Below are positions 1 through 50,382 of a DNA stretch of 50,382 nucleotides, piece after piece. The notes under the pieces are model-generated. The model saw only the letters and a list, made by a program, of their open reading frames with translations. It did not search any database and was not told where the DNA came from. The DNA lies in UHGV virus genome UHGV-1368299, one strand, 5' to 3'. The translations under genes were made by a program, and so were the position numbers. Positions within the stretch are counted from its first letter, which is position 1; every line of letters begins with the position of its first letter. Origin of the DNA: a virus.

Positions 1-12
1 CCTTCCCTCATC

Positions 13-189
13 GAATGTTCGGCGGTTCATGCAACGGGATCGCCATTGTCATTGCCAGTGTTGGCGGCGCGGAGTGCCAGCATTGCCAGCTACTGAATAA
101 CGGGTCGTGCGAGGTGCTCGCGGGCATCGAGAATCCGATCGAATGCCGTTACGTCGCCGACTTCATCCACCAAAACGATGTTAAAATAT
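13..189 (+). CDS. Cys-rich small protein (CxxC motifs); reading frame open to window edge, may be 5'-truncated
   Basis: Frame-3 ORF open from nt 1, ATG at 13, TAA at 187-189 abutting ATG of next gene (TATAATG coupling); protein-like composition. Confidence 0.3.
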
Positions 190-190
190 A

Positions 191-568
191 ATGCGAACAG
201 TTACCATTTCGAACAGATTTTCCTACATCATCGGATCGCCTGAAGAGCGTATCAAGGCCATGCGCGACAAGGCGACCAATGACGTTACCGATGCCTTCAG
301 TGCTGCGGCTAAAGCTGCGATCACGCATTACTACGGTCGTGGCCCGGAAGAGTTCAGCGCGGAAAGTGCGCCTTTCCTGGTTGTCAAAAAGGAGGGCGGT
401 AATGTATGGCAAATCAACGACAAGCAGACTGGCGAGTTTATTTTCGGATCGGTTCCGTGCCGGGTAGGAAGCAACGATGTTACCATCCAGGAACTCGGCG
501 ATCATGAACCTCGCGTTCAGCGCACGATCTACATCAGCCAGGATTACGCGACCTGCGTTCCGGCATAG
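191..568 (+). CDS. hypothetical protein (125 aa)
   Basis: ORF track; co-directional and tightly coupled with flanking + strand genes; preferred over antisense ORF 149..571. Confidence 0.5.
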   Translation: MRTVTISNRFSYIIGSPEERIKAMRDKATNDVTDAFSAAAKAAITHYYGRGPEEFSAESAPFLVVKKEGGNVWQINDKQTGEFIFGSVPCRVGSNDVTIQELGDHEPRVQRTIYISQDYATCVPA

Positions 569-640
569 CACGTTTTGCTAAAACAACATGGCGGGATAGT
601 GGCATACTATCACCACACCAACAAGCGAAGGAGCTACACA

Positions 641-868
641 ATGAACCACCCGAAGACTGATTCCATTCTCGCCGTCCTGAACGCGCATGGCCGCGTCGTT
701 CTCCGCATGAACCGCGCCTCCGGCTTCACTCAGATCACGATCACGAAGTCGAAAGGCCGCTACATCATCGGGACGGTTCCGGGAGGTCGCCTCGTTCAGT
801 CCTCCCTGGCTGGCGTCACGCTGACGCTGGAATCGAACAGAATGTTCATTGAGGCGTGGAAAGCATGA
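641..868 (+). CDS. hypothetical protein (75 aa; start moved to ATG 641)
   Basis: AAGGAG SD 7 nt upstream of ATG 641; ORF 575..868 frame. Confidence 0.5.
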   Translation: MNHPKTDSILAVLNAHGRVVLRMNRASGFTQITITKSKGRYIIGTVPGGRLVQSSLAGVTLTLESNRMFIEAWKA

Positions 869-1557
869 AAGAAAAGGTTATTTACTGCATGTTCGACGGC
901 TCAGGTATCATGGGCCTGCCGTGGGCCATCAAGGGATGCAAGGTGTATTGCTTCAATGCCGACTCCGGCGACCACGGAGAATACAGCATTCGAATGGTTC
1001 ACCCCAATATCCAGTATGTTAACATTTGGATCGACAAGGATTTTGACGTGAAGCGATCGATTCTCGGCGTTCCCGATCCTGACTTCATTTTTGCGTTCCC
1101 GTCATGCACGCTGTTAGCGCATAGCGGCATCAAGCACGTAAGGCAAGATAATGACGTGCTATCCGCCGCAGATGATGCGAAGATGGTCGAACGCCTGGGC
1201 AACGAGTATGGTTGCCCCTGGATGGTTGAAAATCCGGTAGGAAAATTGTCGTCGCTATGGCGCAAGCCGGATTTCTATTTCCACCCGCGCGACTTCGGCG
1301 GCTATGTTTCCCCGGATGAGCCTGTTTGGCATCCAAAGATGCCCCATTGCGATAATTACACGAAGAAAACGTGCATTTGGCACGGAAACGGATTTGTCGA
1401 GCCTAAACGACTTTCCCCGCCGGATGGAGTAGAAGGCGTGAATTTCTTTTGGGCCTGGAAGTTTTTGGGCGGAAGGTCAGAAAGGACTAAAATGCTGCGC
1501 TCCATTACCCCGCGAGGTTTTGCCCGCGCTGTGTTCCAGGCGAATTATCGAGAATAG
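865..1557 (+). CDS. DNA C5-cytosine methyltransferase-like protein (short, ~230 aa)
   Basis: Motif I-like FDGSG, motif IV-like FPSC(T), motif VI-like ENPVGKL; ATGA overlap with upstream gene. Confidence 0.5.
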   Translation: MKEKVIYCMFDGSGIMGLPWAIKGCKVYCFNADSGDHGEYSIRMVHPNIQYVNIWIDKDFDVKRSILGVPDPDFIFAFPSCTLLAHSGIKHVRQDNDVLSAADDAKMVERLGNEYGCPWMVENPVGKLSSLWRKPDFYFHPRDFGGYVSPDEPVWHPKMPHCDNYTKKTCIWHGNGFVEPKRLSPPDGVEGVNFFWAWKFLGGRSERTKMLRSITPRGFARAVFQANYRE

Positions 1558-1614
1558 CACGAATTGCTAAAACTACCCGGCGAAAGTCGGGTAGCATTAC
1601 CACATCGAAACGCA
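1553..1614 (+). promoter_or_regulatory. intergenic cassette copy 1: AATAGCACgaatTGCTAAAA palindrome + CTACCCG/CGGGTAG stem-loop + CATTACCACATCGAAAC
   Basis: Reverse complement of the 20-mer TTTTAGCAATTCGTGCTATT seen 11 more times on the opposite strand; TAG stop of upstream gene embedded. Confidence 0.6.
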
Positions 1615-1629
1615 ACGGAGTAAACGGAA

Positions 1630-1833
1630 ATGAAATTTATTATCTTGATGATGTTAACTATTTTGTGTATGTCCGGGCCTGGTGGTTTTATCTTTGCCGT
1701 CATGCTGTTAGTTGTTGCCGTGATTATTGATATCCGCCATCACAATGTAATGACTGATTTAAGGCTTAATCGCATGATTAATGATATCAAGAGCGTTTGC
1801 GAAGGCATGGAAATAAAGGTGGTGAAGAAATGA
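1630..1833 (+). CDS. small membrane protein (2 predicted TM helices)
   Basis: Hydrophobic 67-aa ORF, GGAG upstream. Confidence 0.5.
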   Translation: MKFIILMMLTILCMSGPGGFIFAVMLLVVAVIIDIRHHNVMTDLRLNRMINDIKSVCEGMEIKVVKK

Positions 1834-2012
1834 TATCTCAAAAACTCGCCGAAGTATGCCGCGAAGTTCTCAGGATGAATAATGGCGGCGCAACCCTGGC
1901 TGCGATGCAAAATAAAATTGAGTCGCACGTTGGCTTTAAATTGAGTTGCAGAAATAAAGCTGACTTTCTGGATCTGGTTAATCTGTATATCGATATGGGA
2001 GAAAGAAAATAA
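1830..2012 (+). CDS. hypothetical protein (60 aa; ATGA-coupled start at 1830)
   Basis: ORF 1797..2012 frame; internal ATG 1830 overlaps upstream stop (ATGA). Confidence 0.4.
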   Translation: MISQKLAEVCREVLRMNNGGATLAAMQNKIESHVGFKLSCRNKADFLDLVNLYIDMGERK

Positions 2013-2450
2013 ATGGCGAAGTCAATCAAGATTAAATGCACGTCAAGCCGTGTCGTTAACATCCATGAAAATAACCTTTATTCCGCCCGCGTCGACAATG
2101 AAGGCAACGTGTCAATGATGGTATATGACAGCGTCGAACTGAAGAAGAAGCGCGTTATTTTGTCGGTAGGCGTTAGCGGCGAGTTGTTTATTGCTGGCGA
2201 CGGAGGAGCGGCGGTTGCGACGTTCATCGAACTCAAAACCAAAACGCTAAAATGCGTCGGCCTTGACCATAGCAACCCGATGAAAAAATCCTTCAGCGTC
2301 GGAAAGCGCTACCAGGTAGAAAGCGGTCGTGCGCTCGGTGCGGTTGCTGGCTACATCTTCGACCGTGACGGATGCCGCTGGACGCTGTACCGCGAGGAGG
2401 TCGGCTTCAGCGTATCTGACGGAACGACTTTCGAAGCTAAATACCTGTGA
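2013..2450 (+). CDS. hypothetical protein (145 aa)
   Basis: GGGAGAAAG SD; start abuts upstream stop. Confidence 0.6.
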   Translation: MAKSIKIKCTSSRVVNIHENNLYSARVDNEGNVSMMVYDSVELKKKRVILSVGVSGELFIAGDGGAAVATFIELKTKTLKCVGLDHSNPMKKSFSVGKRYQVESGRALGAVAGYIFDRDGCRWTLYREEVGFSVSDGTTFEAKYL

Positions 2451-2575
2451 CGGGTTCGGGGCCATGCGCCCCGATAATCCAAGCGCGTTTTTCAAGCGTG
2501 TTTAGATTATCACTGGATCTCGGATTTAATACGGCATATGATTAGCCGAACGATTAACCAATCAGGAGCAAGGGC

Positions 2576-4144
2576 ATGTTTTTAAATGACCGCGTATCAC
2601 CGCAAGATATTATCGCCATCGCAGAAAGGGAGGGGATCAGTCCCCTGCGCGTTGCGATTCGTGCGAACGGGTATCGTGACTCCGTTTCATTCTGGCCAAA
2701 GCCCAAAGATATCGACGTAAACGCGGATAAATACCCAACAATCTCGATCGCAAATGATTACGATGTGGTCGGCAAGCTGGCGCTAAATGCAGCACGTTCT
2801 GTTCAGTTCCCGGAATCATCCGCTTACATGCACTTTCTCGGAACCGTGTCCGCCGCGATGATGGGTCGCTTTTGGGTCGAGTACCACGGCAGCGAGCAAC
2901 CGACAACGCTTTACGTTATCACGTCGCAGCCGCCTTCAGCTGGTAAGTCTGCCATTAACTCGCTGGCCATCGATCCGATCGTCGCCGAAGTCGAGCGCAT
3001 TAACGAGTCGCGCAAGAAGGAGCGTAAGAAAATCATGGCGAAGCTGTCCGCCAACAAGCAGGCGCTAAAAGGGGAGTTATCGCAATCTGATATGGTGAAA
3101 CTTTTCGAAGATCGTGACGAACTGGAAGAGAAACTTGAAAAATTATGTGATCTAACTTTCCCGGTATCCGATACCACCCCGGAAGGTCTGGCGAAGATTA
3201 ACAACCGCCAGGGAAACTTTGCCGTTATCTCGGATGAGGCGACGGCGGTTAACAGCCTTTTGGGGATCACGTATGGCAACGATGGCGGCAAGAAGACGAA
3301 CAGCGAACTGGTGCTCAAAGCATGGGATAAAGGCCACGTATCGATCGCTCGTTCCGACGTTAGCAATAATATGTCATTCGTGGCTTTGGGCTGCATTTGC
3401 GTAATTGCCCAGGATGAAACCATCGACGCCATCATGCAAGCGGGTTCTCGCGGGATCGGTGTCTCGGAGCGTTTCCTTTTGGTTCGTGAGCAAACCCGTT
3501 TAGGCGAACGCGTGTTCATCGACGAAAACGGGAATTCGACCTATGAGCCGATCGACCAGTCACTGAAGGCAGATTACTTCCGGCTGATTCATGACATTAT
3601 GAGCGAATCAAACGTTAAGTTGCAGGTTACTGACGCGGCAATGCGGAGACTGAACAAGGCCCGCCAGGAATTAGAACCAGAGTTAGGCGACGGCGGAAAA
3701 TATTCGCATACTATGCTTCGCGGCGCGATGGGTAAGTTTGATAAGCAGGTTATGCGTCTGGCGTCCGTGATTCACACGATCCGGAACTGGCAACCAGGCG
3801 GGAAGCGCTCGAAGAAGATCGACACGGCAACAATTGACGAAGCGATCATCATGTTCCATGAATTGAGCAAAACGTATTTGTCATCGGCTGACTCTTCCGG
3901 CTTTGCTGGTGAGGGAGCGGAGATTAAAGCGATGTATGACGTTATCGCCAGTCGTTGCAAACAGGCAAAAGGTGTTATGACCGTCCAGGGCATTTATAAC
4001 GCCTGCCGAAACCTGAAGATCTTCAAAGGCCAGGCAGGGGTGAGCAAAAAGATTAAGGAACGCTTATTGCCGAAGATGGAGGAATTAGGCTTTATCTGCG
4101 TGATGGATTCCGAAGTCTTTATCAACCCGTCTTTCATGAGGTAA
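2576..4144 (+). CDS. hypothetical 522-aa protein with P-loop-like SAGKS motif and central coiled coil (possible DUF3987-type ATPase)
   Basis: AGGAG SD; long ORF; PPSAGKSA motif; function inferred weakly. Confidence 0.7.
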   Translation: MFLNDRVSPQDIIAIAEREGISPLRVAIRANGYRDSVSFWPKPKDIDVNADKYPTISIANDYDVVGKLALNAARSVQFPESSAYMHFLGTVSAAMMGRFWVEYHGSEQPTTLYVITSQPPSAGKSAINSLAIDPIVAEVERINESRKKERKKIMAKLSANKQALKGELSQSDMVKLFEDRDELEEKLEKLCDLTFPVSDTTPEGLAKINNRQGNFAVISDEATAVNSLLGITYGNDGGKKTNSELVLKAWDKGHVSIARSDVSNNMSFVALGCICVIAQDETIDAIMQAGSRGIGVSERFLLVREQTRLGERVFIDENGNSTYEPIDQSLKADYFRLIHDIMSESNVKLQVTDAAMRRLNKARQELEPELGDGGKYSHTMLRGAMGKFDKQVMRLASVIHTIRNWQPGGKRSKKIDTATIDEAIIMFHELSKTYLSSADSSGFAGEGAEIKAMYDVIASRCKQAKGVMTVQGIYNACRNLKIFKGQAGVSKKIKERLLPKMEELGFICVMDSEVFINPSFMR

Positions 4145-4609
4145 TTGATGTTCATTCTTGACATTTACAAGTTCTGCGAATCTCGCCGGGAATTCACCCG
4201 GCAGGATTTTGCGAAGTTCGTTTACATGCACCGCGAAGCGCCTCGCCTGGCAAAAGCCGCCAACGTGTCGCAACGCATGTTCGCCTCAATGGTCTCTAAG
4301 GAGTTTTTAGCGCGAAGCTATACGAATGGATACCTTGACGGAAAAAACGGCGCTGTGTGGTGTACGGGGCCTGATAACAGGGAGATAGGCTTTGATTTCC
4401 GGTCGTTCGATGGTATGGATAACCGATATATGTGGGAGATGATGCACCTTGACCAACTCAGTGATGAACAGCTTTTCGGGAAACCAGGTGGAAGATCTGA
4501 TAACGGAAGTTCACAGGCTTGTTTGCGTGAAACAGATCACACCAGAAAATTACTTGCGTGCCGCGCTCATCTTGCTCTATCAAGGAATGGCCGCAACCAA
4601 CACGGTTGA
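4145..4609 (+). CDS. hypothetical protein; 3' portion (after ~4445) looks non-protein-like, possible frameshift into 4449..4667
   Basis: GAGGTAA SD, start overlaps upstream stop; C-terminal 55 aa Arg/Gly-rich low complexity. Confidence 0.4.
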   Translation: MMFILDIYKFCESRREFTRQDFAKFVYMHREAPRLAKAANVSQRMFASMVSKEFLARSYTNGYLDGKNGAVWCTGPDNREIGFDFRSFDGMDNRYMWEMMHLDQLSDEQLFGKPGGRSDNGSSQACLRETDHTRKLLACRAHLALSRNGRNQHG

Positions 4610-4667
4610 ACATGGTCTTAACGATGAAGACGGAGTAGCGCTATTGCACGTCAAGAGGTACATATAG
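4449..4667 (+). CDS. hypothetical protein (+1 frame relative to 4145..4609; may be C-terminal part of a frameshifted product)
   Basis: Protein-like composition; GGGAG 11 nt upstream of TTG 4449; alternative ATG 4464. Confidence 0.4.
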   Translation: MTNSVMNSFSGNQVEDLITEVHRLVCVKQITPENYLRAALILLYQGMAATNTVEHGLNDEDGVALLHVKRYI

Positions 4668-4670
4668 AAA

Positions 4671-4699
4671 AAGGGGCATTACGCCCCTTTGTTTTTTCG
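4671..4699. terminator. bidirectional rho-independent terminator (GGGGCATTACGCCCC + T-run both sides); spanin stop codon lies in loop
   Basis: Perfect 5-bp GC stem flanked by A5 / T-rich tracts between convergent genes. Confidence 0.6.
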
Positions 4700-5104
4700 T
4701 TCCCGCCAAAGACCGAACACCCCGATCGCCAGCATTACCACCCCAACACCACCAATCAGCCACGGAATCAGGCTTCCGCTTTCATCGTTACGAATCTCGA
4801 TCTTGTCCGCCGTGATCTGGTTGGCGTGAATGCTGGAGGTCGTCACGGATTTCTTGTTCGACGTGTCAACCTTCCCTACCGCCGACTCTTTGAACGTGGT
4901 CTCCTGTTTGCTTGAGGTGTCAGTTTTGTTCGTCACGCCAACCGCCTGTTTCACGTTCTCCGCGCCGACTTGCGCTGTCATATCCGGCTTGCCACCAACC
5001 AGATCGGAAAGGATAGGGACTCTGGAAGCGCAACCGGAAACGACGGCAGCCGCCCACACGATAAAGCCGATGGCCAGCTCTCGTTGAAAGTTTAATGTGC
5101 TCAT
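4679..5104 (-). CDS. unimolecular spanin (N-terminal lipoprotein signal with lipobox VVSGC + C-terminal TM helix)
   Basis: Lipobox then Ser/Thr-rich linker then C-terminal hydrophobic helix; T1 gp11-type architecture; last gene of lysis cassette. Confidence 0.65.
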
Positions 5105-5583
5105 TTCAGATCCTTAATGCATAGTTGATATTCCTGAACCCGGCGATTATGCAAGCCTTTCGACTTCTCCATCTTTCCCGTTTTCGGGTTGCGGTAGTAC
5201 GTCCAGCGATATAGCTGCTCGCACGCCTCGCGCAATCGGCCCTGGTTCGTTAATTTCAGCATGGTGCTGCCAGAATATGCGCCGCCGCCAGCGTTGAACG
5301 TAAAGCTGTACATCGACGCCCTGAAGGTGTCCGGAACATCGACTTTGATTTTGCTGTCAACGGTTCGCTTCGCCACCTGGATATGCTTAGTTAAAAGCGC
5401 GTCGCACTCTGACCGGGTATAGGTTTTTCCCTTGATAACGTCCGGGCCTGTGATGCCTTCGCATACTGTAGGTACGCCAGCGATATCGGTATAAACCTTG
5501 TATTTCGTGTCCTCCACTTCGGGGAGGAACGCGACCGCGATCGCCACCGCCGCCGCGAAAGTAAGCCGCGTTTTCATTCCCAT
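5101..5583 (-). CDS. SAR endolysin (phage-21 R21-type lysozyme, GH24)
   Basis: N-terminal weakly hydrophobic signal-anchor [13 protein letters not shown]; strong similarity to R21 core (PTVCEGITG...KTYT..EC..LL; MYSFTFNAG; LYRWTY). Confidence 0.85.
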
Positions 5584-5584
5584 T

Positions 5585-5800
5585 TTATTTGCTCCTGATC
5601 CTCAATGCCTCTTTAATGTCGCCAGAATCAATCGCCTCCCGGATGGCTTTGGAGTCTTTCCACTTCAGCCACGTGCCGATTGAACCAAATAAGATCATGA
5701 AAAATAAACCAATGGCAGCGATGATTAATTGCCCGGTTGCAGATCCCGCAAGGGCAACACCGCCGCTGCTATTGGTTGCCGCGTTGATGAATTCCCGCAT
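5585..5800 (-). CDS. holin (71 aa, start moved to ATG 5800)
   Basis: One or two TM helices, charged C-terminus; AGAGG SD; immediately upstream of endolysin. Confidence 0.65.
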
Positions 5801-5862
5801 GATATGCAACCTCTGTTAGTTAAATGGTAAGGTGATGATATATGCATTAGGCCAAATTAAGA

Positions 5863-5893
5863 ACAAAAAAAAGGGAACCCATCAAGGTTCCCA
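5863..5893 (-). terminator. rho-independent terminator (GGGAACC-catcaa-GGTTCCC + T8 on minus strand)
   Basis: Perfect 7-bp stem, T8 tract; sits after kinase gene, before holin. Confidence 0.6.
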
Positions 5894-5934
5894 ATAGTTA
5901 AGGTGATGATAATAAAGGCATTACGTAGAGAATA

Positions 5935-6507
5935 TTAATACCCTTCAAAAACCATATCAAGGATTTTTTGCGCGTCGTCTTCCGGCTCGCCAGTCGTCAT
6001 ATCAAAATCGAATTCGTGATAAGTTTCGCAAATTAGATCCGGGCGGCTAATATGCTTGCGGCTATCACCCTCGAAAGTCATGCCGTCACGATGCAGGCGA
6101 ACGACAAAGACGTTTACGCTATCACGCGCCGCGATGTGCTCTACTTCTTCGTCAAATCCGCCGTCGCTGACGACACAACTAACAGGAGAATTCACGACGG
6201 AATCGCAAAGCAACTTGCCGAACTGCTTTTTGCCTAACGTCGGCTTTACGAAATTTTCGCTAATGTGAATCAGGAATTCACGCGGCGAGCGGTCGCCTAA
6301 AAAGTCGCACTTGACTTCTTTCCGGCTGCGGTCGTGGTAACGGACGGCGAAACGGGCAAAGTCTGTTGCACCAAGGATGGCGCGCGCAATGTCAAACATC
6401 GGCTGTTTGAAGCTAAGGTTCTTGTATTGCCACTTACGCGAGATGATTTCCGCGATAGTGTCCTTTCCGATGCCCGGCGCCCCGTTGAGGATAATTACAT
6501 TTTTCAT
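5935..6507 (-). CDS. P-loop nucleotide/polynucleotide kinase (T4 Pnk-kinase / dNMP-kinase-like)
   Basis: Walker A GAPGIGKDT at N-terminus; ATGA overlap with upstream phosphatase gene. Confidence 0.75.
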   Translation of the reverse strand: MKNVIILNGAPGIGKDTIAEIISRKWQYKNLSFKQPMFDIARAILGATDFARFAVRYHDRSRKEVKCDFLGDRSPREFLIHISENFVKPTLGKKQFGKLLCDSVVNSPVSCVVSDGGFDEEVEHIAARDSVNVFVVRLHRDGMTFEGDSRKHISRPDLICETYHEFDFDMTTGEPEDDAQKILDMVFEGY

Positions 6508-6995
6508 TTGTCTACTCCGTGTGATTTTAAATGATCGTGAAGATTGTCGCCGTAGTCGCAGACCTGGTAAGTCGTGATCCCAAGGCCGCGCAAGTGCGCA
6601 ATAACATTGGGGGAATCATCCCACGCTGCAACAATGCGATCAAGTCCGATTTTGCGTAACTCCTCCTCCTTGATTACCGTGTCTTTACGGTTATCGCTGG
6701 CGCGGCGCATGATTAGGCTGTCATATTTCACCCCGTAGCGGTCAAGCCAAATCATTGTTTCGGTCTTCACCTCATCGGATCGGCCAGTCAGGATGATAAC
6801 GGTCATTCCGGATCGATAAAGCGCATTCGCCACGTCAATAGTGCTTTGGATTGGGCTGTCGCCAATTGACGCGCCATTAAATTCGCTCCAACTTTCTGTA
6901 AGGTGGAGATCTTTTTTTGGCAGCAGGTGCAAACGGTGGGTTCCGTCGGAAAGCGTGCCATCGAGATCGAAAATGCAGATACATTTTTTATTCAT
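6504..6995 (-). CDS. HAD-family phosphatase resembling T4 polynucleotide kinase 3'-phosphatase domain (start moved to ATG 6995)
   Basis: DxDGT motif (IFDLDGTLSDG), Pnk-like RKDTVIKEEE segment; GAGGA SD. Confidence 0.75.
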   Translation of the reverse strand: MNKKCICIFDLDGTLSDGTHRLHLLPKKDLHLTESWSEFNGASIGDSPIQSTIDVANALYRSGMTVIILTGRSDEVKTETMIWLDRYGVKYDSLIMRRASDNRKDTVIKEEELRKIGLDRIVAAWDDSPNVIAHLRGLGITTYQVCDYGDNLHDHLKSHGVDK

Positions 6996-7033
6996 TGGGT
7001 TATCCTCACTGGCCCCTCGCGGGGCCGTCGTGT

Positions 7034-8164
7034 TTACATGTTCGGGCGATAGATGAATCGACCGACCTCGCCATAGTCTTTGCTGTACAGAATCACCGCA
7101 GCCTGGCGGTATGAACGCCATCCGCCGCGAGCGGCGTAGGCATCTTTTGCGCCTAACTGGCCATGCACTTCGTCAATTCCTAACGAGTGTTCAGTTACAG
7201 TCTGGTGATGCCAGTGGCCTGAATGCGTGTAAATGTAGTCGCACTGGCCGAACTCCTTACGGAAGTCGGTAGCCATCGCAGCAAGGCGCGTTTCCGGCTT
7301 TTTCATCGTGTGGCCATGCGTATAGCCAAGCATGGTTTTGCCCCACAAGGTGCGATGCAGGATCGCCGGGCTAACATCAACGAAAACGCGCAGTTCATTC
7401 TCATAGAACGCCGCCAGCGCCGCGCGTAGCCAAATCATCCCGGCCTGGTCGTGGTTTCCTTCGATCACCTGCACTTCAACTTCCGCATGATTGTTAAGCA
7501 GTAGCGACACGGCGCGACGCAGCGAACGAATGGCAACATAAACAAGTTTTGCGTATCGGCTGTCCTGATCGAGAACGTGACCGCTTGCCGGGGTTACTGC
7601 GTCCAGGCCGTCACTGTGAAGGAAGTCACCGCCGACCAACAAAACAGCCTTTTGTGATTGCGGAGCAACCGAAACGGAATAATCAAAGAAGCGGTTTAGA
7701 ACCTTTTCTGCCGTGCTGGTATCATAGTTCTCGCCGCATTCATGCTTATGCGCCATTGCCCCAATATGCAGGTCGAAGATCGGGTACAGGGCAAGCTGAT
7801 CTTCAATGTAGAACTTCGATTCATCCAGCGGTTGCGGTTCGGCTCGCGGCAGGTCTTCGCAGAAAGCCGCCTGCGCTGCCTCCATAAGCGCGACCATGCG
7901 ATCGCGGTCTACTTCCGACTTAACCCACCGAACGACCTCGGAGCCGTCCGCGCGAATCATCGTCGACGTGCCTTTTACACCGAAGCCGTCCGGGATATGC
8001 TTCGCAACGTTGGCGTTTCCGTGTAGGTGTCCTTGTCGCGCCAGGCGAACGCCGCGACGTTCCACACTGCGAACGTTCATGCCGAACTCTTCCGCGATCT
8101 CGCGGTAGGTTTTACCTTCTTCGCGGGCGGCAAGGAATTCTTCGTCTGTGATTTTAGGTGACAT
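7034..8164 (-). CDS. HTH domain fused to calcineurin-like metallophosphoesterase
   Basis: N-terminal HTH (TYREIAEEFGMNVRSVER); phosphoesterase motifs D-x-H (FDLHIG), GD (GGDFLH), GNHD (IEGNHD). Confidence 0.8.
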   Translation of the reverse strand: MSPKITDEEFLAAREEGKTYREIAEEFGMNVRSVERRGVRLARQGHLHGNANVAKHIPDGFGVKGTSTMIRADGSEVVRWVKSEVDRDRMVALMEAAQAAFCEDLPRAEPQPLDESKFYIEDQLALYPIFDLHIGAMAHKHECGENYDTSTAEKVLNRFFDYSVSVAPQSQKAVLLVGGDFLHSDGLDAVTPASGHVLDQDSRYAKLVYVAIRSLRRAVSLLLNNHAEVEVQVIEGNHDQAGMIWLRAALAAFYENELRVFVDVSPAILHRTLWGKTMLGYTHGHTMKKPETRLAAMATDFRKEFGQCDYIYTHSGHWHHQTVTEHSLGIDEVHGQLGAKDAYAARGGWRSYRQAAVILYSKDYGEVGRFIYRPNM

Positions 8165-8259
8165 AATTTATCCTAATTGAATTGCATAGTTAATGATTGC
8201 GATCGTGAATAGAATCGCCGTAAATAAGATCGCAATATATCGCATTCTTCACGTCCCCG

Positions 8260-8511
8260 CTACTTGTAATATTTCTTCTGCTGTTTAGACTCGTGGATGA
8301 ACATCTTCAGCGCGTCGGCCTCCGCACGCGTTGCTACTGCTATTCGCGTGCGCTTCACAGGGCGCTCATGTAGATAGGTTAACTTCCCACCAAAGACAAT
8401 TGATATATCTTTGATATCGAAATACTTTGAGATCTTCACGATATCATCACTTATTCCTGCTTCTTTTGCGTGCTGCCATACGGCAGCGCGACCAGTCTCT
8501 ACAATCATCAT
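8260..8511 (-). CDS. hypothetical protein (83 aa)
   Basis: ORF track; ATGA coupling with upstream gene. Confidence 0.5.
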   Translation of the reverse strand: MMIVETGRAAVWQHAKEAGISDDIVKISKYFDIKDISIVFGGKLTYLHERPVKRTRIAVATRAEADALKMFIHESKQQKKYYK

Positions 8512-8744
8512 TCGTCACCGTAAATGCAAAAACCTTCGGCCATTTGCTCATACATGGCCACGCTTTCAAGGCCGTACCCGGCGCGAAAATAAATCTCACC
8601 TACCACACCATCAAGGCCATTCTCTGAAGGATTCGCCATGTAGTCGGCCATGCACAGGCGAGAAAGGTTAACCAGGTGGCGAGATACAACTTGCGCTTTT
8701 GCTGGTACGATCTTGATGGTGTCTGCAATGGTTTTTGTTTTCAT
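8508..8744 (-). CDS. hypothetical protein (78 aa; start moved to ATG 8744)
   Basis: AGGAG SD before internal Met; N-terminal extension would overlap intergenic cassette. Confidence 0.5.
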   Translation of the reverse strand: MKTKTIADTIKIVPAKAQVVSRHLVNLSRLCMADYMANPSENGLDGVVGEIYFRAGYGLESVAMYEQMAEGFCIYGDE

Positions 8745-8760
8745 GGCGTTTGCTCCTGAT

Positions 8761-8817
8761 TGGTTGATGGAGTAATAATACCCGCACGCGGCGGGCATTA
8801 TTTAGCAATTAGTGCTG
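8761..8817 (-). promoter_or_regulatory. intergenic cassette copy 2 (CCCGCacgcgGCGGG hairpin + TTTAGCAATTAGTGCTG)
   Basis: Shares hairpin + 20-mer architecture; one mismatch in right half-site. Confidence 0.5.
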
Positions 8818-9045
8818 TTTTGCGAAATACTCAGCGCCTTCATGCGATTTAAACTCAATCAATTCTCGTTCAAGAATTTCTGGCCAGTCAGCGACCGGGG
8901 TTCCGTTGTCCATGAACTCCATGTAGGTTCCGTCGATGGTGTCAGCGAAGGCTAACTTTTCCTCATCCGTACCAATGAAGCCGTACTTGTCCAGCAATTC
9001 AACAACGATCCGAAGATACTCGGAGAAAGATTCTACCTGTTCCAT
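8809..9045 (-). CDS. acidic hypothetical protein (78 aa)
   Basis: ORF track; co-directional. Confidence 0.5.
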   Translation of the reverse strand: MEQVESFSEYLRIVVELLDKYGFIGTDEEKLAFADTIDGTYMEFMDNGTPVADWPEILERELIEFKSHEGAEYFAKQH

Positions 9046-9048
9046 TTT

Positions 9049-9780
9049 TCAGATCCCACGTTTGCGCATACGCTTTTTAGCTAATGACGGGCAAATCTCG
9101 CTTACCGGAATGTAAAGCGTCTTTTGCTCCTCTCCAGGCTTGAGCTTGCGCATGATGAAAATAACACTTCCTTTATTGTTGTTGTCGACTGGCTTCCCGC
9201 TTAATCCATTGATGAATGCGAGGCGACCGGATCGGCTTAACTGGTTCCCGACCTCATCCTCTTCAACATCGGCAACAATCCAGATAATTTCGGCGGCCAT
9301 CTTCTGCGCGTCACGGAACCAGGCAGTAGAATTGTCGCCGGGTAGCAGAATGTCGATCTGGTTGTCGTGCTCCATTTGCTCAATGGCCTTGAGAATAAAC
9401 GGATCTGGAAACGAGTAAGGCGGATTCAGCCAAACGTGCTTGTTTTTTCCCCACCAGCGTTTAAGGCAATCTGTTTTTTCGTCGTAGAACTTCGGGCAAA
9501 CTGCGTTGCTTTGGTCTGCGGCGGCGTCGAGGTCGTAAGGGCCATAACGCTCTTCCATGTATGCGATCAGGCTGCGATCGGTCGCCCACTTATCGCGCAC
9601 GATATCAGGCGTTTTGCTTCCGGCGTATCGGTTGCCTGTTACCTGGTAAAACTTGTCGGGCCTGACAGCCTGATAGTGTCCGCCAGTAGCAAGGGCATTG
9701 CCAATAAACGTTTCGCGCTCCAATTGCTCAAACGTGATGAATGCGTCACGAGTGTCTTTGTCTGTGATATCTTTTGCCAT
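9049..9780 (-). CDS. dam: DNA N6-adenine methyltransferase (phage Dam family)
   Basis: Motif IV NPPY (VWLNPPYSF); size 243 aa; GAGG SD. Confidence 0.8.
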   Translation of the reverse strand: MAKDITDKDTRDAFITFEQLERETFIGNALATGGHYQAVRPDKFYQVTGNRYAGSKTPDIVRDKWATDRSLIAYMEERYGPYDLDAAADQSNAVCPKFYDEKTDCLKRWWGKNKHVWLNPPYSFPDPFILKAIEQMEHDNQIDILLPGDNSTAWFRDAQKMAAEIIWIVADVEEDEVGNQLSRSGRLAFINGLSGKPVDNNNKGSVIFIMRKLKPGEEQKTLYIPVSEICPSLAKKRMRKRGI

Positions 9781-9782
9781 TA

Positions 9783-10070
9783 TTATTTAACCTCGCAGGT
9801 TAAGGTATGGTGAACAGTTCCAAGCGTAATATCAATGGTGTTTTCATTGACCGTATAATAAGCGAAACCAAATGGCGTAAACAGCTTATACTTGTTGTCA
9901 CTGATGCCATCTATTATATCGCCAGCATGTTTGCCTTTTACAAATTTTATGTAGTCACGCGTTACCTCTGCTGTGTCATCCCCGCAAACGTATGTTTTCG
10001 GTTTTTCGCTGCAACCAATAAGACCAAGAGACAGAACAACTAAAGCCAGCATCTTTTTCATTTTCAACAC
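9783..10070 (-). CDS. outer-membrane lipoprotein (possible Cor-like superinfection exclusion protein)
   Basis: Signal peptide + lipobox LIGC; 95 aa; position next to dam as in T1-like phages; function inferred. Confidence 0.6.
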   Translation of the reverse strand: MLKMKKMLALVVLSLGLIGCSEKPKTYVCGDDTAEVTRDYIKFVKGKHAGDIIDGISDNKYKLFTPFGFAYYTVNENTIDITLGTVHHTLTCEVK

Positions 10071-10080
10071 TCCGTTCTTA

Positions 10081-10139
10081 GTTTCGATGGGGAAATGATA
10101 CCCGGCTTTCGCCGGGCGGTTTTAACAAAAAGTGCTATT
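10081..10139 (-). promoter_or_regulatory. intergenic cassette copy 3 (GTTTCGATGGGGAAATGATA + CCCGGCtttcGCCGGG + TTTTAACAAAAAGTGCTATT)
   Basis: Full module; TAG stop of VRR-NUC gene embedded in GTGCTATT. Confidence 0.6.
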
Positions 10140-10542
10140 TGATGGCATCGCAGAAAGCGATCTTGAATTGCTCGAAGCCATAGGCCACGGCGGCGAATCC
10201 GCCGCGACGGCGAACGGCAGCAAGGAATTCCCTTTGCTCCTTGCTCACTGGTGACGCCTGCGCCTTGCCCTGGCGCTTTAGCTCGATGGCCGCGAACGGG
10301 TATTTGCCACCGAACCCAATCAGGATCAGAATGTCGCTAACGCCCTTCAGCAACCCCATTTGATGATCGATAACTGCGCTCGCCTTGTGCTTGCTGCCTT
10401 CATTGACTGTGTGCCAGAACAGATAATCAGGGTATTCGTGCCGCAGCCACGAAACGCTATTCATCTGATCGATTTTCTCAAGCGGGCAAGCCTTTACAGG
10501 CCCGCCGTAGTATTCGAGATAATCACCTTTATCAGTAATCAC
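10135..10542 (-). CDS. VRR-NUC domain nuclease (PD-(D/E)XK)
   Basis: Characteristic D..ELK segment (SDILILIGFGGKYPFAAIELKRQGK), ~135 aa. Confidence 0.7.
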   Translation of the reverse strand: MITDKGDYLEYYGGPVKACPLEKIDQMNSVSWLRHEYPDYLFWHTVNEGSKHKASAVIDHQMGLLKGVSDILILIGFGGKYPFAAIELKRQGKAQASPVSKEQREFLAAVRRRGGFAAVAYGFEQFKIAFCDAIK

Positions 10543-12587
10543 TATTCGTCTCCAAAATCTTTGCGTGAAATAATATCTTCCTTCTTACCGTTAACGCGAT
10601 GCGTTACGCGCTTCGGCGCTCGGAAGTAATGCGCATTCTCAAGGATTTTTCGCGCATTCTTCATCCCGCCCAGCTTGCCGCGCATTACCGCGTCGCTAAC
10701 GTGCTGGAAGACTGCCTTTTGCCGCCACAACTTGCCGCAAATCTGATTCTCTGATTCCGGGAAGAACTTTTCCCTTGCGGTGAATCGCTCGCCGTCATGG
10801 TTCAGTAACACGTAATTGAAGATGATCCCGGACTGATTGCGAGTCAAGCCGATATCGAACCCGACAACATCATACCAGTCATTTTGCGTATAGTGTTTCC
10901 CGGTGAGATTGTCGTTGGGGTCTTTAAGCTGCACCCCGCAGCATCTGCACTGGCGAGCAACAATATCGTTTTCAGCGTAACACCCTTTTACTTTAATCTT
11001 CCCTGTTCGTGGGTCTTTCTGGTCTTCGCAGCGCTGCGAGATCCAGAAGTATTCGCAACGATTACCGTTGCTGTCTTTGTGGATGCATCGGCGGGCGTAC
11101 TCGCTATTTTCTCCCTTGCATACCGGGCAAATTTTCGGGCCGTTCTTGCTGCTCTTGCGTCTTTGGTATTGCGCCTGCTCAAGAATCGGATCGAAATATA
11201 GCTGGCCCAAATCGTCCATAGTCCCGGCGAAGTCCCAAACTAAATGGTCTTCCTTTACCCATGAGTAAGGCGGCTGTTTTTGCCAGTCTTTTAGCAGTCG
11301 CATACCGCGCCCCAAAAGCTGAATAAGCAACGTAAGCGATCCGATCTTGCGCAATATCACCGAAAAATCCCAAAACGGAACGTTAACGCCAGTGGTAAGG
11401 GCCATAACCTGGAAGATGTATTTAATCTCCCCGCGATTCGCCTTATCCAAAATTTCGCCGCGTTTCTTCGAGTTGGTCTTCTCGGTGATGATCGCGTATG
11501 TTGCGTCCGGCGGTAGATAGCTCGCCGCTTCCTTGCAATGCCGCTGGCCAGCGCAAGTAATAAGAACGCCGTTTCGGGTTTTCGCACGCTCCACGACCTT
11601 TTGCATAATCAGCTTCGTCATCTCGCCGGATTCATGGATTTTCTTTTCCATCTTGCGCAATTCTTCCGCGCTAAAATCCTGCGTACCGTCCTGACTGGAG
11701 CCGTGGAATTCTGAAAGATCATACCCCAACCCATCCGCCTCGGTGTCACCGAAGATGGTGGGAACTACAGATCCGAACTCGACAAGATAGTTTGTGTTAA
11801 TGTCGGTGATCTGCTCGCGCCAGAATCCGGGTTGTGTCTTATCCTCCTGCAAGATGGGAACCACACCGCGAAACTCAGAACCTGTATAGCCGACAATGCG
11901 AAGTTCTCGGCCAGTTTTCTCCAGGCACCGCCGCATTAACTCGCAAATGACGATGGTGTACTGCGTGCGCCCTGTTCCCTCCATAGGCAAGCCATCATCA
12001 CCAATCATGAACTCATCGCTTTCGTTATCGCTAGTTATATCATAATTTGGATTTGGTACTTTCTCTCCTTTCTCCGTTGTCATTTGTAAAAACGATTCAT
12101 TATTGGCGATCGCCTCCGCCAGATCTTGCCAGTCAACCTGGTGGCATTCGTCAATGGCCAGAACTGAAGGCACGTAGTCGCCCAGCATTTTAAACAGGCC
12201 ATTAACCACCGTCCCTTCAGATCCGACGACGATCGGGAAGTATGCGGCCTTCGTGCCTAACCCGGCGCAATAAACGGAGTTGGGAACATCGAGGTTACTG
12301 ATCTCCTCGGAATCCTGCTTCACGATCTCTGCCTGGCGAGCAAGAACCATCATGGGTAAGTTCATTGCCTTGCACTGCGCCGCGAGCATGGCGATCATGA
12401 TGGTTTTCCCGGCGGAAACCGAAGCCTTAATGTAAAAAGGATGTTCATATTTTGCGATCCGCTTCGCGGTCTCAATATACGCAACCGCCTGATACGGGTA
12501 AGGAACGATATTTCCGACGGTGAACCGCTTTTGTATTAGCGGGATCTTGTCTGCGTAGGCTTCAATTTGTTGTTCAATTGTGAGCAT
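10542..12587 (-). CDS. SF2 DNA helicase (DECH box) with C-terminal Cys-rich zinc-ribbon region (start moved to ATG 12587)
   Basis: Walker A SVSAGKT, motif II AIDECHQ; multiple CxxC pairs near C-terminus; AGGA SD. Confidence 0.8.
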   Translation of the reverse strand: MLTIEQQIEAYADKIPLIQKRFTVGNIVPYPYQAVAYIETAKRIAKYEHPFYIKASVSAGKTIMIAMLAAQCKAMNLPMMVLARQAEIVKQDSEEISNLDVPNSVYCAGLGTKAAYFPIVVGSEGTVVNGLFKMLGDYVPSVLAIDECHQVDWQDLAEAIANNESFLQMTTEKGEKVPNPNYDITSDNESDEFMIGDDGLPMEGTGRTQYTIVICELMRRCLEKTGRELRIVGYTGSEFRGVVPILQEDKTQPGFWREQITDINTNYLVEFGSVVPTIFGDTEADGLGYDLSEFHGSSQDGTQDFSAEELRKMEKKIHESGEMTKLIMQKVVERAKTRNGVLITCAGQRHCKEAASYLPPDATYAIITEKTNSKKRGEILDKANRGEIKYIFQVMALTTGVNVPFWDFSVILRKIGSLTLLIQLLGRGMRLLKDWQKQPPYSWVKEDHLVWDFAGTMDDLGQLYFDPILEQAQYQRRKSSKNGPKICPVCKGENSEYARRCIHKDSNGNRCEYFWISQRCEDQKDPRTGKIKVKGCYAENDIVARQCRCCGVQLKDPNDNLTGKHYTQNDWYDVVGFDIGLTRNQSGIIFNYVLLNHDGERFTAREKFFPESENQICGKLWRQKAVFQHVSDAVMRGKLGGMKNARKILENAHYFRAPKRVTHRVNGKKEDIISRKDFGDE

Positions 12588-12600
12588 GGGCAATCCTAAT

Positions 12601-12628
12601 TTGTCATTCGCATAGTTGCGTGTATAAT
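12601..12628 (+). promoter_or_regulatory. sigma70 promoter: TTGTCA -N16- TG-TATAAT (extended -10)
   Basis: Near-consensus -35 and perfect extended -10, 50 nt upstream of first + strand gene in divergent region. Confidence 0.6.
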
Positions 12629-12639
12629 ACATGGAACAT

Positions 12640-12669
12640 TTTATCAGGTTTAACAAAAAATGCTATGAG
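12640..12669 (-). promoter_or_regulatory. degenerate cassette copy (TTTAACAAAAAATGCTATG) in divergent promoter region
   Basis: Partial match to 20-mer; no hairpin. Confidence 0.3.
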
Positions 12670-12678
12670 GGTTAAATT

Positions 12679-13080
12679 ATGGAACAAATGGCAAAGATTG
12701 ATAAGCGAACCTTGAACGGCAATAACGGAACATCGCGCGGGAAAGATAAGAAGAAACGCAAGCGACCGACTGGTTACTACGTGCTGAAGGATGAGGTTCG
12801 CGCCGGGTTGACTGCGCGGATGGAGCTGGTTATTGATGCCTTTGGTGGTATCGCTGGAACGGCAAAAGAGTTGGGGGTTAGCATCCAGGTTGTTCAGCAG
12901 TGGCGTAAGCGCGGCATGATCTCAGCCGATGGCGCTTATCTCGTACATAAGAGCTACCGCCGGAACAATTGCAAAGGTTTCCGCTCCTCATTCTGCCGAC
13001 CTGATTTAAGATTTGACAGCAACGGCAAGCCAGTGACGCGCCGATGCGACCGCCGGGAAATGCTCCGCGTTGTCCGATAG
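12679..13080 (+). CDS. HTH DNA-binding protein (Cro/YdaS-like motif GVSIQVVQQWRKRG); C-terminal ~40 aa low-complexity, true stop uncertain
   Basis: First gene downstream of strong promoter; HTH signature; basic N-terminus. Confidence 0.5.
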   Translation: MEQMAKIDKRTLNGNNGTSRGKDKKKRKRPTGYYVLKDEVRAGLTARMELVIDAFGGIAGTAKELGVSIQVVQQWRKRGMISADGAYLVHKSYRRNNCKGFRSSFCRPDLRFDSNGKPVTRRCDRREMLRVVR

Positions 13081-13098
13081 CACAATTTGACTAACAGC

Positions 13099-13140
13099 AA
13101 AACGCCTGCCGGGTTATGATTCTCGTGTAGGCGTTTTTTA
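13099..13140 (+). terminator. stem-loop + T6 (AAACGCCT...AGGCGTTTTTT), possible attenuator before primase
   Basis: 6-9 bp stem, large loop, T-run. Confidence 0.4.
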
Positions 13141-13155
13141 TTTGGAGGTTGCGAC

Positions 13156-14115
13156 GTGGATTTTTACGATGAAAAAGAGGTTTTGCCGTACATGGCTGGT
13201 ATGTGGCGCGAAGCGTTGCAGAACATTTGCGGCATTCACTCCCGATATTTCAACGGCAAACACCAGGACTGTCCGAACTGCGGCGGCAAAGACAGATTCC
13301 GCTGGACTGACAAGTTAGAAACGCGCGGCGACGGCGGGGCATACTGCGGTGGCTGCGGCGCTGACAAGGGGATCGGGTGGTTGATGAAGTTAACTGGGCA
13401 GCCTTACAGCGAGTGCATCAACATTCTTGGGCGCTATCTCGGCAAGATTCCGCAGGAATACGTGGTCAAGAGAAATAAGCAGGTCGCCAGAGATAACGGG
13501 TACGACTACGGGAAGGTGGCAGACCATGAAAGAGTCGTGGCGATTCTGAACAGAACGGAGGCCGTTGATAGCACGCCTGTAACGCTCTATGAAGGCATAG
13601 AAAACGAGCACGTCAAATCATATCAGGTGGGCGTGAAAACTCACGAGAACGGCAGGCAGGAGCTAATTCACGCGCTACCGATGCAACTCGTGCATGAAGA
13701 TGGGCCGGATGATGAGTATTGCAATATCCTGTTCATTGATGAGGATGGCCGCGAGAAGATGTTAGCTGGCGATCTGACCTTCGGTTCGGTGATAGTGACC
13801 AATCAGAGCGACGACGGTAACGGGCCGATTTACCTTGCTCGATCCTGGATTGAGGCGATGCACTTCAATATTGCCAGTTCGTTCAAGTGCGACGTTTGGG
13901 CCTGCATCATCCCTTCCAATGTCGAGATCGTGGCGTACAGGTATAAAGGCAAGGGCGGAGAAGGTAAGCGAGAAATGCGGGTAGTTTGCCGTCGTGGAGA
14001 TCGGGATATGCTGGCGTCCGCCGACGATCGGGATCTAAAGGTTATCGTTCCGAACGGTGACAACTTCAAGCTCGGATTTGAGCGTAAGTTATACAAGGCA
14101 TCATCTCTTCTCTGA
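13156..14115 (+). CDS. DNA primase (zinc-ribbon + Toprim-like)
   Basis: CPNCGGKDRFRW...CGGCG zinc-binding primase motif; GTG start with GGAGG SD. Confidence 0.75.
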   Translation: MDFYDEKEVLPYMAGMWREALQNICGIHSRYFNGKHQDCPNCGGKDRFRWTDKLETRGDGGAYCGGCGADKGIGWLMKLTGQPYSECINILGRYLGKIPQEYVVKRNKQVARDNGYDYGKVADHERVVAILNRTEAVDSTPVTLYEGIENEHVKSYQVGVKTHENGRQELIHALPMQLVHEDGPDDEYCNILFIDEDGREKMLAGDLTFGSVIVTNQSDDGNGPIYLARSWIEAMHFNIASSFKCDVWACIIPSNVEIVAYRYKGKGGEGKREMRVVCRRGDRDMLASADDRDLKVIVPNGDNFKLGFERKLYKASSLL

Positions 14116-14610
14116 TTAAATATTGACCAGAAATTAGGTAAGATTGAGAAAATCAGTCTTACCTTTTTTTATGCCTGAAATTCAGCGACTTGCAACTGGT
14201 CGAACCACTTTAGGTAAGATTTAGTAAGATGAATCTTACGTAAATTTCGCGCAAAATTTAACCAATTACCCGCCATATATAGATAGTAAGTATATGATAA
14301 ATAATAATATTATTATTATTACTCTATCTCTCTATACTTATCTTGGTAAGATTTCTCCGGGGTACGTATCTTTTTTCGCTGGATTTCGCGCCAGATTTTT
14401 CATGGATATTTACCTATAGGGATCTTACTATCTTACCGATTTGCATTAACTCGATGAAATATATAGGAAAAATCACGTAAGATGCATCTTACTAAATCTT
14501 ACGTAAATTTCGCTCATTTTTTGACCAACTACGGATAGCACTTTTTGACTTGCGCCGGGAATCGTCATGCGTATACTTAACGCAACGAAACCACAAATGG
14601 AGCAATATCA
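14116..14610. repeat. 495-bp AT-rich non-coding hub: about 10 copies of GGTAAGAT/ATCTTACC, two 19-bp direct repeats AATCTTACGTAAATTTCGC, 16-bp perfect palindrome GTAAGATGCATCTTAC, 18-bp AT palindrome AATAATAATATTATTATT
   Basis: Read directly; no ORF over 40 codons; mirrored by second hub at 49.4-49.7 kb. Confidence 0.7.
14136..14171 (+). terminator. rho-independent terminator (AGGTAAGA...TCTTACCT + T7)
   Basis: 8-bp stem, T7 tract, right after primase stop; stem arms are GGTAAGAT iteron copies. Confidence 0.55.
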
Positions 14611-15657
14611 ATGGCTGAAGCAATTTTCAGGGCATACACCAGCGGTGAATTGACCAACGAGCAATATCACGATCCTAACTCCTGGTGCGCGGAGTACGTT
14701 AGCGGCTCAAGCCTCGGCGAGATTTACGCAACATCCCCGGCGCACTGGAAATTCAAGTTGCGTGAGGAAACCGCCGCGCTGGCGTTCGGAACCTGTTCGC
14801 ATACCTGTATGCTTGAGACGGCAAAATTTAATGGCGAGTACCTGCGGGCGACTTCTCCGGGCGAGGTTAAAGATCTGATTACGTCGAAGTCGGCACTGTC
14901 TGCGAAGCTGAAAGCGTGTGGCCTGATTGGGACGTCCAACAAGGATTACCCGGAACTTCTGGAAATGGCATATCGCGCCGGGATTGACGTAAATGTTTGG
15001 TGGGCGATTGAACTTTGCGACGAAAGCGCCGCGATGAACTCCGGGCGCAAGCTGGTTAAGGATGTTGATTTCGATGCCGTTGTTCAAATGCGCAGCGTGA
15101 TGCTGGCCAACCCGCGACACGCCGCATGTATCGAATCGCCTACCGCACAGCGTGAATTGTCAATCTTCGGTGAGATCTTCGGCGTCAAGGTCAAGGTTCG
15201 GCTCGATCATGTTGACGTTGTTTCCGATCCAGAACTCATCAAGGAGTGGGGGTTCAACCAGGATGAAGTTTTCGAGGTAGTGGTGATTACCGACTACAAA
15301 ACCACACAATCTTCCAAGCCGGACGATTTCGGGCGACTCGCCTTCAATTTGGGCTACTATCTCAAGATGGCATTGCAGCGCGATCTGTTTGTGAAGACAT
15401 ACAACGAAAAACGCCCGGTAGTTGTCAGACTGCTAACGCAGGAGAAAAAATCACCGTTTGCTCCGCTGGCGTTCACCCTGACCAGCCAGCAGATCGAGAT
15501 CGGTCGCAAGCAGTATCAAAGCGTGATTCATCAGTATGCGGAATGCGTGAAGCATGATTCATGGCCATCATATGAGTCAAACGCGGCGGAAGTCGTTTTG
15601 CCTACTCCGCAGTTTGTGAAATACATGTTCCCGGACGTATACGGCACAAATAGCTAA
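14611..15657 (+). CDS. PD-(D/E)XK recombination exonuclease (RecE/YqaJ/Cas4-like)
   Basis: VVVITDYKTT (D-x-K) motif; located with erf and ssb. Confidence 0.7.
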   Translation: MAEAIFRAYTSGELTNEQYHDPNSWCAEYVSGSSLGEIYATSPAHWKFKLREETAALAFGTCSHTCMLETAKFNGEYLRATSPGEVKDLITSKSALSAKLKACGLIGTSNKDYPELLEMAYRAGIDVNVWWAIELCDESAAMNSGRKLVKDVDFDAVVQMRSVMLANPRHAACIESPTAQRELSIFGEIFGVKVKVRLDHVDVVSDPELIKEWGFNQDEVFEVVVITDYKTTQSSKPDDFGRLAFNLGYYLKMALQRDLFVKTYNEKRPVVVRLLTQEKKSPFAPLAFTLTSQQIEIGRKQYQSVIHQYAECVKHDSWPSYESNAAEVVLPTPQFVKYMFPDVYGTNS

Positions 15658-15716
15658 ACACTGGTGCGCACTTGTGATATAGTGCGCATTACCAATCAGG
15701 AAAAGGAAACTTTATC

Positions 15717-16373
15717 ATGCGTACATCTGAAAAATTTACCACCATTGCAGCCGCATTAATCAAAGCAAAATCTGGCTTCGTGGCCGCGAAGAAAAGCGGG
15801 AAGAACAACCATCTTGGGAACACCTACGCGAATCTTGGGGATATCCTCGACGCGATTTCCCCGGCGCTGGAGAAGAACAAAATTATGGTCATTCAATCCA
15901 TGATGGATACGAGCACCGAAAAGGTGATGCACCTCGAAACGATGTTTTTGCATGAAAGCGGCGAGTTCATGGCGTTTCAGTACAATATGCCGATCAGTAA
16001 AACCGTCGAGCAAGCATATGGTTCAACAACATCTTACGCCCGCCGTTATGCGCTGGCCGCGGCGCTCGGTATCAAGCAGGCGGATGATGATGCAGAAATT
16101 ACGAAGATGACGCCGAAAGACTTCAAAAAACGCATTGACGCGTGCGAAGATCTCGAATCGCTTCGCGAGATCTATAAGCTGGCGAAACAAACGTTAACTC
16201 CTGCCGAATGGAAAATGACGGAAGACGATATCACCAAACGCCAGGCTGAACTGAAAGTCACCCCGGCGAACGGCTTCAATCCTGGTAAACCGCAAGAGGT
16301 TGCGAAACGTGAGCCTGAAAAGGTAGAATCAAAACCTGAACCAGAAGCACAAGATATTTCATCTTTCAACTAA
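15717..16373 (+). CDS. erf: ERF-family single-strand annealing protein
   Basis: GSTTSYARRYALAAALG motif typical of Erf; AGGAAAAGGAAA SD. Confidence 0.8.
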   Translation: MRTSEKFTTIAAALIKAKSGFVAAKKSGKNNHLGNTYANLGDILDAISPALEKNKIMVIQSMMDTSTEKVMHLETMFLHESGEFMAFQYNMPISKTVEQAYGSTTSYARRYALAAALGIKQADDDAEITKMTPKDFKKRIDACEDLESLREIYKLAKQTLTPAEWKMTEDDITKRQAELKVTPANGFNPGKPQEVAKREPEKVESKPEPEAQDISSFN

Positions 16374-16409
16374 TTTAACCGGGCGGGAAACCGCCCCATA
16401 GGAATGACA

Positions 16410-16871
16410 ATGCATGTTGTAACAGGTGTAATCCGAAAAGAACCGTACATCAAGGAAGGCAGCAATAACAACGGGCCGTGGAAAATGTACGCCGTAGACC
16501 TGTCGGAGCGGATGAAGATCCGCAATCGTGATGGCGAGGACGAAACAATTTACACGAACTACCGCGCTGTTTTCTTTGCCAAAGAAAATATGATTAAGTG
16601 GTACGATGAAGCGCTGCAAGTGGATAGGGTGATTAGCGTCACCTGCCGGACGCTTCAGATCGTGAACCGCGAGCACAACGGCACAATTTACAGCCACAAC
16701 GAAATGATTATGCCGCAACTCGAATTCAGCCAGCGCGAGCCGACTCAAAACGGCGGCAATCAGCAATCCGGGTGGGGCCAGCCTCAACAACCCAAGCCGC
16801 AGCAAGCGCCTAAACCGCAAAACAGCGGCGGTAATCCGGGGATGGATTTCTACGATGATATCCCGTTCTAA
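16410..16871 (+). CDS. ssb: single-stranded DNA-binding protein (SSB)
   Basis: OB-fold-like N-terminus, Gly/Gln/Pro-rich tail ending DDIPF; start moved to second ATG with AGGA SD. Confidence 0.8.
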   Translation: MHVVTGVIRKEPYIKEGSNNNGPWKMYAVDLSERMKIRNRDGEDETIYTNYRAVFFAKENMIKWYDEALQVDRVISVTCRTLQIVNREHNGTIYSHNEMIMPQLEFSQREPTQNGGNQQSGWGQPQQPKPQQAPKPQNSGGNPGMDFYDDIPF

Positions 16872-16881
16872 TTTGACAACT

Positions 16882-16909
16882 AAAGGGGCCGAAAAGCTCC
16901 TTTTTTTTT
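16882..16909 (+). terminator. rho-independent terminator (AAAGGGGC cgaaaa GCTCCTTT + T9)
   Basis: Stem with one G-U pair on + transcript, T9 tract. Confidence 0.6.
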
Positions 16910-16963
16910 CTGTTCATTGATGCTATTATTTGCGCTATTCAACCAACCCAAGAGGATTAAAAC

Positions 16964-19900
16964 ATGGCACTATACAGAGAAGGCAAGGCAGCACTAGCCG
17001 CAGACGGAACAGTTACCGGGACTGGCACAAAATGGCAATCATCGCTTTCGCTAATTCGCCCTGGCGCGACGATTATGTTTTTATCGTCACCAATTCAAAT
17101 TGCTGTGGTAAACAAGGTGGTCAGTGACACTGAAATTAAAGCAATTACCACAAACGGCGCTGTCGTAGCGTCTACTGACTACGCGATCCTGTTAAGCGAC
17201 TCGCTGACCGTTGACGGCCTGGCGCAAGATGTTGCGGAAACTTTGCGTTACTATCAGTCGCAAGAAACCGCAATTGCGGATGCAGTCGATTCCTTTAAGG
17301 ATTTCGATTTCGAGTTGTTTAAAAATCTTGCCAGTCAGGTGAAGGCAGACTCTGAAGCTGCTAACGTAAGCGCTGCTAATGCTGCGGATTCTGAAAACTC
17401 GTCAAAAACTTCAGAAACTAACGCCAAAACCTCAGAGACTAACGCCAAGTCTTCTGAAAACGCGGCGAAAACTTCAGAGATTGCAGCGGAGAATGCAAGA
17501 GACGCCGCAGTAGCTGCACAGCAAGAGTCAGAAAATGCCGCAGCAGAATCTAAGAACTATGCGCTTCAGGCATCAGAAGTTGGAAACATGTTCTCTGATG
17601 AGGCGGCAGGATTGGCTGCTACATCAAATGGTCAATTCTTTCAGGTTCCTCAGGGTTCTGGAAGTTTTGTTTCATTCAAACTTTTTAAAAATAATAATGG
17701 CGTTGCTGAAGAAGTTGCGCGAGTTCCAGGCGCGGCAGCCATAACAGGGACAATCCGTGATTTTCCTACGCTTGCTTCGGCTCAGGCGGACGCAGATGCT
17801 GGCAACATACCTGTAGGATCAACTGCGTATTACCGCAGCCATGATGATAGTGCGCTGGCTATTGAGGTTATTAACAACGGTGGAACGCTTGAGCCTACTG
17901 GCCGGAAAATGCCGTCGCAGTATTCTGTTGAGCAGGCGCTGACTGCTGCCGGTCAGGTTGCCACTGCGGCCTCTGTACGAGACAATCAGTTACACGGAAT
18001 GAGTATGCCAGAACGGCGTACGCTGGCAGCAGACTTTACCCAGTATCTGGATGCGTTTTCTTCCGGCGGATCATCGGCACTGAACGTATCGGCGACTTAT
18101 GCAGATCGTGTGTTGCTGTCCATTTCCTCTTTCGCCACTAATTTTGCTACAGCTGCATGCACTCTGACGCTAACGGGAGCGGGAAGGACGCTGTTCAGTC
18201 AGGGGTTTTTTGACGGGGAAACGCTGACCGATGGTGTTTTGACAACCCCGTATTATGACGTGGCAATGCGGCAGTTTACCGTGAACAGCGTTTCTGCGGG
18301 TAATGATGCCTGGGTGCTAAAAGGGACAATCAAACTACCACAAGCGTATTCAACTACAGAGGCTCGTGTACTGCGTGACCGTAAAAACAGAATCCAGATC
18401 GGCATAGCATCGTCTGCATATACATACACTGTAGATACGCTTGCTTTTGATGCGGCTAATTCGCTGCTGTATGTAGCGGTATCACGTTCGGCGATGATTG
18501 CCGCTGGATATGCCGACACCACAGAAGGTGCTCAGAGGTATTTCTGGGATACCTACGGCGGGATTATCCTCAGCCAGAAATCCACCGCTTCTCAGACGCT
18601 GCCGGAATACACATTGTTTTTCTCAGAGGCGGGGACGGTGACAGCAGTAACCGACCAGAACTGCACGGCGACTATTCAGGTGACAAAAAAACTGTCTCTT
18701 GACGTGGGGAAAATGCAGTCAGACGCCAATGCCGTGAATATTGCTGCAAATGCCCAGACGTATGCTGCCGACAGGTTGCGGGCGCTGTCTGCTGAGTTGC
18801 CGGAGTTCAGTAACGATCTGGGTGTGGTAGGGAGTTTCTCCTCTGCGGTAGCCTACAGCGCCACCTTTAACGGTCCCTCGATTTTCAGACTGAGCAGATT
18901 GTCTCTGGCGACGAATAACAGGCGTATGGTGCTGTCTATAACGGACAGTCTGGGTACGGTGGAGAAACTGACGCTGCTGGAGGGGGAATCCATTTCCGGC
19001 GCAACTATTTCATCGCCGTACGTGGATTTTATCTTCGAACCGCGCATAATCAATTCGGTGGCGATCAACACCACCACGGGACGGACCCTGATGTATATTC
19101 CGGTGACATTACCGGGGGCATTACCATCAGACACGACGCGCATTATTCGCGACAGAGAAGGGGTATACGAAGCGTATTTACCGACTACCATCGCGGGCGG
19201 GACTTCCGCGGGGATCACTTATGATGCCTCTTCAGGAAGTCTGATGCTGGCGGTAATGAATGCGGCGGTGACCGCCGCCGGATATGAACTCACAACTGCC
19301 GGGGTTATTAAGTATGTTGTCAGTGAGTTAACTGGCAAGGTTTTTAGCCAAATCTCATCGACAACGGTCACGCAGGTTTTCTGTAATCTGTTTAAGCTGG
19401 CTCCGGGCGCGGTGACGGTGACAACGGACGGGAATGCTGCGACGGATAAAGTGGTGACCATGACTGGCTCATTCTATGGACCTAAAATGACAACAGATGA
19501 ACTGACTACATACAGACGCTATGAAACCACCGTTCGTAATAATACCGGTTATGCGACAGGACTGCGCCCGGTAAAAATTAAATGCAAGTTCGGTCCGGGA
19601 GAGGTTCCGAACGACAGATGTCTGGTGGTGACGGATGCAGATGGCACGGTTTATCCATGCCAGTGGGCGGGAGAGCCGGATTTCAACCCGCGCCGGGGTC
19701 GCAATCTGAGTTACTGGGGCGATGACTCCCTGCGCAGCGGTGAGCTGCTTATTCTGGATAATCTCTCCGCCGGGGCAGCAAAAAAATATGTGGTTAAAGC
19801 CTACCCGACAGAGCAGTCTGCTTCACTGTACAGCCGCACGGTAAGAGAATCGTCCACCAGTTTTCTTGTGACAGCAGATGACGGGACTCAGGTACGTTTT

Positions 19901-21628
19901 GATAGCGTGGTAGGCTGGCTGCCATACAAACTGACGCGGGACAGCATCACCTATACCAACATTTGTCAGCAGCTTTATGCGACCGTAACGGGGACGGCGT
20001 GGTCGTATGTCGCGGCGGGATATACGGATTACCGTTATCAGGTTATCAGCGACGGACCGTTATTTACCGAAGTGGAGACCACCTTCTTTAATGGTGCCCA
20101 GACCGGAAATGTGGCGCTCCCGGTTGGGGTGATTAAGCACACATACCGGACGAAAGTCTTCAGGAATGGCTACGTACAGATTGATGCATCCGCTCGTCTT
20201 CTATCAGCCCTGGCGGCGAATATACTGTTTGCGTGTGTGACGCGGATCCAGCTGAACTCCACAGCGACAAAGGCGTACCGCGCTGATTACAACTCGGTGT
20301 GGACGGATAACTCGGTTGTCCGGTCAATCGCTATCCGCTACGCCGGAGGGGATGCTATCCGTGACTCGGCGGAATCCGCCACGCTGGGAAACCGTACGCC
20401 TGTGGCAGGCCTGACCACGAATACGACCTATTCCCGTTTTGACGGGGGGTGGACGGCGGGGACGTGGAACGCATCAGCATCAACGCTGGGCGCACCGAAA
20501 AACTGGGCATGGACAGTGGGATTTAGTATTAACCTGAATGAGTCAGTGACCGATCCCACGGCATTGTCTGACATTGAACTGAACCCCCCGGTGGGGTTTG
20601 CGTCAGGAGAGTCGGTTTATCCGCGATTCAGGCAGGCGAAACTGATGAGTCGTCTGGGGGATACTATCAGCGGTATTGCGGCATGGAATGCGCTGGATGC
20701 GACAAGTACCGACAACGGCGGCGGGATGTTCAACACCATTGCCGGCGATATTGTGCGCATGCTGCATCTGAAAATCGGCACGCTCGATACGGTCTATGCG
20801 AAGTTCGACGCCTGGGCAACTACCTGGTACGGCGGTATCAGTAATATTCATCTGGGTGCTGCGGCTGAATCTAAAGGGTTGCAGTTTGCGTCACGACTGG
20901 TCCTTCCGCAGTTGTGGTGGCTGTACAAACTGGCGGTGCTGAATGGTGATACGGCAAAACAAACCGCGTTAAAGACAGCTATCGGTAATATGGCAGCTGA
21001 TTGCTATTCGGCATTCGGTACTGTTGGTTCAGCAAACAGCAACTTTTATGCAGCAGCGTTCCGTTCCTGGGCGATGGCGGTGGCAGTTGGAATTGATCCG
21101 TCTGGCAACTACACAGCCGCGATGGATATGGTTGACGGGCAGTTTTCCAGCCCAACCTATTTTGCCGGAGTGAAAAACATTATTACCGATAATGTCACTG
21201 AGAATGTTCCGAAGCGTCGCTATCTGCATTATCAGGTGTATGCATGGAATAACTATCTGATCGGATGTAAGGCGGCAGGAAGAACCCCGGCTCTGAACAT
21301 GGAGACGTATGCATTAAATGCGATATCAGGGTACGGGGGTCTTAAAGAGGTGGATTACTGCATCGCAGAATCCCGTCGCGGCCAGCCGACAACGGTAGGG
21401 TTCATTCTGTACCCGCTCCTACACTCCGGGGATAACACTTGCCTCGAAGCGGCTGAGCGCCTGATGGATGCGTTTGATGAGTATGGTGGTTCGAATACCG
21501 ACGGGCAGATCAAGCTGTGGGATCTGGATTTTTATTCGGTGATATCCACGACATTCTCGGAGTATACCTTCGCCTGTAACATCATGGCCGATGCATGGAT
21601 GCAATGGTGGTTCGACAACAACCAGTAG
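16964..21628 (+). CDS. tail fibre protein (1554 aa) with N-terminal S-E-T/N-A-K tail-fibre repeats
   Basis: AAGAGGA SD; repeated [23 protein letters not shown] motif typical of phage fibres; Gly/Thr/Ser-rich beta-structure composition. Confidence 0.85.
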
Positions 21629-21681
21629 CACTGACGCCATGGAAGGCAAAAATGCTTGAATGATCTCTCGACGATAACTAC

Positions 21682-21690
21682 TGTATATAA
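21682..21690 (+). promoter_or_regulatory. candidate extended -10 element TGTATATAA upstream of small ORF
   Basis: TGn + TATATA-like; no clear -35. Confidence 0.25.
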
Positions 21691-21717
21691 AAAACAGTAT
21701 TTATCGGAGGGCAGATC

Positions 21718-21807
21718 ATGCTTCGACGGTCAGACATCGCCGCGGCGTTCCGCGAGTCGGTATTACGCGACTCCAATTGGTTTCAGAACCTGAAACGGTT
21801 GGCGTAG
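21718..21807 (+). CDS. candidate 29-aa peptide (MLRRSDIAAAFRESVLRDSNWFQNLKRLA)
   Basis: GGAGGG SD 7 nt upstream; terminator 4 nt downstream; below 60-aa ORF-track cutoff. Confidence 0.3.
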   Translation: MLRRSDIAAAFRESVLRDSNWFQNLKRLA

Positions 21808-21810
21808 ATT

Positions 21811-21837
21811 AAAACCCCGCTTAGGCGGGGTTTTTTA
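21811..21837. terminator. bidirectional terminator AAAACCCCGCttagGCGGGGTTTTTT
   Basis: 7-bp GC stem flanked by A4 and T6. Confidence 0.7.
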
Positions 21838-21905
21838 TGGTAAAGCGCCAGTGAATTTCTGGTGTCATTAGCTTTCCATTTATAGTCATTGATAATCTAG
21901 AATCA

Positions 21906-21932
21906 TACAAAAAGGGGCCGAATGGCCCCTTT
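21906..21932 (-). terminator. terminator after J gene (AAAAAGGGGCCgaatGGCCCCTTTTT)
   Basis: 6-bp GC stem with A/T runs both sides, 3 nt past J stop. Confidence 0.7.
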
Positions 21933-21935
21933 TTA

Positions 21936-24900
21936 TTATGCAAAGCTATTTGAGTTTGTGCGGAATGCGGTTGCTGTGATGTTCTCGACTTGACAGCTAT
22001 AATCCCAGTTTGCGTCTCTTCCTTTCGCTCTCACAAAGAAAGAAGTGTTGCTGTAATTTGCTGGAATATCAGCAGAAAATCTAAATTCAGCAGCATAACT
22101 ACCAGACGTTAGTCTTGGATTGACTGGAAAAAGTCTAGTTACCTGCTGCCCTCCAATATTGAACGTAATTTCAACAATATATCCGTTTCTGTTGTCTTCC
22201 CCTCCTGTAACCTCATAGATTAATGTGCAACTAAGTACTATCGTCATGCTATAACCGCGATTTTGATAGTACCCGTCACGCTGAACGGTGTTGTTTCTGC
22301 GAAAACTCAAGTCATCATATCTTCTGGCAACTGCAATATCACCTATGAAGCTCTGAGCCTCAAGCGTGCCCTTGAACGTTCCGCTGTTAGCCTCTATATG
22401 GCCGCGAACGGTAACGTTATTAAACTCAGATCCTCCGTTCTTGTTAATCATCCACCCTTGCTGCCCGGCGATGTAGTTGTTTGATTGAATGACGTTACCG
22501 ATCTTCGCGTTGGTAATAGACCCATCCTGAATAAGCGCGTTATTCATGAAAACCTGGTCATTCTGCACAACAAACGGCAAAGTGTACGCTCCAGACTCCG
22601 CATTTCGGATGATAGCGAATCTATCAGCAATAAACAGAACTTGCGAAACAACGTTTCCACCCTGTGAGGTAAGCTGTAGGGCCATCCCGGAATTGTATTC
22701 CTGTCCGTTGTACTTCAGGCCTAACTTCATCGTGTACATGGAACCTACGCCATTAACGTTTGCCCACGAGTCGAGTTTCTGATTTAGCGCTGCGGAGTTC
22801 TGCCCGATTTTGGCATCTAGCGCCGCCTCGGAACTTGCCCGCGCGTCGCTTTCATTTGCAATAGCCTGATTAACCTGCGTAAAACCAGCGTTCATGGTTG
22901 TTTTTACGCCGTCAATATCAGCCGCAAAATCTGCCTGCAACTGACCGATCTGCGTTGCTCTCGTCTCGCTTTCCGTCGCCAGAGCTTCGTTAAGGGTCGT
23001 GATCTGCGACGTGATATCTTCATCAATCTGCGCTTTAAGCTGCGTAATTTCAGCCGCCCTCGCTTCTGATTCGTTGGCGATCAACACCGTAGTATGTGCG
23101 ATCTCGGCCTTCCGCTTACCGTTCTCCTTTGTCATTCTCCTAACATCTCCATCATTCGCTAATGCGTTTTGGATGATGCTGTTAGCGTAGTCATTTAGTT
23201 TTGCCGCGCTATCCTGTGCACTCACCTGAAGTTCTTTCATCGCGTCGCTGTCGAGGATCTCATCCAGGATCGTATCCGTGATGGCGTTAACGTCAGTAGA
23301 CGACATGCCGCGAGCGTAATCAGTCCACGCTGAAACGTTGCCGATACGGTCTACGCTTCTGGCTTTGTAGAAGTTAACGTAGCCAGCGGGAAGAATTGAA
23401 TGCCAGTATTCAGAAGCCGGGTAAGGAATCAGGGTAAGCAGGCTTGCATCCTGATCGGTTCCACTTTGAGACTGGTAAAGTTCAATGTATGCCGTGTCTT
23501 CCGCTCCTTCCGGCATGGCCCACTTAACGCGAATGCCGAAGATCTCATTGTCAGACGCAAAAATGTTAATCGGGCCTTTTGGCGCTCCGACTTTCCCGGT
23601 CAGCGTAGCGCTTGCCAATGCAGACCACGGAGACGCTACATTCCCGCCGCTGATGCACCTTACGCGGGCCTGATATTCACCAGCATAGATGCCTTCTATA
23701 TCAACCTGCGTTGTCGCAGTGCGCGGAACGTTGTTCCAGTTACCACCATCCTTACGCCATTGCACCTCGTACAGTTTTGCATACTGCACGGCAGACCAAC
23801 CGATCACCATCGTTTCGACACTCATTCCCTGAACAATGCGAGAAAACGAGCTAATCGTTAAGTCTTTCGGAGCGCCCAATGAATCCGGGTCAACAACAGA
23901 AGTTGGGCGGCCATCGGTAATTACTCCGTTGTCGATCGCGTCATACTTGTTCGGATCGTACTGCGTAGCCGTGATAGCAAAGGTGAATTCGTCTTCATCA
24001 CTACCCTTTTCAATTCTGGTTACTACATACTGTTCCGCTGCAAGCTGATCACTTTCGATCAGGAATACACTGTCAGGCGCAACGTCAAAATTAAATCCCA
24101 CGTTTAGCGTGATAGTTTTCCCGTCAGCCGAAACGCTGGCGATTGTGCGGCGCACTGGCTTGCCGTCGTCGGTGTTCAGAATCAAAGTATCGCCAGCCTT
24201 CGCGTCGCAACGGTAGGCCAGAAACACCTGAACGCCTGACACTTCCATAATACGACCAGACAGCACCAGGTTAAACGCCGATTGCCAGTGCGGATCTGCA
24301 ATGTAAATTACATCGCCGCAAGAAGGAATCATACCTTCCAGGCCAGTAGAAAACGAAACGGTCGTAGCGCTAAGGTTCGTTTGCAGAATCCAGCGCCCAC
24401 GGCGGTTCGCCTCCGTCCTTCTGGTACATCCGATCGCTGTAATGCTGGTCGGGTTGTGGCCGAACCGCATGGCTGCGTCCGGGTTGAATACTGGTTCAAC
24501 ATCCTGTTCGTACTGGTTTTCTTCGTCGTCGAACATGACGTTGCACGACGTGTACATCGTCTTTTCGCTTGGGAACGTCCGAACGAACACGCCGTCAACG
24601 ACGTTATCAGCCGTAAACAGGTACACCGGATCGCGCGGCTTATCGACGATAATCGAAAGGCTTTCACCGTTGTAGAACGTCATTCCACGGAAAGCGGAAC
24701 AAACATCCCTTACCAACTGGAACGCCTCAACCTGCGACTGAACAATTACATCCATCAAATAGCGAGGCTCCATCCCGCCGCGATTGTCCGGCACAAGCTC
24801 ATCACAGTATTGCGCCACCTCATACAGCGACCACTTATCAACCGGGATGCCAAGTTCGCGCTGGTCTAAACCATAGCGCTGATTCATGATCAGGTCATAA

Positions 24901-25754
24901 AGCACCCATGCCGGGTTATTGCTCCACGCCCACTTAAAAACACCGTCCCACGTCCCGGAGTATGTGCGATTAATCGGATCGTAATTACTCGGAACCTGAA
25001 TAATTTTCCATTTCTTTTTGAGTGAGATGGTTGGGATCTGGTTCTGGAATAGATCGCTATCGAACTCAACGTAAAGCATGGCCGTTAACGGGTAGCGGAA
25101 TTTTGCATCAATGACCTCAGCGTATGATTGAACCTGGAAGGCATCGACAACCTTCACCCCGTCAGCGTCCGGAGTTACCCGGCTTACGCGGATAAGTACC
25201 TGCGACGTGAAGTCTTGCGGCAGGTTAATGCGAATGCTCCGATCGTAACCTCCAGTCGTGTTCTTGCCGTCAATCTTGCCAGTTAGGTAGGTCTGATAAC
25301 TTGCGCCGTCTACCGCCATCTCGATCTTGTACTCAACAACCGATCCGACCATATCGCCGTTATCTTTTTGAGTCAGCACGCGCGGCCATAACAGGCGAAA
25401 GCGAATAGCAGACAGATTTTTGTTCGATACGGTAAGTGTATAAGGCGTGTTGTGAGTGACTTCACGAGCAACCTGGAACTCAGCGCTTGATTCGCTGAAG
25501 CCCTGGATGTAGTCCTGCGTTTGCGTGCCGGGGCGGAACTCTGCAATCACGCCCTCATAGTTGAATGTTCCATCCTCGTTCTGAACCGGGACGCCGCCAA
25601 AATGCAACTGCTTCAAGCTGAAGTCGTTAACCACCTCGCCATCTGAAACAGCAAGCAACAATTTAACCTTATCTTTCGAGATCAGGTTATCTGGCATTTC
25701 TACGGGAGTACGCGGCGAACTTGAGCCACCCTTGCGGGCCTTGATATTAGTCAT
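21936..25754 (-). CDS. tail tip / host-specificity protein (lambda gpJ family, 1272 aa)
   Basis: Length, position after I/K/L/M genes, conserved J N-terminal region, FN3-like middle; AGGAGG SD. Confidence 0.9.
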   Translation of the reverse strand: MTNIKARKGGSSSPRTPVEMPDNLISKDKVKLLLAVSDGEVVNDFSLKQLHFGGVPVQNEDGTFNYEGVIAEFRPGTQTQDYIQGFSESSAEFQVAREVTHNTPYTLTVSNKNLSAIRFRLLWPRVLTQKDNGDMVGSVVEYKIEMAVDGASYQTYLTGKIDGKNTTGGYDRSIRINLPQDFTSQVLIRVSRVTPDADGVKVVDAFQVQSYAEVIDAKFRYPLTAMLYVEFDSDLFQNQIPTISLKKKWKIIQVPSNYDPINRTYSGTWDGVFKWAWSNNPAWVLYDLIMNQRYGLDQRELGIPVDKWSLYEVAQYCDELVPDNRGGMEPRYLMDVIVQSQVEAFQLVRDVCSAFRGMTFYNGESLSIIVDKPRDPVYLFTADNVVDGVFVRTFPSEKTMYTSCNVMFDDEENQYEQDVEPVFNPDAAMRFGHNPTSITAIGCTRRTEANRRGRWILQTNLSATTVSFSTGLEGMIPSCGDVIYIADPHWQSAFNLVLSGRIMEVSGVQVFLAYRCDAKAGDTLILNTDDGKPVRRTIASVSADGKTITLNVGFNFDVAPDSVFLIESDQLAAEQYVVTRIEKGSDEDEFTFAITATQYDPNKYDAIDNGVITDGRPTSVVDPDSLGAPKDLTISSFSRIVQGMSVETMVIGWSAVQYAKLYEVQWRKDGGNWNNVPRTATTQVDIEGIYAGEYQARVRCISGGNVASPWSALASATLTGKVGAPKGPINIFASDNEIFGIRVKWAMPEGAEDTAYIELYQSQSGTDQDASLLTLIPYPASEYWHSILPAGYVNFYKARSVDRIGNVSAWTDYARGMSSTDVNAITDTILDEILDSDAMKELQVSAQDSAAKLNDYANSIIQNALANDGDVRRMTKENGKRKAEIAHTTVLIANESEARAAEITQLKAQIDEDITSQITTLNEALATESETRATQIGQLQADFAADIDGVKTTMNAGFTQVNQAIANESDARASSEAALDAKIGQNSAALNQKLDSWANVNGVGSMYTMKLGLKYNGQEYNSGMALQLTSQGGNVVSQVLFIADRFAIIRNAESGAYTLPFVVQNDQVFMNNALIQDGSITNAKIGNVIQSNNYIAGQQGWMINKNGGSEFNNVTVRGHIEANSGTFKGTLEAQSFIGDIAVARRYDDLSFRRNNTVQRDGYYQNRGYSMTIVLSCTLIYEVTGGEDNRNGYIVEITFNIGGQQVTRLFPVNPRLTSGSYAAEFRFSADIPANYSNTSFFVRAKGRDANWDYSCQVENITATAFRTNSNSFA

Positions 25755-25841
25755 CGTTTAGCCTCCTGTTAATAGTCTCGCAATTGTACACGACAAAAGG
25801 CCCGGAGGCTATGCCCCCAGGCTAAAAAGCGAATGGCTTAA

Positions 25842-26444
25842 TTAGTTGTTGTCTTCTGCGTAAGATCCCGAACCAAACAATGCGCCGCCAGCCAATCTGT
25901 AACCGTATGGTAATTGGATTGGATAACCTGCCGCCGTGGTGTTAATCGGCCCGCCGAACGCATAAGATGGTTTATTCTCAGGCGATTCGCTCGCCCGCAT
26001 GTTGCCGCCCATCTGCGGAGCAATCATCTGCATTACGCCACCCAAAACCATTGAGCCACCAGCCATAAATGCAGCAGATGAAAAAGCGCCCATCTCGGCC
26101 AATGCCGCGCCGCCAGTGTAGAACGCTGCGACCATAATCGCTGCGCCGATAACGATCTGCAACAATCCTCCGTTCTTTCTGGCTTTTGGGATTGGGATGA
26201 TCCGAACCTCCTTTGCCACGGAGAAAGTTGCAAAGTCGTTTGTGCTGATTGGTTTTCCGTCTGCAATGATACCGAAGCGCATGTTTGAACCAACTTTGCT
26301 CTGCATGAACGGCTTAAACCCTTCAACCTGGTAAGACAGCGCCCGGATACATTCAGCAACCGAATCAACCGCAAGTTTGTGGAATACGCCGAACCGACGC
26401 CCAAGGGAACCAGAAAGTTTAATCATCTTTGTATGTGATGCCAT
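25842..26444 (-). CDS. tail assembly protein (lambda gpI family)
   Basis: Gly/Ala-rich hydrophobic C-half typical of gpI; overlaps K gene 3' end as in lambda. Confidence 0.8.
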   Translation of the reverse strand: MASHTKMIKLSGSLGRRFGVFHKLAVDSVAECIRALSYQVEGFKPFMQSKVGSNMRFGIIADGKPISTNDFATFSVAKEVRIIPIPKARKNGGLLQIVIGAAIMVAAFYTGGAALAEMGAFSSAAFMAGGSMVLGGVMQMIAPQMGGNMRASESPENKPSYAFGGPINTTAAGYPIQLPYGYRLAGGALFGSGSYAEDNN

Positions 26445-27168
26445 GTTTAAGCTCCTTGTGCCTGCAAATTAAAACCTTATGCTGCTCGTACCATCCGGAA
26501 TAGATATCCCGGCGAGACAGCTTGCCATATGCGTGATGAAGGATGTTGTTATTTCCAACGTAAATCCCCGCGTGATTCCACTTCTCCGCCTGAATCTGGA
26601 AGATGATCATATCACCAACTTCAGGCTCGCCAGTGTTTTCAATGAATCCGTCCTCTTGCCAGTAATCCTGGTAAAGATTCTCTTTATATTCCGGCTTCCA
26701 CCATTCGAACGGCAATCGCCGATCTTTTAGTGTGACGCCGTGGCGCTTGTGAAAATCCATGATTAGGCCATAGCAATCGTAAGCCCCCAAAGCCCAAGGG
26801 CGACCAATCAGCGGACGGCGTTTCGGCTCAATGATTCGCATATCGCCTTCCGGGATGGAGACGATAACCCACGATAAGCCAGACTCATCACAGAAGCATA
26901 AATCAGTGGCGCTCGGAATTGTTGTTGCCCCGTCGCCAGTGTGAGAATGAACGAACGCGATCGGCTCGCCATCCATTGATGCCAGCGCATACTGCGCTTC
27001 GTCCGGCATTGATTCGTTCTCAGGATCTGGCGAAACGTTGTCGAGTCGGTGATATTTCTGCACGCGTGATTTTTGCGTTACCAGCCCGGCGCATTCGTGC
27101 GGGTAGACTTCCTTCGCGTGCTGCATGATCTGCATTTTAATTTTCGGAGTCAACATATTAGCTACCAC
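26419..27168 (-). CDS. tail assembly protein (lambda gpK family: MPN/JAMM + NlpC/P60)
   Basis: HSHTGDGATTIPSATD (JAMM-like) and C-terminal Cys/His NlpC/P60-like motif. Confidence 0.8.
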   Translation of the reverse strand: MVANMLTPKIKMQIMQHAKEVYPHECAGLVTQKSRVQKYHRLDNVSPDPENESMPDEAQYALASMDGEPIAFVHSHTGDGATTIPSATDLCFCDESGLSWVIVSIPEGDMRIIEPKRRPLIGRPWALGAYDCYGLIMDFHKRHGVTLKDRRLPFEWWKPEYKENLYQDYWQEDGFIENTGEPEVGDMIIFQIQAEKWNHAGIYVGNNNILHHAYGKLSRRDIYSGWYEQHKVLICRHKELKHGITYKDD

Positions 27169-27910
27169 TCTTCAAAGTTGCTGTCGCACAACCGCCGAAA
27201 CTCAGCGGTTCATTGCCAAAACGAAGCCTGCAAGAAGAAACCAGACCGCCGCAAACATCCTGCGACGGATCGTCAACCCTGTTTCCTAACTTGTCGAAGT
27301 ATCCGTTCTGCCCGTTGTAGTCGCATCCTTTGCCAGACTTGTACCACCCACGCTGCGCCCAATAGCAAACGGTTTGCGTTAGGCGTGCCGGGATCATTAA
27401 TCCGTCCATATCAAACACGGAGGTTAATTCGAACGTTGCCTTTTGCGGGTCAACCTTCTTAGGTCGCTCGATGTAGTAAACAAATCGCCTAAAATCGCCA
27501 TCTTTAACGCTGCCGTCGTTTTGTAGCAATTCCTTGACCAAAACCCATACCGTAACTTTGGCTTGCATGAGGCCGTTGTAGGCGCGAATAAGAGCACTCG
27601 CTTGCGCATCAATATTGCTAACCGTCAGCGTTGGCTTTTCCACTGTGCCATCGCTCGACATTGCGATCCCGCCCAGGCCGAACGGGCGCGGGCCGTACTG
27701 CTCGCCGCGAAATGTGATCATCTTTGGCTGAAGCGTCCCGCCGTTAACCGCTGCTAAAAGCTCCTCGGTTGTATAGGCGACGTTCTCGTTATGGAATCGG
27801 TAGACCTGCCCACCGAACTTTGTGGCGTCAATATCAATCAGCGTTAGGATCTCGCCGGGGAAAAGTTTTTGTAAGCAGTTTGCAAACTCTTTTGAAACAT
27901 TGGCTGTCAT
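27158..27910 (-). CDS. minor tail protein (lambda gpL family; start moved to ATG 27910)
   Basis: C-terminal 4-Cys cluster (CYW...C..C..C) as in gpL Fe-S; AGAGGAGGG SD. Confidence 0.8.
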   Translation of the reverse strand: MTANVSKEFANCLQKLFPGEILTLIDIDATKFGGQVYRFHNENVAYTTEELLAAVNGGTLQPKMITFRGEQYGPRPFGLGGIAMSSDGTVEKPTLTVSNIDAQASALIRAYNGLMQAKVTVWVLVKELLQNDGSVKDGDFRRFVYYIERPKKVDPQKATFELTSVFDMDGLMIPARLTQTVCYWAQRGWYKSGKGCDYNGQNGYFDKLGNRVDDPSQDVCGGLVSSCRLRFGNEPLSFGGCATATLKSGS

Positions 27911-27979
27911 CGTAAGCCCTCCTCTATTTGACTCCAGATCATAGGCCAAAAAAAAGCACCCGTAAAGGGCGCTTTTTGA

Positions 27980-28324
27980 TTATCCGGCTGAAGTGAAGCG
28001 TTCGGCGAACTCCGCCGTCACCTCAAACACCCCGCCACCCTGCGGAGCAAGGTTAACGGAGTCAGCAGTTACGACAAATACGCCCATCTTTCCATCCGGA
28101 GCCGTCCATACAAACGGCTTGGTTACGTGCTCCTGACAGAAGTCATAAACCACTTCCCAATCCGAACCGCCATAAACGATCGGAACCGTCCGGCGTTTGG
28201 TGTTAATGCCGCTCGACGCCGTTTGGATGTAGCCGTTTCCGAAACTGATCGATCGAACGTTGTTGGAGACGGCGACCTTCGCCGCCCCTCCTTGAATTTG
28301 TGTACACCAAGTAAAAGAATCCAC
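27980..28324 (-). CDS. minor tail protein (lambda gpM family)
   Basis: 114 aa, immediately after tape measure (GAGGAG-TAA-ca-GTG junction). Confidence 0.75.
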   Translation of the reverse strand: MDSFTWCTQIQGGAAKVAVSNNVRSISFGNGYIQTASSGINTKRRTVPIVYGGSDWEVVYDFCQEHVTKPFVWTAPDGKMGVFVVTADSVNLAPQGGGVFEVTAEFAERFTSAG

Positions 28325-28326
28325 TG

Positions 28327-31300
28327 TTAACTCCTCGTTTTCTCGTTGACGAACTTCGCAATGCGCCCGTTTTGGCTCAAGGCCTCGGTGAACATATCGT
28401 TAACGATCTGCCTTACGCCTTGCTCTAACCCCTTGCTATCCTGACCGGAACCCATCGTGATGTTAATATCACCAATGGTAAACACCATAGCCGCCGACGC
28501 TGCGACGTTGCCGCCGTTGGTGATTCCAGATCCGGAACTTGCGTTGCCTCCAACCAGGCCGCCACTTGCGTAGCCGCGCATTAGTCGGTATAGGTTTTCC
28601 GGGCCTAACCTTTGCGTCGCCTCTTTGGTGAATACGAATTCCCCGCCGTGAACAACGCCTTTTGGCTCATACTTCCCGCCGTCGCCAGTGTAACCACCAC
28701 CAGAAAACCCTTTGCTAAAGCTGAACGCGCTACCACCAAACGCAGCAGAAATAGAGTTAAAAAGAGCCATCTTAATCAGCATGTTAGCAATGTCACTAAT
28801 AATGCTTTTTGCAAAGTCGCTAAAGCTTGCCTTACCAGTCATGACAAAATCAGTTAGTACGCTCGCCATGCCGTTAAATGCGTTTTTAGTGATATCCCCG
28901 ATGTTGGTGTATACGTCATTAACTTCGTTGCCAATATCAGCCCACGCATGAGTAAACCCGGCCTTCCAGTTCAGCATTTGCGCATCTTGCTGTGCGTAGA
29001 ATTTATCGCTTGCGGCCTGCATCGCTTTAAATCCAGGGTCACTTAAAGATCCGCCGTTGTTTTTCCAGTCTGCCGCCATCTGCGCATTGGCCCGGTATCT
29101 CTCCTGTTCCTTGCTACCCATTCCGGCGGTATCCTGTAGCGCTTTGGTTTTCTCCGCCATCTGGTTTTGATACTTGGTCGACTTGTCAAGCAAGGCGTTC
29201 AGTCGCTGCTGCTGAACAATCTGATCTCCCACAATGGCCTTTTGCTCTGCCATGTACAGGATATTCTTTTTGTTCGCCAGCATCTGCTGTTCGCTTTGGG
29301 TCAGTTTTCGCTTCTGGCTTGCCTCTTCCAAAACCTGGAATTTAGCAACCGTCTCGAAGTAGTCTTTGCGCTGCTGGCTGATCTTGTCGTCAAGCCCTTT
29401 GTGCTGCTGCAAAACCTTTAGCTGCGCCTGTAGCGATAGCAGTTCAGCCTGGTACTGCTCATCAATTTTTACGCCCGCGTCTGCCTGCTGCTTCCTGGCG
29501 TTGCGGTTTTTCAGGATATCCTTTTCTTCCTGATTTACGCGATCCTTCGTTTTGCTGCTGTAGCCGCCGGAAACATCTTTGTTGTTGGAGGCATCAATGT
29601 AACCCATCTCGCCTTTTGCGATCCTTGCTTGCTGTTCCGCAATGGTTTTTGCAAGCTCTGCGGATTTGGCTTTCGAGTCCTTGATTAACTGCTCCTGCTG
29701 CGCCAGAAAGTCATTTCCAAAGTCGCCCATGCCGGGAATTTTTTGCAGTGTCCGGCCAGCGTCAACTACAAACTGCGCGATCATAGCGTCGCCGTCGGTA
29801 ATCAACTTTCTGATCGTGTTGATGATTGCCGATACAGTATCAACGATAAGGTTAAGCGCACCAACCGTGTGATTTCCAACCCAATCCCATGAATCAGACG
29901 CCCACTTCTTGATATCCATCCACATTTTTTCAAGAGGTGTTGCGCTGTCAGCCACATCTTTCAGCCGCTTATCCATCGTGTCAGCAAACAGTTTTGTCGC
30001 TGCGTCTGCTGCCGCCGTCTCGCCTTTAGTTTTGCGCAATGACTCAATATAGGTTAGCTGCCCCTCATTCAGGAAGTTAAACTTATCGTTAAGATCTGCA
30101 AGCCCCTTAACCGGATCTTTTAAAATCTGGTCAAAGTATCCCTTGATCTTATCGCTGCTCTCTCCCGTCTGCGCTTCCCATTCCGCCGTAGTCTTCGTGA
30201 TGGTCTTAATCTGGCCAATGGTGTATTTTCCAGAAGAGGCCAGAGTTGACGCGATATCCTGGATTCTCCCTGAAGTTGCGCTCGAAGTCTCGCTCAGTTC
30301 ATTAGCAAGATCGTTAATCTGCCCTGTGGTGGTGGCAGCATACCCACCAGTCAGCACCAGCGCATTCGCCAGATCCCTTTGTGACTTCCACGCATCGAAA
30401 CCAGCCTTTGCAATTGCTGCGATAGCAACCCCAAGAGCAACCGCGCCGATGGTTACGGGGTTAATGAACCTAATAAGGCCGCCCATTTTCTCGCCAGCCT
30501 CGGTTGTATTATTAAAGCTCTCAGCAAGATCGTTGGCGCTTTCGCTGGTTTCGTCCAGAGATTCATCAATATCTGCACTCGTGCCAAAGATTAGATTTTT
30601 CAGCGCCTGGAATGTATTTCCGATGCCGCCAAAGCTATCCTTGATTTGTCCGCCCTGCTGAATTGCCACCATCCAGACTGGCATACCTGAAGCAAGAGAC
30701 GTAACAACGTCAGTAATCTGCGCTGGAAGCTGGCGCATTGCCGCTTGATACTGCCCGGCAGAAATGCCAGCGAGGCCCATCGCGCTCTGCTGTTTTTTTA
30801 ACGCCTGCTCTTGCTGTTTCATGGCATTAATGAACGGTGCCGCTTCTGCCGACACGCCCAATTGCGCCGCCTTCATTTCCAGCAGTTCGGCGCGTGTTTT
30901 GCCTGCTGATTCTGCTTGCTGCTTCAAGCTGGCGACAAAATCACGACCAGCATTCGTTGCTTTCTCCTTCGCCTCTGCCTCTGCAATTGCTGCGCGGCCT
31001 TCTTCGGTTAGCGCCGCCTGCTGCTGCCGTAATTTGTTGGTCGTTGATTCAATGATAGCGCCAAGGCGGAAAAATTCATCATCTGGAACAAGCCCCAAAG
31101 CCCATGCTTTATCAAGTTCTTCCGTCGCTTTGCGCAAGTTGGCCATTTTTGAGATCGTGGGATCGATGGCGCTCGCGATCTTGCTAAAGCTGGTTTTTGA
31201 TTTGTCTGTCTCTTGCTTCTGCCGCTGCAACGCGCGGTTCATTTCCTCGGTTTGCGCCGTGGCCCGCCTTTCAGCGTCCGCAAGTGACTGTAGGCCAGCG

Positions 31301-31404
31301 CCCGTTTGCTGGCTTTGGTTCTTCAGTTCTGCGAGTGATCGTACCGCTTTATCAACCTGCGAAACGTCAACGCCAAACGTCAACCCAGCTACTTTATCAG
31401 CCAT
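28327..31404 (-). CDS. tail tape measure protein (1025 aa)
   Basis: Long Ala/Gln/Lys-rich coiled-coil N-half, Gly-rich C-terminus; position after G/GT. Confidence 0.9.
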
Positions 31405-31415
31405 GTTTAGCCCCC

Positions 31416-31442
31416 ATATGAAAAAAGCGCCCGTAGGCGCTT
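31416..31442 (-). terminator. hairpin GCGCCtacgGGCGC + T6 between GT stop and tape-measure start (stop codon adjoins stem)
   Basis: 5-bp GC stem + T6; likely partial terminator/attenuator. Confidence 0.4.
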
Positions 31443-31836
31443 ATTTGGATTTCTTGTAAATCTCTTTCAGGTATTCACCCTCAAGGATCTGCAAGTCAAG
31501 TAATGCCGCTTCTCGATTGTCGATTTTATACAATTCGAACAGCAGTGGCAACGTATTATAGTCAAGCCCCGTCGGGCCATTCATCCCGATTCGCCATTGC
31601 GTTTGCATGGCCTGGAATAGCTGCCAGCTTTGGGCGGTCTGTTCATCAAAATAGATCGTTTCAAGATCTGCTTCATAATCCGATCGCCTTAACCCGTACT
31701 CCGCAAGCTGGCGATCGGTTAGCTCAGGCTGAAGCGTGAGATAAACAGCCCGCCTTAAACTTTTGCACGGTGGCCCGCAAGCGCGGCCATGTAAGTTTGT
31801 GGCAGTGCCATGACGAACGCCGGGAAGTGAGCGCAA
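31441..31836 (-). CDS. gpT-like extension ORF in -1 frame relative to the G-like chaperone gene (putative G-T frameshift product C-terminal part)
   Basis: ORF overlaps 3' end of 31755..32081 gene in -1 frame and continues 105 codons; classic tail-chaperone arrangement before tape measure. Confidence 0.5.
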   Translation of the reverse strand: MRSLPGVRHGTATNLHGRACGPPCKSLRRAVYLTLQPELTDRQLAEYGLRRSDYEADLETIYFDEQTAQSWQLFQAMQTQWRIGMNGPTGLDYNTLPLLFELYKIDNREAALLDLQILEGEYLKEIYKKSK

Positions 31837-32081
31837 AGCCAGGAAATGTTTTCATCGCTGAATTCGTCATCCAGATCCCAACCTTCAGCCATGAAGCGGA
31901 TAAACTCGGCGTTACCCTTCGGCGCTTTATCTTCGCTCTCATAGAAGTCTTTCATCTCATCGGTTGAACGATGTTTTACGGTCATGGTGATGGTCGCTTC
32001 TTTGCCATCCGGGCAAGTGAAGGTTACGGGCAGTTTGAAGGAAGGGAGGTTGCCGCCAATTTGAATTTTGAATTTAGCCAT
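31755..32081 (-). CDS. tail assembly chaperone (lambda gpG-like; start moved to ATG 32081)
   Basis: AGGAG SD; acidic ~108-aa protein between major tail and tape measure genes. Confidence 0.6.
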   Translation of the reverse strand: MAKFKIQIGGNLPSFKLPVTFTCPDGKEATITMTVKHRSTDEMKDFYESEDKAPKGNAEFIRFMAEGWDLDDEFSDENISWLCAHFPAFVMALPQTYMAALAGHRAKV

Positions 32082-32113
32082 TTTGTTAACTCCTGATTGG
32101 TTTGTGTTATTCG

Positions 32114-32141
32114 CTATTATGCACAAAAAAAGGCGAGGCAC
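32114..32141 (-). terminator. terminator after major tail gene (GGCGGGGcttgtgCCTCGCC + T7; one G-U pair on minus transcript)
   Basis: 7-bp stem, T7 tract. Confidence 0.55.
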
Positions 32142-32157
32142 AAGCCCCGCCATTTAA

Positions 32158-32814
32158 TTACACGGCAACCGGAAGGAAGACATGAGCACCTTTAAGCGCA
32201 ATGTTAAGCGTTACCGTTTCCATCTCGTTAACAGCCGTGGAAGGAATGTCATCGAAAGATGCAATTCCAGACCAGTAACGAACCTCGGAAGCTCGCGGGA
32301 TATACATGTACATCGCTCTCGCCTGCTTGCTGGCGTCGGCTGAACGCAACACAGGGTAGATCGCGTTACTGTAATCGTGCGCAAACGTGTAGTTAAGCGT
32401 CACCGCCGACTTGTAAGTAGGTTCGGATTGCTCGCGCTCATCGCCAAGGCACTGATAGTTATAGAACTGCTGTTCGTTGCCGTCTTTGCCTAAATCCTGA
32501 ATGCAAGGCAATTCCACCCAATCAGTGATCACGCTCACATTACCAGTTGCCGCGCCGCCCGGATACTTGTTAGTGTCGGAGGTGTCGAACTCTTCCAGCG
32601 TTGCCACACCTGCTGTCACTGCTTTTACGCGAGCCACCTTGTTAACGAAGTCGCCCCAGGTGCAATCGGTGAAGATCACAATATCTTTCACCTTCAGCTT
32701 GCCGTCAGCCACTGTGATTTTTGGGTTTTTCGCGTCGTTGGTCATTGCGGTAAACGGAATCTCCGAACCGCGAGTCTTCTCAAAGAAGACCTTTGCACCG
32801 TTTGGTAAATGCAT
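32158..32814 (-). CDS. major tail protein
   Basis: 218 aa, AGGAG SD, own promoter and terminator, position in lambda-like tail module. Confidence 0.7.
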   Translation of the reverse strand: MHLPNGAKVFFEKTRGSEIPFTAMTNDAKNPKITVADGKLKVKDIVIFTDCTWGDFVNKVARVKAVTAGVATLEEFDTSDTNKYPGGAATGNVSVITDWVELPCIQDLGKDGNEQQFYNYQCLGDEREQSEPTYKSAVTLNYTFAHDYSNAIYPVLRSADASKQARAMYMYIPRASEVRYWSGIASFDDIPSTAVNEMETVTLNIALKGAHVFLPVAV

Positions 32815-32843
32815 GTTGAATACTCCTGTTTTGATGAAAGTTT

Positions 32844-32872
32844 AACAACGCCATTATGCCTATATATTTCCA
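32844..32872 (-). promoter_or_regulatory. candidate sigma70 promoter TTGCCA -N17- CATAAT upstream of major tail gene
   Basis: Read on minus strand; good spacing. Confidence 0.4.
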
Positions 32873-32907
32873 GGCTGGCAAGAAATTATAAGCACCTCTA
32901 AGATCAG

Positions 32908-33339
32908 TTAGGTGGTTGGATAACCGCTATCCTCCACGCTGTTGCATCTTACTGTGAACCGAACCGGGAAGAACCAACCCCTCTCGTGCTTATGTACGCC
33001 GTGTACTTCCGCCCACTCGCTCACATAAACTTTATTAATAGGATCAATTATTTCACCTTCGGGAAAATATTTTGCAACGTTTTGCGCAATAAGCCTCGCA
33101 TGGTCTGTTCCGTTCCCCGGCTTAAAGATAACGTCAATCTGAACCATCCCCATATAGACGCGGCATTTCCTTGATATGTCAACCGATCTTGAATACGCCT
33201 CGACGTATGAAACTTTAAGGTAGGTCTCACCTCCCGCCGGGGGTCTAAAGTCAACGTTATCTCCTGCAACTACTAACCCGTTCTCGGCGGCAAATTTAGC
33301 CACTGCCGCCTTGCATTTTAACGCCATATCATAATGCAT
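32908..33339 (-). CDS. tail terminator/completion protein candidate (143 aa; start moved to ATG 33339)
   Basis: GAGGG SD at internal Met; last gene before major tail. Confidence 0.45.
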   Translation of the reverse strand: MHYDMALKCKAAVAKFAAENGLVVAGDNVDFRPPAGGETYLKVSYVEAYSRSVDISRKCRVYMGMVQIDVIFKPGNGTDHARLIAQNVAKYFPEGEIIDPINKVYVSEWAEVHGVHKHERGWFFPVRFTVRCNSVEDSGYPTT

Positions 33340-33758
33340 TTTTCGCCCTCGCTCGCTTGATTGCCTCAGTAACATAAACGCCCAACCGGATCGCAACAAC
33401 GCCCATAACGCCATTGGGAGCCTGCCTTGAATGGCCGTATTCCAGCGCGTTCGCATAGATTAGCATGTTACTGAACCAGATCGAAGTGATCCCAGCACCT
33501 TTTGCGTATAGTGCAATGTTGGCTTTTCCGTTCTGGATTGTCTTTTCGCCAGTTTGGTCATATGCGTTAATCGCGTAAAGCGGGGCGCGGTTAAAGGTGA
33601 TTTGCCAGTTACCACGGAAGCGCCCCGTATCCACCGGAGAACGCATTACAAGGTCGCGGTGAATATCTTCACACGTAAACCTTACAACGTCCTCCAGCGC
33701 ATCACCAGCGGCCTTACACCATGCATCAATTGCACCAGTAAACTCCCGGATCGTGTAA

Positions 33759-33766
<8 letters not shown>
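33329..33766 (-). CDS. HK97 gp10-family neck/tail component
   Basis: PVDTGRFRGNWQ motif typical of HK97 gp10 family. Confidence 0.6.
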
Positions 33767-35007
<1,241 letters not shown>

Positions 35008-35072
35008 TGTTAATGCTCCATTGGTTTACTTTAGGTTTCAAATTAAAGCACATTGTAGAATGCAATGCAATA

Positions 35073-35096
35073 AAAAAGCGCCCGAAGGCGCTTTTT
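35073..35096. terminator. strong bidirectional terminator AAAAAGCGCCcgaaGGCGCTTTTT after capsid gene
   Basis: Perfect 6-bp GC stem, A5/T5 flanks. Confidence 0.7.
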
Positions 35097-35098
35097 GA

Positions 35099-36058
35099 TT
35101 AAATCCCGGTGAGGATCGCAATAGTCAGCGGGCGGTACACGATGAGACCAGTGCATTTGGAGGTGCAAGGAACTTTGAAATGCAGGTCTTTCGGCTGCAT
35201 CGGCAGCATGTTGAACCGCTCAGGGATCTCGATGCTCATGTTCATTGGGTCTTTTTCGTATGCCAGCACGCCTTTGGTGCCTGCGCCGTCAATATCTTCC
35301 AGCTCAGCCATCGCCGTAATGGTGATGTTAGGGTGGTTCTTGGTGAACCAGGTAAGATAAGAGTCGCCGCTAGTGTCCGGCATCTTTTTCGTCAGAAGAC
35401 GACGCTTAGACGGAGGAATCACGATGTTGGTCGCGTGATGGCGGCCCAGCGTAGTTTCTTCGATCATGTTTAGCAGGTCTTCCAGATCTTCGAATGCCTT
35501 TTCAGCCGCTGCTGCGTCATCGCCCCAAGCGGCGGAAGCGGTCATGCGGTTAATGTTCGGTTGGTCGAAGATGCTCACGATGCCATGAGGTGCGGAACCT
35601 TTGAACACCAGATCGTTAACGAGCGTTTCATGACCTTCGCGGGCCAGAGTTGCTTTGCGGTCGCTCAGGCTGGAACCCAGCGCTGCCCCGGTTTTAATTT
35701 CGTCGATGGAAATAAACCACGCGTTACCAAGGCGGAAAACTTTCCCGGATTTCTCTTTCGCCATCGCTTCAACGGTCGGAAGATCGTCGGTGTAATCGGC
35801 GATAATTTTCGCAGAAGTTACGCCATCGAATTCGAGCCACTCAAAGCGGCGGGCGGTCGGCGAGATCTCGGTGGTTACCGGGAAAAGCTCAAGTGCGCTG
35901 GTCTGCGGGTATGCCTGCTCATACTGGCGATTCAGTAATTGAGTCATCTGCTTAACAGTCCAGATACCGTAAGCATCCAGTTTTGCGGCATCGACGCCCA
36001 TGCCCTGCATTGCGACCTTAATGGCACTCTGTTCGAATGCATCTAATTTCATAGTCAT
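35099..36058 (-). CDS. major capsid protein
   Basis: 319 aa; AGGAG SD; flanked by decoration/scaffold genes and strong terminator. Confidence 0.8.
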   Translation of the reverse strand: MTMKLDAFEQSAIKVAMQGMGVDAAKLDAYGIWTVKQMTQLLNRQYEQAYPQTSALELFPVTTEISPTARRFEWLEFDGVTSAKIIADYTDDLPTVEAMAKEKSGKVFRLGNAWFISIDEIKTGAALGSSLSDRKATLAREGHETLVNDLVFKGSAPHGIVSIFDQPNINRMTASAAWGDDAAAAEKAFEDLEDLLNMIEETTLGRHHATNIVIPPSKRRLLTKKMPDTSGDSYLTWFTKNHPNITITAMAELEDIDGAGTKGVLAYEKDPMNMSIEIPERFNMLPMQPKDLHFKVPCTSKCTGLIVYRPLTIAILTGI

Positions 36059-36169
36059 CTGAAAACTCCTGTTTGTGTATTTGGCTTAACGAGATGAAGA
36101 ATATCACGAATCGTTAAGCCGTCAAAGGTTTTTTTCTGGTTCAAAAATGGGGCCGAAGCCCCTTATTTA

Positions 36170-36673
36170 TTAACCAGCAGCAGCCGGAGCCACCGCGCCC
36201 TGAAGTACCTGAATTTTCACCAGGACGGTTCCATCTGCGTTTTTGGTGTATTCGCCAGTGTGTTTATAGCCAGTTTTGATAACCCCGGCGCTACCCTTTG
36301 CCACTGTACCATTTGCGGTAAATGTGGCGAAAGAATCAAACACGCAATCTGCTTCAGTAACAGTTGCATCCGCGATCGCCAAAATGCGGCCATGAGTCAT
36401 AACGTTAACCGCGCTCTCATCGTCATACTTGCCTTCAGGCGAGTAGGCTTGCGAGAACTGCGCGATGCCTACAATGACGTCGCTCGCTGCTTTCGCTGGC
36501 TTAACGACCTTGTGGCCATTGGAAACTACGCCAGTGGAAGCCACCAGTACGCCAGCCTTGATATCGCCTTCAGCAACGCAAGTACCATCGATGTTGTAAA
36601 GCGACGTATCAGCGATCTGCCCCGGAACAGCAATATCACGCTTGCGTGAATAAGAAGCTGGAATCTGTGCCAT
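36170..36673 (-). CDS. capsid decoration/accessory protein candidate (167 aa, Ala/Gly/Val-rich)
   Basis: AGGAG SD; between scaffold and capsid. Confidence 0.45.
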   Translation of the reverse strand: MAQIPASYSRKRDIAVPGQIADTSLYNIDGTCVAEGDIKAGVLVASTGVVSNGHKVVKPAKAASDVIVGIAQFSQAYSPEGKYDDESAVNVMTHGRILAIADATVTEADCVFDSFATFTANGTVAKGSAGVIKTGYKHTGEYTKNADGTVLVKIQVLQGAVAPAAAG

Positions 36674-36724
36674 TTTGAATCTCCTGTTTATTTGGTCTGG
36701 TAGCGGCCCGAAGGCCGCAAATTA

Positions 36725-37858
36725 TTAGCGGCGAAATTTTGCCTGCGGATCGATGATTTCGGTGCCGTCAAGTTTCGGTAAGCCGCCTTTGTCTTTCTGC
36801 TCGCCATCTTCTTTCTTGCCGAAGACTTTGGAGCGATTGCCAGCCATCTTATCAGAGTTGGCGATAAAGTCAAAAGAAGCGTCGATGTACGAATCTTCTT
36901 TATCAGACAGATCACGACCGTCTACCTCTTTGATGTAAGCAACTTTCATGGCCTTAACATCCAGGCCGTCACACTTGACGCCAGCGGCAGAAACAACCGC
37001 AATGACTTTCTGTTTTGCGTCTTCGTCGGCTTTGATTTTAGCAACGCGGGCGGCAACTTCGTCTTCAATGCCATCAACTTTGGCCTGAAGCGCGTCACGT
37101 TCTGCGGTGATGTTCGTTACCTGACTGGTTGCCGATGCAACTTGCGCGTCTAGTTTGGCAATGTAAGCGCCTACGTTATCGGCCACTTCAACATCTACGC
37201 CGTCAATTTTAATGATCATTGTTTTTGCTCCTTTGTGGTTTGAGTCGTCATCATATGGGAATTCTTGTTCGCTATCAAGATTTAATTTCGCAATCCCGGC
37301 ACGACCACGGAACACCAGCGCGACGTGATTTACGCGAATCTTGGTTTGCACTGCATCAAAGCGAACCCAATCAGATACGGAATCATTTTTCATCTCTTCG
37401 AAGTTTTCCGGCAGGTCTTCGTCGAAATAGTATTCGCCAGTTGCGTTGTTGCCCCAGCCTTTGCGATCGATATCTACAGAAGTGTAACCCACGGATAACT
37501 CAGCCGCTACGCGCTTTTTGGCTTGCTCGATTGACTCTCCGTCGTAAATCATCACCGGAACAAGAACGCCAATCCCCTCTTCTTTGCCAGCGCCGGAACA
37601 CGATCCAACGACCAGGCCTTTTGCGTTCTGCGCGTTCACCATCTTATGACCCAAAGTGATCGGCTTGCCCTGGTATGAAGCCAGTGATTCAGCATCAAAC
37701 ACCTCAGAACGCGGGCGGAACTCGACTCGCGGCCCGGTTGGCGTCTGGTACGTTTGCGCACCGATACGCGCCACGATCGGAGTGTCAACCAGGAAGCCGT
37801 TTTCATCGAATCGGGCCTTTACCTTTACCGTGTCGAACCTTTGAACTCTTTTCATCAT
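36725..37858 (-). CDS. prohead protease / scaffolding fusion protein
   Basis: N-terminal ~200 aa protease-like domain, C-terminal Ala/Lys/Asp-rich coiled coil (IAKLDAQVASATSQVTNITAERDALQAKVDGIEDEVAARVAKIKADEDAKQK). Confidence 0.6.
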   Translation of the reverse strand: MMKRVQRFDTVKVKARFDENGFLVDTPIVARIGAQTYQTPTGPRVEFRPRSEVFDAESLASYQGKPITLGHKMVNAQNAKGLVVGSCSGAGKEEGIGVLVPVMIYDGESIEQAKKRVAAELSVGYTSVDIDRKGWGNNATGEYYFDEDLPENFEEMKNDSVSDWVRFDAVQTKIRVNHVALVFRGRAGIAKLNLDSEQEFPYDDDSNHKGAKTMIIKIDGVDVEVADNVGAYIAKLDAQVASATSQVTNITAERDALQAKVDGIEDEVAARVAKIKADEDAKQKVIAVVSAAGVKCDGLDVKAMKVAYIKEVDGRDLSDKEDSYIDASFDFIANSDKMAGNRSKVFGKKEDGEQKDKGGLPKLDGTEIIDPQAKFRR

Positions 37859-38625
37859 GATACCTCTACATTGTTAAAATCTGGAACCGCCCAGCAACGG
37901 CAACCGTACTCTTCACCGGGGAAAATGCCGTCACCATTAACGGGGCGTCGCTTACCTTCTAGCTTGATATGGCTCTCGCGCTCGCGGTCGTCCATCATCC
38001 CGAACCAAAAGTAATGCGATACTTTAGCATCTTTTAGGCGCTGCATCATCAACATACTGTTAAAAGTTCCGATGATTCCGCTTGCCCGGTTGCGCGACCA
38101 GCTACCATAGATAGCGTATCGACCTTCGATGATTTCATCGATCTGCTTGCGAGACTTGCCGATATTGTTGGAGGTTCTAACTTTCGTCGTCCAGTCAGCA
38201 ACGATATCGCTTGCTAACTTCCTGATCGACGCTTCGGCGGAATCCTGCCACTTATTTAGCGATTCCTGATACCAGTCTTCATACCCACCAGCGCCGAATT
38301 CTTTAAGGCGCATAACTGATTCGTTGTTCCGCCCGCCAGCCGCGATCGCAATTGCAAGCCACTGCTTAGAATTGAATCTATAGATGGTCAACCCAATGGA
38401 GGAAAGCGCCGCAATTACGGCGGAAAAGAACACGATGGCCGATTCGCTGATATCGTCTTCCGCCTGGCTGATTTCCTCCGCCGTGGCATCGAACTTCAGG
38501 CGGTCTAAGCGATCACGCATTTCTACCACGAGATCGGTTGTTGCGTCCTGCATGGAGCGGGATAATTCCCGCTCGCTTGCTTCAGGATAACGCCAGTTTG
38601 GGATTCTGCCGTTAACTTTCATCAT
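37855..38625 (-). CDS. head morphogenesis protein (SPP1 gp7 / Mu F family)
   Basis: C-terminal YGCRCW motif; follows portal gene. Confidence 0.75.
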   Translation of the reverse strand: MMKVNGRIPNWRYPEASERELSRSMQDATTDLVVEMRDRLDRLKFDATAEEISQAEDDISESAIVFFSAVIAALSSIGLTIYRFNSKQWLAIAIAAGGRNNESVMRLKEFGAGGYEDWYQESLNKWQDSAEASIRKLASDIVADWTTKVRTSNNIGKSRKQIDEIIEGRYAIYGSWSRNRASGIIGTFNSMLMMQRLKDAKVSHYFWFGMMDDRERESHIKLEGKRRPVNGDGIFPGEEYGCRCWAVPDFNNVEVS

Positions 38626-39922
38626 CCGCCTCCGTGTTGTTTAAGATCTCTTCGCTTTGCGTCTTCCCTGAACCAGTGGTGCGATCGGGGAGTTTTTTCT
38701 GTTCCGGCGCGTTGCCTTTTAGCTTCAGTTCTGGAATCAACGCCGACAGAGTATCACGCGCTTCGTTGGCGTCAATAACCTGGTCGGTAACGAGGCCGCG
38801 AGCCGCGTTGGCGTTCTTCTGGAAGATATCCGCTTTCTCCGCATCGGTAGGCAGCGACAACGGTTCGAACTCGACGCTGTATTCCTCCTCCGTTACGATG
38901 AACTGTAACAGGAATTCTAACAGCGGCTTGTAATCGTCATTGCGCTTTCGGTCAACCAGTTTGTAGAACGTCTGTAGCGCCGTGTTCTGGCTTGCGCTTA
39001 CGCCACCAGTATTTTTGTTTTTTAGCACGATCTCATGAATGCCTGACAGCGCGACAATCCGATCCATCTTCGCGGAAAGGAATTCCGGGATGCCTGAAAT
39101 ATCGGAGTTGATAACGGTGTACTCTTCGTCGTCCGCATCAATGCCGATCGTGTTTCCGACGCCGGAATTAGCATCAACCTGCGCCATGCGCAACCGGGCC
39201 GCATACTCGCCCTCCTTGTCGTCGCAGATTAGCGCCAGGCCTTTCGCCTTCCAAACGCCCTGCTGCTTGCGCTTCAGTAGCTGCGTTGCCAGATATTCCG
39301 AATAGTCGTAGTCAAGAATCGCTTCAATGATCGACTTGTTCAGCACCGAACCACCAGCGCCCTTGTTTAGCTGGCGCACCTTATTGGTTACTCGCTCGCC
39401 GTCGATGTAGTGCATACGGGTATAATGCACCTTGAACGGTTGCCCGCCGTTTAGCGGCTTCACCTCGTACATTTTAGGCTTTCCGAATCGTGGGCTTCGC
39501 GGGCTGGTTTCCTCCTCTGCGACGGAAACGGAATCATGGTCGTAAACAACGATCGATTCGAGCGGCTTACCCTGCTTCGCTGCCGAAGTCAACGCGCGAC
39601 CATCGTTAACCATCACCAGGACGTAGGAGCCACCATACAGCCTCGCCCAGCAAAGAGCATCGGTGATTTGCGGCTCCAGATTTAACCCGTCCCATTCTGA
39701 TTGAAACTTGGTGTTATCTGAAATGCCGTTTAGCTGGAAGCCGGGAGCGACCATCTCTTCCGGGATCACGTCAACGATTTTCTTCGCCATGCCGTTTTCA
39801 TGATAGAACTCTTCAACCTGCGACATTGTTCCAAATCTTGCCGCTATAGACGCGAGTGTTGACGCATAACCAGCGCCACCATTAAAGATTTGATTATAGT
39901 CGTCCATCTTAATGTTATTCAT
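38612..39922 (-). CDS. portal protein
   Basis: 436 aa directly downstream of terminase large subunit. Confidence 0.8.
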   Translation of the reverse strand: MNNIKMDDYNQIFNGGAGYASTLASIAARFGTMSQVEEFYHENGMAKKIVDVIPEEMVAPGFQLNGISDNTKFQSEWDGLNLEPQITDALCWARLYGGSYVLVMVNDGRALTSAAKQGKPLESIVVYDHDSVSVAEEETSPRSPRFGKPKMYEVKPLNGGQPFKVHYTRMHYIDGERVTNKVRQLNKGAGGSVLNKSIIEAILDYDYSEYLATQLLKRKQQGVWKAKGLALICDDKEGEYAARLRMAQVDANSGVGNTIGIDADDEEYTVINSDISGIPEFLSAKMDRIVALSGIHEIVLKNKNTGGVSASQNTALQTFYKLVDRKRNDDYKPLLEFLLQFIVTEEEYSVEFEPLSLPTDAEKADIFQKNANAARGLVTDQVIDANEARDTLSALIPELKLKGNAPEQKKLPDRTTGSGKTQSEEILNNTEADDES

Positions 39923-39967
39923 ATTTCAACCTTGTTTAAGTGTGGGCCGTCAGGCCCACATTATGTA

Positions 39968-41569
39968 TCAGCGACCCAGCTTTTTCAATCCCGCAAGGCG
40001 TTTCATTCGCTCCACCGGATCATCGCTTAGGTTCATTTCCAGGTTTGCGGCGTCAAACACGTTGTCGCAAATGTCATCGTGTGGATGAGAATCGTCATAT
40101 GTAAACGCGCTCATCTCTGCCTCAAGCTCCGCAACGAACGGATGATTGTCCGGCAGCACGACACGCCCGCCTTTGATGATTGGTTGCGCATCCATAGCGC
40201 GAGTGACTTTATCTTTATCGCGCTGCACCGGGACGATCTCGCCCATGCCGTTTACCGCCTTCGTTAAATCCTGGATTAGACCAGTACCGCTCGCTTTGTC
40301 TTCGATGTAGATCCGGCGAAGGTTTCCGCACTCCTTGTTCCGACGCCAGCACTGCTTGATGAATGCTTCGGCCTGCACGCGGAGATCTGGCGCTTCCCAC
40401 TTGCCGCGAATACCGTCAATGAAGTAGACGCGATCCCGGTACTTGCCCCAATAGCACATTACGGAGTAGTCGTTTAGCTCCTTGACCTTCTGCGCGGTGT
40501 CCGCAGTGATGAACGTATATTCGAACTTGTCCGGGCGCGGCTCGTGCGCCTTGTCGGAATCGCCGTAATAGCGCCACCACTCCGACTTGAACACGTTACC
40601 ACCCAGGGCGATTGGCTCCTGCTGATACTGCGAAAGGAACGTATAAAGATCGGCTTCGCGTAGCGCAACCAGGTTCTCGATCGATTCGTTCCCCTCCCAA
40701 AATGACCAGTATTCCACGCCGTCAATGACCACCGACGGGCCAGAAAGCACATCGCGTTCGAACTCAGGTCTCAACCAGTCAGGGAGCGATTCGCCGTATT
40801 CCCTCGTTACCATCGCCGGAATAACAATGCGATCGAAGTCGATGGCCATCCCTCCGCTCATCATGAACCAGGTGGCATCCTGCGCGTGCAATCGCTGCTG
40901 CACGGAAAGGATTGGCGTTTCGTCGCCCTTCTTCTTCTTCGCTCGACGGGATCGAATGGTGTTTTTCAGTAGTACGTGGTTTTTCTCACGCTTCACCTTC
41001 GAGAACATGTCATCGGGTTTGTCGATATCATCCAGCGCGATAAGGCCGCTAAACCCTGGCGTCATGTACCCGCCACGCTTACCGACGATCTGACCGCCAG
41101 ACGAACGGGAGACCATTTCCAGCCTTACGCGGTCGTTATCGTCCATGACCTGAAATTCATCGATCTGCTTGCGCCCGAACTTTGATGGCCATAGCTCCTG
41201 CCACTCGCTTGATGAGAAGATCTTAATCACGCGATCCGAGTTTCCTTTTGACAGTGCGTCACCCTGCGAGATCTGAAGGTTTCGAACCTTCCGGCATTTA
41301 AGATACGCATACGGCGCGAGGTGGATTGAAAACACCTCAGTCTTCGTGGAGCCTGGCGCAACGTTAACGATCGTGCTCTTGCGCTTCCCGGCGATAATTT
41401 CATCAACCGTGTGGCAAAAGTAGGAGTGATGCCAGTTCCACATTAGCTTTTCTCCCTGGATGATCTGGAACCAGATCTTCAGGAATAGCGAAAAGTTGCG
41501 CGTACTCAGCGCCTTAATTGCCAGCTTATCTGCTGGCGACAGGTCTTCCCAAATGATCATTTCGTTCAT
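39968..41569 (-). CDS. terminase large subunit
   Basis: 533 aa; ATPase N-half and nuclease C-half (conserved acidic residues); adjacent small subunit gene. Confidence 0.9.
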   Translation of the reverse strand: MNEMIIWEDLSPADKLAIKALSTRNFSLFLKIWFQIIQGEKLMWNWHHSYFCHTVDEIIAGKRKSTIVNVAPGSTKTEVFSIHLAPYAYLKCRKVRNLQISQGDALSKGNSDRVIKIFSSSEWQELWPSKFGRKQIDEFQVMDDNDRVRLEMVSRSSGGQIVGKRGGYMTPGFSGLIALDDIDKPDDMFSKVKREKNHVLLKNTIRSRRAKKKKGDETPILSVQQRLHAQDATWFMMSGGMAIDFDRIVIPAMVTREYGESLPDWLRPEFERDVLSGPSVVIDGVEYWSFWEGNESIENLVALREADLYTFLSQYQQEPIALGGNVFKSEWWRYYGDSDKAHEPRPDKFEYTFITADTAQKVKELNDYSVMCYWGKYRDRVYFIDGIRGKWEAPDLRVQAEAFIKQCWRRNKECGNLRRIYIEDKASGTGLIQDLTKAVNGMGEIVPVQRDKDKVTRAMDAQPIIKGGRVVLPDNHPFVAELEAEMSAFTYDDSHPHDDICDNVFDAANLEMNLSDDPVERMKRLAGLKKLGR

Positions 41570-41578
41570 ATCTGACCC

Positions 41579-42103
41579 TTACAGCTTATCAAGAATATTG
41601 GTCACTGCCTTCTCTAACTTCTCTTCGGTGATCTCGTTCTTATCCCCGGCGATAGCGTCGATGTTCAGCACTGGCGGCTTATCGATCCCCATCTCTTTAC
41701 CGACGAAAGAAGCGTTAATCATGCCGACGGCAGCAAGCTGAAATTTCTGCTCATAAATCACGGAGTCGATGAACTCCATGACGGGAGCATAGTTGGGATC
41801 GTGACGGTAGCGCCCAAGCGTTGACTGGTTCACGCCGCAAAACAGGCTTAACCCTGTGATCGTAAAAATGCGAGGCTTGCTCACTCCCCACTCGTTAACG
41901 TCGCCCTGAAACGTTGCCGTTTCCGCAGCCTTGATTGCGTTATCTTCGGCCCACTGGAAGTAACGCTTTGCGATATCAAAAAATTGTTCCGGCGTCATCT
42001 CTGCCGTGCGCCCTAGTACCACGCCGAACTCCTTTTCATATAGCGCTTTAAAGTTGCCTGCAAAGTGCGATTTCGTTACGCGTTTTCTACGTTCTTCAGA
42101 CAT
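41579..42103 (-). CDS. terminase small subunit candidate
   Basis: 174 aa, basic N-terminus, immediately upstream of TerL; AGGAGG SD. Confidence 0.65.
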   Translation of the reverse strand: MSEERRKRVTKSHFAGNFKALYEKEFGVVLGRTAEMTPEQFFDIAKRYFQWAEDNAIKAAETATFQGDVNEWGVSKPRIFTITGLSLFCGVNQSTLGRYRHDPNYAPVMEFIDSVIYEQKFQLAAVGMINASFVGKEMGIDKPPVLNIDAIAGDKNEITEEKLEKAVTNILDKL

Positions 42104-42142
42104 TTTGTACCCTCCTTCTATGTTGATTTGCGAGTATATCAG

Positions 42143-42170
42143 ATCGCGGGCATAAAAAAACCCGCCGAAG
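42143..42170 (-). terminator. strong terminator AACCCGCttcgGCGGGTT + T7 ending the early (right-arm) operon
   Basis: 7-bp GC stem, T7. Confidence 0.7.
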
Positions 42171-42182
42171 CGGGTTCTTTTG

Positions 42183-42446
42183 TCATATCAGTTTGTTTCG
42201 CCGATTCAGCGTCTTCTGGAGTTTCACGAAAGGCTCGCAGTCAGCATACGGAAGCGGCGAAAAAGCAATTCGCTTTGCGATACCATCCGGATCGCCAATT
42301 TTTTCCCAACGTGCCGTTTTCTTGTTGTACATCATGGCAGCAAACGTGCCTTCATGTACCCGCTTTGAAAGTCGCTCGACAAGGTGAGCCGCGCCAACAT
42401 GATAGCCTATGAACAGCATTAACAAAGCAATAATAAGAGTTAACAT
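42183..42446 (-). CDS. small membrane protein (87 aa, N-terminal TM helix)
   Basis: AAGGGAAG SD. Confidence 0.5.
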   Translation of the reverse strand: MLTLIIALLMLFIGYHVGAAHLVERLSKRVHEGTFAAMMYNKKTARWEKIGDPDGIAKRIAFSPLPYADCEPFVKLQKTLNRRNKLI

Positions 42447-42637
42447 TGATTGACTTCCCTTATGTAGTTGATATTGATTTTGTGCGTATCCAGATTTACG
42501 CCGGATTGCTTTTTTGCTTTCTCCACCGCGTCGGCGGTATCGTTCGCTTCAATCGTCACACTGAACTCTTGAATGCAGGACTTGCAAAAGCCGCCCATTT
42601 TCCTTGCTGTGAGTATGACCTTGTACTGCATCATCAC
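42440..42637 (-). CDS. hypothetical protein (65 aa)
   Basis: AAGGGGTG SD; preceded by internal terminator. Confidence 0.5.
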   Translation of the reverse strand: MMMQYKVILTARKMGGFCKSCIQEFSVTIEANDTADAVEKAKKQSGVNLDTHKININYIREVNQC

Positions 42638-42640
42638 CCC

Positions 42641-42664
42641 TTAATAAAAGCCCCTAAGCGGGGC
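42641..42664 (-). terminator. terminator GCCCCgcttaGGGGC + TTTTATT inside early operon
   Basis: 5-bp GC stem + U-rich. Confidence 0.45.
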
Positions 42665-42762
42665 GAGACTTGCGGATGCTTACCGCCTCTTGTGTCTACG
42701 CTTTTAACGATACCCGGTCAGCGTGAATGCGTCAATAGGCGGTTGATTCGTTCGCTTACTTT

Positions 42763-42996
42763 TTACTCATACTCGCCATCACGGCGACCGAAACGGCCTT
42801 CGAGATAGCCAGCCAGCCAGATAAACTGACCGCGAGTTAACAGCGTGTTGACTTCGGCCCAATGCTTATCGATCATCTGGGCTGCAACCTGATCGTAAGT
42901 CTTTTTGTCTTTCCGTATGGCGTCTTTTGTTTCCGCCGTCATTCGTTTCGCTACGCGCTTCACAGCGTTGTACTGCGCCTCATTCAGTCCGAACAT
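42763..42996 (-). CDS. hypothetical protein (77 aa)
   Basis: TAAATG coupling with upstream gene. Confidence 0.5.
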   Translation of the reverse strand: MFGLNEAQYNAVKRVAKRMTAETKDAIRKDKKTYDQVAAQMIDKHWAEVNTLLTRGQFIWLAGYLEGRFGRRDGEYE

Positions 42997-43221
42997 TTAA
43001 GCCTTCTCCCATTCGACCCAGGTTCCTCGAGCAATGAAGATCTCGACACGCAGAGGGGCGTTGAAATTTTTGTAGATGAAGATGAAACCTTTTTTGCTAT
43101 CGGTTTCGACCTGTGTAACCGGGAAGGCCAGCGGAGTAATCGTATCGACCGACTCACTCATCTGGATACCAGTTACCGTTGCGCCAATCGGCATATCTTC
43201 GACTTTTGAGAACTCAGACAT
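42997..43221 (-). CDS. hypothetical protein (74 aa)
   Basis: AAGGTG SD. Confidence 0.5.
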   Translation of the reverse strand: MSEFSKVEDMPIGATVTGIQMSESVDTITPLAFPVTQVETDSKKGFIFIYKNFNAPLRVEIFIARGTWVEWEKA

Positions 43222-43290
43222 AGAATCACCTTAGTAAAATTTGCGCCCGCCAGAATCACTTACAGGCGCTTTAAATGGTATACGAATTCG

Positions 43291-43866
43291 TTAATTTTTC
43301 AAGTGGTGGCACGGCTCGCCATCTTTGACGATTCCCCACTGGCGGCGTTTGTTCCGCTCCAGCTTTTCCGCCACCGCCATTGCCAACTGCTCATCGGTGA
43401 TTCCTGCGCGGCGGGTTGCGTCCCACACCAGCATGATGATATCGGCGAACTCGCTAATGTCATCCGGCGCTTCGGCGGCCTCAATCGCCTCTTTCGCCAG
43501 GTGTTTGAGCGGCCCTACTGGCCCAATGTTGCCAAACTGGCGATCCGACCATTCCGCGTGCTGCGCTCGAATACTGGTGAACGGATCTGTATTCACTTCC
43601 GGCTCCGCCCGCAGGCATTGAAAGTCGCTCCGCGTCTTCGGGTTGTGCTGCATCTCACGCAGGCTCGCTAACGCGCCGTTGATATCCATGCCTTCCGGCC
43701 AGTTCACCTTGAACGCTTCAGGCTTGCGGATATACTCGACAAGATCACCACCAAGAACGGTTTGCTGCATAATCGCCTGCTCTTTGGTGTCGCAGATGAG
43801 GCGGCGCGACTTGCGCCCCTCGTTGGTTCCAATGGTGTAAGTCAGTACCCAAATTTTGTTGCTCAT
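43291..43866 (-). CDS. MazG-like nucleotide pyrophosphohydrolase candidate (191 aa; start moved to ATG 43866)
   Basis: C-terminal KHLAKEAIEAAEAPDD...EFADIIMLVWDATRRAG resembles MazG EExxE/D helix pair; weak. Confidence 0.45.
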   Translation of the reverse strand: MSNKIWVLTYTIGTNEGRKSRRLICDTKEQAIMQQTVLGGDLVEYIRKPEAFKVNWPEGMDINGALASLREMQHNPKTRSDFQCLRAEPEVNTDPFTSIRAQHAEWSDRQFGNIGPVGPLKHLAKEAIEAAEAPDDISEFADIIMLVWDATRRAGITDEQLAMAVAEKLERNKRRQWGIVKDGEPCHHLKN

Positions 43867-44075
43867 TCTTCCACAACCTCGCATTCGTCTGCGCTTACGC
43901 TGATATTGTCACCAGACTGGATAAACTCGCTATTGCGCGGAGCGATCACACAGTAGGAGCCGTCGTTGAAGTGGCCGTCGACCTCAAGAACTTCGCCGAT
44001 TTTGAGGCCGCATTCTTCCAGGGTAATTGAGCCGTCGCCGTTAAGAGTGTCTATTTTGGTGATTTTGATTTTCAT
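43863..44075 (-). CDS. hypothetical acidic protein (70 aa)
   Basis: GGAG SD; follows cassette copy. Confidence 0.5.
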   Translation of the reverse strand: MKIKITKIDTLNGDGSITLEECGLKIGEVLEVDGHFNDGSYCVIAPRNSEFIQSGDNISVSADECEVVEE

Positions 44076-44093
44076 TGCTGTAACTCCGTTTCG

Positions 44094-44151
44094 TTTCGAT
44101 GGGGTAACTATACCAGTTTACCCCTGATCGGTTTTAGCAATTCGTGCTATT
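44094..44151 (-). promoter_or_regulatory. intergenic cassette copy 5 (CGATGGGGTAAC...TTTACCCC hairpin, loop-side GATC, TTTTAGCAATTCGTGCTATT)
   Basis: Full module. Confidence 0.6.
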
Positions 44152-44186
44152 TGGCAGGCAATCCATTTTGGCACCCAAAAGCCATC

Positions 44187-44378
44187 TCACCACTTAAAAT
44201 TGCGGGAAATGATCACGCTGCCAACGGCGGAAAGTGTAATCCAGGGCCAGCAAAGCACAGGATAAAGATCTTCTTTGTCGGTAGAATCCGCAGATTTCAG
44301 GAAGGCCCGCATGAGGAAGCAGCCGCACGCATACAGGGCCAGAATAAGAACCACCAGGGCAATAATTGCGTAAATCAT
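44187..44378 (-). CDS. small membrane protein (63 aa; start moved to ATG 44378)
   Basis: AAGGAAAAAC SD; single TM. Confidence 0.5.
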   Translation of the reverse strand: MIYAIIALVVLILALYACGCFLMRAFLKSADSTDKEDLYPVLCWPWITLSAVGSVIISRNFKW

Positions 44379-44400
44379 GATGTTTTTCCTTGTCTTTGGT

Positions 44401-44449
44401 GGGGTGGCCATGCAGCAACCCCGGTTAGTGTTTGTGGTTCGTGCTATTG
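44401..44449 (-). promoter_or_regulatory. partial cassette copy 6 (GGGGTGGCCatgcaGCAACCCC hairpin + ...GTGCTATT right half only)
   Basis: Right half-site and hairpin conserved; left half degenerate. Confidence 0.4.
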
Positions 44450-45067
44450 CTGGAGCTTTGCGAAAGCGTCGGCCATCATGCGCAAAACTCGCGCGTGATC
44501 TTCAACGTCATAGCCAGGTTCGGTGCGCATGATTTCCCGAACCTTCTCGATCGTGGCGATAGCCGCCTGAAGTTCACCAGTCAGGAACGCAACCTGCTTT
44601 TCAAGCTCCGCGATTCGTGAGAATGGTTCGCGCATAAATGATTCGCACGAGGCATCACTAAGCGCCCAGCCGATCCCGGCGCGAATGACGGCGGTTAACA
44701 GCGGGTCGTCGTCTTTGGCGAAGTTGTCGGACGGGATCAGGTCAACGATGCAGGCCCGGTTAATGATTCCGTCTCCGATGGTTGCAGCGCGAATGGCGAT
44801 AGAACGGCTGTCATCGTAGGTTAACGAGTCGCGCTTACTGCAATCTTCGACCGGGTACTCAATATCGAAGTGATGGCCGCCAAGGTGGTGAGACGATCTT
44901 GTATGCACCGTATACACGCGCCCTTTGTCGTCTCTGACCTTGTAAAGCAGATCACCAGAATAGTTGGTGAGGGCGACTGCTGGGTATCGCTTCCCTTTTG
45001 TGAATTTTGCGAAAACATTTACCGGTGAGTCGACTGACGGGATCAGGGTAATTTTCTGACTTTTCAT
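44444..45067 (-). CDS. hypothetical protein (207 aa; C-terminal coiled coil)
   Basis: AAGGAAC SD at internal Met. Confidence 0.55.
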   Translation of the reverse strand: MKSQKITLIPSVDSPVNVFAKFTKGKRYPAVALTNYSGDLLYKVRDDKGRVYTVHTRSSHHLGGHHFDIEYPVEDCSKRDSLTYDDSRSIAIRAATIGDGIINRACIVDLIPSDNFAKDDDPLLTAVIRAGIGWALSDASCESFMREPFSRIAELEKQVAFLTGELQAAIATIEKVREIMRTEPGYDVEDHARVLRMMADAFAKLQQ

Positions 45068-45091
45068 TTGTGAGTTCCTTTGTTCGTTAGT

Positions 45092-45143
45092 GTGGGGATA
45101 GTATGCACCATCCCCGGACGTTCGTTTTAGCAATTCGTGCTAT
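45092..45143 (-). promoter_or_regulatory. cassette copy 7 (GGGGATagtatgcaccATCCCC + TTTTAGCAATTCGTGCTATC)
   Basis: Full module. Confidence 0.6.
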
Positions 45144-45631
45144 CAAAGGGCGTCTAATTCCGCCTCAATGAATTCGTACCATTCGTCGCCGTTAACTGGA
45201 TCGTGTTCAGTTCCATGAAGCCAGTCCGTATGCACGGAACAGAATTCACCTGACCTGTTGAAATAATAGTCGGCCCAGGCTCGCGCCCAATCGCCGACGC
45301 CAGCGAACGTGCCGAACTTGCGGATGTATGCGTCGGTGTAACCGCGCTCCTTCGCAATGCGCTTCAGTGCGCGAACCAGCAACTTGCGCTGCGATGCCTT
45401 CGATACTTTCCGCAGGTGGAAAAGCGCGTTTTCCGGCTCGCCACCAACACGGATGGTCAAATCTTCGTCAGTGTCCAGCGGGTTGACGATGAATTCGTTC
45501 AGGTATCCGCCCTTGATTACGTGTACCGTGCCTAGTGGTTCGCGCACCTCGACGGCATCGAATACGCAGCCGATAAGGTGGCGTTCACGCTCGCGTGCTA
45601 CATTGACAACCATAAGTTTGATGGTGTTCAT
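45143..45631 (-). CDS. hypothetical protein (162 aa)
   Basis: TAATG coupling. Confidence 0.55.
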   Translation of the reverse strand: MNTIKLMVVNVARERERHLIGCVFDAVEVREPLGTVHVIKGGYLNEFIVNPLDTDEDLTIRVGGEPENALFHLRKVSKASQRKLLVRALKRIAKERGYTDAYIRKFGTFAGVGDWARAWADYYFNRSGEFCSVHTDWLHGTEHDPVNGDEWYEFIEAELDAL

Positions 45632-45849
45632 TAGCGGATCTCCTTCACCTGGTGGGATTCAAGAAGGTTGGTTACTTCACGGATGCCGCAGTCTTCGAAT
45701 TCCTCTTCGGCCCCTGCCGCAATCCTTAATCTGGTGAACCCGGCGTCATCGTCGATTGCGACTTCAATAACCTGCTCGCTCGAAAGCTCAATGTATGCGC
45801 AGCCGTAGGAATTCAGTTCTTCCAGCAGTGCGATTAAATTATCGTTCAT
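45631..45849 (-). CDS. acidic hypothetical protein (72 aa; start moved to ATG 45849)
   Basis: AGGAG SD. Confidence 0.5.
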   Translation of the reverse strand: MNDNLIALLEELNSYGCAYIELSSEQVIEVAIDDDAGFTRLRIAAGAEEEFEDCGIREVTNLLESHQVKEIR

Positions 45850-45877
45850 TGCGTTGCTCCTGATTGGATTGTTCACT

Positions 45878-45933
45878 TCAGTAACGCCACTTTATCAAAT
45901 GACGTTACGGCAGTTTTAACAAAAAGTGCTATT
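45878..45933 (-). promoter_or_regulatory. cassette copy 8 (CGTAACGccactttatcaaatgaCGTTACG + TTTTAACAAAAAGTGCTATT)
   Basis: Full module with divergent hairpin sequence. Confidence 0.55.
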
Positions 45934-46114
45934 CTTTTTCGCCGCTGAACGCTGCCCGATACCCACGGCGGAATCCGTTAATCTCAGACAGGCGGCATAC
46001 CCCAATGATGATGCAAATCATGCCGATCGCCTGCCAGCCTACGTGGTCATGCAGTACCAGGCCGCCCAGGAAGAAGGCCCAATACAGCGCGAGTTTCTTT
46101 TTGCTTACTTTCAT
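45929..46114 (-). CDS. small membrane protein (61 aa)
   Basis: GAGGTG SD; hydrophobic. Confidence 0.5.
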   Translation of the reverse strand: MKVSKKKLALYWAFFLGGLVLHDHVGWQAIGMICIIIGVCRLSEINGFRRGYRAAFSGEKE

Positions 46115-46359
46115 ACTTTCACCTCAAATAGAACATTGTTTTCGTAAGGGCGATTGGCGTACATCGCGATCTTTTCGTCCGGCATCCGGCATGCCAACCA
46201 GAATTCTCCCTCTTCCGTGGTTCCCTGGTCATCCTGCAAAATCCATACTTCATCAAGGCCGCGGCCGAATCTGGCGTTATACTCCTTGCCGACGGTGAAG
46301 AATGGAGCCATCGGAGCGTAGCTCGCATGAGTGCAAATTACGGTTACGGTTTCCATCAC
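46111..46359 (-). CDS. hypothetical protein (82 aa)
   Basis: GTG/ATG start after upstream stop. Confidence 0.45.
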   Translation of the reverse strand: MMETVTVICTHASYAPMAPFFTVGKEYNARFGRGLDEVWILQDDQGTTEEGEFWLACRMPDEKIAMYANRPYENNVLFEVKV

Positions 46360-46367
46360 ATCTGGCC

Positions 46368-46736
46368 TTACAGTTTGTTGGCGAAGATGTGCCAGACGTG
46401 GCTTTTCGGCGTGCTCTTCATTAGTTTGTGAGCCTTGCGGGCCATGCGCTTATAGTCGCGCGAGGTCAGCTTAACAGGATCGGCAACGAACGATTCGACC
46501 ACCAGCCCTTCGCAGAGGTATTCCGGCGACCACTCCATGAACTCCTTTTCAGGCTGGAAGCGGACAAGGCGGTAGAGGAATTTAGAATCGTACAAGACCT
46601 CTCCGCGTTCGCCGTAGTAGAGCGCCCCACGCATTTTTCCATCATTGCCAACGTGCAAAAGGTGAATGCGGCTTTTCTTGCCTTCGAAGTTGGTTCCGAC
46701 GATGGCGACAACTGCGTTTTTGACGATCTGTTTCAT
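46368..46736 (-). CDS. hypothetical protein (122 aa)
   Basis: GGAG SD. Confidence 0.55.
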   Translation of the reverse strand: MKQIVKNAVVAIVGTNFEGKKSRIHLLHVGNDGKMRGALYYGERGEVLYDSKFLYRLVRFQPEKEFMEWSPEYLCEGLVVESFVADPVKLTSRDYKRMARKAHKLMKSTPKSHVWHIFANKL

Positions 46737-46760
46737 TGTGAATCTCCGTTGTTTGGTGTA

Positions 46761-46810
46761 TGGCCATTATGCCCGATCCTCTGACCGGGCGTTTAGCAAA
46801 AAGTGCTATT
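46761..46810 (-). promoter_or_regulatory. cassette copy 9 (GCCCGATCctctGACCGGGC hairpin with GATC + TTTAGCAAAAAGTGCTATT)
   Basis: Full module; hairpin has G-U pair only in minus-strand RNA. Confidence 0.6.
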
Positions 46811-47007
46811 CAGAAACCGAACGCCTCACGCTCCAGGCTGGCCAGCGACGGAAAGCTGAATTTTGTTACATGTAGTGAGCCGCCCACATAGCCGGAAATG
46901 CTGATATTGTTGAACTCAACCTCAACACTGATAATCTTCATTTTCTTGCTGAAGGCGTACATTGCAAGCGCACGGTGCGCCCGCGCAAGGAATTCGAATT
47001 GGTTCAT
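46810..47007 (-). CDS. hypothetical protein (65 aa)
   Basis: ATGA coupling. Confidence 0.45.
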   Translation of the reverse strand: MNQFEFLARAHRALAMYAFSKKMKIISVEVEFNNISISGYVGGSLHVTKFSFPSLASLEREAFGF

Positions 47008-47258
47008 TTAAAGATCGCCCCTTTGATTTTGTTCCAGAAAGCGAAAGGTACGCGCTTTGGCTTCAACTCCACCACGTCGTGATCGTAGAAGCCCAAGAGT
47101 AAGCCGCATTTCTTCGGTGGGACGTCCCCAATCACATCCCCCATGAAAAACCAGCTATCGCCATCCTTAAAGTAGACGCCTACGCACGCACCAGGTGCGG
47201 CATGGGTAGCAGTGTCCGGCAGGTTGTAGGTCTTGCCGCGAGATTCAAATTGTTGCAT
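47004..47258 (-). CDS. hypothetical protein (84 aa; start moved to ATG 47258)
   Basis: AAGGAGA SD. Confidence 0.5.
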   Translation of the reverse strand: MQQFESRGKTYNLPDTATHAAPGACVGVYFKDGDSWFFMGDVIGDVPPKKCGLLLGFYDHDVVELKPKRVPFAFWNKIKGAIFK

Positions 47259-47300
47259 TCTTCTGTCTCCTTGCATAATCGGTTTGTTAATAGACTTCGT

Positions 47301-47349
47301 GATTATTATGCCCGATCCCCTTACCGGGCGTTTAGCAATTCGTGCTATT
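47301..47349 (-). promoter_or_regulatory. cassette copy 10 (GCCCGATCcccttACCGGGC + TTTAGCAATTCGTGCTATT)
   Basis: Full module. Confidence 0.6.
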
Positions 47350-47665
47350 TCAGGCCGCGAAGGTCAATCTTCGATTTTGCCCAATCAGGGAAGCGAGCCA
47401 TTTCGCCCACCTGAACCATTTTGTTTACGCCATGCCCCTTATCCACCCATGAATCAGGCGAGTAGCTCAGTAGGCGAACATTTTCAACGGTCGACTCATA
47501 GGCCCAAATTGAGCCGTCGGCATCAATGGCAACCGTGTTGGCCCAAACTGGCACGTCAAGCGACTGCATATCGAACGTGCCAGGGATGTTAAACTGGAAG
47601 GCTACAACGTGGCGCTGCGTAATGGTCGCAACTACTCGCTCGCCGGATTTAACTTCGTGAATCAT
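47345..47665 (-). CDS. hypothetical protein (106 aa; start moved to ATG 47665)
   Basis: AAGGAG SD. Confidence 0.55.
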   Translation of the reverse strand: MIHEVKSGERVVATITQRHVVAFQFNIPGTFDMQSLDVPVWANTVAIDADGSIWAYESTVENVRLLSYSPDSWVDKGHGVNKMVQVGEMARFPDWAKSKIDLRGLK

Positions 47666-47675
47666 TGCGTTCTCC

Positions 47676-47888
47676 TTACAGAAACATTCCGGCCAGGCGC
47701 AGGCGGTTGATGATATCGTCACGCTTGACGCGGAGGCCGTCATAGTAGTCTTCGAGTTGGGGATCCCATGACGGCAGTTCAAGCATTGCTTTCATCTCAT
47801 CGCAGGCTACTTTAAGCGCGTTGAAGTTATGCTCGACGGCGCGACGGTGGGCTGCTGCGTTCAGTTCGTTGTTGTGGTTGCCAATCAT
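47676..47888 (-). CDS. hypothetical protein (70 aa; start moved to ATG 47888)
   Basis: AGAGGAG SD. Confidence 0.5.
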   Translation of the reverse strand: MIGNHNNELNAAAHRRAVEHNFNALKVACDEMKAMLELPSWDPQLEDYYDGLRVKRDDIINRLRLAGMFL

Positions 47889-47903
47889 GTTTTTTGCTCC
47901 TCT

Positions 47904-47962
47904 GTTTCGATGGGGTAATAATAACGCATTGCCCCGATCGAGTTTTAGCAAAAAGTGCTATT
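47904..47962 (-). promoter_or_regulatory. cassette copy 11 (TTTCGATGGGGTAATAATAACGCATTGCCCCGATCGAG + TTTTAGCAAAAAGTGCTATT)
   Basis: Full module; TCGATGGGG / CCCCGATCGA imperfect inverted repeat. Confidence 0.6.
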
Positions 47963-48146
47963 CCGCCAAAATCTCAAAGTCACGATCGTCGCTTTCGATA
48001 AACCACGGCTCACCTTCATCGTCGTGAGTCAGATAGCCGAACTTAAAGCTGTACGAATCAACGTCATAAACCTTGCCGATGGTGAACGCCTTCGCTGTGT
48101 CCTCGTTGTTGTCATTTCCAGTGAATCGAAGTCTTACAGTTTGCAT
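47958..48146 (-). CDS. hypothetical acidic protein (62 aa)
   Basis: AAGGAG SD. Confidence 0.55.
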   Translation of the reverse strand: MQTVRLRFTGNDNNEDTAKAFTIGKVYDVDSYSFKFGYLTHDDEGEPWFIESDDRDFEILAE

Positions 48147-48361
48147 TTATTGAACTCCTTAATCTGGTTCCCGCCGGAATGGTCTTCAATATCCACTCGG
48201 TCGCAGGTCACGTAAAAGCCGCGAATGACGGTGAAGCGCCACTTTCCTAACCAGTGGAAGTATACGCCGTGCTCGCTACCCTGTACGGCTTTGGTTGATG
48301 AGTATGGGATCGGCATCCCGGCGAAGGTGCGAAGTTTTGTTGTTGCTGAAAATCGTGGCAT
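48134..48361 (-). CDS. hypothetical protein (75 aa; start moved to ATG 48361)
   Basis: AGGAGG SD; preferred over overlapping low-complexity ORF 48247..48450. Confidence 0.45.
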   Translation of the reverse strand: MPRFSATTKLRTFAGMPIPYSSTKAVQGSEHGVYFHWLGKWRFTVIRGFYVTCDRVDIEDHSGGNQIKEFNKCKL

Positions 48362-48555
48362 TGCCAATCCTCCTGGCGTGAGCCGTGTTTACTGTGGGGA
48401 CATTGCGCCACCTTAGCGGCGCTATTGTGATTATTTGCCCTGGCGTGCAAGGTAGCGCTCTTTGAGCTTCTGCCAGTGCCAGCGCATGACGTGTTCGTTA
48501 TGGTAATTGCTCGTTGAATATGGATTCTTCTTGCTCATCTTCATATCCAGGTTGC

Positions 48556-48723
48556 TTAAAGAATTTCAACTGCTAATTCAGCGGCAATAAAATTGCCTTT
48601 TTTTATAAGGCTTTCGCGGAAGAACTCTGCCTTACTTTTCGTGAAACCAAAGCGATTCGCAAAAACCAACCAGTGTTTAACGCCTTTCGAATCGAAATAA
48701 CTTACGCCAAATTCTTTTTTCAT
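48556..48723 (-). CDS. hypothetical protein (55 aa; start moved to ATG 48723)
   Basis: GAGGAG SD. Confidence 0.45.
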   Translation of the reverse strand: MKKEFGVSYFDSKGVKHWLVFANRFGFTKSKAEFFRESLIKKGNFIAAELAVEIL

Positions 48724-48750
48724 TGCCTTACTCCTCATCACATCGTTTCG

Positions 48751-48810
48751 TTGTCGATGGAAAGATAATACCCGATCTACCTGACCGGGGTTTTAACAAA
48801 AAGTGCTATT
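48751..48810 (-). promoter_or_regulatory. cassette copy 12 (GTCGATGGAAAGATAATA + CCCGATCtacctGACCGGGG + TTTTAACAAAAAGTGCTATT)
   Basis: Full module. Confidence 0.6.
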
Positions 48811-49384
48811 GCTTGCCGTGCTGGCTGATATCGCTGGCGGTCAACCCAAGATCGATAGCCGCGAACAAGTTCGCCTTGTAAATCCCGGTCAGAGCATCCC
48901 CGGCGAAGTCTACGGCAAGAGCGGACACTAAACCCTTAATCCTTTCCCGCTCGGAGGTGGCGCCCTGCCGCCTGTATGCCTCAGCCTCCAGGTGCGAGCC
49001 AGTCATTGCGTCGAACTCGGTAAAGACGGAGATTAACCCCGCTCCCAGGCTAACGCGCAACACCTCGCCCGGCTCCATGAGTTTCAGCAACGGCCTGCGG
49101 AAATGGTTGTCGACCGGATTAACGCCGAACTTCTCCATGAACTCCTCCGCCGTCATCTGGATACTCCGCCCGCCATCCAGGAACATGCGCCGGATCTCGG
49201 ATGAGCGATTGCCAGTGAATGTGCCTTCCGTCTTCGCTGCTTCCTGGCTCCGTCCGGCTGGCCTGGTGGCGTCGCCAAACGTGATGGATTGCAGCCATTC
49301 ATGGTAAGCGGCTTGCTTTTCTGCGTCGTACCGCATCCACTCGGACACGTCGACTTCTTCGAACTCATAGCCTTTGTATTGCAT
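48806..49384 (-). CDS. hypothetical protein (192 aa), first gene of right-arm early operon
   Basis: GGGGGA SD; downstream of candidate promoter. Confidence 0.55.
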   Translation of the reverse strand: MQYKGYEFEEVDVSEWMRYDAEKQAAYHEWLQSITFGDATRPAGRSQEAAKTEGTFTGNRSSEIRRMFLDGGRSIQMTAEEFMEKFGVNPVDNHFRRPLLKLMEPGEVLRVSLGAGLISVFTEFDAMTGSHLEAEAYRRQGATSERERIKGLVSALAVDFAGDALTGIYKANLFAAIDLGLTASDISQHGKQ

Positions 49385-49431
49385 TTGTGTTTCCCCCACA
49401 CTTACGGCGTTTGGTAATGTTTCGGAAGGTG

Positions 49432-49460
49432 ATAATACAGGCCGCAGGCCTTGCCGTCAA
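49432..49460 (-). promoter_or_regulatory. candidate sigma70 early promoter TTGACG -N17- TATTAT (minus strand)
   Basis: Good -35/-10 with 17-nt spacer about 45 nt upstream of first early gene. Confidence 0.45.
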
Positions 49461-49720
49461 AGGGTTTCGGCGTGTTTGGTAAGATTTGCTGTCATCCCCT
49501 ATATATCCCTATATACATTTTTTCGCGGCGGAACATCTAAAAATTATGGCTTGCGCAAGGTGAATCCATAACATCCCCGGAGAAATCTTACCAAACATAT
49601 ATAAAGATAAAGAGTAATAATAATAATATTATTATTTATCATATACTTATATATCTATTATAGGCTTATATTGGTCACTTTTTGCGCAATTTTTAGGTAA
49701 GATTATTCCTCCCCCACACT
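49460..49720. repeat. AT-rich hub 2: GGTAAGAT iterons (inverted pair TTTGGTAAGATTT/AAATCTTACCAAA), CCCTATATA x2, inverted copy of the 45-bp element around AATAATAATATTATTATT
   Basis: Read directly; reverse complement of 49621..49666 matches 14283..14326 with 2-3 mismatches. Confidence 0.65.
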
Positions 49721-49837
49721 CCCACACGACGTAAATGTTGGCGAAACACAACTCGACGTTTTGCTGGCTTCGAACGGCAAATTGCGTGCATGGTGCATAC
49801 ATTTATGCAATTCGTTGCAAATCCTGAAACACTCCCA

Positions 49838-49965
49838 AAATCATTGCACAGAATGAAACAATCAAAAGCAATCATGATTCGTCAAAACTAATCACCAGGG
49901 AATCAGGTGCAATCACCATCTATTCCACTATTCCGAATCGGTGGAATAATCAGCAATCGCAGGAA
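49838..49965. repeat. AATCA motif repeated 7 times with about 10/21-bp phasing + 8-bp inverted repeat TATTCCAC/GTGGAATA
   Basis: Read directly; non-coding. Confidence 0.5.
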
Positions 49966-50043
49966 TAGCATTTTTTGTCAAAAGCCATCCGATCGGCTTT
50001 GCTATGATGACTTCAACGAAACGAATTGTAGTGGAGTGGAGCA

Positions 50044-50226
50044 ATGAGACTCAAAGAGAAAGACATAGCATATGAAAATGGAAAATTTTGGGTATTAAAA
50101 AACAAAGATGGTTTTCACGTGATGATCTCAGGAATTACACATAGTGTAAGTGACAGTTCATATCGTCAGTTAGATTTAGCAATTGCACGGTGTGATTATC
50201 TCGCAAGACGTGCAATGAGAAATTAG
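50044..50226 (+). CDS. hypothetical protein (60 aa)
   Basis: GGAG SD; candidate extended -10 TGCTATGAT at 50000-50008. Confidence 0.5.
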   Translation: MRLKEKDIAYENGKFWVLKNKDGFHVMISGITHSVSDSSYRQLDLAIARCDYLARRAMRN

Positions 50227-50382
50227 AATCTGAAACGATTCGGTTGGTTTAGTTATGGCTGTAGGTTCATGCGATCAAAGCAGTAAATTGCGGGAGTGGA
50301 TTGGGTACTCCTCATCGAAAAAAGGCGGGGATCATGAGGAAACGGCGAGCCGGGGAGGTGGTTTGCACCTGCGATGCTTACC

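What the first reader, a model, noticed from the sequence alone, without database searches (positions are those of the whole stretch)
14116..14610. Two AT-rich non-coding hubs share GGTAAGAT iterons and an inverted ~45-bp AT-palindrome element
The 495-bp gap between primase and the recombination genes is non-coding and repeat-rich. It holds about 10 copies of GGTAAGAT/ATCTTACC and two 19-bp direct repeats AATCTTACGTAAATTTCGC, each preceded by a GTAAGATG(A/C)ATCTTAC palindrome. It also carries the perfect 18-bp AT palindrome AATAATAATATTATTATT at 14300..14317. A second hub at 49460..49720 carries the same octamer as the inverted pair TTTGGTAAGATTT ... AAATCTTACCAAA and a third copy at 49693, together with CCCTATATA x2. 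It also carries the same AT element with ~15 bp of matching flanks in the opposite orientation. Iterons next to an easily melted palindrome are the classic layout of a replication origin or a multi-site regulatory locus bound by one protein. One hub sits inside the replication/recombination operon. The other sits at the divergent early-promoter region.
Basis: seen in the sequence. Interest (0 to 1): 0.7.

Follow-up and report, generated by a model that had tools for sequence, protein, structure and literature searches.

The report
Paired protein-binding hubs around AT-rich cores
This T1-like Klebsiella phage has two related non-coding stretches where copies of one short DNA word surround the two easiest-to-melt spots of the genome; every T1-like lineage checked has the same layout with its own word, which makes these the best candidates so far for the unmapped replication origins of this phage family, or failing that for a shared gene-control site.

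Summary
GTAAGAT occurs 17 times in the window (4.1 expected): 10 in the 495-bp primase-exonuclease gap and 3 in the second gap. Three corrections apply. Only 4 copies in hub 1 are exact GGTAAGAT octamers. The first pair is the stem of the primase terminator. The shared element is a ~175-bp paralogous module with 39 identical bases, not ~45 bp. The perfect 18-bp palindrome is not conserved within the genus.

The window is a Webervirus (T1-like) genome. In seven diverged relatives the heptamers are almost invariant (75/77 columns, against 65% elsewhere in the gap). The two AT cores are the least stable duplex stretches of the genome. T1, Rtp and 17 further T1-like genomes have the same two hubs, one 200-410 bp upstream of the exonuclease gene and one at the divergent early region. 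Each lineage has its own motif, usually shared by both hubs. That points to one phage-encoded binding protein and excludes a host factor.

My best reading is iteron-type replication origins that also touch nearby promoters (0.45). A purely transcriptional operator array is the main rival (0.33). The binding protein is unidentified. No held paper describes these hubs.

The parts
14136..14171 (+). Rho-independent terminator of the regulator-primase unit. The stem is AGGTAAGATTGA/TCAGTCTTACCT, the loop GAAAA, followed by T7. The stem arms are the first 'iteron' pair.
   Evidence: Terminator scan. The stem is invariant and the loop variable in 7 Webervirus sequences. It is annotated as a terminator in phages Solomon and Sin4.
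14209..14247 (.). Left site cluster: GTAAGAT at 14214(+), 14224(+) and 14233(-). The spacing is 10 and 9 bp. It includes the 7-2-7 palindrome 14224-14239.
   Evidence: inverted repeat I1 pairs it with 14469-14507 at 90% complementarity. All three heptamers are invariant in 7 genomes.
14232..14410 (+). Paralogous module shared with hub 2 (49704-49532, opposite strand). It runs from the core-flanking site ATCTTAC, through TTGCGC..ACCAAT and the AT core, to TTGGTAAGATTTCTCCGGGG and a variable tail.
   Evidence: Local alignment. Exact runs of 39 nt and 20 nt.
14275..14335 (.). AT-rich core of hub 1 (85-90% A+T), the second least stable duplex stretch of the genome. It contains the 18-bp palindrome 14300-14317 and an IHF-like word on the minus strand at 14287-14299.
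   Evidence: Nearest-neighbour stability scan at 40, 60 and 100 bp. The palindrome is not conserved in the genus.
14343..14362 (+). Core-flanking site on the right, TTGGTAAGATTTCTCCGGGG, identical in both hubs. Together with 14233(-) it forms an inverted pair 113 bp apart around the core.
   Evidence: In hub 2 the equivalent pair (49585-, 49697+) is 112 bp apart.
14422..14437 (-). Tandem sites ATCTTAC-T-ATCTTACC, 8 bp start to start, preceded by the conserved TTTACCTATAGG.
14469..14507 (.). Right site cluster: GTAAGAT at 14477(+), 14486(-) and 14496(-). It includes the 7-2-7 palindrome 14477-14492 and is the mirror image of the left cluster.
   Evidence: This is the most conserved part of the gap, with 95-100% invariant columns.
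14535..14577 (+). Probable exo-operon promoter: the family-wide ATAGCAC element lies 76 nt upstream of the exo ATG. It is followed by TTGACT/TTGCGC and TATACT (14572-14577).
   Evidence: Read from the sequence. Conserved. ATAGCAC-type 21-nt repeats about 76 nt upstream of start codons are described for phage TLS (PMC11447400). The generic sigma-70 scan does not call it.
49432..49460 (-). Predicted sigma-70 promoter (TTGACG-17-TATTAT) for the leftward first gene, whose ATG is at 49385-49383.
   Evidence: Promoter scan, 10 of 12. This is a consensus match only.
49478..49485 (+). Hub-2 site GGTAAGAT, about 53-60 bp upstream of the predicted leftward transcription start.
49532..49704 (-). Hub-2 copy of the paralogous module, with flanking sites at 49585-49592(-) and 49696-49703(+).
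49597..49656 (.). AT-rich core of hub 2 (90-93% A+T), the least stable duplex stretch of the genome. It contains the palindrome copy 49619-49636 and TATCATATACTTA at 49637.

Best explanation
The two hubs are paralogous cis-acting assemblies. A phage-encoded, lineage-specific DNA-binding protein occupies GTAAGAT sites arranged in three ways: an inverted pair 112-113 bp apart around each AT core, tandem copies 8-10 bp apart, and two 7-2-7 palindromes.

I think they are most likely the phage's replication origins. They could be two origins, or an origin plus an auxiliary site, as in SPP1 oriL/oriR or P4 ori/crr. In this model, site binding strains and opens the 60-100-bp AT core. The phage's MCM-like DUF3987 helicase and its P4-alpha-like primase are then loaded there. 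The promoter-proximal copies of the same sites let the same protein tune the adjacent exo-erf-ssb promoter and the leftward early promoter, much as plasmid Rep proteins use iterons for initiation and inverted repeats as operators.

Shown: the sites, their arrangement, their conservation, the exceptional meltability of the cores, the family-wide two-hub layout, and concerted change of the motif in both hubs. Inferred: that a single phage protein binds the sites, that melting and helicase loading occur here, and which protein is responsible.
For: Over-representation and clustering. 17 heptamers against 4.1 expected, 13 of them in the two gaps.

Selection on the sites. 75 of 77 heptamer columns are invariant, against 271 of 419 other gap columns (Fisher p = 8e-11). 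The whole gap is 82-86% identical in the five more diverged relatives, where flanking third codon positions are 52-73% identical.

Meltability. The cores are the two least stable stretches at 40-, 60- and 100-bp scales: -34.7 and -35.9 kcal/mol per 40 bp, against a genome mean of -57.2 (sd 4.1) and a next-lowest value of -43.2.

T1. All six TGTAACA copies lie in the exo-upstream gap (4) or the left-end gap (2), each with its own AT core.

Rtp. Both gaps share a module with GTTACGC/TTACGC/GTTACA copies 10-11 bp apart next to the AT core.

Other lineages. In 21 genomes (17 non-Webervirus T1-like plus 4 Webervirus) an AT core lies 200-410 bp upstream of exo and another lies upstream of the DUF3987 helicase operon. 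In 20 of the 21, hub 1 aligns to hub 2 in the same relative orientation as here. In lineages with a clear motif the same motif fills both hubs: TGGGACA at 6-10 copies per hub, GAAACAA at 4 and 5, GTAAACA at 4 and 3. In several other lineages no strongly shared 7-mer came out.

Arrangement. Copies typically flank the core as inverted or tandem pairs.

Replication proteins. The phage encodes its own replication proteins but no recognised initiator. It has a primase with a zinc ribbon. It has a DUF3987 protein whose confident model (pLDDT 88.9) matches MCM helicases and ends in a winged-helix-like fold, in agreement with PMC4889955 and PMC11724360. It also has a Cro/YdaS-like HTH protein between helicase and primase.

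Literature. The origin of T1-like phages is reported as not found (PMC11447400).
Against: There is no direct evidence of initiation. GC skew simply follows gene orientation, with no independent inflection at hub 1.

The module keeps the same orientation relative to the downstream operon in almost all genomes, and the core keeps a roughly fixed distance to exo. A promoter-linked element would be expected to do that, and a pure origin would not need to.

Some sites sit just upstream of predicted promoters, and 7-2-7 palindromes are typical operators.

The binding protein could not be identified. Both the HTH protein and the helicase's winged helix change with lineage, so the comparison does not discriminate between them.

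Two origins in one 50-kb lytic genome is possible but not the rule.
Confidence: 0.45

Rival explanations
1. Purely transcriptional control region. The sites are operators or activator sites for a phage regulator, for example the conserved Cro/YdaS-like HTH protein (T1 gp23 homologue, 12679-13080). This regulator would co-ordinate two early or middle operons: exo-erf-ssb and the operon leaving hub 2 leftward. The AT core would act as an UP, curved or looping element, or as a promoter cluster.
For: Both hubs lie upstream of operons, and the module has the same orientation relative to the downstream genes in 20 of 21 genomes. The AT core keeps a 200-410-bp distance to the exo start. There are two 7-2-7 palindromes. 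One site lies at about -53 to -60 of a predicted sigma-70 promoter in hub 2. In the TGGGACA lineage an inverted site pair ends 4 bp before the ATAGCAC promoter element. In L023 a palindrome lies just upstream of a TTGACA-16-TACTAT promoter. A family-wide HTH protein is encoded nearby. In the window's subclade TGGTAAGAT reads as an extended -10 element.
Against: No site overlaps the -35 or -10 of the predicted exo promoter; the nearest site ends 32 bp upstream of ATAGCAC. The scan finds no convincing sigma-70 promoter in or next to the AT cores. The TG of the putative extended -10 is lost in other Webervirus genomes. The HTH gene's own divergent promoter region has no GTAAGAT-like site. A 60-100-bp tract of 85-93% A+T flanked symmetrically by sites is more than an UP element needs. 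In a strictly lytic family there is no immunity selection to drive fast turnover of operator specificity.
Confidence: 0.33
2. Packaging-related element. The hubs would be recognition sites for the small terminase (pac), as in P1 or SPP1, where repeated short motifs flank the cleavage region.
For: The deposited T1 sequence starts (coordinate 1, start of the 2.8-kb terminal repeat) about 200 bp from the T1 hub-2 AT core. The T1 end sequence GTTGCATGGTGTGCAAC resembles window 49786-49802, about 80 bp to the right of hub 2.
Against: Hub 1 carries the same module and even more sites but lies 35 kb away, next to replication and recombination genes. T1-type packaging is described as starting from one pac site (PMC11447400). 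The similarity to the T1 end lies outside the GTAAGAT/AT module.
Confidence: 0.07
3. Binding sites for a host transcription factor or nucleoid protein. From memory, TAAGAnnnnTCTTA fits the RcsB-type consensus and the NarL-style 7-2-7 layout.
For: The palindromes TAAGATGAATCTTA and TAAGATGCATCTTA fit the RcsB box as I recall it (TN(G/A)GAN4TC(T/C)NA). This is a recollection, not a test. TATCATATACTTA in both cores is one mismatch from the IHF consensus WATCARNNNNTTR, also from memory.
Against: The hub motif differs between T1-like lineages while the layout stays the same, including phages listed for the same host, E. coli: T1 TGTAACA and Rtp GCGTAA/GTTAC. A conserved host factor would keep one motif. 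Most copies are single or tandem half-sites, not palindromes.
Confidence: 0.03
4. Repeats with no sequence-specific function: a leftover of duplication or recombination in AT-rich spacer DNA, or a small protein-coding gene (the 41-codon ORF 14294-14419).
For: The ORF is open in all 7 Webervirus sequences, and the two indels are multiples of 3. Some annotators call it a gene.
Against: The heptamers are far more conserved than the rest of the gap. The layout recurs across genera with different motifs. The indels lie in an (ATT)n run that slips by threes. About 40% of the ORF's residues change between subclades, and the hub-2 paralogue is frameshifted. No ribosome-binding site precedes the ATG.
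Confidence: 0.04

Closest known systems
Bacillus phage SPP1 oriL / oriR, bound by the origin-binding protein G38P
   Same: A lytic siphovirus with two widely separated non-coding or embedded sites. Both carry the same repeated binding boxes next to an AT-rich stretch and are bound by one phage protein. Only one fires early, and the other acts later or as a block (abstract of PMC3485210; box details from my own knowledge).
   Different: No homology of proteins or sites was tested here. In SPP1, oriL lies inside the initiator gene. Here both hubs are intergenic, the binding protein is unknown, and the helicase is MCM-like rather than DnaB-like.
Satellite phage P4 ori and crr, bound by the alpha primase-helicase
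   Same: Two separated cis elements carry the same short iterons in several orientations, and both are bound by the replication protein. The T1-family primase is annotated as related to P4-alpha-type primases. The P4 ori/crr details are from my own knowledge.
   Different: P4 alpha unites primase, helicase and origin-binding domain in one chain. Here the primase (319 aa) and the helicase (522 aa, DUF3987) are separate, and no binding was tested. P4 crr is a tandem duplication 4.5 kb from ori, not an inverted paralogue 35 kb away.
SaPI (staphylococcal pathogenicity island) origins and iteron plasmids (Rep/iteron/operator logic)
   Same: Sets of short island- or plasmid-specific repeats flank an AT-rich region. 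Specificity co-evolves with the initiator. In iteron plasmids, inverted copies of the iteron act as the promoter operator (own knowledge).
   Different: No Rep-type initiator gene is recognisable next to the hubs. The first gene downstream of hub 2 is mosaic, and its type does not track the motif.
21-nt ATAGCAC direct repeats of T1-like phages (described for TLS)
   Same: A family-wide non-coding repeat of unknown function in the same genomes. One copy (14535) lies inside hub 1, 76 nt upstream of exo, exactly as described (PMC11447400).
   Different: It is a different element. ATAGCAC has the same sequence in all genera, is scattered before many early genes and points with transcription. The hub motif is lineage-specific, confined to two loci, and occurs in both orientations around an AT core.
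Lambda-type ori (four iterons plus an AT-rich region)
   Same: Repeats in helical phase beside an AT-rich unwinding region.
   Different: Lambda ori is single and lies inside the O gene. The TLS authors looked for such repeats inside the helicase gene and reported none.

Membership tests
Iteron-type replication origin | Three or more copies of a short binding motif clustered in non-coding DNA | tested here: met
   10 GTAAGAT copies in 495 bp and 3 in hub 2, against 4.1 expected genome-wide. Tandem spacing is 8-10 bp.
Iteron-type replication origin | Adjacent AT-rich DNA-unwinding element | tested here: met
   The cores at 14275-14335 and 49597-49656 are the two least stable stretches of the genome. 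This shows meltability, not unwinding.
Iteron-type replication origin | A cognate initiator protein binds the repeats | not testable with these tools
   The candidates (Cro-like HTH protein, winged helix of the DUF3987 helicase) both vary with lineage and could not be told apart.
Iteron-type replication origin | Replication starts at the site | not testable with these tools
   GC skew is uninformative because it follows transcription. No mapping data were found.
Iteron-type replication origin | Specificity co-evolves with the element (lineage-specific repeats, conserved layout) | tested here: met
   Different motifs in T1, Rtp and the TGGGACA, GAAACAA, GTAAACA and ATCTACCGC lineages, shared by both hubs of one genome where a motif is clear.
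Operator array of a Cro/CI-type HTH regulator | Dyad-symmetric sites | tested here: inconclusive
   There are two 7-2-7 palindromes (14224-14239, 14477-14492). The other nine copies are single or tandem.
Operator array of a Cro/CI-type HTH regulator | Sites overlap or abut the promoters they control | tested here: inconclusive
   No overlap with the predicted exo promoter; the nearest site ends 32 bp upstream of ATAGCAC. One site lies at about -53 to -60 of the predicted hub-2 promoter. Sites abut the promoter in other lineages. The promoters are predictions only.
Operator array of a Cro/CI-type HTH regulator | Regulator gene present, usually autoregulated through the same sites | tested here: inconclusive
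   A Cro/YdaS-like HTH protein is present, below the Pfam cut-offs (21.5 and 21.2 bits against 30) and matching PHROG 2856. Its own promoter region has no GTAAGAT-like site.
ATAGCAC 21-nt repeat of T1-like phages | Consensus aaATAGCACnnnTTGnTAAAA, about 76 nt upstream of a start codon, in the direction of transcription | tested here: not met
   GTAAGAT is a different word with a different distribution. A separate ATAGCAC copy at 14535 does meet the definition.
Rho-independent terminator (for 14136-14171 only) | G+C-containing hairpin followed by a T run, downstream of a gene | tested here: met
   12-bp stem, 5-nt loop and T7, 21 nt after the primase stop.
Known structured RNA | Match to an Rfam family | tested here: not met
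   No match at gathering score in the window. Only chance-level matches in hub 1.
pac site of a headful-packaging phage | Unique site at the start of the packaging series | tested here: not met
   The module is present twice, 35 kb apart. The similarity to the T1 end lies outside the module.

The most novel reading that the evidence does not exclude
T1-family phages start replication at two concertedly evolving, dyad-symmetric origins. Inverted site pairs on either side of an AT core would be read by the C-terminal winged helix of the phage's MCM-like (DUF3987) helicase. Two helicase rings would then load head-to-head and melt the core. This would be a bacterial-virus counterpart of SV40 or papillomavirus origins, built with an MCM-type motor and needing no separate initiator.
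Probability: 0.12. Interest if true: 0.8.

Novelty: new member of a known kind. Interest (0 to 1): 0.6.

Why it matters
T1 is one of the classic coliphages, and its relatives (Drexlerviridae, including the Klebsiella Webervirus phages used in therapy studies) still have no mapped replication origin and an unclear transcription programme. A 2024 re-annotation of TLS reports finding no iterons. The paired hubs give two precise, testable positions in every genome of the family and a short motif whose binding protein can be sought. If they are origins, they also indicate where an MCM-like phage helicase is loaded. If they are operators, they define the missing regulator circuit for the recombination operon and the early genes. 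In either case they are sites to avoid or to exploit when engineering these phages.

Tried and rejected
GC and AT skew. The cumulative skew only mirrors gene orientation, so it says nothing about an origin.

Sigma-70 reading of TAAGAT as a -10 element. The -35 partners are missing or 19-21 nt away, and the extended-10 TG is not conserved.

Rfam. No match.

Host RcsB/NarL-type box. This was a resemblance from memory. I rejected it because the motif differs between T1-like lineages, including phages listed for E. coli.

First gene downstream of hub 2 (197 aa) as the binding protein. It is mosaic and exists in two types within Webervirus, and phages with the alternative type (L023, L016) still keep GTAAGAT.

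Covariation to choose between the gp23-like HTH and the helicase winged helix. Both follow phylogeny, so the test does not discriminate.

The plasmid collection returned only a Webervirus genome deposited as a 'plasmid'.

Literature searches for the motif, for T1 origin mapping and for Webervirus transcriptomics found nothing relevant. Roberts et al. 2004 (T1 genome) and Wietzorrek et al. 2006 (Rtp genome) were not among the papers I could read, so an earlier mention of the AT-rich regions there cannot be excluded.

The 41-codon ORF was considered and judged non-coding.

Full report
**What the window is.** The primase-exo gap matches about 345 Klebsiella phage records of the genus Webervirus (Drexlerviridae, T1-like) at 82-99% identity, and the best hit is phiW14. 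The 50.4-kb window is essentially a whole genome.

Around hub 1 the genes are:
- an SF2 helicase (10542-12656, minus strand);
- a Cro/YdaS-like HTH protein homologous to T1 gp23 (12679-13080);
- a zinc-ribbon primase (13156-14115);
- the 495-bp gap;
- then exonuclease VIII, Erf and SSB.

Hub 2 (49402-50043) is the divergent region between a leftward operon and a rightward early operon. The leftward operon starts at 49385 and runs through small early genes toward the terminase and structural genes. The rightward operon starts at 50044 and, continuing across the window's end, contains the DUF3987 helicase at 2576-4144.

**The observation.** GGTAAGAT occurs 8 times (0.97 expected) and GTAAGAT 17 times (4.1 expected). 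Ten heptamers lie in hub 1 and three in hub 2.

Three corrections are needed:
- The pair at 14137-14164 is the stem of a terminator hairpin with a T7 tail, directly after the primase stop.
- The element shared by the hubs is not ~45 bp. 14232-14410 (+) aligns with 49704-49532 (-), including exact runs of 39 and 20 nt.
- Hub 1 as a whole has mirror symmetry. The left cluster (14209-14247; sites + + -) and the right cluster (14469-14507; sites + - -) are 90% complementary.

In both hubs the AT core is bracketed by an inverted pair of sites 112-113 bp apart.

**Is it under selection?** I aligned seven Webervirus sequences, six of them relatives spanning 82-92% identity to the window. In that alignment 75 of 77 heptamer columns are invariant, against 271 of 419 other gap columns (Fisher p = 8e-11). 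In the five more diverged relatives the gap is 82-86% identical, while flanking third codon positions are only 52-73% identical. The 18-bp perfect palindrome is not conserved: other subclades have TCTAACTATATT and 3- or 6-nt deletions. The cruciform-type reading of that palindrome should therefore be dropped. High A+T content is what is kept. By nearest-neighbour energies the two cores are the two least stable stretches of the genome at 40-, 60- and 100-bp scales, about 5 standard deviations from the mean.

**The wider family.** This comparison changes the picture most.

T1 has a 527-bp gap upstream of exo and a 538-bp gap at its left end, each with an AT core. All six TGTAACA copies in the T1 genome lie in these two gaps. 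The total count is not above chance; the clustering is the signal. The motif was picked from the first gap, and both remaining copies fall in the second (p about 1e-4, my arithmetic).

Rtp shows a paralogous module in the same two places, with GTTACGC/TTACGC/GTTACA copies 10-11 bp apart beside the core.

I then collected 80 loci around the DUF3987 helicase and 80 around exo from IMG/VR. Nearly every locus that reached far enough upstream has an AT core upstream of the helicase operon, and all 21 paired genomes have another 200-410 bp upstream of exo.

Of those 21 paired genomes, 17 are non-Webervirus T1-like and 4 are Webervirus. Twenty of them align hub 1 to hub 2 in the same relative orientation as the window. 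Where a lineage has a clear motif, it fills both hubs:
- TGGGACA(AA), 6-10 copies per hub;
- GAAACAA, 4 and 5 copies;
- GTAAACA, 4 and 3 copies;
- TACCGCAAAA, 2 and 4 copies;
- GTAAGAT in Webervirus, 10 and 4 copies.

In several other lineages the k-mer screen found no strongly shared 7-mer, so this point rests on a subset. The copies usually flank the core as inverted or tandem pairs.

A conserved layout with a motif that changes in both hubs together indicates a single trans-acting, phage-encoded protein. It excludes a host factor, because T1-like lineages listed for the same host, E. coli, carry different motifs.

**Candidate proteins.** The DUF3987 protein gives a confident model (pLDDT 88.9). 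Its best structural matches are MCM2-7 and archaeal MCM, and it ends in a helix-strand-helix-helix-hairpin fold of the winged-helix type. This agrees with published work that classes DUF3987 as MCM-related replicative helicases with a C-terminal winged HTH, and that showed helicase activity for one member (PMC4889955, PMC11724360). The gp23-like protein has a Cro-like HTH and is present in 825 phage records. Both proteins differ between motif lineages, but both simply follow phylogeny, so I could not tell them apart. The first gene downstream of hub 2 is hypervariable and mosaic. Webervirus phages carrying its alternative type (L016, L023) still keep GTAAGAT, so it is unlikely to be the binding protein.

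**Origin or operator?**

For an origin:
- the symmetric, helically phased sites around the most meltable DNA;
- lineage-specific specificity;
- a phage-encoded helicase-primase set with no recognised initiator;
- precedents of two separated sites bound by one replication protein (SPP1 oriL/oriR; P4 ori/crr, from my own knowledge).

For transcription control:
- the constant orientation and distance relative to the downstream operons;
- the palindromes;
- sites just upstream of predicted promoters.

The two readings are not exclusive, since iteron plasmids use the same word for initiation and for promoter control. GC skew does not help, Rfam finds nothing, and no relevant experiments were found in the library. 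The TLS re-annotation explicitly reports that no origin-type repeats were found, and it lists the ATAGCAC repeat as an open question.

I put 0.45 on origins, possibly with coupled promoter control. I put 0.33 on a purely transcriptional array. The rest is spread over packaging, host factors and non-function.

**Verdict.** The feature belongs to a known kind, binding-site arrays around an AT-rich core. It appears undescribed for this family in the literature I could read, and it makes the question of the T1 origin directly testable.

Noticed in passing
window 565, 1554, 13077, 13568, 14535, 40451 (+); 1156, 10132, 44144, 44441, 45137, 45926, 46803, 47342, 47955, 48803 (-): There are 16 ATAGCAC elements. 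Most lie before early genes and point with transcription, as described for the 21-nt repeat of phage TLS. In three cases I read by eye (14535, 12660-, 49965), a TTGnnA follows 3 nt later and a TATnnT hexamer 21-22 nt after that. That spacer is too long for a standard sigma-70 promoter.
   Followed up: partly
window 2576-4144 (+): The DUF3987 protein (T1 gp9 homologue) folds like an MCM-type AAA+ helicase with a C-terminal winged helix (residues ~446-516). That C-terminal part has almost no invariant columns in the alignment of relatives.
   Followed up: yes
window 48806-49385 (-); loci L016 and L023: The first gene downstream of hub 2 is mosaic. Webervirus genomes carry one of two unrelated N-terminal types, and the window's C-terminal ~45 residues are shared with a distant group of T1-like phages. 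T1 and Rtp have unrelated proteins of similar size at the same position.
   Followed up: partly
L016 6120-6540: A Webervirus with an identical helicase carries eight extra CCACAAA copies in hub 2, in addition to two retained GTAAGAT sites. This suggests a second lineage-specific binding motif.
   Followed up: no
window 49495-49537: The block CCCCTATATA(T)..GCGGAACA recurs about 100 bp from the hub-2 core in distant lineages (L016, L049, L053, L054). It is conserved across genera, unlike the hub motif.
   Followed up: no
window 14294-14419 (+): A 41-codon ORF starting in the AT core is open in all 7 Webervirus sequences compared, and some annotators call it a gene. There is no ribosome-binding site, many residues change, and the hub-2 paralogue is frameshifted. 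It is probably not coding.
   Followed up: yes
window 49780-49960: A run of GCAAT/TGCA-containing words, including GCGTGCATGGTGCATAC at 49786-49802, resembles the first bases of the deposited T1 genome (start of the terminal repeat). This is a candidate region for the packaging start, just outside hub 2.
   Followed up: no
window 14287-14299 (-) and 49637-49649 (+): TATCATATACTTA lies inside both AT cores and recurs in a distant lineage (L053). It is one mismatch from the IHF consensus as I remember it.
   Followed up: no
window 14611-21628 compared with T1 (L009 30378-34881): In T1 and Rtp, exo-erf-ssb is transcribed convergently with the tail-fibre and primase genes. In Webervirus, primase, exo, erf, ssb and the tail fibre all run in one direction, so the hub1-exo-erf-ssb block is inverted relative to T1. 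The hub stays attached to exo in both arrangements.
   Followed up: partly
plasmid collection record CP124687.1 (49,647 bp): A record deposited as a Paraclostridium bifermentans plasmid matches hub 1 at 96.5% and has the size of a Webervirus genome. It is probably a phage genome, possibly a contaminant, filed as a plasmid.
   Followed up: no

What the first reader, a model, noticed from the sequence alone, without database searches (positions are those of the whole stretch)
44094..48810. A 12-copy intergenic palindrome + stem-loop cassette tiling the early regions
Eleven good copies and one degenerate copy of a ~55-bp module lie in gaps between co-directional genes at 1553, 8761, 10081, 12640, 44094, 44401, 45092, 45878, 46761, 47301, 47904 and 48751, always oriented with transcription. 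Read in the sense of transcription, each module has four parts. (i) The upstream gene's TAG stop sits inside AATAGCAC. (ii) Next comes TTGCTAAAA, so that TAGCA-N5-TGCTA forms a 15-bp palindrome. The 20-mer TTTAGCAAWWMGTGCTATT has only two spacer variants, AAAAG and ATTCG. (iii) Then a 5-9 bp GC-rich stem-loop of variable sequence. (iv) Then a -10-like hexamer (TATTAT, CATAAT or TATCAT) and often CCCCATCGAAAC, followed about 10-25 nt later by the next RBS. The palindrome looks like an operator for a dimeric DNA-binding protein. The TTGCTA and TATTAT elements are 22-23 bp apart, too far for a standard sigma70 promoter. That spacing suggests a protein- or structure-dependent promoter, or a combined terminator/anti-terminator/processing unit. 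I do not know of a described equivalent in T1-like phages.
Basis: seen in the sequence. Interest (0 to 1): 0.85.

Follow-up and report, generated by a model that had tools for sequence, protein, structure and literature searches.

The report
Palindrome-controlled promoter cassettes, T1-like phages
The repeated ~55-bp module is real: a promoter cassette found across T1-like phages, with a 15-bp palindrome a fixed 22 bp upstream of a -10 box (probably the docking site of a conserved phage Cro-like regulator) and usually a stem-loop, but from memory the palindrome was already reported for phage Rtp, and T4 phages have similar cassettes.

Summary
The window is a whole Webervirus (KP36-like) genome. 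It carries 14 good and about 3 degenerate copies of the module, all at gene ends and all pointing with transcription.

- **Distribution.** The same module occurs about 15-25 times per genome in T1, Rtp, a Tlsvirus and Pantoea phage AAS23. It also occurs in two Dibbivirus myoviruses.
- **Anatomy.** The palindrome TAGCA-N5-TG(C/T)TA sits 22 bp (rarely 21 or 23) upstream of a good -10 hexamer. G at -14 and an A at the inferred start site are conserved. There is no -35 box. The palindrome centre therefore falls at about -42, the position used by class II activators.
- **Candidate binder.** A conserved Cro-fold regulator (12679-13080) is made from a canonical sigma-70 promoter. That promoter overlaps one module face to face, and the palindrome lies in the regulator's own leader.
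- **Stem-loops.** They are enriched but optional. They lie either between the palindrome and the -10 or across the -10, as in T4 PeSL promoter/terminator cassettes.

Best reading: regulator-dependent early/middle promoters with built-in insulators. From memory, the palindromes were reported for Rtp in 2006, so this is a new member of a known kind. No experimental data were available.

The parts
564..641 (+). Palindrome 566-580 (the TAG is the stop of ORF 191-568). The stem-loop overlaps the -10 (CATACT/TACTAT, 603-610). Inferred start site about 617. Next start codon 641.
1553..1630 (+). Module. Palindrome 1555-1569 (the TAG is the stop of ORF 856-1557). Stem-loop 1573-1594 lies between the palindrome and the -10. 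-10 TAGCAT at 1592-1597. Inferred start site 1604. ATG 1630.
8744..8819 (-). Module. Palindrome 8803-8817 (CAGCA variant; TAA stop in the spacer). Stem-loop 8774-8802. -10 TATTAT at 8775-8780. Inferred start site 8768. ATG 8744.
10061..10139 (-). Module. Palindrome 10123-10137 (the TAG is the stop of ORF 10135-10542). Stem-loop with GAAA loop 10100-10117. -10 TATCAT at 10095-10100. Inferred start site 10088, inside CCCCATCGAAAC. ATG 10061.
12587..12667 (-). Module without a stem-loop, driving the helicase gene. Palindrome 12651-12665. -10 TATTAT at 12624-12629 (spacing 21). Inferred start site 12617. ATG 12587.
12601..12628 (+). Canonical sigma-70 promoter of the regulator gene (TTGTCA-16-TATAAT, 11 of 12 matches). 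Its -10 overlaps the helicase module's -10 face to face. The palindrome then lies at about +16 to +30 of the regulator transcript.
   Evidence: Same layout in T1, Rtp and AAS23.
12679..13080 (+). Candidate palindrome-binding protein: a 133-aa Cro-fold helix-turn-helix regulator, ortholog of T1 ST23 and Rtp52.
13076..13140 (+). Degenerate module after the regulator gene. Palindrome remnant 13078-13092 (carrying the TAG stop). Stem-loop 13102-13134 across TATGAT, followed by a T-run, so this one is an intrinsic terminator.
   Evidence: T1 counterpart annotated as terminator.
15640..15717 (+). Degenerate module. Palindrome remnant 15642-15656. Stem-loop 15662-15691 across the -10 TATAGT (15678-15683). 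ATG 15717.
44075..44151 (-). Module. Palindrome 44135-44149. Stem-loop 44097-44130 enclosing the -10 TATAGT (44107-44112). Inferred start site 44100, inside CCCCATCGAAAC. ATG 44075.
44385..44448 (-). Only the AATAGCAC half (44441-44448) and a GGGG...CCCC stem remain. There is no second half-site and no -10.
   Evidence: not found at up to 4 mismatches
45067..45144 (-). Module. Palindrome 45128-45142 (TGA stop abuts it). Stem-loop 45094-45115 across the -10 (CATACT/TACTAT, 45098-45105). Inferred start site about 45091. ATG 45067.
45849..45933 (-). Module. Palindrome 45917-45931 (TAG stop). Long stem-loop 45875-45914 enclosing the -10 TAAAGT (45889-45894). ATG 45849.
46736..46810 (-). Module. 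Palindrome 46794-46808. Stem-loop GCCCGGTCAGAGGATCGGGC lies between the palindrome and the -10 CATAAT (46766-46771). ATG 46736.
47258..47349 (-). Module. Palindrome 47333-47347 (TAG stop). Stem-loop 47310-47329. -10 CATAAT at 47305-47310. ATG 47258 (or 47276).
47888..47962 (-). Module. Palindrome 47946-47960 (TAG stop). Stem-loop 47907-47941 enclosing the -10 TATTAT (47918-47923). Inferred start site 47911, inside CCCCATCGAAAC. ATG 47888.
48723..48810 (-). Module. Palindrome 48794-48808 (the TAG is the stop of ORF 48806-49399). Stem-loop 48771-48789, the only module hairpin that also meets the simple terminator rule. -10 TATTAT at 48765-48770 (spacing 23). ATG 48723.
49964..50044 (+). Palindrome 49966-49980 (TAGCATTTTTTGTCA). 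-10 TATGAT at 50003-50008. Inferred start site 50015. ATG 50044.
49432..49460 (-). Canonical sigma-70 promoter (TTGACG-17-TATTAT, 10 of 12 matches) upstream of the first leftward early gene. It is a likely regulator-independent entry point for host RNA polymerase.

Best explanation
Each module is a compact expression cassette placed between early or middle genes.

Core promoter. The core is a sigma-70-type promoter with a good -10 hexamer, usually G at -14, and an A start site. It has no -35 box.

Palindrome. In place of a -35, the 15-bp palindrome TAGCA-N5-TG(C/T)TA sits exactly 22 bp upstream of the -10. That puts its centre at about -42.

Proposed mechanism. A dimer of the conserved phage Cro-fold regulator (12679-13080) binds the palindrome and, from that position, helps host RNA polymerase to start. 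This is the geometry of lambda cI at PRM, of CRP/FNR class II promoters, and of Mu Mor.

The switch. The regulator itself is made at once by unaided host polymerase from a canonical promoter. That promoter overlaps the helicase module face to face, and the same palindrome lies in the regulator's leader. Binding would therefore turn the helicase promoter on and the regulator promoter down.

Stem-loops. The variable GC-rich stem-loops are an optional add-on that acts on transcripts arriving from upstream, as attenuator, terminator or 3'-end protector. Transcripts that start at the module's own start site lack the 5' arm and escape. This is how PeSL cassettes of T4-type phages work.

Shown versus inferred. 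Shown: the anatomy, the conservation, the fixed spacing, the enrichment of stem-loops, the fold and synteny of the regulator, and its canonical promoter. Inferred: the start site, who binds the palindrome, the sign of regulation (activation), and what the stem-loops do.
For: Motif frequency:
- 11 hits against 0.01 expected in the window.
- 13, 11 and 18 exact copies in T1, Rtp and a Tlsvirus.
- 15 against 1.9 expected in Pantoea phage AAS23.
- At least 10 and at least 9 copies in the Dibbivirus myoviruses AAM37 and DIBBI.

Fixed spacing:
- 22 bp in 42 of 52 modules from the window, T1 and Rtp; the rest are 21-24 bp.
- 21-22 bp in 127 of 148 scored non-redundant modules over all held phage loci.
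- The sequence between the palindrome and the -10 is otherwise unconstrained.

Promoter signature:
- -10 consensus TAtaaT, with A at -11 and T at -7 in 42 of 42.
- G at -14 in 35 of 42.
- Pyrimidine at -1 in 38 of 42 and A at +1 in 35 of 42.
- Positions -35 to -30 read AAAAcn, which is not a -35.
- The standard promoter scan finds none of the modules.

Regulator:
- Found in 831 phage records.
- The helix-turn-helix region is conserved across genera.
- The AlphaFold model has pLDDT 88. Its best structural matches are the dimeric, operator-binding Cro proteins of Xfaso 1 and N15, with TM-score about 0.7 on the target.

Canonical promoter plus palindrome in the leader:
- The best sigma-70 match in window 1-16500 is 12601-12628.
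- The same arrangement is found in T1, Rtp and AAS23.

Phage-encoded binder:
- Dibbiviruses carry the modules together with a 73-75-aa homologue of the regulator beside the primase gene, with the helicase gene divergent. One of them is recorded on Xanthomonas.

Stem-loops:
- 31 of 52 modules fold within the lowest 5% of random 42-mers.
- At least 6 different stem sequences share the register that pairs -24..-18 with -7..-1.
- The T1 record annotates three of them as terminators.
- PeSLs have the same order of parts and proven promoter and terminator activity.
Against: - No transcript ends, binding data or expression data exist for any of this. The start site, and hence the '-42', is inferred from the -10.
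- Cro-fold proteins are classically repressors.
- G at -14, with T at -15 in 17 of 42 modules, gives many copies an extended -10. That could make them active without help, in which case the bound protein would repress.
- Modules also precede the very first early genes (48794, 49966). Those genes might be expected to fire before any phage protein exists.
- The palindrome in the regulator's leader is explained anyway by the helicase promoter, so it is weak evidence for autoregulation.
- Constant spacing could owe something to common descent of duplicated cassettes.
- The asymmetric conserved bases (A at -51 and -50, C at -44, T at -40, AAA at -34 to -32) are not explained by a symmetric dimer.
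- Only one window hairpin meets a simple terminator rule, and many Rtp modules have no hairpin.
Confidence: 0.55

Rival explanations
1. Shut-off operator. The modules are self-sufficient, extended -10-type early promoters used by host polymerase alone. The Cro-fold regulator binds the palindrome to repress them (and its own gene) as infection proceeds, as lambda Cro does.
For: - The regulator has a Cro fold.
- G at -14 occurs in 35 of 42 modules and T at -15 in 17 of 42, giving extended -10 character.
- Modules precede the first early genes.
- At the regulator's own promoter the palindrome lies downstream of the start site, a repressing position.
Against: - A repressor does not need one exact distance from the -10. 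Yet the spacing is 22 bp in 42 of 52 modules, and 21-22 bp in 86% of scored modules across genera, despite a free spacer sequence.
- A site ending at -35 does not cover the -10 or the start site. It would be a weak block for a promoter that does not use a -35.
- Most copies lack the full TG motif.
Confidence: 0.2
2. Host-factor site. The palindrome is bound by a host protein rather than the phage regulator. The candidate is Lrp. From memory, its SELEX consensus YAGHAWATTWTDCTR has the same half-sites (YAGHA = TAGCA, TDCTR = TGCTA) and the same 5-bp A/T-rich spacer. Phage early transcription would then be tied to the host's nutritional state.
For: - The palindrome matches the remembered consensus at 13 of 15 positions for the CTTTT variant and 11-12 of 15 for CGAAT. 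I could not verify the consensus in the library.
- The motif is unchanged in phages of Escherichia, Klebsiella, Citrobacter and Pantoea.
- An identical motif with the same spacing sits at a C4 antisense-RNA promoter in Xenorhabdus, with no T1-type regulator gene within 8 kb.
Against: - C at -44 (39 of 42 modules) departs from the Lrp consensus.
- The same modules occur in phage DIBBI, recorded on Xanthomonas. From memory, the enterobacterial-type Lrp is not conserved in Xanthomonas.
- Every genome with modules carries the phage regulator in a syntenic position.
- Lrp usually acts through arrays of sites, not one site at -42 (general knowledge).
Confidence: 0.1
3. Mainly an RNA-level or recombination element. 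On this view the module's primary role is either as an intercistronic terminator/processing/stabiliser signal in long early transcripts, or as a conserved linker for homologous recombination that shuffles gene cassettes. The promoter-like features would be secondary.
For: - Stem-loops are strongly enriched, and T1 annotators called some of them terminators.
- Against three related Weberviruses, about half of the homology breakpoints fall within 60 bp of a palindrome.
- One Snyder module matches a T1 module almost exactly.
- PeSLs are proven recombination linkers.
Against: - The most conserved parts are the palindrome, the -10, G at -14 and the A at +1, not the stem-loops. Many copies lack a stem-loop.
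- The palindrome as RNA would be only a 5-bp stem.
- There is no Rfam match.
- All breakpoints lie at gene boundaries, and modules occupy about a third of those, so the enrichment over gene boundaries is small.
- This role does not exclude the promoter role.
Confidence: 0.1

Closest known systems
   Same: It is the same palindrome. Rtp carries 11 exact and about 20 near copies of TAGCAC-N3-TTG(C/T)TAAA upstream of genes. The regulator is orthologous: Rtp52 is 65-66% identical to window 12679-13080.
   Different: As I recall, that report only counted repeats in one phage. Added here:
- the fixed 22-bp link to a -10 and the resulting -42 geometry;
- the conserved start site;
- the two stem-loop layouts;
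- the overlapping promoter switch at the regulator gene;
- the spread to Webervirus, Tlsvirus, Sauletekiovirus and Dibbivirus.
Neither study has experimental support.
PeSL (promoter-early stem-loop) cassettes of T4-type phages (PMC2839356, PMC4122927)
   Same: - The order of parts is the same: upstream stop codon, A/T-rich upstream element, promoter, Shine-Dalgarno, start codon.
- Each has a GC-rich stem-loop (often GGGG...CCCC) placed either between the two promoter elements or across the -10.
- Both are dense among small, variable early genes.
- Both sit at indel and replacement boundaries.
   Different: - PeSL promoters are ordinary strong sigma-70 promoters with a -35 at normal spacing. 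Here the upstream element is a 15-bp palindrome 5 bp further away, and a dedicated regulator is implied.
- PeSL promoter, terminator and mini-circle activities were measured. Nothing has been measured here.
- There is no sequence relationship between the two.
Class II activator-dependent promoters: lambda cI at OR2/PRM (centre -42), CRP and FNR (-41.5), Mu Mor (-43.5) (established knowledge)
   Same: A dimer site centred near -42 abuts or replaces the -35 region. A -10 is present. The helical phasing is strict.
   Different: - Here the layout is multiplied 15-25 times per genome as the phage's main early/middle promoter type.
- The activator role and the contact with polymerase are untested.
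- The candidate protein has a Cro fold, not a cI or CRP fold.
T4 MotA/AsiA-dependent middle promoters (established knowledge)
   Same: A phage-specific upstream box replaces the -35 at many promoters in front of early and middle genes. The box sequence (TTTGCTTTA) resembles TTGCTAAA.
   Different: - The MotA box is asymmetric and centred at -30, about 12 bp from the -10.
- It needs AsiA to remodel sigma region 4.
- Here the element is a palindrome 22 bp from the -10.
- I did not screen the window for MotA or AsiA homologues.
Cro proteins of N15, Xfaso 1 and P22 (PDB 2hin, 6on0, 3bd1)
   Same: They are the best structural matches to the core of the regulator (residues about 38-100), with rmsd 2.1-2.8 A and about 25% identity. 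They are dimers that bind palindromic operators.
   Different: The phage protein has an extra basic N-terminal arm and a conserved C-terminal segment (GFRxxxCRPDLRFDxNGK...RC) of unknown role. Known Cro proteins repress.

Membership tests
Rtp52-type inverted-repeat elements of T1-like phages | The palindrome TAGCA-N5-TGCTA is repeated upstream of genes far above chance | tested here: met
   11 hits against 0.01 expected in the window. The same motif is present in Rtp, T1, Tlsvirus and AAS23.
Rtp52-type inverted-repeat elements of T1-like phages | The genome encodes an Rtp52 ortholog | tested here: met
   Window 12679-13080 is 65-66% identical to Rtp52 and matches phrog_2856 at 6.9e-75. It has the same position between the primase and helicase genes.
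Rtp52-type inverted-repeat elements of T1-like phages | The regulator binds the repeats | not testable with these tools
   Needs EMSA, footprinting or ChIP. Only fold, synteny and co-occurrence support it.
Class II activator-dependent sigma-70 promoter | A recognisable -10 hexamer with a start site 6-8 nt downstream | tested here: inconclusive
   The -10 is clear, and an A preceded by a pyrimidine is conserved 7 nt downstream. No 5'-end data exist.
Class II activator-dependent sigma-70 promoter | No functional -35 at 17 +/- 1 bp | tested here: met
   Positions -35 to -30 read AAAAcn. The consensus promoter scan misses every module.
Class II activator-dependent sigma-70 promoter | Dimer site centred near -41.5, with strict spacing | tested here: met
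   The palindrome centre is at -42 given the inferred start site. Spacing is 22 bp in 42 of 52 modules, and 21-22 bp in 127 of 148.
Class II activator-dependent sigma-70 promoter | Transcription depends on the bound activator | not testable with these tools
   Needs in vitro transcription or reporter assays with and without the regulator.
PeSL-type composite promoter/stem-loop cassette | Intergenic motif made of upstream stop codon, promoter, stem-loop, Shine-Dalgarno and start codon, repeated among small early genes | tested here: met
   compared with the description in PMC2839356.
PeSL-type composite promoter/stem-loop cassette | The promoter is a standard sigma-70 promoter with -35 and -10 at normal spacing | tested here: not met
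   The upstream element is 22 bp from the -10 and is a palindrome.
PeSL-type composite promoter/stem-loop cassette | Cassettes mark the boundaries of gene insertions, deletions and replacements | tested here: inconclusive
   Against RCIP0004, 6-7 of 11 internal breakpoints lie within 60 bp of a palindrome, which is 12% of the sequence. But all breakpoints are at gene boundaries, and modules occupy about a third of those.
Intrinsic (rho-independent) terminator | GC-rich stem-loop followed directly by a U-run | tested here: not met
   Only 48771-48789 among the full modules, and the degenerate copy 13102-13134, qualify. Stems across the -10 are followed by AUCGAAAC.
MerR-type long-spacer promoter | -35 and -10 separated by 19-20 bp, with the dyad operator inside the spacer | tested here: not met
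   The spacer is 22 bp. The palindrome lies upstream and includes the -35-like hexamer instead of sitting between the boxes.
T4 MotA-box middle promoter | Asymmetric box centred at -30, about 12 bp from the -10 | tested here: not met
   The element is symmetric, and its proximal edge is 22 bp from the -10.
Known RNA family (Rfam) | Match to a curated covariance model | tested here: not met
   No match at gathering thresholds anywhere in the window.

The most novel reading that the evidence does not exclude
T1-like siphoviruses and Dibbivirus myoviruses share a dedicated, phage-specific promoter class. In it, a small Cro-fold protein stands in for -35 recognition from a palindrome locked at -42, at 15-25 promoters per genome. 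This would be a functional counterpart of T4 MotA/AsiA built from a different protein. Stem-loops laid over or beside the -10 would make every promoter also an insulator and a recombination linker, so that the early genome is assembled from self-contained, exchangeable expression cassettes. A bolder variant, not excluded, is that host Lrp rather than the phage protein reads the palindrome. That would couple phage early transcription to the host's feast/famine state.
Probability: 0.3. Interest if true: 0.6.

Novelty: new member of a known kind. Interest (0 to 1): 0.4.

Why it matters
How T1-like phages (Drexlerviridae) control transcription is essentially unstudied, although they are among the most commonly isolated coliphages and Klebsiella phages and are candidates for therapy. 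They encode no RNA polymerase.

What this analysis offers:
- A concrete, testable map: about 16 predicted promoters with start sites in this genome, one candidate master regulator, and a predicted switch at the regulator/helicase divergent region.
- If the regulator is an activator, it is a single point of control for early/middle expression. It would be useful for phage engineering, for annotation, and possibly as a target of host defence.
- The cassettes would also supply portable, phage-specific promoters.
- The likeness to T4 PeSLs suggests that 'promoter plus stem-loop' cassettes are a recurrent answer to packing and shuffling small accessory genes in unrelated phage families.

The limit on the claim: as far as I recall the palindrome was already noticed in 2006, and the general mechanism is a familiar one.

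Tried and rejected
Literature:
- Ten full-text searches found no paper in the held library that describes the motif, its 15-mers, Rtp52, or Drexlerviridae transcript mapping. The PeSL search was the only useful one.
- The T1 and Rtp genome papers could not be opened.
- I could not verify the Lrp consensus.

Mechanisms considered and rejected:
- Sigma-32 promoter, suggested by CCCCAT: rejected by my own reading of the sequence. There is no CTTGAA about 14 bp upstream, and CCCCAT is absent from most copies.
- TTGCTA used as a true -35, with the hairpin shortening the spacer: rejected. The spacing is the same in copies without any hairpin, and the distal half-site is at least as conserved as the proximal one.
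- MerR-type and MotA-type layouts: the geometry does not fit.
- A single fixed stem-loop register: rejected. The register pairing -24..-18 with -7..-1 is the commonest (10 of 52 against 0.9 expected), but other registers occur.
- Dam (GATC) control: GATC is enriched only in Webervirus copies (6 of 13) and not in T1 or Rtp, so it is not a family feature.
- Covariation between the regulator's recognition helix and the palindrome: not possible, because both are conserved everywhere I looked.

Other checks:
- Scan of bacterial genomes: 23 single hits in 596 Gb, which is chance level, apart from one Xenorhabdus locus.
- Folding the regulator from a single sequence failed (pLDDT 38). It worked with a 42-sequence alignment.
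- Loci L003 and L004 never reached the scripting machine. They were analysed only with the pattern tools.

Full report
**What the window is.** The 4.9-kb interval matches about 400 phage records at 85-92% identity, and almost all of them are Klebsiella phages of the genus Webervirus, family Drexlerviridae. The 50,382-bp window is the size of a complete genome of that kind. The finding concerns the leftward early region, which consists of small minus-strand genes between 43.8 and 49.4 kb.

**Checking the observation.**
- Read in the direction of transcription, the copies align as AATAGCAC-N3-TTG(C/T)TAAA, a variable segment, a -10-like hexamer, an A/C-rich leader, a Shine-Dalgarno sequence and a start codon.
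- I find 13 full copies plus degenerate ones. The palindromes are at 566, 1555, 8803, 10123, 12651, 44135, 45128, 45917, 46794, 47333, 47946, 48794 and 49966. Degenerate copies are at 13078, 15642 and the half-decayed 44401 site.
- All copies sit at gene ends and point the same way as the flanking genes. None with up to one mismatch lies inside a coding region.
- The TAG inside AATAGCAC is the upstream gene's stop codon in 7 of 11 cases. In three more, a stop lies within or abuts the motif.
- 'Only two spacer variants' is nearly but not strictly true.
- CCCCATCGAAAC is exact in three copies.

**The module is a property of the family, not of this phage.**
- Coliphage T1 has 13 exact and about 24 near copies.
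- Rtp has 11 exact and about 20 near copies.
- The Tlsvirus ZerotoHero has 18 exact copies.
- Pantoea phage AAS23 has 15 copies within three mismatches, against 1.9 expected.
- An IMG/VR scan for palindrome + 22 bp + TANNNT returned 20 stretches. Nearly all came from contigs of 45-52 kb, and one came from a 148.7-kb contig, about three times the unit genome length.
- Unexpectedly, the same module also occurs at least 10 and at least 9 times in two Dibbivirus myoviruses, Pantoea phage AAM37 and Xanthomonas phage DIBBI. They share the T1-type helicase/regulator/primase block.
- A scan of 596 Gb of bacterial and archaeal genomes gave 23 isolated hits in unrelated taxa. That is about the chance level, and none was in an Escherichia or Klebsiella representative genome.

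**Anatomy from 52 modules of three complete genomes.**
- The distance from the end of TG(C/T)TA to the best -10 hexamer is 22 bp in 42 modules, 23 in 5, 21 in 3 and 24 in 2. The two 24-bp cases also allow a 22-bp reading.
- Over all phage loci held, 127 of 148 scored non-redundant modules have a spacing of 21-22 bp.
- Aligned on the -10, the conserved positions run as follows:
  - A(-51) A T A G C A C, then [G/T][A/T][A/T], then T T G [C/T] T A A A A(-32);
  - an unconstrained stretch from -31 to -16;
  - G at -14 (35 of 42) and T at -15 (17 of 42);
  - TAtaaT, with A at -11 and T at -7 invariant;
  - CC at -4 and -3, a pyrimidine at -1 (38 of 42), and A at the seventh base after the hexamer (35 of 42).
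- This is the signature of a bacterial promoter with its start site at that A, the A of CCCCAtcgaaac.
- Positions -35 to -30 read AAAAcn, so there is no -35. The consensus scan accordingly finds none of the modules.
- With the inferred start site, the palindrome spans -49 to -35 and is centred at -42.
- Only the 5-bp half-sites are symmetric, and they are 10 bp apart centre to centre. Several other conserved bases are asymmetric.

**Why I read this as a factor-dependent promoter.**
- A -35-like hexamer 22 bp from the -10 lies half a helical turn beyond what sigma-70 can use.
- The spacing is the same whether or not a hairpin lies in between.
- The distal half-site is at least as conserved as the proximal one.
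- Such strict spacing across genera, whose regulators are only 51-66% identical, together with a free intervening sequence, implies a stereospecific link between whatever binds the palindrome and the polymerase at the -10.
- A dimer site at about -42 is the geometry of class II activation: lambda cI at OR2/PRM, CRP and FNR at -41.5, Mu Mor at -43.5 (established knowledge).

**The candidate protein.**
- Window 12679-13080 encodes a 133-aa protein with weak Pfam hits to P22_Cro and YdaS and a strong hit to the PHROG 'transcriptional regulator' family phrog_2856.
- It is the ortholog of T1 ST23 and Rtp52. tblastn finds it in 831 phage records.
- With a 42-sequence alignment, AlphaFold gives a confident model (pLDDT 88).
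- The model's helical core superposes on the dimeric, operator-binding Cro proteins of Xfaso 1 and N15, with target TM-score about 0.7 and rmsd 2.1-2.8 A.
- It has in addition a basic N-terminal arm and a conserved C-terminal segment.
- The Dibbiviruses that carry the modules have a 73-75-aa homologue in the same position.
I see no specific link between it and the modules.

**A predicted switch.**
- The best canonical sigma-70 promoter in the first 16.5 kb is TTGTCA-16-TATAAT at 12601-12628(+), just upstream of the regulator gene.
- Its -10 overlaps, face to face, the -10 of the module that drives the divergent helicase gene.
- The palindrome 12651-12665 is therefore at -42 for the helicase promoter and at about +16 to +30 in the regulator's leader.
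- The same arrangement is present in T1, Rtp and AAS23.
- This suggests the following order of events. Unaided host polymerase makes the regulator at once. It probably also enters the leftward early cluster from TTGACG-17-TATTAT at 49432-49460. The regulator then binds, turns the module promoters on and turns its own promoter down.
- This sequence of events is inference.

**The stem-loops.**
- 31 of 52 modules fold within the lowest 5% of random 42-mers from the same genomes. About 2.6 would be expected.
- The stem-loops have two layouts:
  - both arms between the palindrome and the -10, with the 3' arm abutting the hexamer (1555, 8803, 10123, 46794, 47333, 48794);
  - arms flanking the -10, so that the hexamer lies in the loop (44135, 45128, 45917, 47946, 566, and most T1 copies).
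- For the second layout, the commonest register pairs -24..-18 with -7..-1. It occurs in 10 of 52 modules, against 0.9 in shuffles, with at least six different stem sequences. The pairing is therefore maintained by compensating changes between copies.
- Many Rtp copies and the helicase copy have no stem-loop, so it is an accessory.
- The inferred start site lies at or beyond the 3' arm. Only transcripts coming from upstream would contain the whole hairpin.
- Few of the hairpins have a proper U-run. Only 48771-48789 among the full modules, and the degenerate copy after the regulator gene, pass a simple terminator rule. The T1 record nevertheless annotates three of them as rho-independent terminators.
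- No Rfam family matches.

**Comparison with what is known.**
- The closest description I could read is that of the PeSL cassettes of T4-type phages (PMC2839356, PMC4122927).
  - Their promoter and terminator/attenuator activities are demonstrated, as is their role as recombination linkers among small variable early genes.
  - The present modules have the same layout but differ in the upstream promoter element.
- From memory, the abstract of the Rtp genome paper (Wietzorrek et al. 2006) states that Rtp52 is a putative regulator for which 10 conserved inverted repeats were found upstream of genes, against one in E. coli. I could not retrieve it.
- The palindrome itself is therefore, in all likelihood, already on record for this family.

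**Recombination role.**
- Against three related Weberviruses, homology blocks often end at modules. Against RCIP0004, 6-7 of 11 internal breakpoints do.
- A Snyder module is nearly identical to a T1 module.
- However, all breakpoints are at gene boundaries, and modules occupy about a third of those. The evidence is suggestive, not specific.

**Rivals.**
- **Repressor reading.** The protein may shut off self-sufficient extended -10 promoters. The Cro fold, the G at -14, and modules in front of the very first genes favour this. The strict spacing and the position of the site argue against it.
- **Host factor.** From memory, the half-sites and spacer fit the Lrp consensus YAGHAWATTWTDCTR at 13 of 15 positions. 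An identical motif with the same spacing precedes a C4 antisense RNA in Xenorhabdus, with no T1-type regulator nearby. On the other hand, C at -44 departs from that consensus, the modules occur in a phage recorded on Xanthomonas, and the phage regulator always co-occurs with them.
- **A purely RNA-level or recombinational role.** This does not explain why the palindrome, the -10, G at -14 and the A at +1 are the most conserved parts.

**Verdict.**
- The claim that no equivalent has been described does not hold.
- I rate it a new member of a known kind, of moderate interest. It is a clean, testable regulatory system in a poorly studied but very common phage family, without experimental evidence so far.

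Noticed in passing
L051 (Pantoea phage AAM37) 21473-36371 and L052 (Xanthomonas phage DIBBI) 12053-26623: The same palindrome + 22 bp + -10 modules, mostly with stem-loops between the palindrome and the -10, occur at least 9-10 times in Dibbivirus myoviruses outside Drexlerviridae. These phages share the helicase / small Cro-like regulator / primase block. The regulatory system therefore travels with the replication/early module, not with the virion type.
   Followed up: partly
L034 6846(+), L039 7839(-), L041 286(-) (Xenorhabdus genomes): An exact AATAGCACTTTTTGCTAAA, followed 21-22 bp later by TATAAT, sits just upstream of a C4 antisense RNA (Rfam RF01695, 62 bits) next to an ssb gene. This looks like a P1/P7-like immunity region. 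No T1-type regulator gene lies within the 8 kb held. It may be chance or a related promoter class.
   Followed up: partly
window 12601-12667: The canonical promoter of the regulator gene and the helicase module promoter overlap face to face through their -10 hexamers (TATAAT on one strand, TATTAT on the other). This layout is conserved in T1, Rtp and AAS23.
   Followed up: yes
window 7034-8164 (-): A 376-aa phosphoesterase/'DNA repair exonuclease' family protein (phrog_704) has a short N-terminal match to Sigma70_r4_2 (residues 8-37, 28.2 bits, above the Pfam cut-off). The role of this helix-turn-helix is unknown.
   Followed up: no
L001 (T1) 15069-15087(-) and 18833-18849(-); window 36100-36118(+): Palindromes lie in the opposite orientation to the late genes, in the gaps upstream of the major capsid gene and the tape-measure chaperone gene of T1. 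A decayed counterpart lies upstream of the window's capsid gene. They could be antisense promoters or roadblock sites in the late region.
   Followed up: no
window modules at 44135, 46794, 47333, 47946, 48794, 49966: GATC (Dam) sites lie inside the spacer or stem-loop of 6 of 13 window modules, against about 18% expected. T1 has 1 of 17 and Rtp 1 of 19, so this is a Webervirus peculiarity, probably from related hairpin sequences (GATCGGG).
   Followed up: yes
L027 (phage Snyder), module at minus-strand index 6655, compared with L001 (T1) 3535: The Snyder module (aaacttccgcaaggccatttgaTATAGTggccttattgaag) is almost identical to a T1 module, although the two phages belong to different subfamilies. 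This hints at exchange of whole cassettes across genera.
   Followed up: no
window 49400-49960: A roughly 560-bp non-coding stretch, partly very A/T-rich, lies between the two divergent early clusters. It has runs of TATATA/ATAATA and a canonical promoter at 49432-49460(-). It is probably the early control or genome-end region.
   Followed up: no
window 50285-50335 (+): A module-like remnant: a stem-loop GGGAGT...ACTCC followed by CCTCATCGAAAA, a Shine-Dalgarno sequence and ATG. It has no recognisable palindrome upstream.
   Followed up: no
L006 (IMGVR_UViG_3300030441_000047): A 148,739-bp IMG/VR contig carries a typical module. Its length is about three times 49.6 kb, so it is probably a concatemer assembly of a T1-like genome.
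   Followed up: no

What the first reader, a model, noticed from the sequence alone, without database searches (positions are those of the whole stretch)
46761..47349. Cassette hairpins preserve pairing only in the transcribed-strand RNA (G-U versus A-C asymmetry)
In copies 9, 10 and 12 the stem arms are GCCCGATC/GACCGGGC, GCCCGAT/ACCGGGC and CCCGATC/GACCGGGG. On the + strand DNA the mismatch would be A-C. In the minus-strand transcript it is a tolerated G-U wobble. The same bias appears in terminators at 32114..32141 and 34684..34708. This argues that the stem-loops act as RNA elements such as terminators, RNase sites or stabilisers, rather than as DNA cruciforms. Separately, five loops carry GATC (copies 5, 9, 10, 11, 12), the target of the phage-encoded Dam.
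Basis: partly seen in the sequence, partly recalled or inferred. Interest (0 to 1): 0.55.

Follow-up and report, generated by a model that had tools for sequence, protein, structure and literature searches.

The report
Hairpins nested in repeated phage promoters
The stem-loops are the variable part of a ~75-base module repeated between the genes of T1-like phages; they sit inside a probable promoter and evolve as folds of the coding strand, most likely RNA, but only some look like terminators and the Dam/GATC link is not supported.

Summary
The window is a Webervirus (T1-like Klebsiella phage). However, copies 9, 10 and 12 share one inherited wobble, so they count as one event. The other strand folds almost as well. 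Copy 11 shows the opposite asymmetry. The GATC sites lie in stem arms, not loops, and are not enriched.

Across 209 distinct cassettes from T1-like phages the strand bias holds. Internal G·U outnumbers A·C 60:16 (29:10 as cluster-level events). GNRA/UUCG loops occur 11 times on the sense strand and once on the antisense. Stems covary.

The cassette is the published but unexplained 21-nt repeat aaATAGCACnnnTTGyTAAAA of TLS and T1. I find it sits exactly 22 nt upstream of an extended -10 and a conserved C(-1)A(+1). It therefore looks like a sigma-70 promoter with a palindrome centred near -42.

Stems use only the promoter positions left free, in two geometries: ending at -13/-12 or at -1. Only some of the first type have a T-rich tail.

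Best reading: sense-strand RNA hairpins in read-through transcripts that mark the 3' boundary of the upstream gene. Some are leaky terminators; most are probably stabilisers. The function is inferred, not shown.

The parts
46759..46811 (-). Cassette 9. It comprises the 21-nt repeat (core TAGCACTTTTTGCTA, 46794-46808), a 22-nt spacer, the -10 element CATAAT (46766-46771) and a predicted +1 at 46759. The upstream gene stops at 46810-46812.
46771..46790 (-). Hairpin of copy 9: GCCCGGUC-AGAG-GAUCGGGC, with one G·U on the sense strand. Its 3' end overlaps the first base of the -10. The tail AUAAUGGCC is not T-rich.
   Evidence: sense -15.8, z -3.67; antisense -15.2, z -2.27
47298..47350 (-). Cassette 10. 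It comprises the repeat core (47333-47347, whose TAG is the stop codon of the upstream gene), the spacer, the -10 element CATAAT (47305-47310) and a predicted +1 at 47298.
47310..47329 (-). Hairpin of copy 10: GCCCGGU-AAGGGG-AUCGGGC, with the same G·U position as copy 9.
   Evidence: sense -11.9, z -1.97; antisense -10.2, z -1.77
48758..48811 (-). Cassette 12. It comprises the repeat core (48794-48808, TAG is the upstream stop), the -10 element TATTAT (48765-48770) and a predicted +1 at 48758.
48771..48789 (-). Hairpin of copy 12: CCCGGUC-AGGUA-GAUCGGG, followed by UAUUAUCUUU. It is the only window cassette that passes the terminator-like scan.
47911..47963 (-). Cassette 11. The stem encloses the -10: UCGAU(C)GGGG...CCCCAUCGA, 47907-47941.
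   Evidence: sense -13.6; antisense -17.5
45882..45934 (-). Cassette 8. A long stem encloses the -10 and +1 (45875-45914) and contains two U·G pairs. It belongs to the family with the clearest covariation.
45093..45145 (-). Cassette 7. The stem GGGGAUGGU-GCAU-ACUAUCCCC (45094-45115) ends at -1 and has one G·U on the sense strand.
44100..44152 (-). The stem is GGGGUAA...UUACCCC with an outer CGAU:AUCG helix (44097-44130). The GATC lies at the end of that outer helix.
12616..12668 (-). Cassette 5, the first promoter of a leftward unit. It diverges from the regulator-like gene at 12679-13080. It has no significant hairpin.
   Evidence: (z -0.28)
10088..10140 (-). Cassette 4. The hairpin is CCCGGC-GAAA-GCCGGG, followed by UAUCAUUU.
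8768..8820 (-). Cassette 3. The hairpin is GCCCGC-CGCGU-GCGGGU, extended by AAUAAU:AUUAUU pairing and followed by a T-rich -10.
1552..1604 (+). Cassette 2, on the + strand. The hairpin is CUACCCGGC-GAAA-GUCGGGUAG, and its G·U is on the + strand. The bias therefore follows transcription, not one DNA strand.
563..615 (+). Cassette 1, on the + strand. The stem GAUAGU...ACUAUC encloses part of the -10.
49963..50015 (+). Cassette 13 (repeat variant TAGCATTTTTTGTCA), the first promoter of the rightward unit. It has only a weak stem, which is not conserved in orthologues.
   Evidence: I4; z -1.30
32125..32151 (-). Canonical intrinsic terminator with a G·U on the sense strand and a U7 tail.
34685..34705 (-). 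Canonical intrinsic terminator with a UUCG loop, a G·U on the sense strand and a U5 tail.
44401..44422 (-). Hairpin GGGGUUGC-UGCAUG-GCCACCCC in a decayed cassette. The half repeat AATAGCACGAA is kept, but TTGCTA and a usable -10 are missing.
   Evidence: (D3)
48405..48422 (-). Hairpin GCGCCGC-UAAG-GUGGCGC, which has a G·U on the sense strand. It directly follows AATAGC in a second decayed cassette.

Best explanation
Each stem-loop is the freely evolving part of a compact intergenic module of T1-like phages.

MODULE LAYOUT
- A 21-nt repeat, aaATAGCACnnnTTGyTAAAA, containing the palindrome TAGCA-N5-TGCTA centred near -42. Its TAG is often the stop codon of the upstream gene.
- A 22-nt spacer.
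- An extended -10 element: G at -14, then TAnnnT.
- A 6-nt discriminator.
- A conserved C(-1)A(+1), then a short U-poor leader and the ribosome-binding site.

WHAT THE MODULE IS (inferred). It is a host sigma-70 promoter that has no -35 element. It is probably driven or controlled by a protein that binds the palindrome.

WHERE THE STEMS SIT (shown). The stem arms occupy only promoter positions that RNA polymerase does not read:
- either -30 to -13, ending at the -10;
- or -24 to -18 paired with -7 to -1, enclosing the -10.

HOW THE STEMS EVOLVE (shown). The stem sequences differ between cassettes through compensatory changes. They tolerate G·U but rarely A·C on the coding strand. They favour GNRA/UUCG loops on that strand. 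They are therefore selected as a fold of the coding strand.

MOLECULE AND FUNCTION (inferred). The simplest molecule is the RNA made when transcription from an upstream promoter reads through the cassette. In that RNA the hairpin starts about 20 nt after the upstream stop codon and marks the 3' boundary of that gene.
- Where the T-rich -10 and discriminator follow the stem directly (copy 12, partly 3 and 4; about 40% of such stems family-wide), it should act as a leaky intrinsic terminator.
- Elsewhere (copies 9 and 10, and all stems enclosing the -10), it cannot terminate by the canonical route. It most likely blocks 3' exonucleases or otherwise insulates the upstream gene's RNA.
For: PROMOTER ANATOMY
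- In 142 unfiltered distinct cassettes the best -10 match lies 22 nt after the repeat in 116.
- Information content peaks at G-14, A-11, T-7, C-1 and A+1.
- The repeat matches the published TLS repeat, which lies about 76 nt upstream of start codons. Here the repeat core lies 65-82 nt from the first downstream ATG.

STEM PREVALENCE AND POSITION
- 73% of cassettes have a stem, against 20% of control windows.
- Stem 3' ends cluster sharply at -13/-12 and at -1.

COVARIATION
- Copy-8 family, chosen by its loop and -10 and not by its stem: 97.6% of cells paired, 7 of 13 pairs changed on both sides, 0 of 500 shuffles as good.
- Stems ending at the -10: 7 of 7 pairs changed on both sides.

STRAND BIAS
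- G·U:A·C is 60:16 raw and 29:10 as cluster-level events. For stems ending at the -10 it is 26:0. Controls give 39:26.
- GNRA/UNCG loops: 11 on the sense strand, 1 on the antisense.
- Sense minus antisense folding energy is -3.1 kcal/mol after correcting for composition (p = 3e-8).

TERMINATOR SUBSET
- 24 of 59 stems ending at the -10 have a T-rich tail.
- Some cassettes carry textbook terminators, such as CCCGCTTCGGCGGGTTTTGTATTAT.
- The T1 GenBank record annotates cassette hairpins as rho-independent terminators at 38973-39001, 39998-40024 and 41980-42007.

DEPENDENCE ON READ-THROUGH
- In the window and in T1, 23 of 24 cassettes that follow a co-directional gene fold at -8.5 kcal/mol or better. 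Only 1 of 4 cassettes with no such gene does. This is my tally; Fisher p is about 0.005, worked out by hand rather than with a tool.
- Two decayed cassettes have lost the promoter parts but keep the hairpin.
- A canonical sigma-70 promoter at 49460-49432 could supply the read-through transcript.
Against: - No 5' or 3' RNA ends are known for any T1-like phage in the literature I could search. The promoter, the read-through and the RNA role are all inferred.
- The strand bias is modest. The antisense folds at least as well in 26 of 58 clusters. For stems that enclose the -10 the ratio is only 21:10 as events.
- Copy 11 contradicts the rule.
- Faster C-to-T change on the coding strand during transcription could produce part of a 2:1 bias without any selection.
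- G·T pairs and GNRA-type loops also stabilise single-stranded DNA hairpins (my own knowledge). RNA and coding-strand DNA are therefore not separated.
- T content downstream of the stem is no higher in cassettes whose stem ends at the -10 than in cassettes with no stem (4.9 against 5.0 T in -12 to -1). There is thus no sign of extra selection for a U-tract.
- The sharp placement of the stems relative to the -10 and +1 could equally mean a role in promoter function.
- T1's first promoter (upstream of the helicase gene) has an inverted repeat although no upstream transcription is expected.
- The alignment was assembled from cassettes in which a stem had already been detected, so its percentage paired is circular.
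Confidence: 0.5

Rival explanations
1. DNA-level promoter element. The inverted repeat acts in the DNA of the promoter itself, either as a cruciform or as a hairpin in the non-template strand. It tunes melting or occupancy of the -10 that it abuts or encloses.
For: - Stem 3' ends fall at exactly two promoter landmarks: -13/-12 and -1.
- Stems of the second type place the -10 in the loop.
- T1's first promoter has an inverted repeat around the -10 although no upstream gene reads into it.
- G·T pairs are tolerated in DNA hairpins (my own knowledge).
Against: - A cruciform forms both hairpins at once, so it predicts no bias between strands. The observed ratio is 29:10 as events, and 26:0 for stems ending at the -10.
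- The two geometries are explained more simply by the stems using the only unconstrained promoter positions.
- Hairpins persist in two cassettes that have lost the -10 and half of the repeat.
- First promoters in the window lack stems.
Confidence: 0.15
2. RNA-level, but acting on the downstream gene. After endonuclease cleavage of the read-through transcript, the hairpin becomes a 5'-terminal stem-loop. There it shields the downstream gene's RNA from 5'-end-dependent RNase E attack, or it directs a processing cut that recreates the 5' end of the primary transcript.
For: - Stems that enclose the -10 end at -1, immediately before the predicted +1.
- Leaders are A/C-rich and U-poor, which would make them poor RNase E substrates (my own knowledge).
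- The strand bias and covariation evidence is the same as for the best explanation.
Against: - No cleavage motif is conserved 5' of the stems.
- Stems ending at -13/-12 leave 12 or more unpaired nt before +1.
- There are no data on RNA ends.
Confidence: 0.15
3. All cassette hairpins are intrinsic terminators. This is the first option the reader listed.
For: - Copy 12 passes the terminator scan.
- 24 of 59 stems ending at the -10 have at least 5 T in the next 8 nt.
- GenBank records of T1 and PhiKpNIH-2 annotate such hairpins as terminators.
Against: - Only 1 of 73 stems enclosing the -10 has a T-rich tail.
- Copies 9 and 10 are followed by AUAAUGGCC and AUAAUAAUC.
- The phage uses clear U5-U7 tails where it has canonical terminators.
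- Efficient termination at every cassette would block expression from the single canonical early promoter.
Confidence: 0.08
4. The GATC sites make the cassettes switches that depend on the phage Dam methylase.
For: Six of the 13 window cassettes contain a GATC between the repeat and +4.
Against: - That is 6 observed against 2.7 expected (p = 0.057).
- Family-wide the GATC density equals the genome-wide density (0.0061 against 0.0059 per nt).
- The sites sit at variable offsets: 5, 6, 8-11 and 14-16 nt after the repeat.
- They arise from the shared paralogous GAUCGGG arm, or lie in or beside a CGAU segment that pairs with the conserved +1 AUCG.
Confidence: 0.03

Closest known systems
21-nt intergenic direct repeats of phage TLS, also reported in T1, Rtp and Rogue1 (German, Kropinski, Misra et al. 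2024, PMC11447400)
   Same: - The consensus is the same: aaATAGCACnnnTTGnTAAAA.
[quoted passage not shown]
- They occur in many copies per genome: 18 in TLS, 13 here.
   Different: - The paper leaves the function open, suggesting a stoperator, an enhancer site or an UP element.
- In the passages I read it does not mention the fixed 22-nt distance to a -10, the conserved +1, the hairpins or their strand bias.
Rho-independent (intrinsic) terminators, including those annotated in the T1 GenBank record NC_005833
   Same: - A GC-rich stem-loop lies just after a stop codon.
- G·U pairs and GNRA/UUCG loops lie on the transcribed strand.
- T1's annotators already called three cassette hairpins terminators.
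- The window's own late-region terminators show the same G·U rule.
   Different: - Most cassette stems lack a U-tract.
- The 'tail' is the -10 element of the next promoter.
- Half of the stems enclose that -10 and are followed by AUCGAAAC.
Stabiliser stem-loops between genes of multi-gene mRNAs, such as REP elements in malEFG or the 3' hairpins left on T7 early mRNAs after RNase III processing (my own knowledge)
   Same: - They are stable stem-loops between genes, without a U-tract.
- They are positioned to form once the ribosome has terminated.
   Different: - The stems here are short (7-12 bp), too short for RNase III.
- No processing or half-life data exist.
- The stems are embedded in a promoter, which those examples are not.
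Extended -10 promoters with a class II activator site, such as lambda cI at -42 of PRM or CRP at -41.5 (my own knowledge)
   Same: - There is no usable -35 at 17 bp.
- G-14 and the -10 are conserved.
- A 15-bp palindrome is centred near -42.
   Different: - The binding protein is unknown. The candidates are only two small PHROG 'transcriptional regulator' proteins.
- It could equally be a repressor site.
Coupled promoter-terminator units in bacteria (bioRxiv 10.64898/2026.08.19.745784). I saw only the opening lines of the abstract.
   Same: The idea is shared: termination of one unit and initiation of the next use overlapping sequence.
   Different: I could not read the paper, so no feature-by-feature comparison was possible.
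Hairpin promoters of the phage N4 virion RNA polymerase (my own knowledge; review listed)
   Same: A strand-specific DNA hairpin lies at a promoter.
   Different: - N4 hairpins have a 5-7 bp stem, a 3-nt loop and conserved sequence, and they need a phage polymerase.
- Here the loops are 4-16 nt and the stems vary freely.
- The authors of the TLS paper found no polymerase gene in TLS.

Membership tests
Drexlerviridae 21-nt intergenic repeat (TLS-type) | Consensus aaATAGCACnnnTTGnTAAAA | tested here: met
   Twelve matches to TAGCA-N5-TGCTA with at most 1 mismatch, against 0.9 expected. A thirteenth variant lies at 49966. The consensus is recovered.
Drexlerviridae 21-nt intergenic repeat (TLS-type) | Intergenic, oriented with transcription, about 76 nt upstream of the start codon | tested here: met
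   All 13 copies lie between ORFs and point in the direction of the genes. The repeat core lies 65-82 nt from the first downstream ATG.
Intrinsic (rho-independent) terminator | GC-rich stem-loop on the transcribed strand downstream of a stop codon | tested here: met
   The stop codon lies in or next to the repeat in 11 of 13 copies.
Intrinsic (rho-independent) terminator | U-rich tract immediately after the stem (at least 5 U in 8 nt) | tested here: not met
   Copies 9 and 10 have tails AUAAUGGCC and AUAAUAAUC. Copy 12 meets the criterion. Family-wide, 24 of 59 stems ending at the -10 meet it, and 1 of 73 stems enclosing the -10.
Intrinsic (rho-independent) terminator | RNA 3' ends 7-9 nt after the stem | not testable with these tools
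   No transcript-end data for T1-like phages were found.
Sigma-70 extended -10 promoter | -10 hexamer with A at position 2 and T at position 6, and G at -14 | tested here: met
   Information content is 1.4 at A-11, 1.3 at T-7 and 1.3 at G-14. The distance from the repeat is fixed at 22 nt in 116 of 142 cassettes.
Sigma-70 extended -10 promoter | Transcription start about 7 nt downstream of the -10 | not testable with these tools
   A conserved C(-1)A(+1) lies at the expected place. No experimental start sites are available.
Canonical sigma-70 -35/-10 promoter | TTGACA-like hexamer 16-18 bp upstream of the -10 | tested here: not met
   TTGCTA lies 22 bp upstream. None of the cassettes is reported by the scan.
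Sigma-54 (-24/-12) promoter | GG and GC elements in TGGCAC-N5-TTGC (consensus from my own knowledge) | tested here: not met
   The repeat reads TAGCAC-N3-TTGC. The GG is replaced by AG and the spacing is 2 nt shorter.
RNase III processing site (T7 early type) | About 20 bp or more of double-stranded RNA, often with an internal loop (my own knowledge) | tested here: not met
   The stems are 7-12 bp.
Rfam RNA families | Match at or above a family's gathering score | tested here: not met
   No hits in the whole window.
Intercistronic mRNA stabiliser hairpin | Stable stem-loop between genes with no U-tract | tested here: met
   Folding energies are -10 to -17 kcal/mol, with z-scores -1.4 to -5.1.
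Intercistronic mRNA stabiliser hairpin | Lengthens the half-life of the upstream RNA segment | not testable with these tools
   This needs RNA decay measurements.

The most novel reading that the evidence does not exclude
The module may be a true dual-use element, in which one 40-nt stretch is read twice. As DNA it is a host-polymerase promoter. As coding-strand nucleic acid it is a hairpin that ends or marks the previous transcript at that same promoter. Arrival of a read-through polymerase would then be mechanically coupled to re-initiation or to promoter clearance. A more radical version is that the coding-strand hairpin forms in the DNA and presents or hides the -10 for sigma-70, which would be a structure-dependent promoter for the host enzyme.
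Probability: 0.12. Interest if true: 0.75.

Novelty: new variant of a known kind. Interest (0 to 1): 0.45.

Why it matters
T1-like phages (Drexlerviridae) are among the commonest coliphages and Klebsiella therapy phages, yet how they are transcribed is essentially unmapped. [quoted passage not shown]

This analysis turns the question into a testable model. The repeat is the upstream element of an extended -10 promoter. Each promoter carries a hairpin selected on the coding strand, built from the promoter's free positions.

If the model holds, it gives three things:
- a transcription map for hundreds of sequenced phages;
- compact promoter-plus-boundary parts for engineering therapy phages;
- a clear natural case of overlapping DNA-level and RNA-level codes.

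Tried and rejected
- RFAM. A scan of the whole window gave no hits.
- PROMOTER SCAN. The standard sigma-70 scan does not see the cassettes, because the TTGCTA lies 22 bp from the -10.
- LITERATURE. Searching for the literal motif found only the TLS paper. Searches for Drexlerviridae start-site or transcriptome data found nothing usable.
- UNREADABLE PREPRINT. The preprint on promoter-terminator coupling could not be opened.
- FIRST COLLECTION SCAN. My first pattern for the viral collection was too strict and returned 4 loci. The looser pattern returned 120 loci, many of them chance single hits, so I kept only cassettes with a -10 at 21-23 nt or loci with several copies.
- UPSTREAM-GENE CLASSIFICATION. 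Automatic classing of 'upstream gene present or absent' by open-frame length was unreliable, for example for copy 13. I replaced it with a manual tally for the window and T1.
- GATC/DAM. GATC enrichment was tested and rejected.
- SIGMA-54. A -24/-12 reading of the repeat was considered because of its resemblance to TGGCAC-N5-TTGC. I rejected it because the GG is missing and the spacing is wrong.
- PHAGE POLYMERASE. I considered the 21-nt repeat as a promoter for a phage-encoded polymerase, which would put the hairpin at the RNA 5' end. I rejected it because the TLS authors found no polymerase gene, and because the -10 and +1 signal sits at a fixed distance.
- RNASE III. Rejected on stem length.
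- T-RICHNESS. I looked for extra T-richness after stems that end at the -10, compared with cassettes that have no stem. There was none.
- PFAM. Scans of neighbouring small proteins gave only a sub-threshold Cro-like helix-turn-helix match for 12679-13080.
Full report
WHAT THE WINDOW IS
The last 6.4 kb is about 90% identical to Klebsiella phages PG14 and P17. It has 398 matching records, almost all of them Webervirus (Drexlerviridae, T1-like). The region of the finding is a run of small genes on the minus strand. These genes are separated by a repeated intergenic cassette.

CHECKING THE OBSERVATION: WHAT HOLDS
- Each has one A·C on the + strand, which is a G·U on the minus (coding) strand.
- The two late-region terminators are genuine minus-strand intrinsic terminators with a G·U and tails of U7 and U5. 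They fold at -17.1 and -13.4 kcal/mol on the minus strand against -12.9 and -8.5 on the plus strand.
- The first terminator is really at 32125-32151, about 10 nt from the coordinates given.

CHECKING THE OBSERVATION: FOUR QUALIFICATIONS
1. Copies 9, 10 and 12 carry the same stem (CCCGGUC/GAUCGGG), and so do their orthologues. The wobble is one inherited feature, not three.
2. The plus strand still folds nearly as well: -15.2, -10.2 and -10.1 against -15.8, -11.9 and -11.1 kcal/mol. Pairing is not preserved 'only' in the transcript.
3. Copy 11 shows the reverse. It has C·A on the sense strand, and the antisense folds at -17.5 against -13.6.
4. The GATC sites are in the 3' stem arm (copies 9, 10, 12) or in or next to an outer CGAU:AUCG helix (the copies at 44135 and 47946). 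None is in a loop.
   - The window's cassettes contain 6 GATC against 2.7 expected (p = 0.057).
   - Over the whole family the density equals the genome's: 0.0061 against 0.0059 per nt.

WHAT THE CASSETTE IS
- The palindrome TAGCA-N5-TGCTA occurs 12 times with at most one mismatch, against 0.9 expected. A thirteenth variant lies at 49966.
- It is the core of the 21-nt repeat aaATAGCACnnnTTGnTAAAA described for phage TLS. There it has 18 intergenic copies, oriented with transcription and about 76 nt upstream of start codons. It is also seen in T1, Rtp and Rogue1.
- The TLS authors list its function as an open question (PMC11447400). I found no other paper on it.
- I collected cassettes from public viral contigs and phage records. 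In 142 distinct, unfiltered cassettes the best -10 match lies exactly 22 nt after the repeat in 116.
- Information content peaks at G-14, A-11, T-7, C-1 and A+1. That is the signature of an extended -10 sigma-70 promoter.
- With this geometry the palindrome spans about -49 to -35, centred near -42. The TTGCTA is 5 bp too far upstream to act as a -35.
- In 8 of the 11 window cassettes that follow a gene, the TAG of the repeat is that gene's stop codon.
- Two small proteins fall in PHROG 'transcriptional regulator' families: 12679-13080 (weak Cro-like helix-turn-helix) and 47676-47891. They are candidates for binding the palindrome. This is a lead only.
- The promoter reading is inferred from sequence. 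No start sites have been mapped.

WHERE THE HAIRPINS SIT
- Stem 3' ends fall at two sharp positions: -13/-12 or -1.
- In the first geometry (copies 2, 3, 4, 9, 10, 12) the hairpin fills the free part of the spacer, about -30 to -13.
- In the second geometry (copies 1, 6, 7, 8, 11) the 5' arm lies in the spacer at about -24 to -18. The 3' arm is the discriminator, -7 to -1. The -10 therefore lies in the loop. Some of these stems extend by pairing CGAU with the conserved +1 AUCG.
- The arms thus use exactly the promoter positions that carry no information.

ARE THE STEMS SELECTED?
- 153 of 209 distinct cassettes (73%) have a stem scoring at least 12. Only 239 of 1169 (20%) 46-nt windows from the upstream coding sequence do.
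- Window copies have sense-strand z-scores of -1.4 to -5.1.
- The copy-8 family was picked by its loop and -10, not by its stem. In it 97.6% of cells pair, 7 of 13 pairs change on both sides, and none of 500 shuffles does as well. Sliding the partners gives only 37-52% paired.
- A set of stems ending at the -10 shows changes on both sides at all 7 pairs. That set was assembled from cassettes in which I had already detected a stem, so its percentage paired is circular. It mainly shows that the stem sequences differ. This argues against a sequence-specific protein site.

IS THE SELECTION STRAND-SPECIFIC?
- I used a stem finder that scores G·T and A·C identically. I counted only mismatches flanked by two Watson-Crick pairs on each side.
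- G·U:A·C on the coding strand is 60:16. Counted as cluster-level events it is 29:10 (p = 0.003 against 0.5).
- The coding strand is A/C-rich, so composition predicts only 34% G·U.
- For stems ending at the -10 the count is 26:0. For stems enclosing the -10 it is 34:16 (21:10 as events), which is not significant on its own.
- Control coding windows give 39:26. Fisher p = 0.017 on raw, non-independent counts.
- Of 32 distinct 4-nt loops, 11 are GNRA or UNCG on the sense strand and 1 on the antisense.
- Over 58 cluster representatives, sense minus antisense folding energy is -1.25 kcal/mol (p = 0.04). After correcting for composition it is -3.1 (p = 3e-8). The antisense folds at least as well in 26 clusters.
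- The bias follows transcription rather than one DNA strand. Copy 2 lies on the + strand and has its G·U there.
- A symmetric cruciform cannot produce this bias.
- A hairpin in single-stranded coding-strand DNA could produce it. Part of a 2:1 ratio could also come from transcription-linked C-to-T change.

WHAT THE HAIRPINS DO
- Terminator-like tails (at least 5 T in 8) follow 24 of 59 stems ending at the -10, but only 1 of 73 stems enclosing it.
- Some cassettes contain textbook terminators, such as CCCGCTTCGGCGGGTTTTGTATTAT.
- The T1 GenBank record already annotates three cassette hairpins as rho-independent terminators, with the -10 serving as the tail. PhiKpNIH-2 does the same at one decayed cassette.
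- Copies 9 and 10 are followed by AUAAUGGCC and AUAAUAAUC.
- T content downstream of the stem is no higher than in cassettes with no stem.
- The phage's real terminators have U5-U7 tails.
- 'Terminator' therefore fits a subset only.

LINKS TO READ-THROUGH TRANSCRIPTION
- In the window, the 11 cassettes that follow a co-directional gene all fold well. The two that start a transcription unit, copies 5 and 13, do not (z -0.28 and -1.30).
- Adding T1 gives 23 of 24 against 1 of 4. This is my tally. Fisher p is about 0.005, worked out by hand; the sample is small and the result depends on the energy threshold.
- Two decayed cassettes (hairpins at 44401-44422 and 48405-48422) have lost TTGCTA and a usable -10 but keep the hairpin.
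- A canonical sigma-70 promoter at 49460-49432 heads the leftward gene run and could supply the read-through RNA.

BEST READING
These are RNA stem-loops that form about 20 nt after the upstream stop codon in read-through transcripts.
- Where the tail is T-rich they act as leaky terminators.
- Otherwise they act as 3' barriers or insulators for the upstream gene's RNA.
- They are squeezed into the next promoter because the intergenic space is only about 75 nt.

My confidence by step:
- about 0.8 that the stems are under selection as a coding-strand fold;
- about 0.65 that the molecule is RNA;
- about 0.45 for the specific 3'-boundary function.

COMPARISON WITH WHAT IS KNOWN
- The repeat itself is published but unexplained.
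- Hairpins at these positions have been annotated as terminators in T1.
- Using G·U to tell the transcribed strand is routine.
- In the literature I could search, the following are not described:
  - the fixed 22-nt link to an extended -10 and +1;
  - the two stem geometries built from free promoter positions;
  - the covariation and the family-wide strand bias.
- The element does not qualify as a canonical -35/-10 promoter, a sigma-54 promoter, an RNase III site or any Rfam family.

VERDICT
- The interpretation that the stems act in the transcript is partly supported. The terminator reading holds only for a subset.
- The Dam link is not supported.
- The surrounding module is a new variant of known kinds (promoter plus boundary hairpin).
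- It makes a stated open question about T1-like phages directly testable.

Noticed in passing
window 44390-44448 (-) and 48395-48436 (-): Two decayed cassettes keep AATAGC(AC) and a strong hairpin. The hairpins are GGGGUUGC...GCCACCCC and GCGCCGC-UAAG-GUGGCGC; the second has a G·U on the sense strand. Both cassettes lack TTGCTA and a usable -10. PhiKpNIH-2 annotates the counterpart of the second as a terminator.
   Followed up: partly
repeat cores at 566, 1555, 10123, 45917, 47333, 47946, 48794 and others: The TAG inside the 21-nt repeat is the stop codon of the upstream gene in 8 of the 11 window cassettes that follow a gene. The same holds in many T1 cassettes. Gene end and next promoter therefore overlap.
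   Followed up: partly
window 49430-49965: A large AT-rich divergent control region lies between the leftward and rightward early units. It contains a canonical sigma-70 promoter (TTGACG-17-TATTAT, 49460-49432, minus strand). It also has perfect 15-nt inverted repeats TGTTTGGTAAGATTT / AAATCTTACCAAACA (49473-49487 and 49583-49597), plus further copies of TTACCAAAC-like words. These could be operators.
   Followed up: no
whole window: CTAG is almost absent: 10 sites, against 108-299 for the other palindromic tetramers of the same base composition. GATC is over-represented: 299 sites against 196 expected from base composition.
   Followed up: no
repeat, all copies: The repeat TAGCAC-N3-TTGCT closely resembles the sigma-54 consensus TGGCAC-N5-TTGCW. 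It differs in having AG for GG and a spacing 2 nt shorter. I judged the resemblance to be chance, or at most historical.
   Followed up: partly
L126 (phage T1) 36444-36500; also loci L102, L089, L041: The cassette in front of the helicase gene is the first promoter of its unit and diverges from the regulator gene ST23. It has a long inverted repeat around the -10 (AACGTTTAC...GTAAACGTT in T1; TTCGTTT...AAACGAA in other genera), although no upstream transcription is expected. It may be an operator for the divergent regulator.
   Followed up: no
L126 (phage T1) about 18800-18870, minus strand; also L025, L037, L123: A conserved cassette with a -10 but no hairpin points against the late genes, between the major tail protein gene and the next gene. 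This suggests an antisense promoter in the late region.
   Followed up: no
window 47004-47276 (-) and 48134-48367 (-): Two small early proteins both match DUF7274, one strongly (1e-34) and one weakly. They are probably paralogues, each preceded by its own cassette.
   Followed up: no
window 12679-13080 (+) and 47676-47891 (-): Two small proteins fall in PHROG 'transcriptional regulator' families: phrog_2856 (with a sub-threshold Cro/YdaS helix-turn-helix match) and phrog_10377. They are candidates for binding the TAGCA-N5-TGCTA palindrome.
   Followed up: partly
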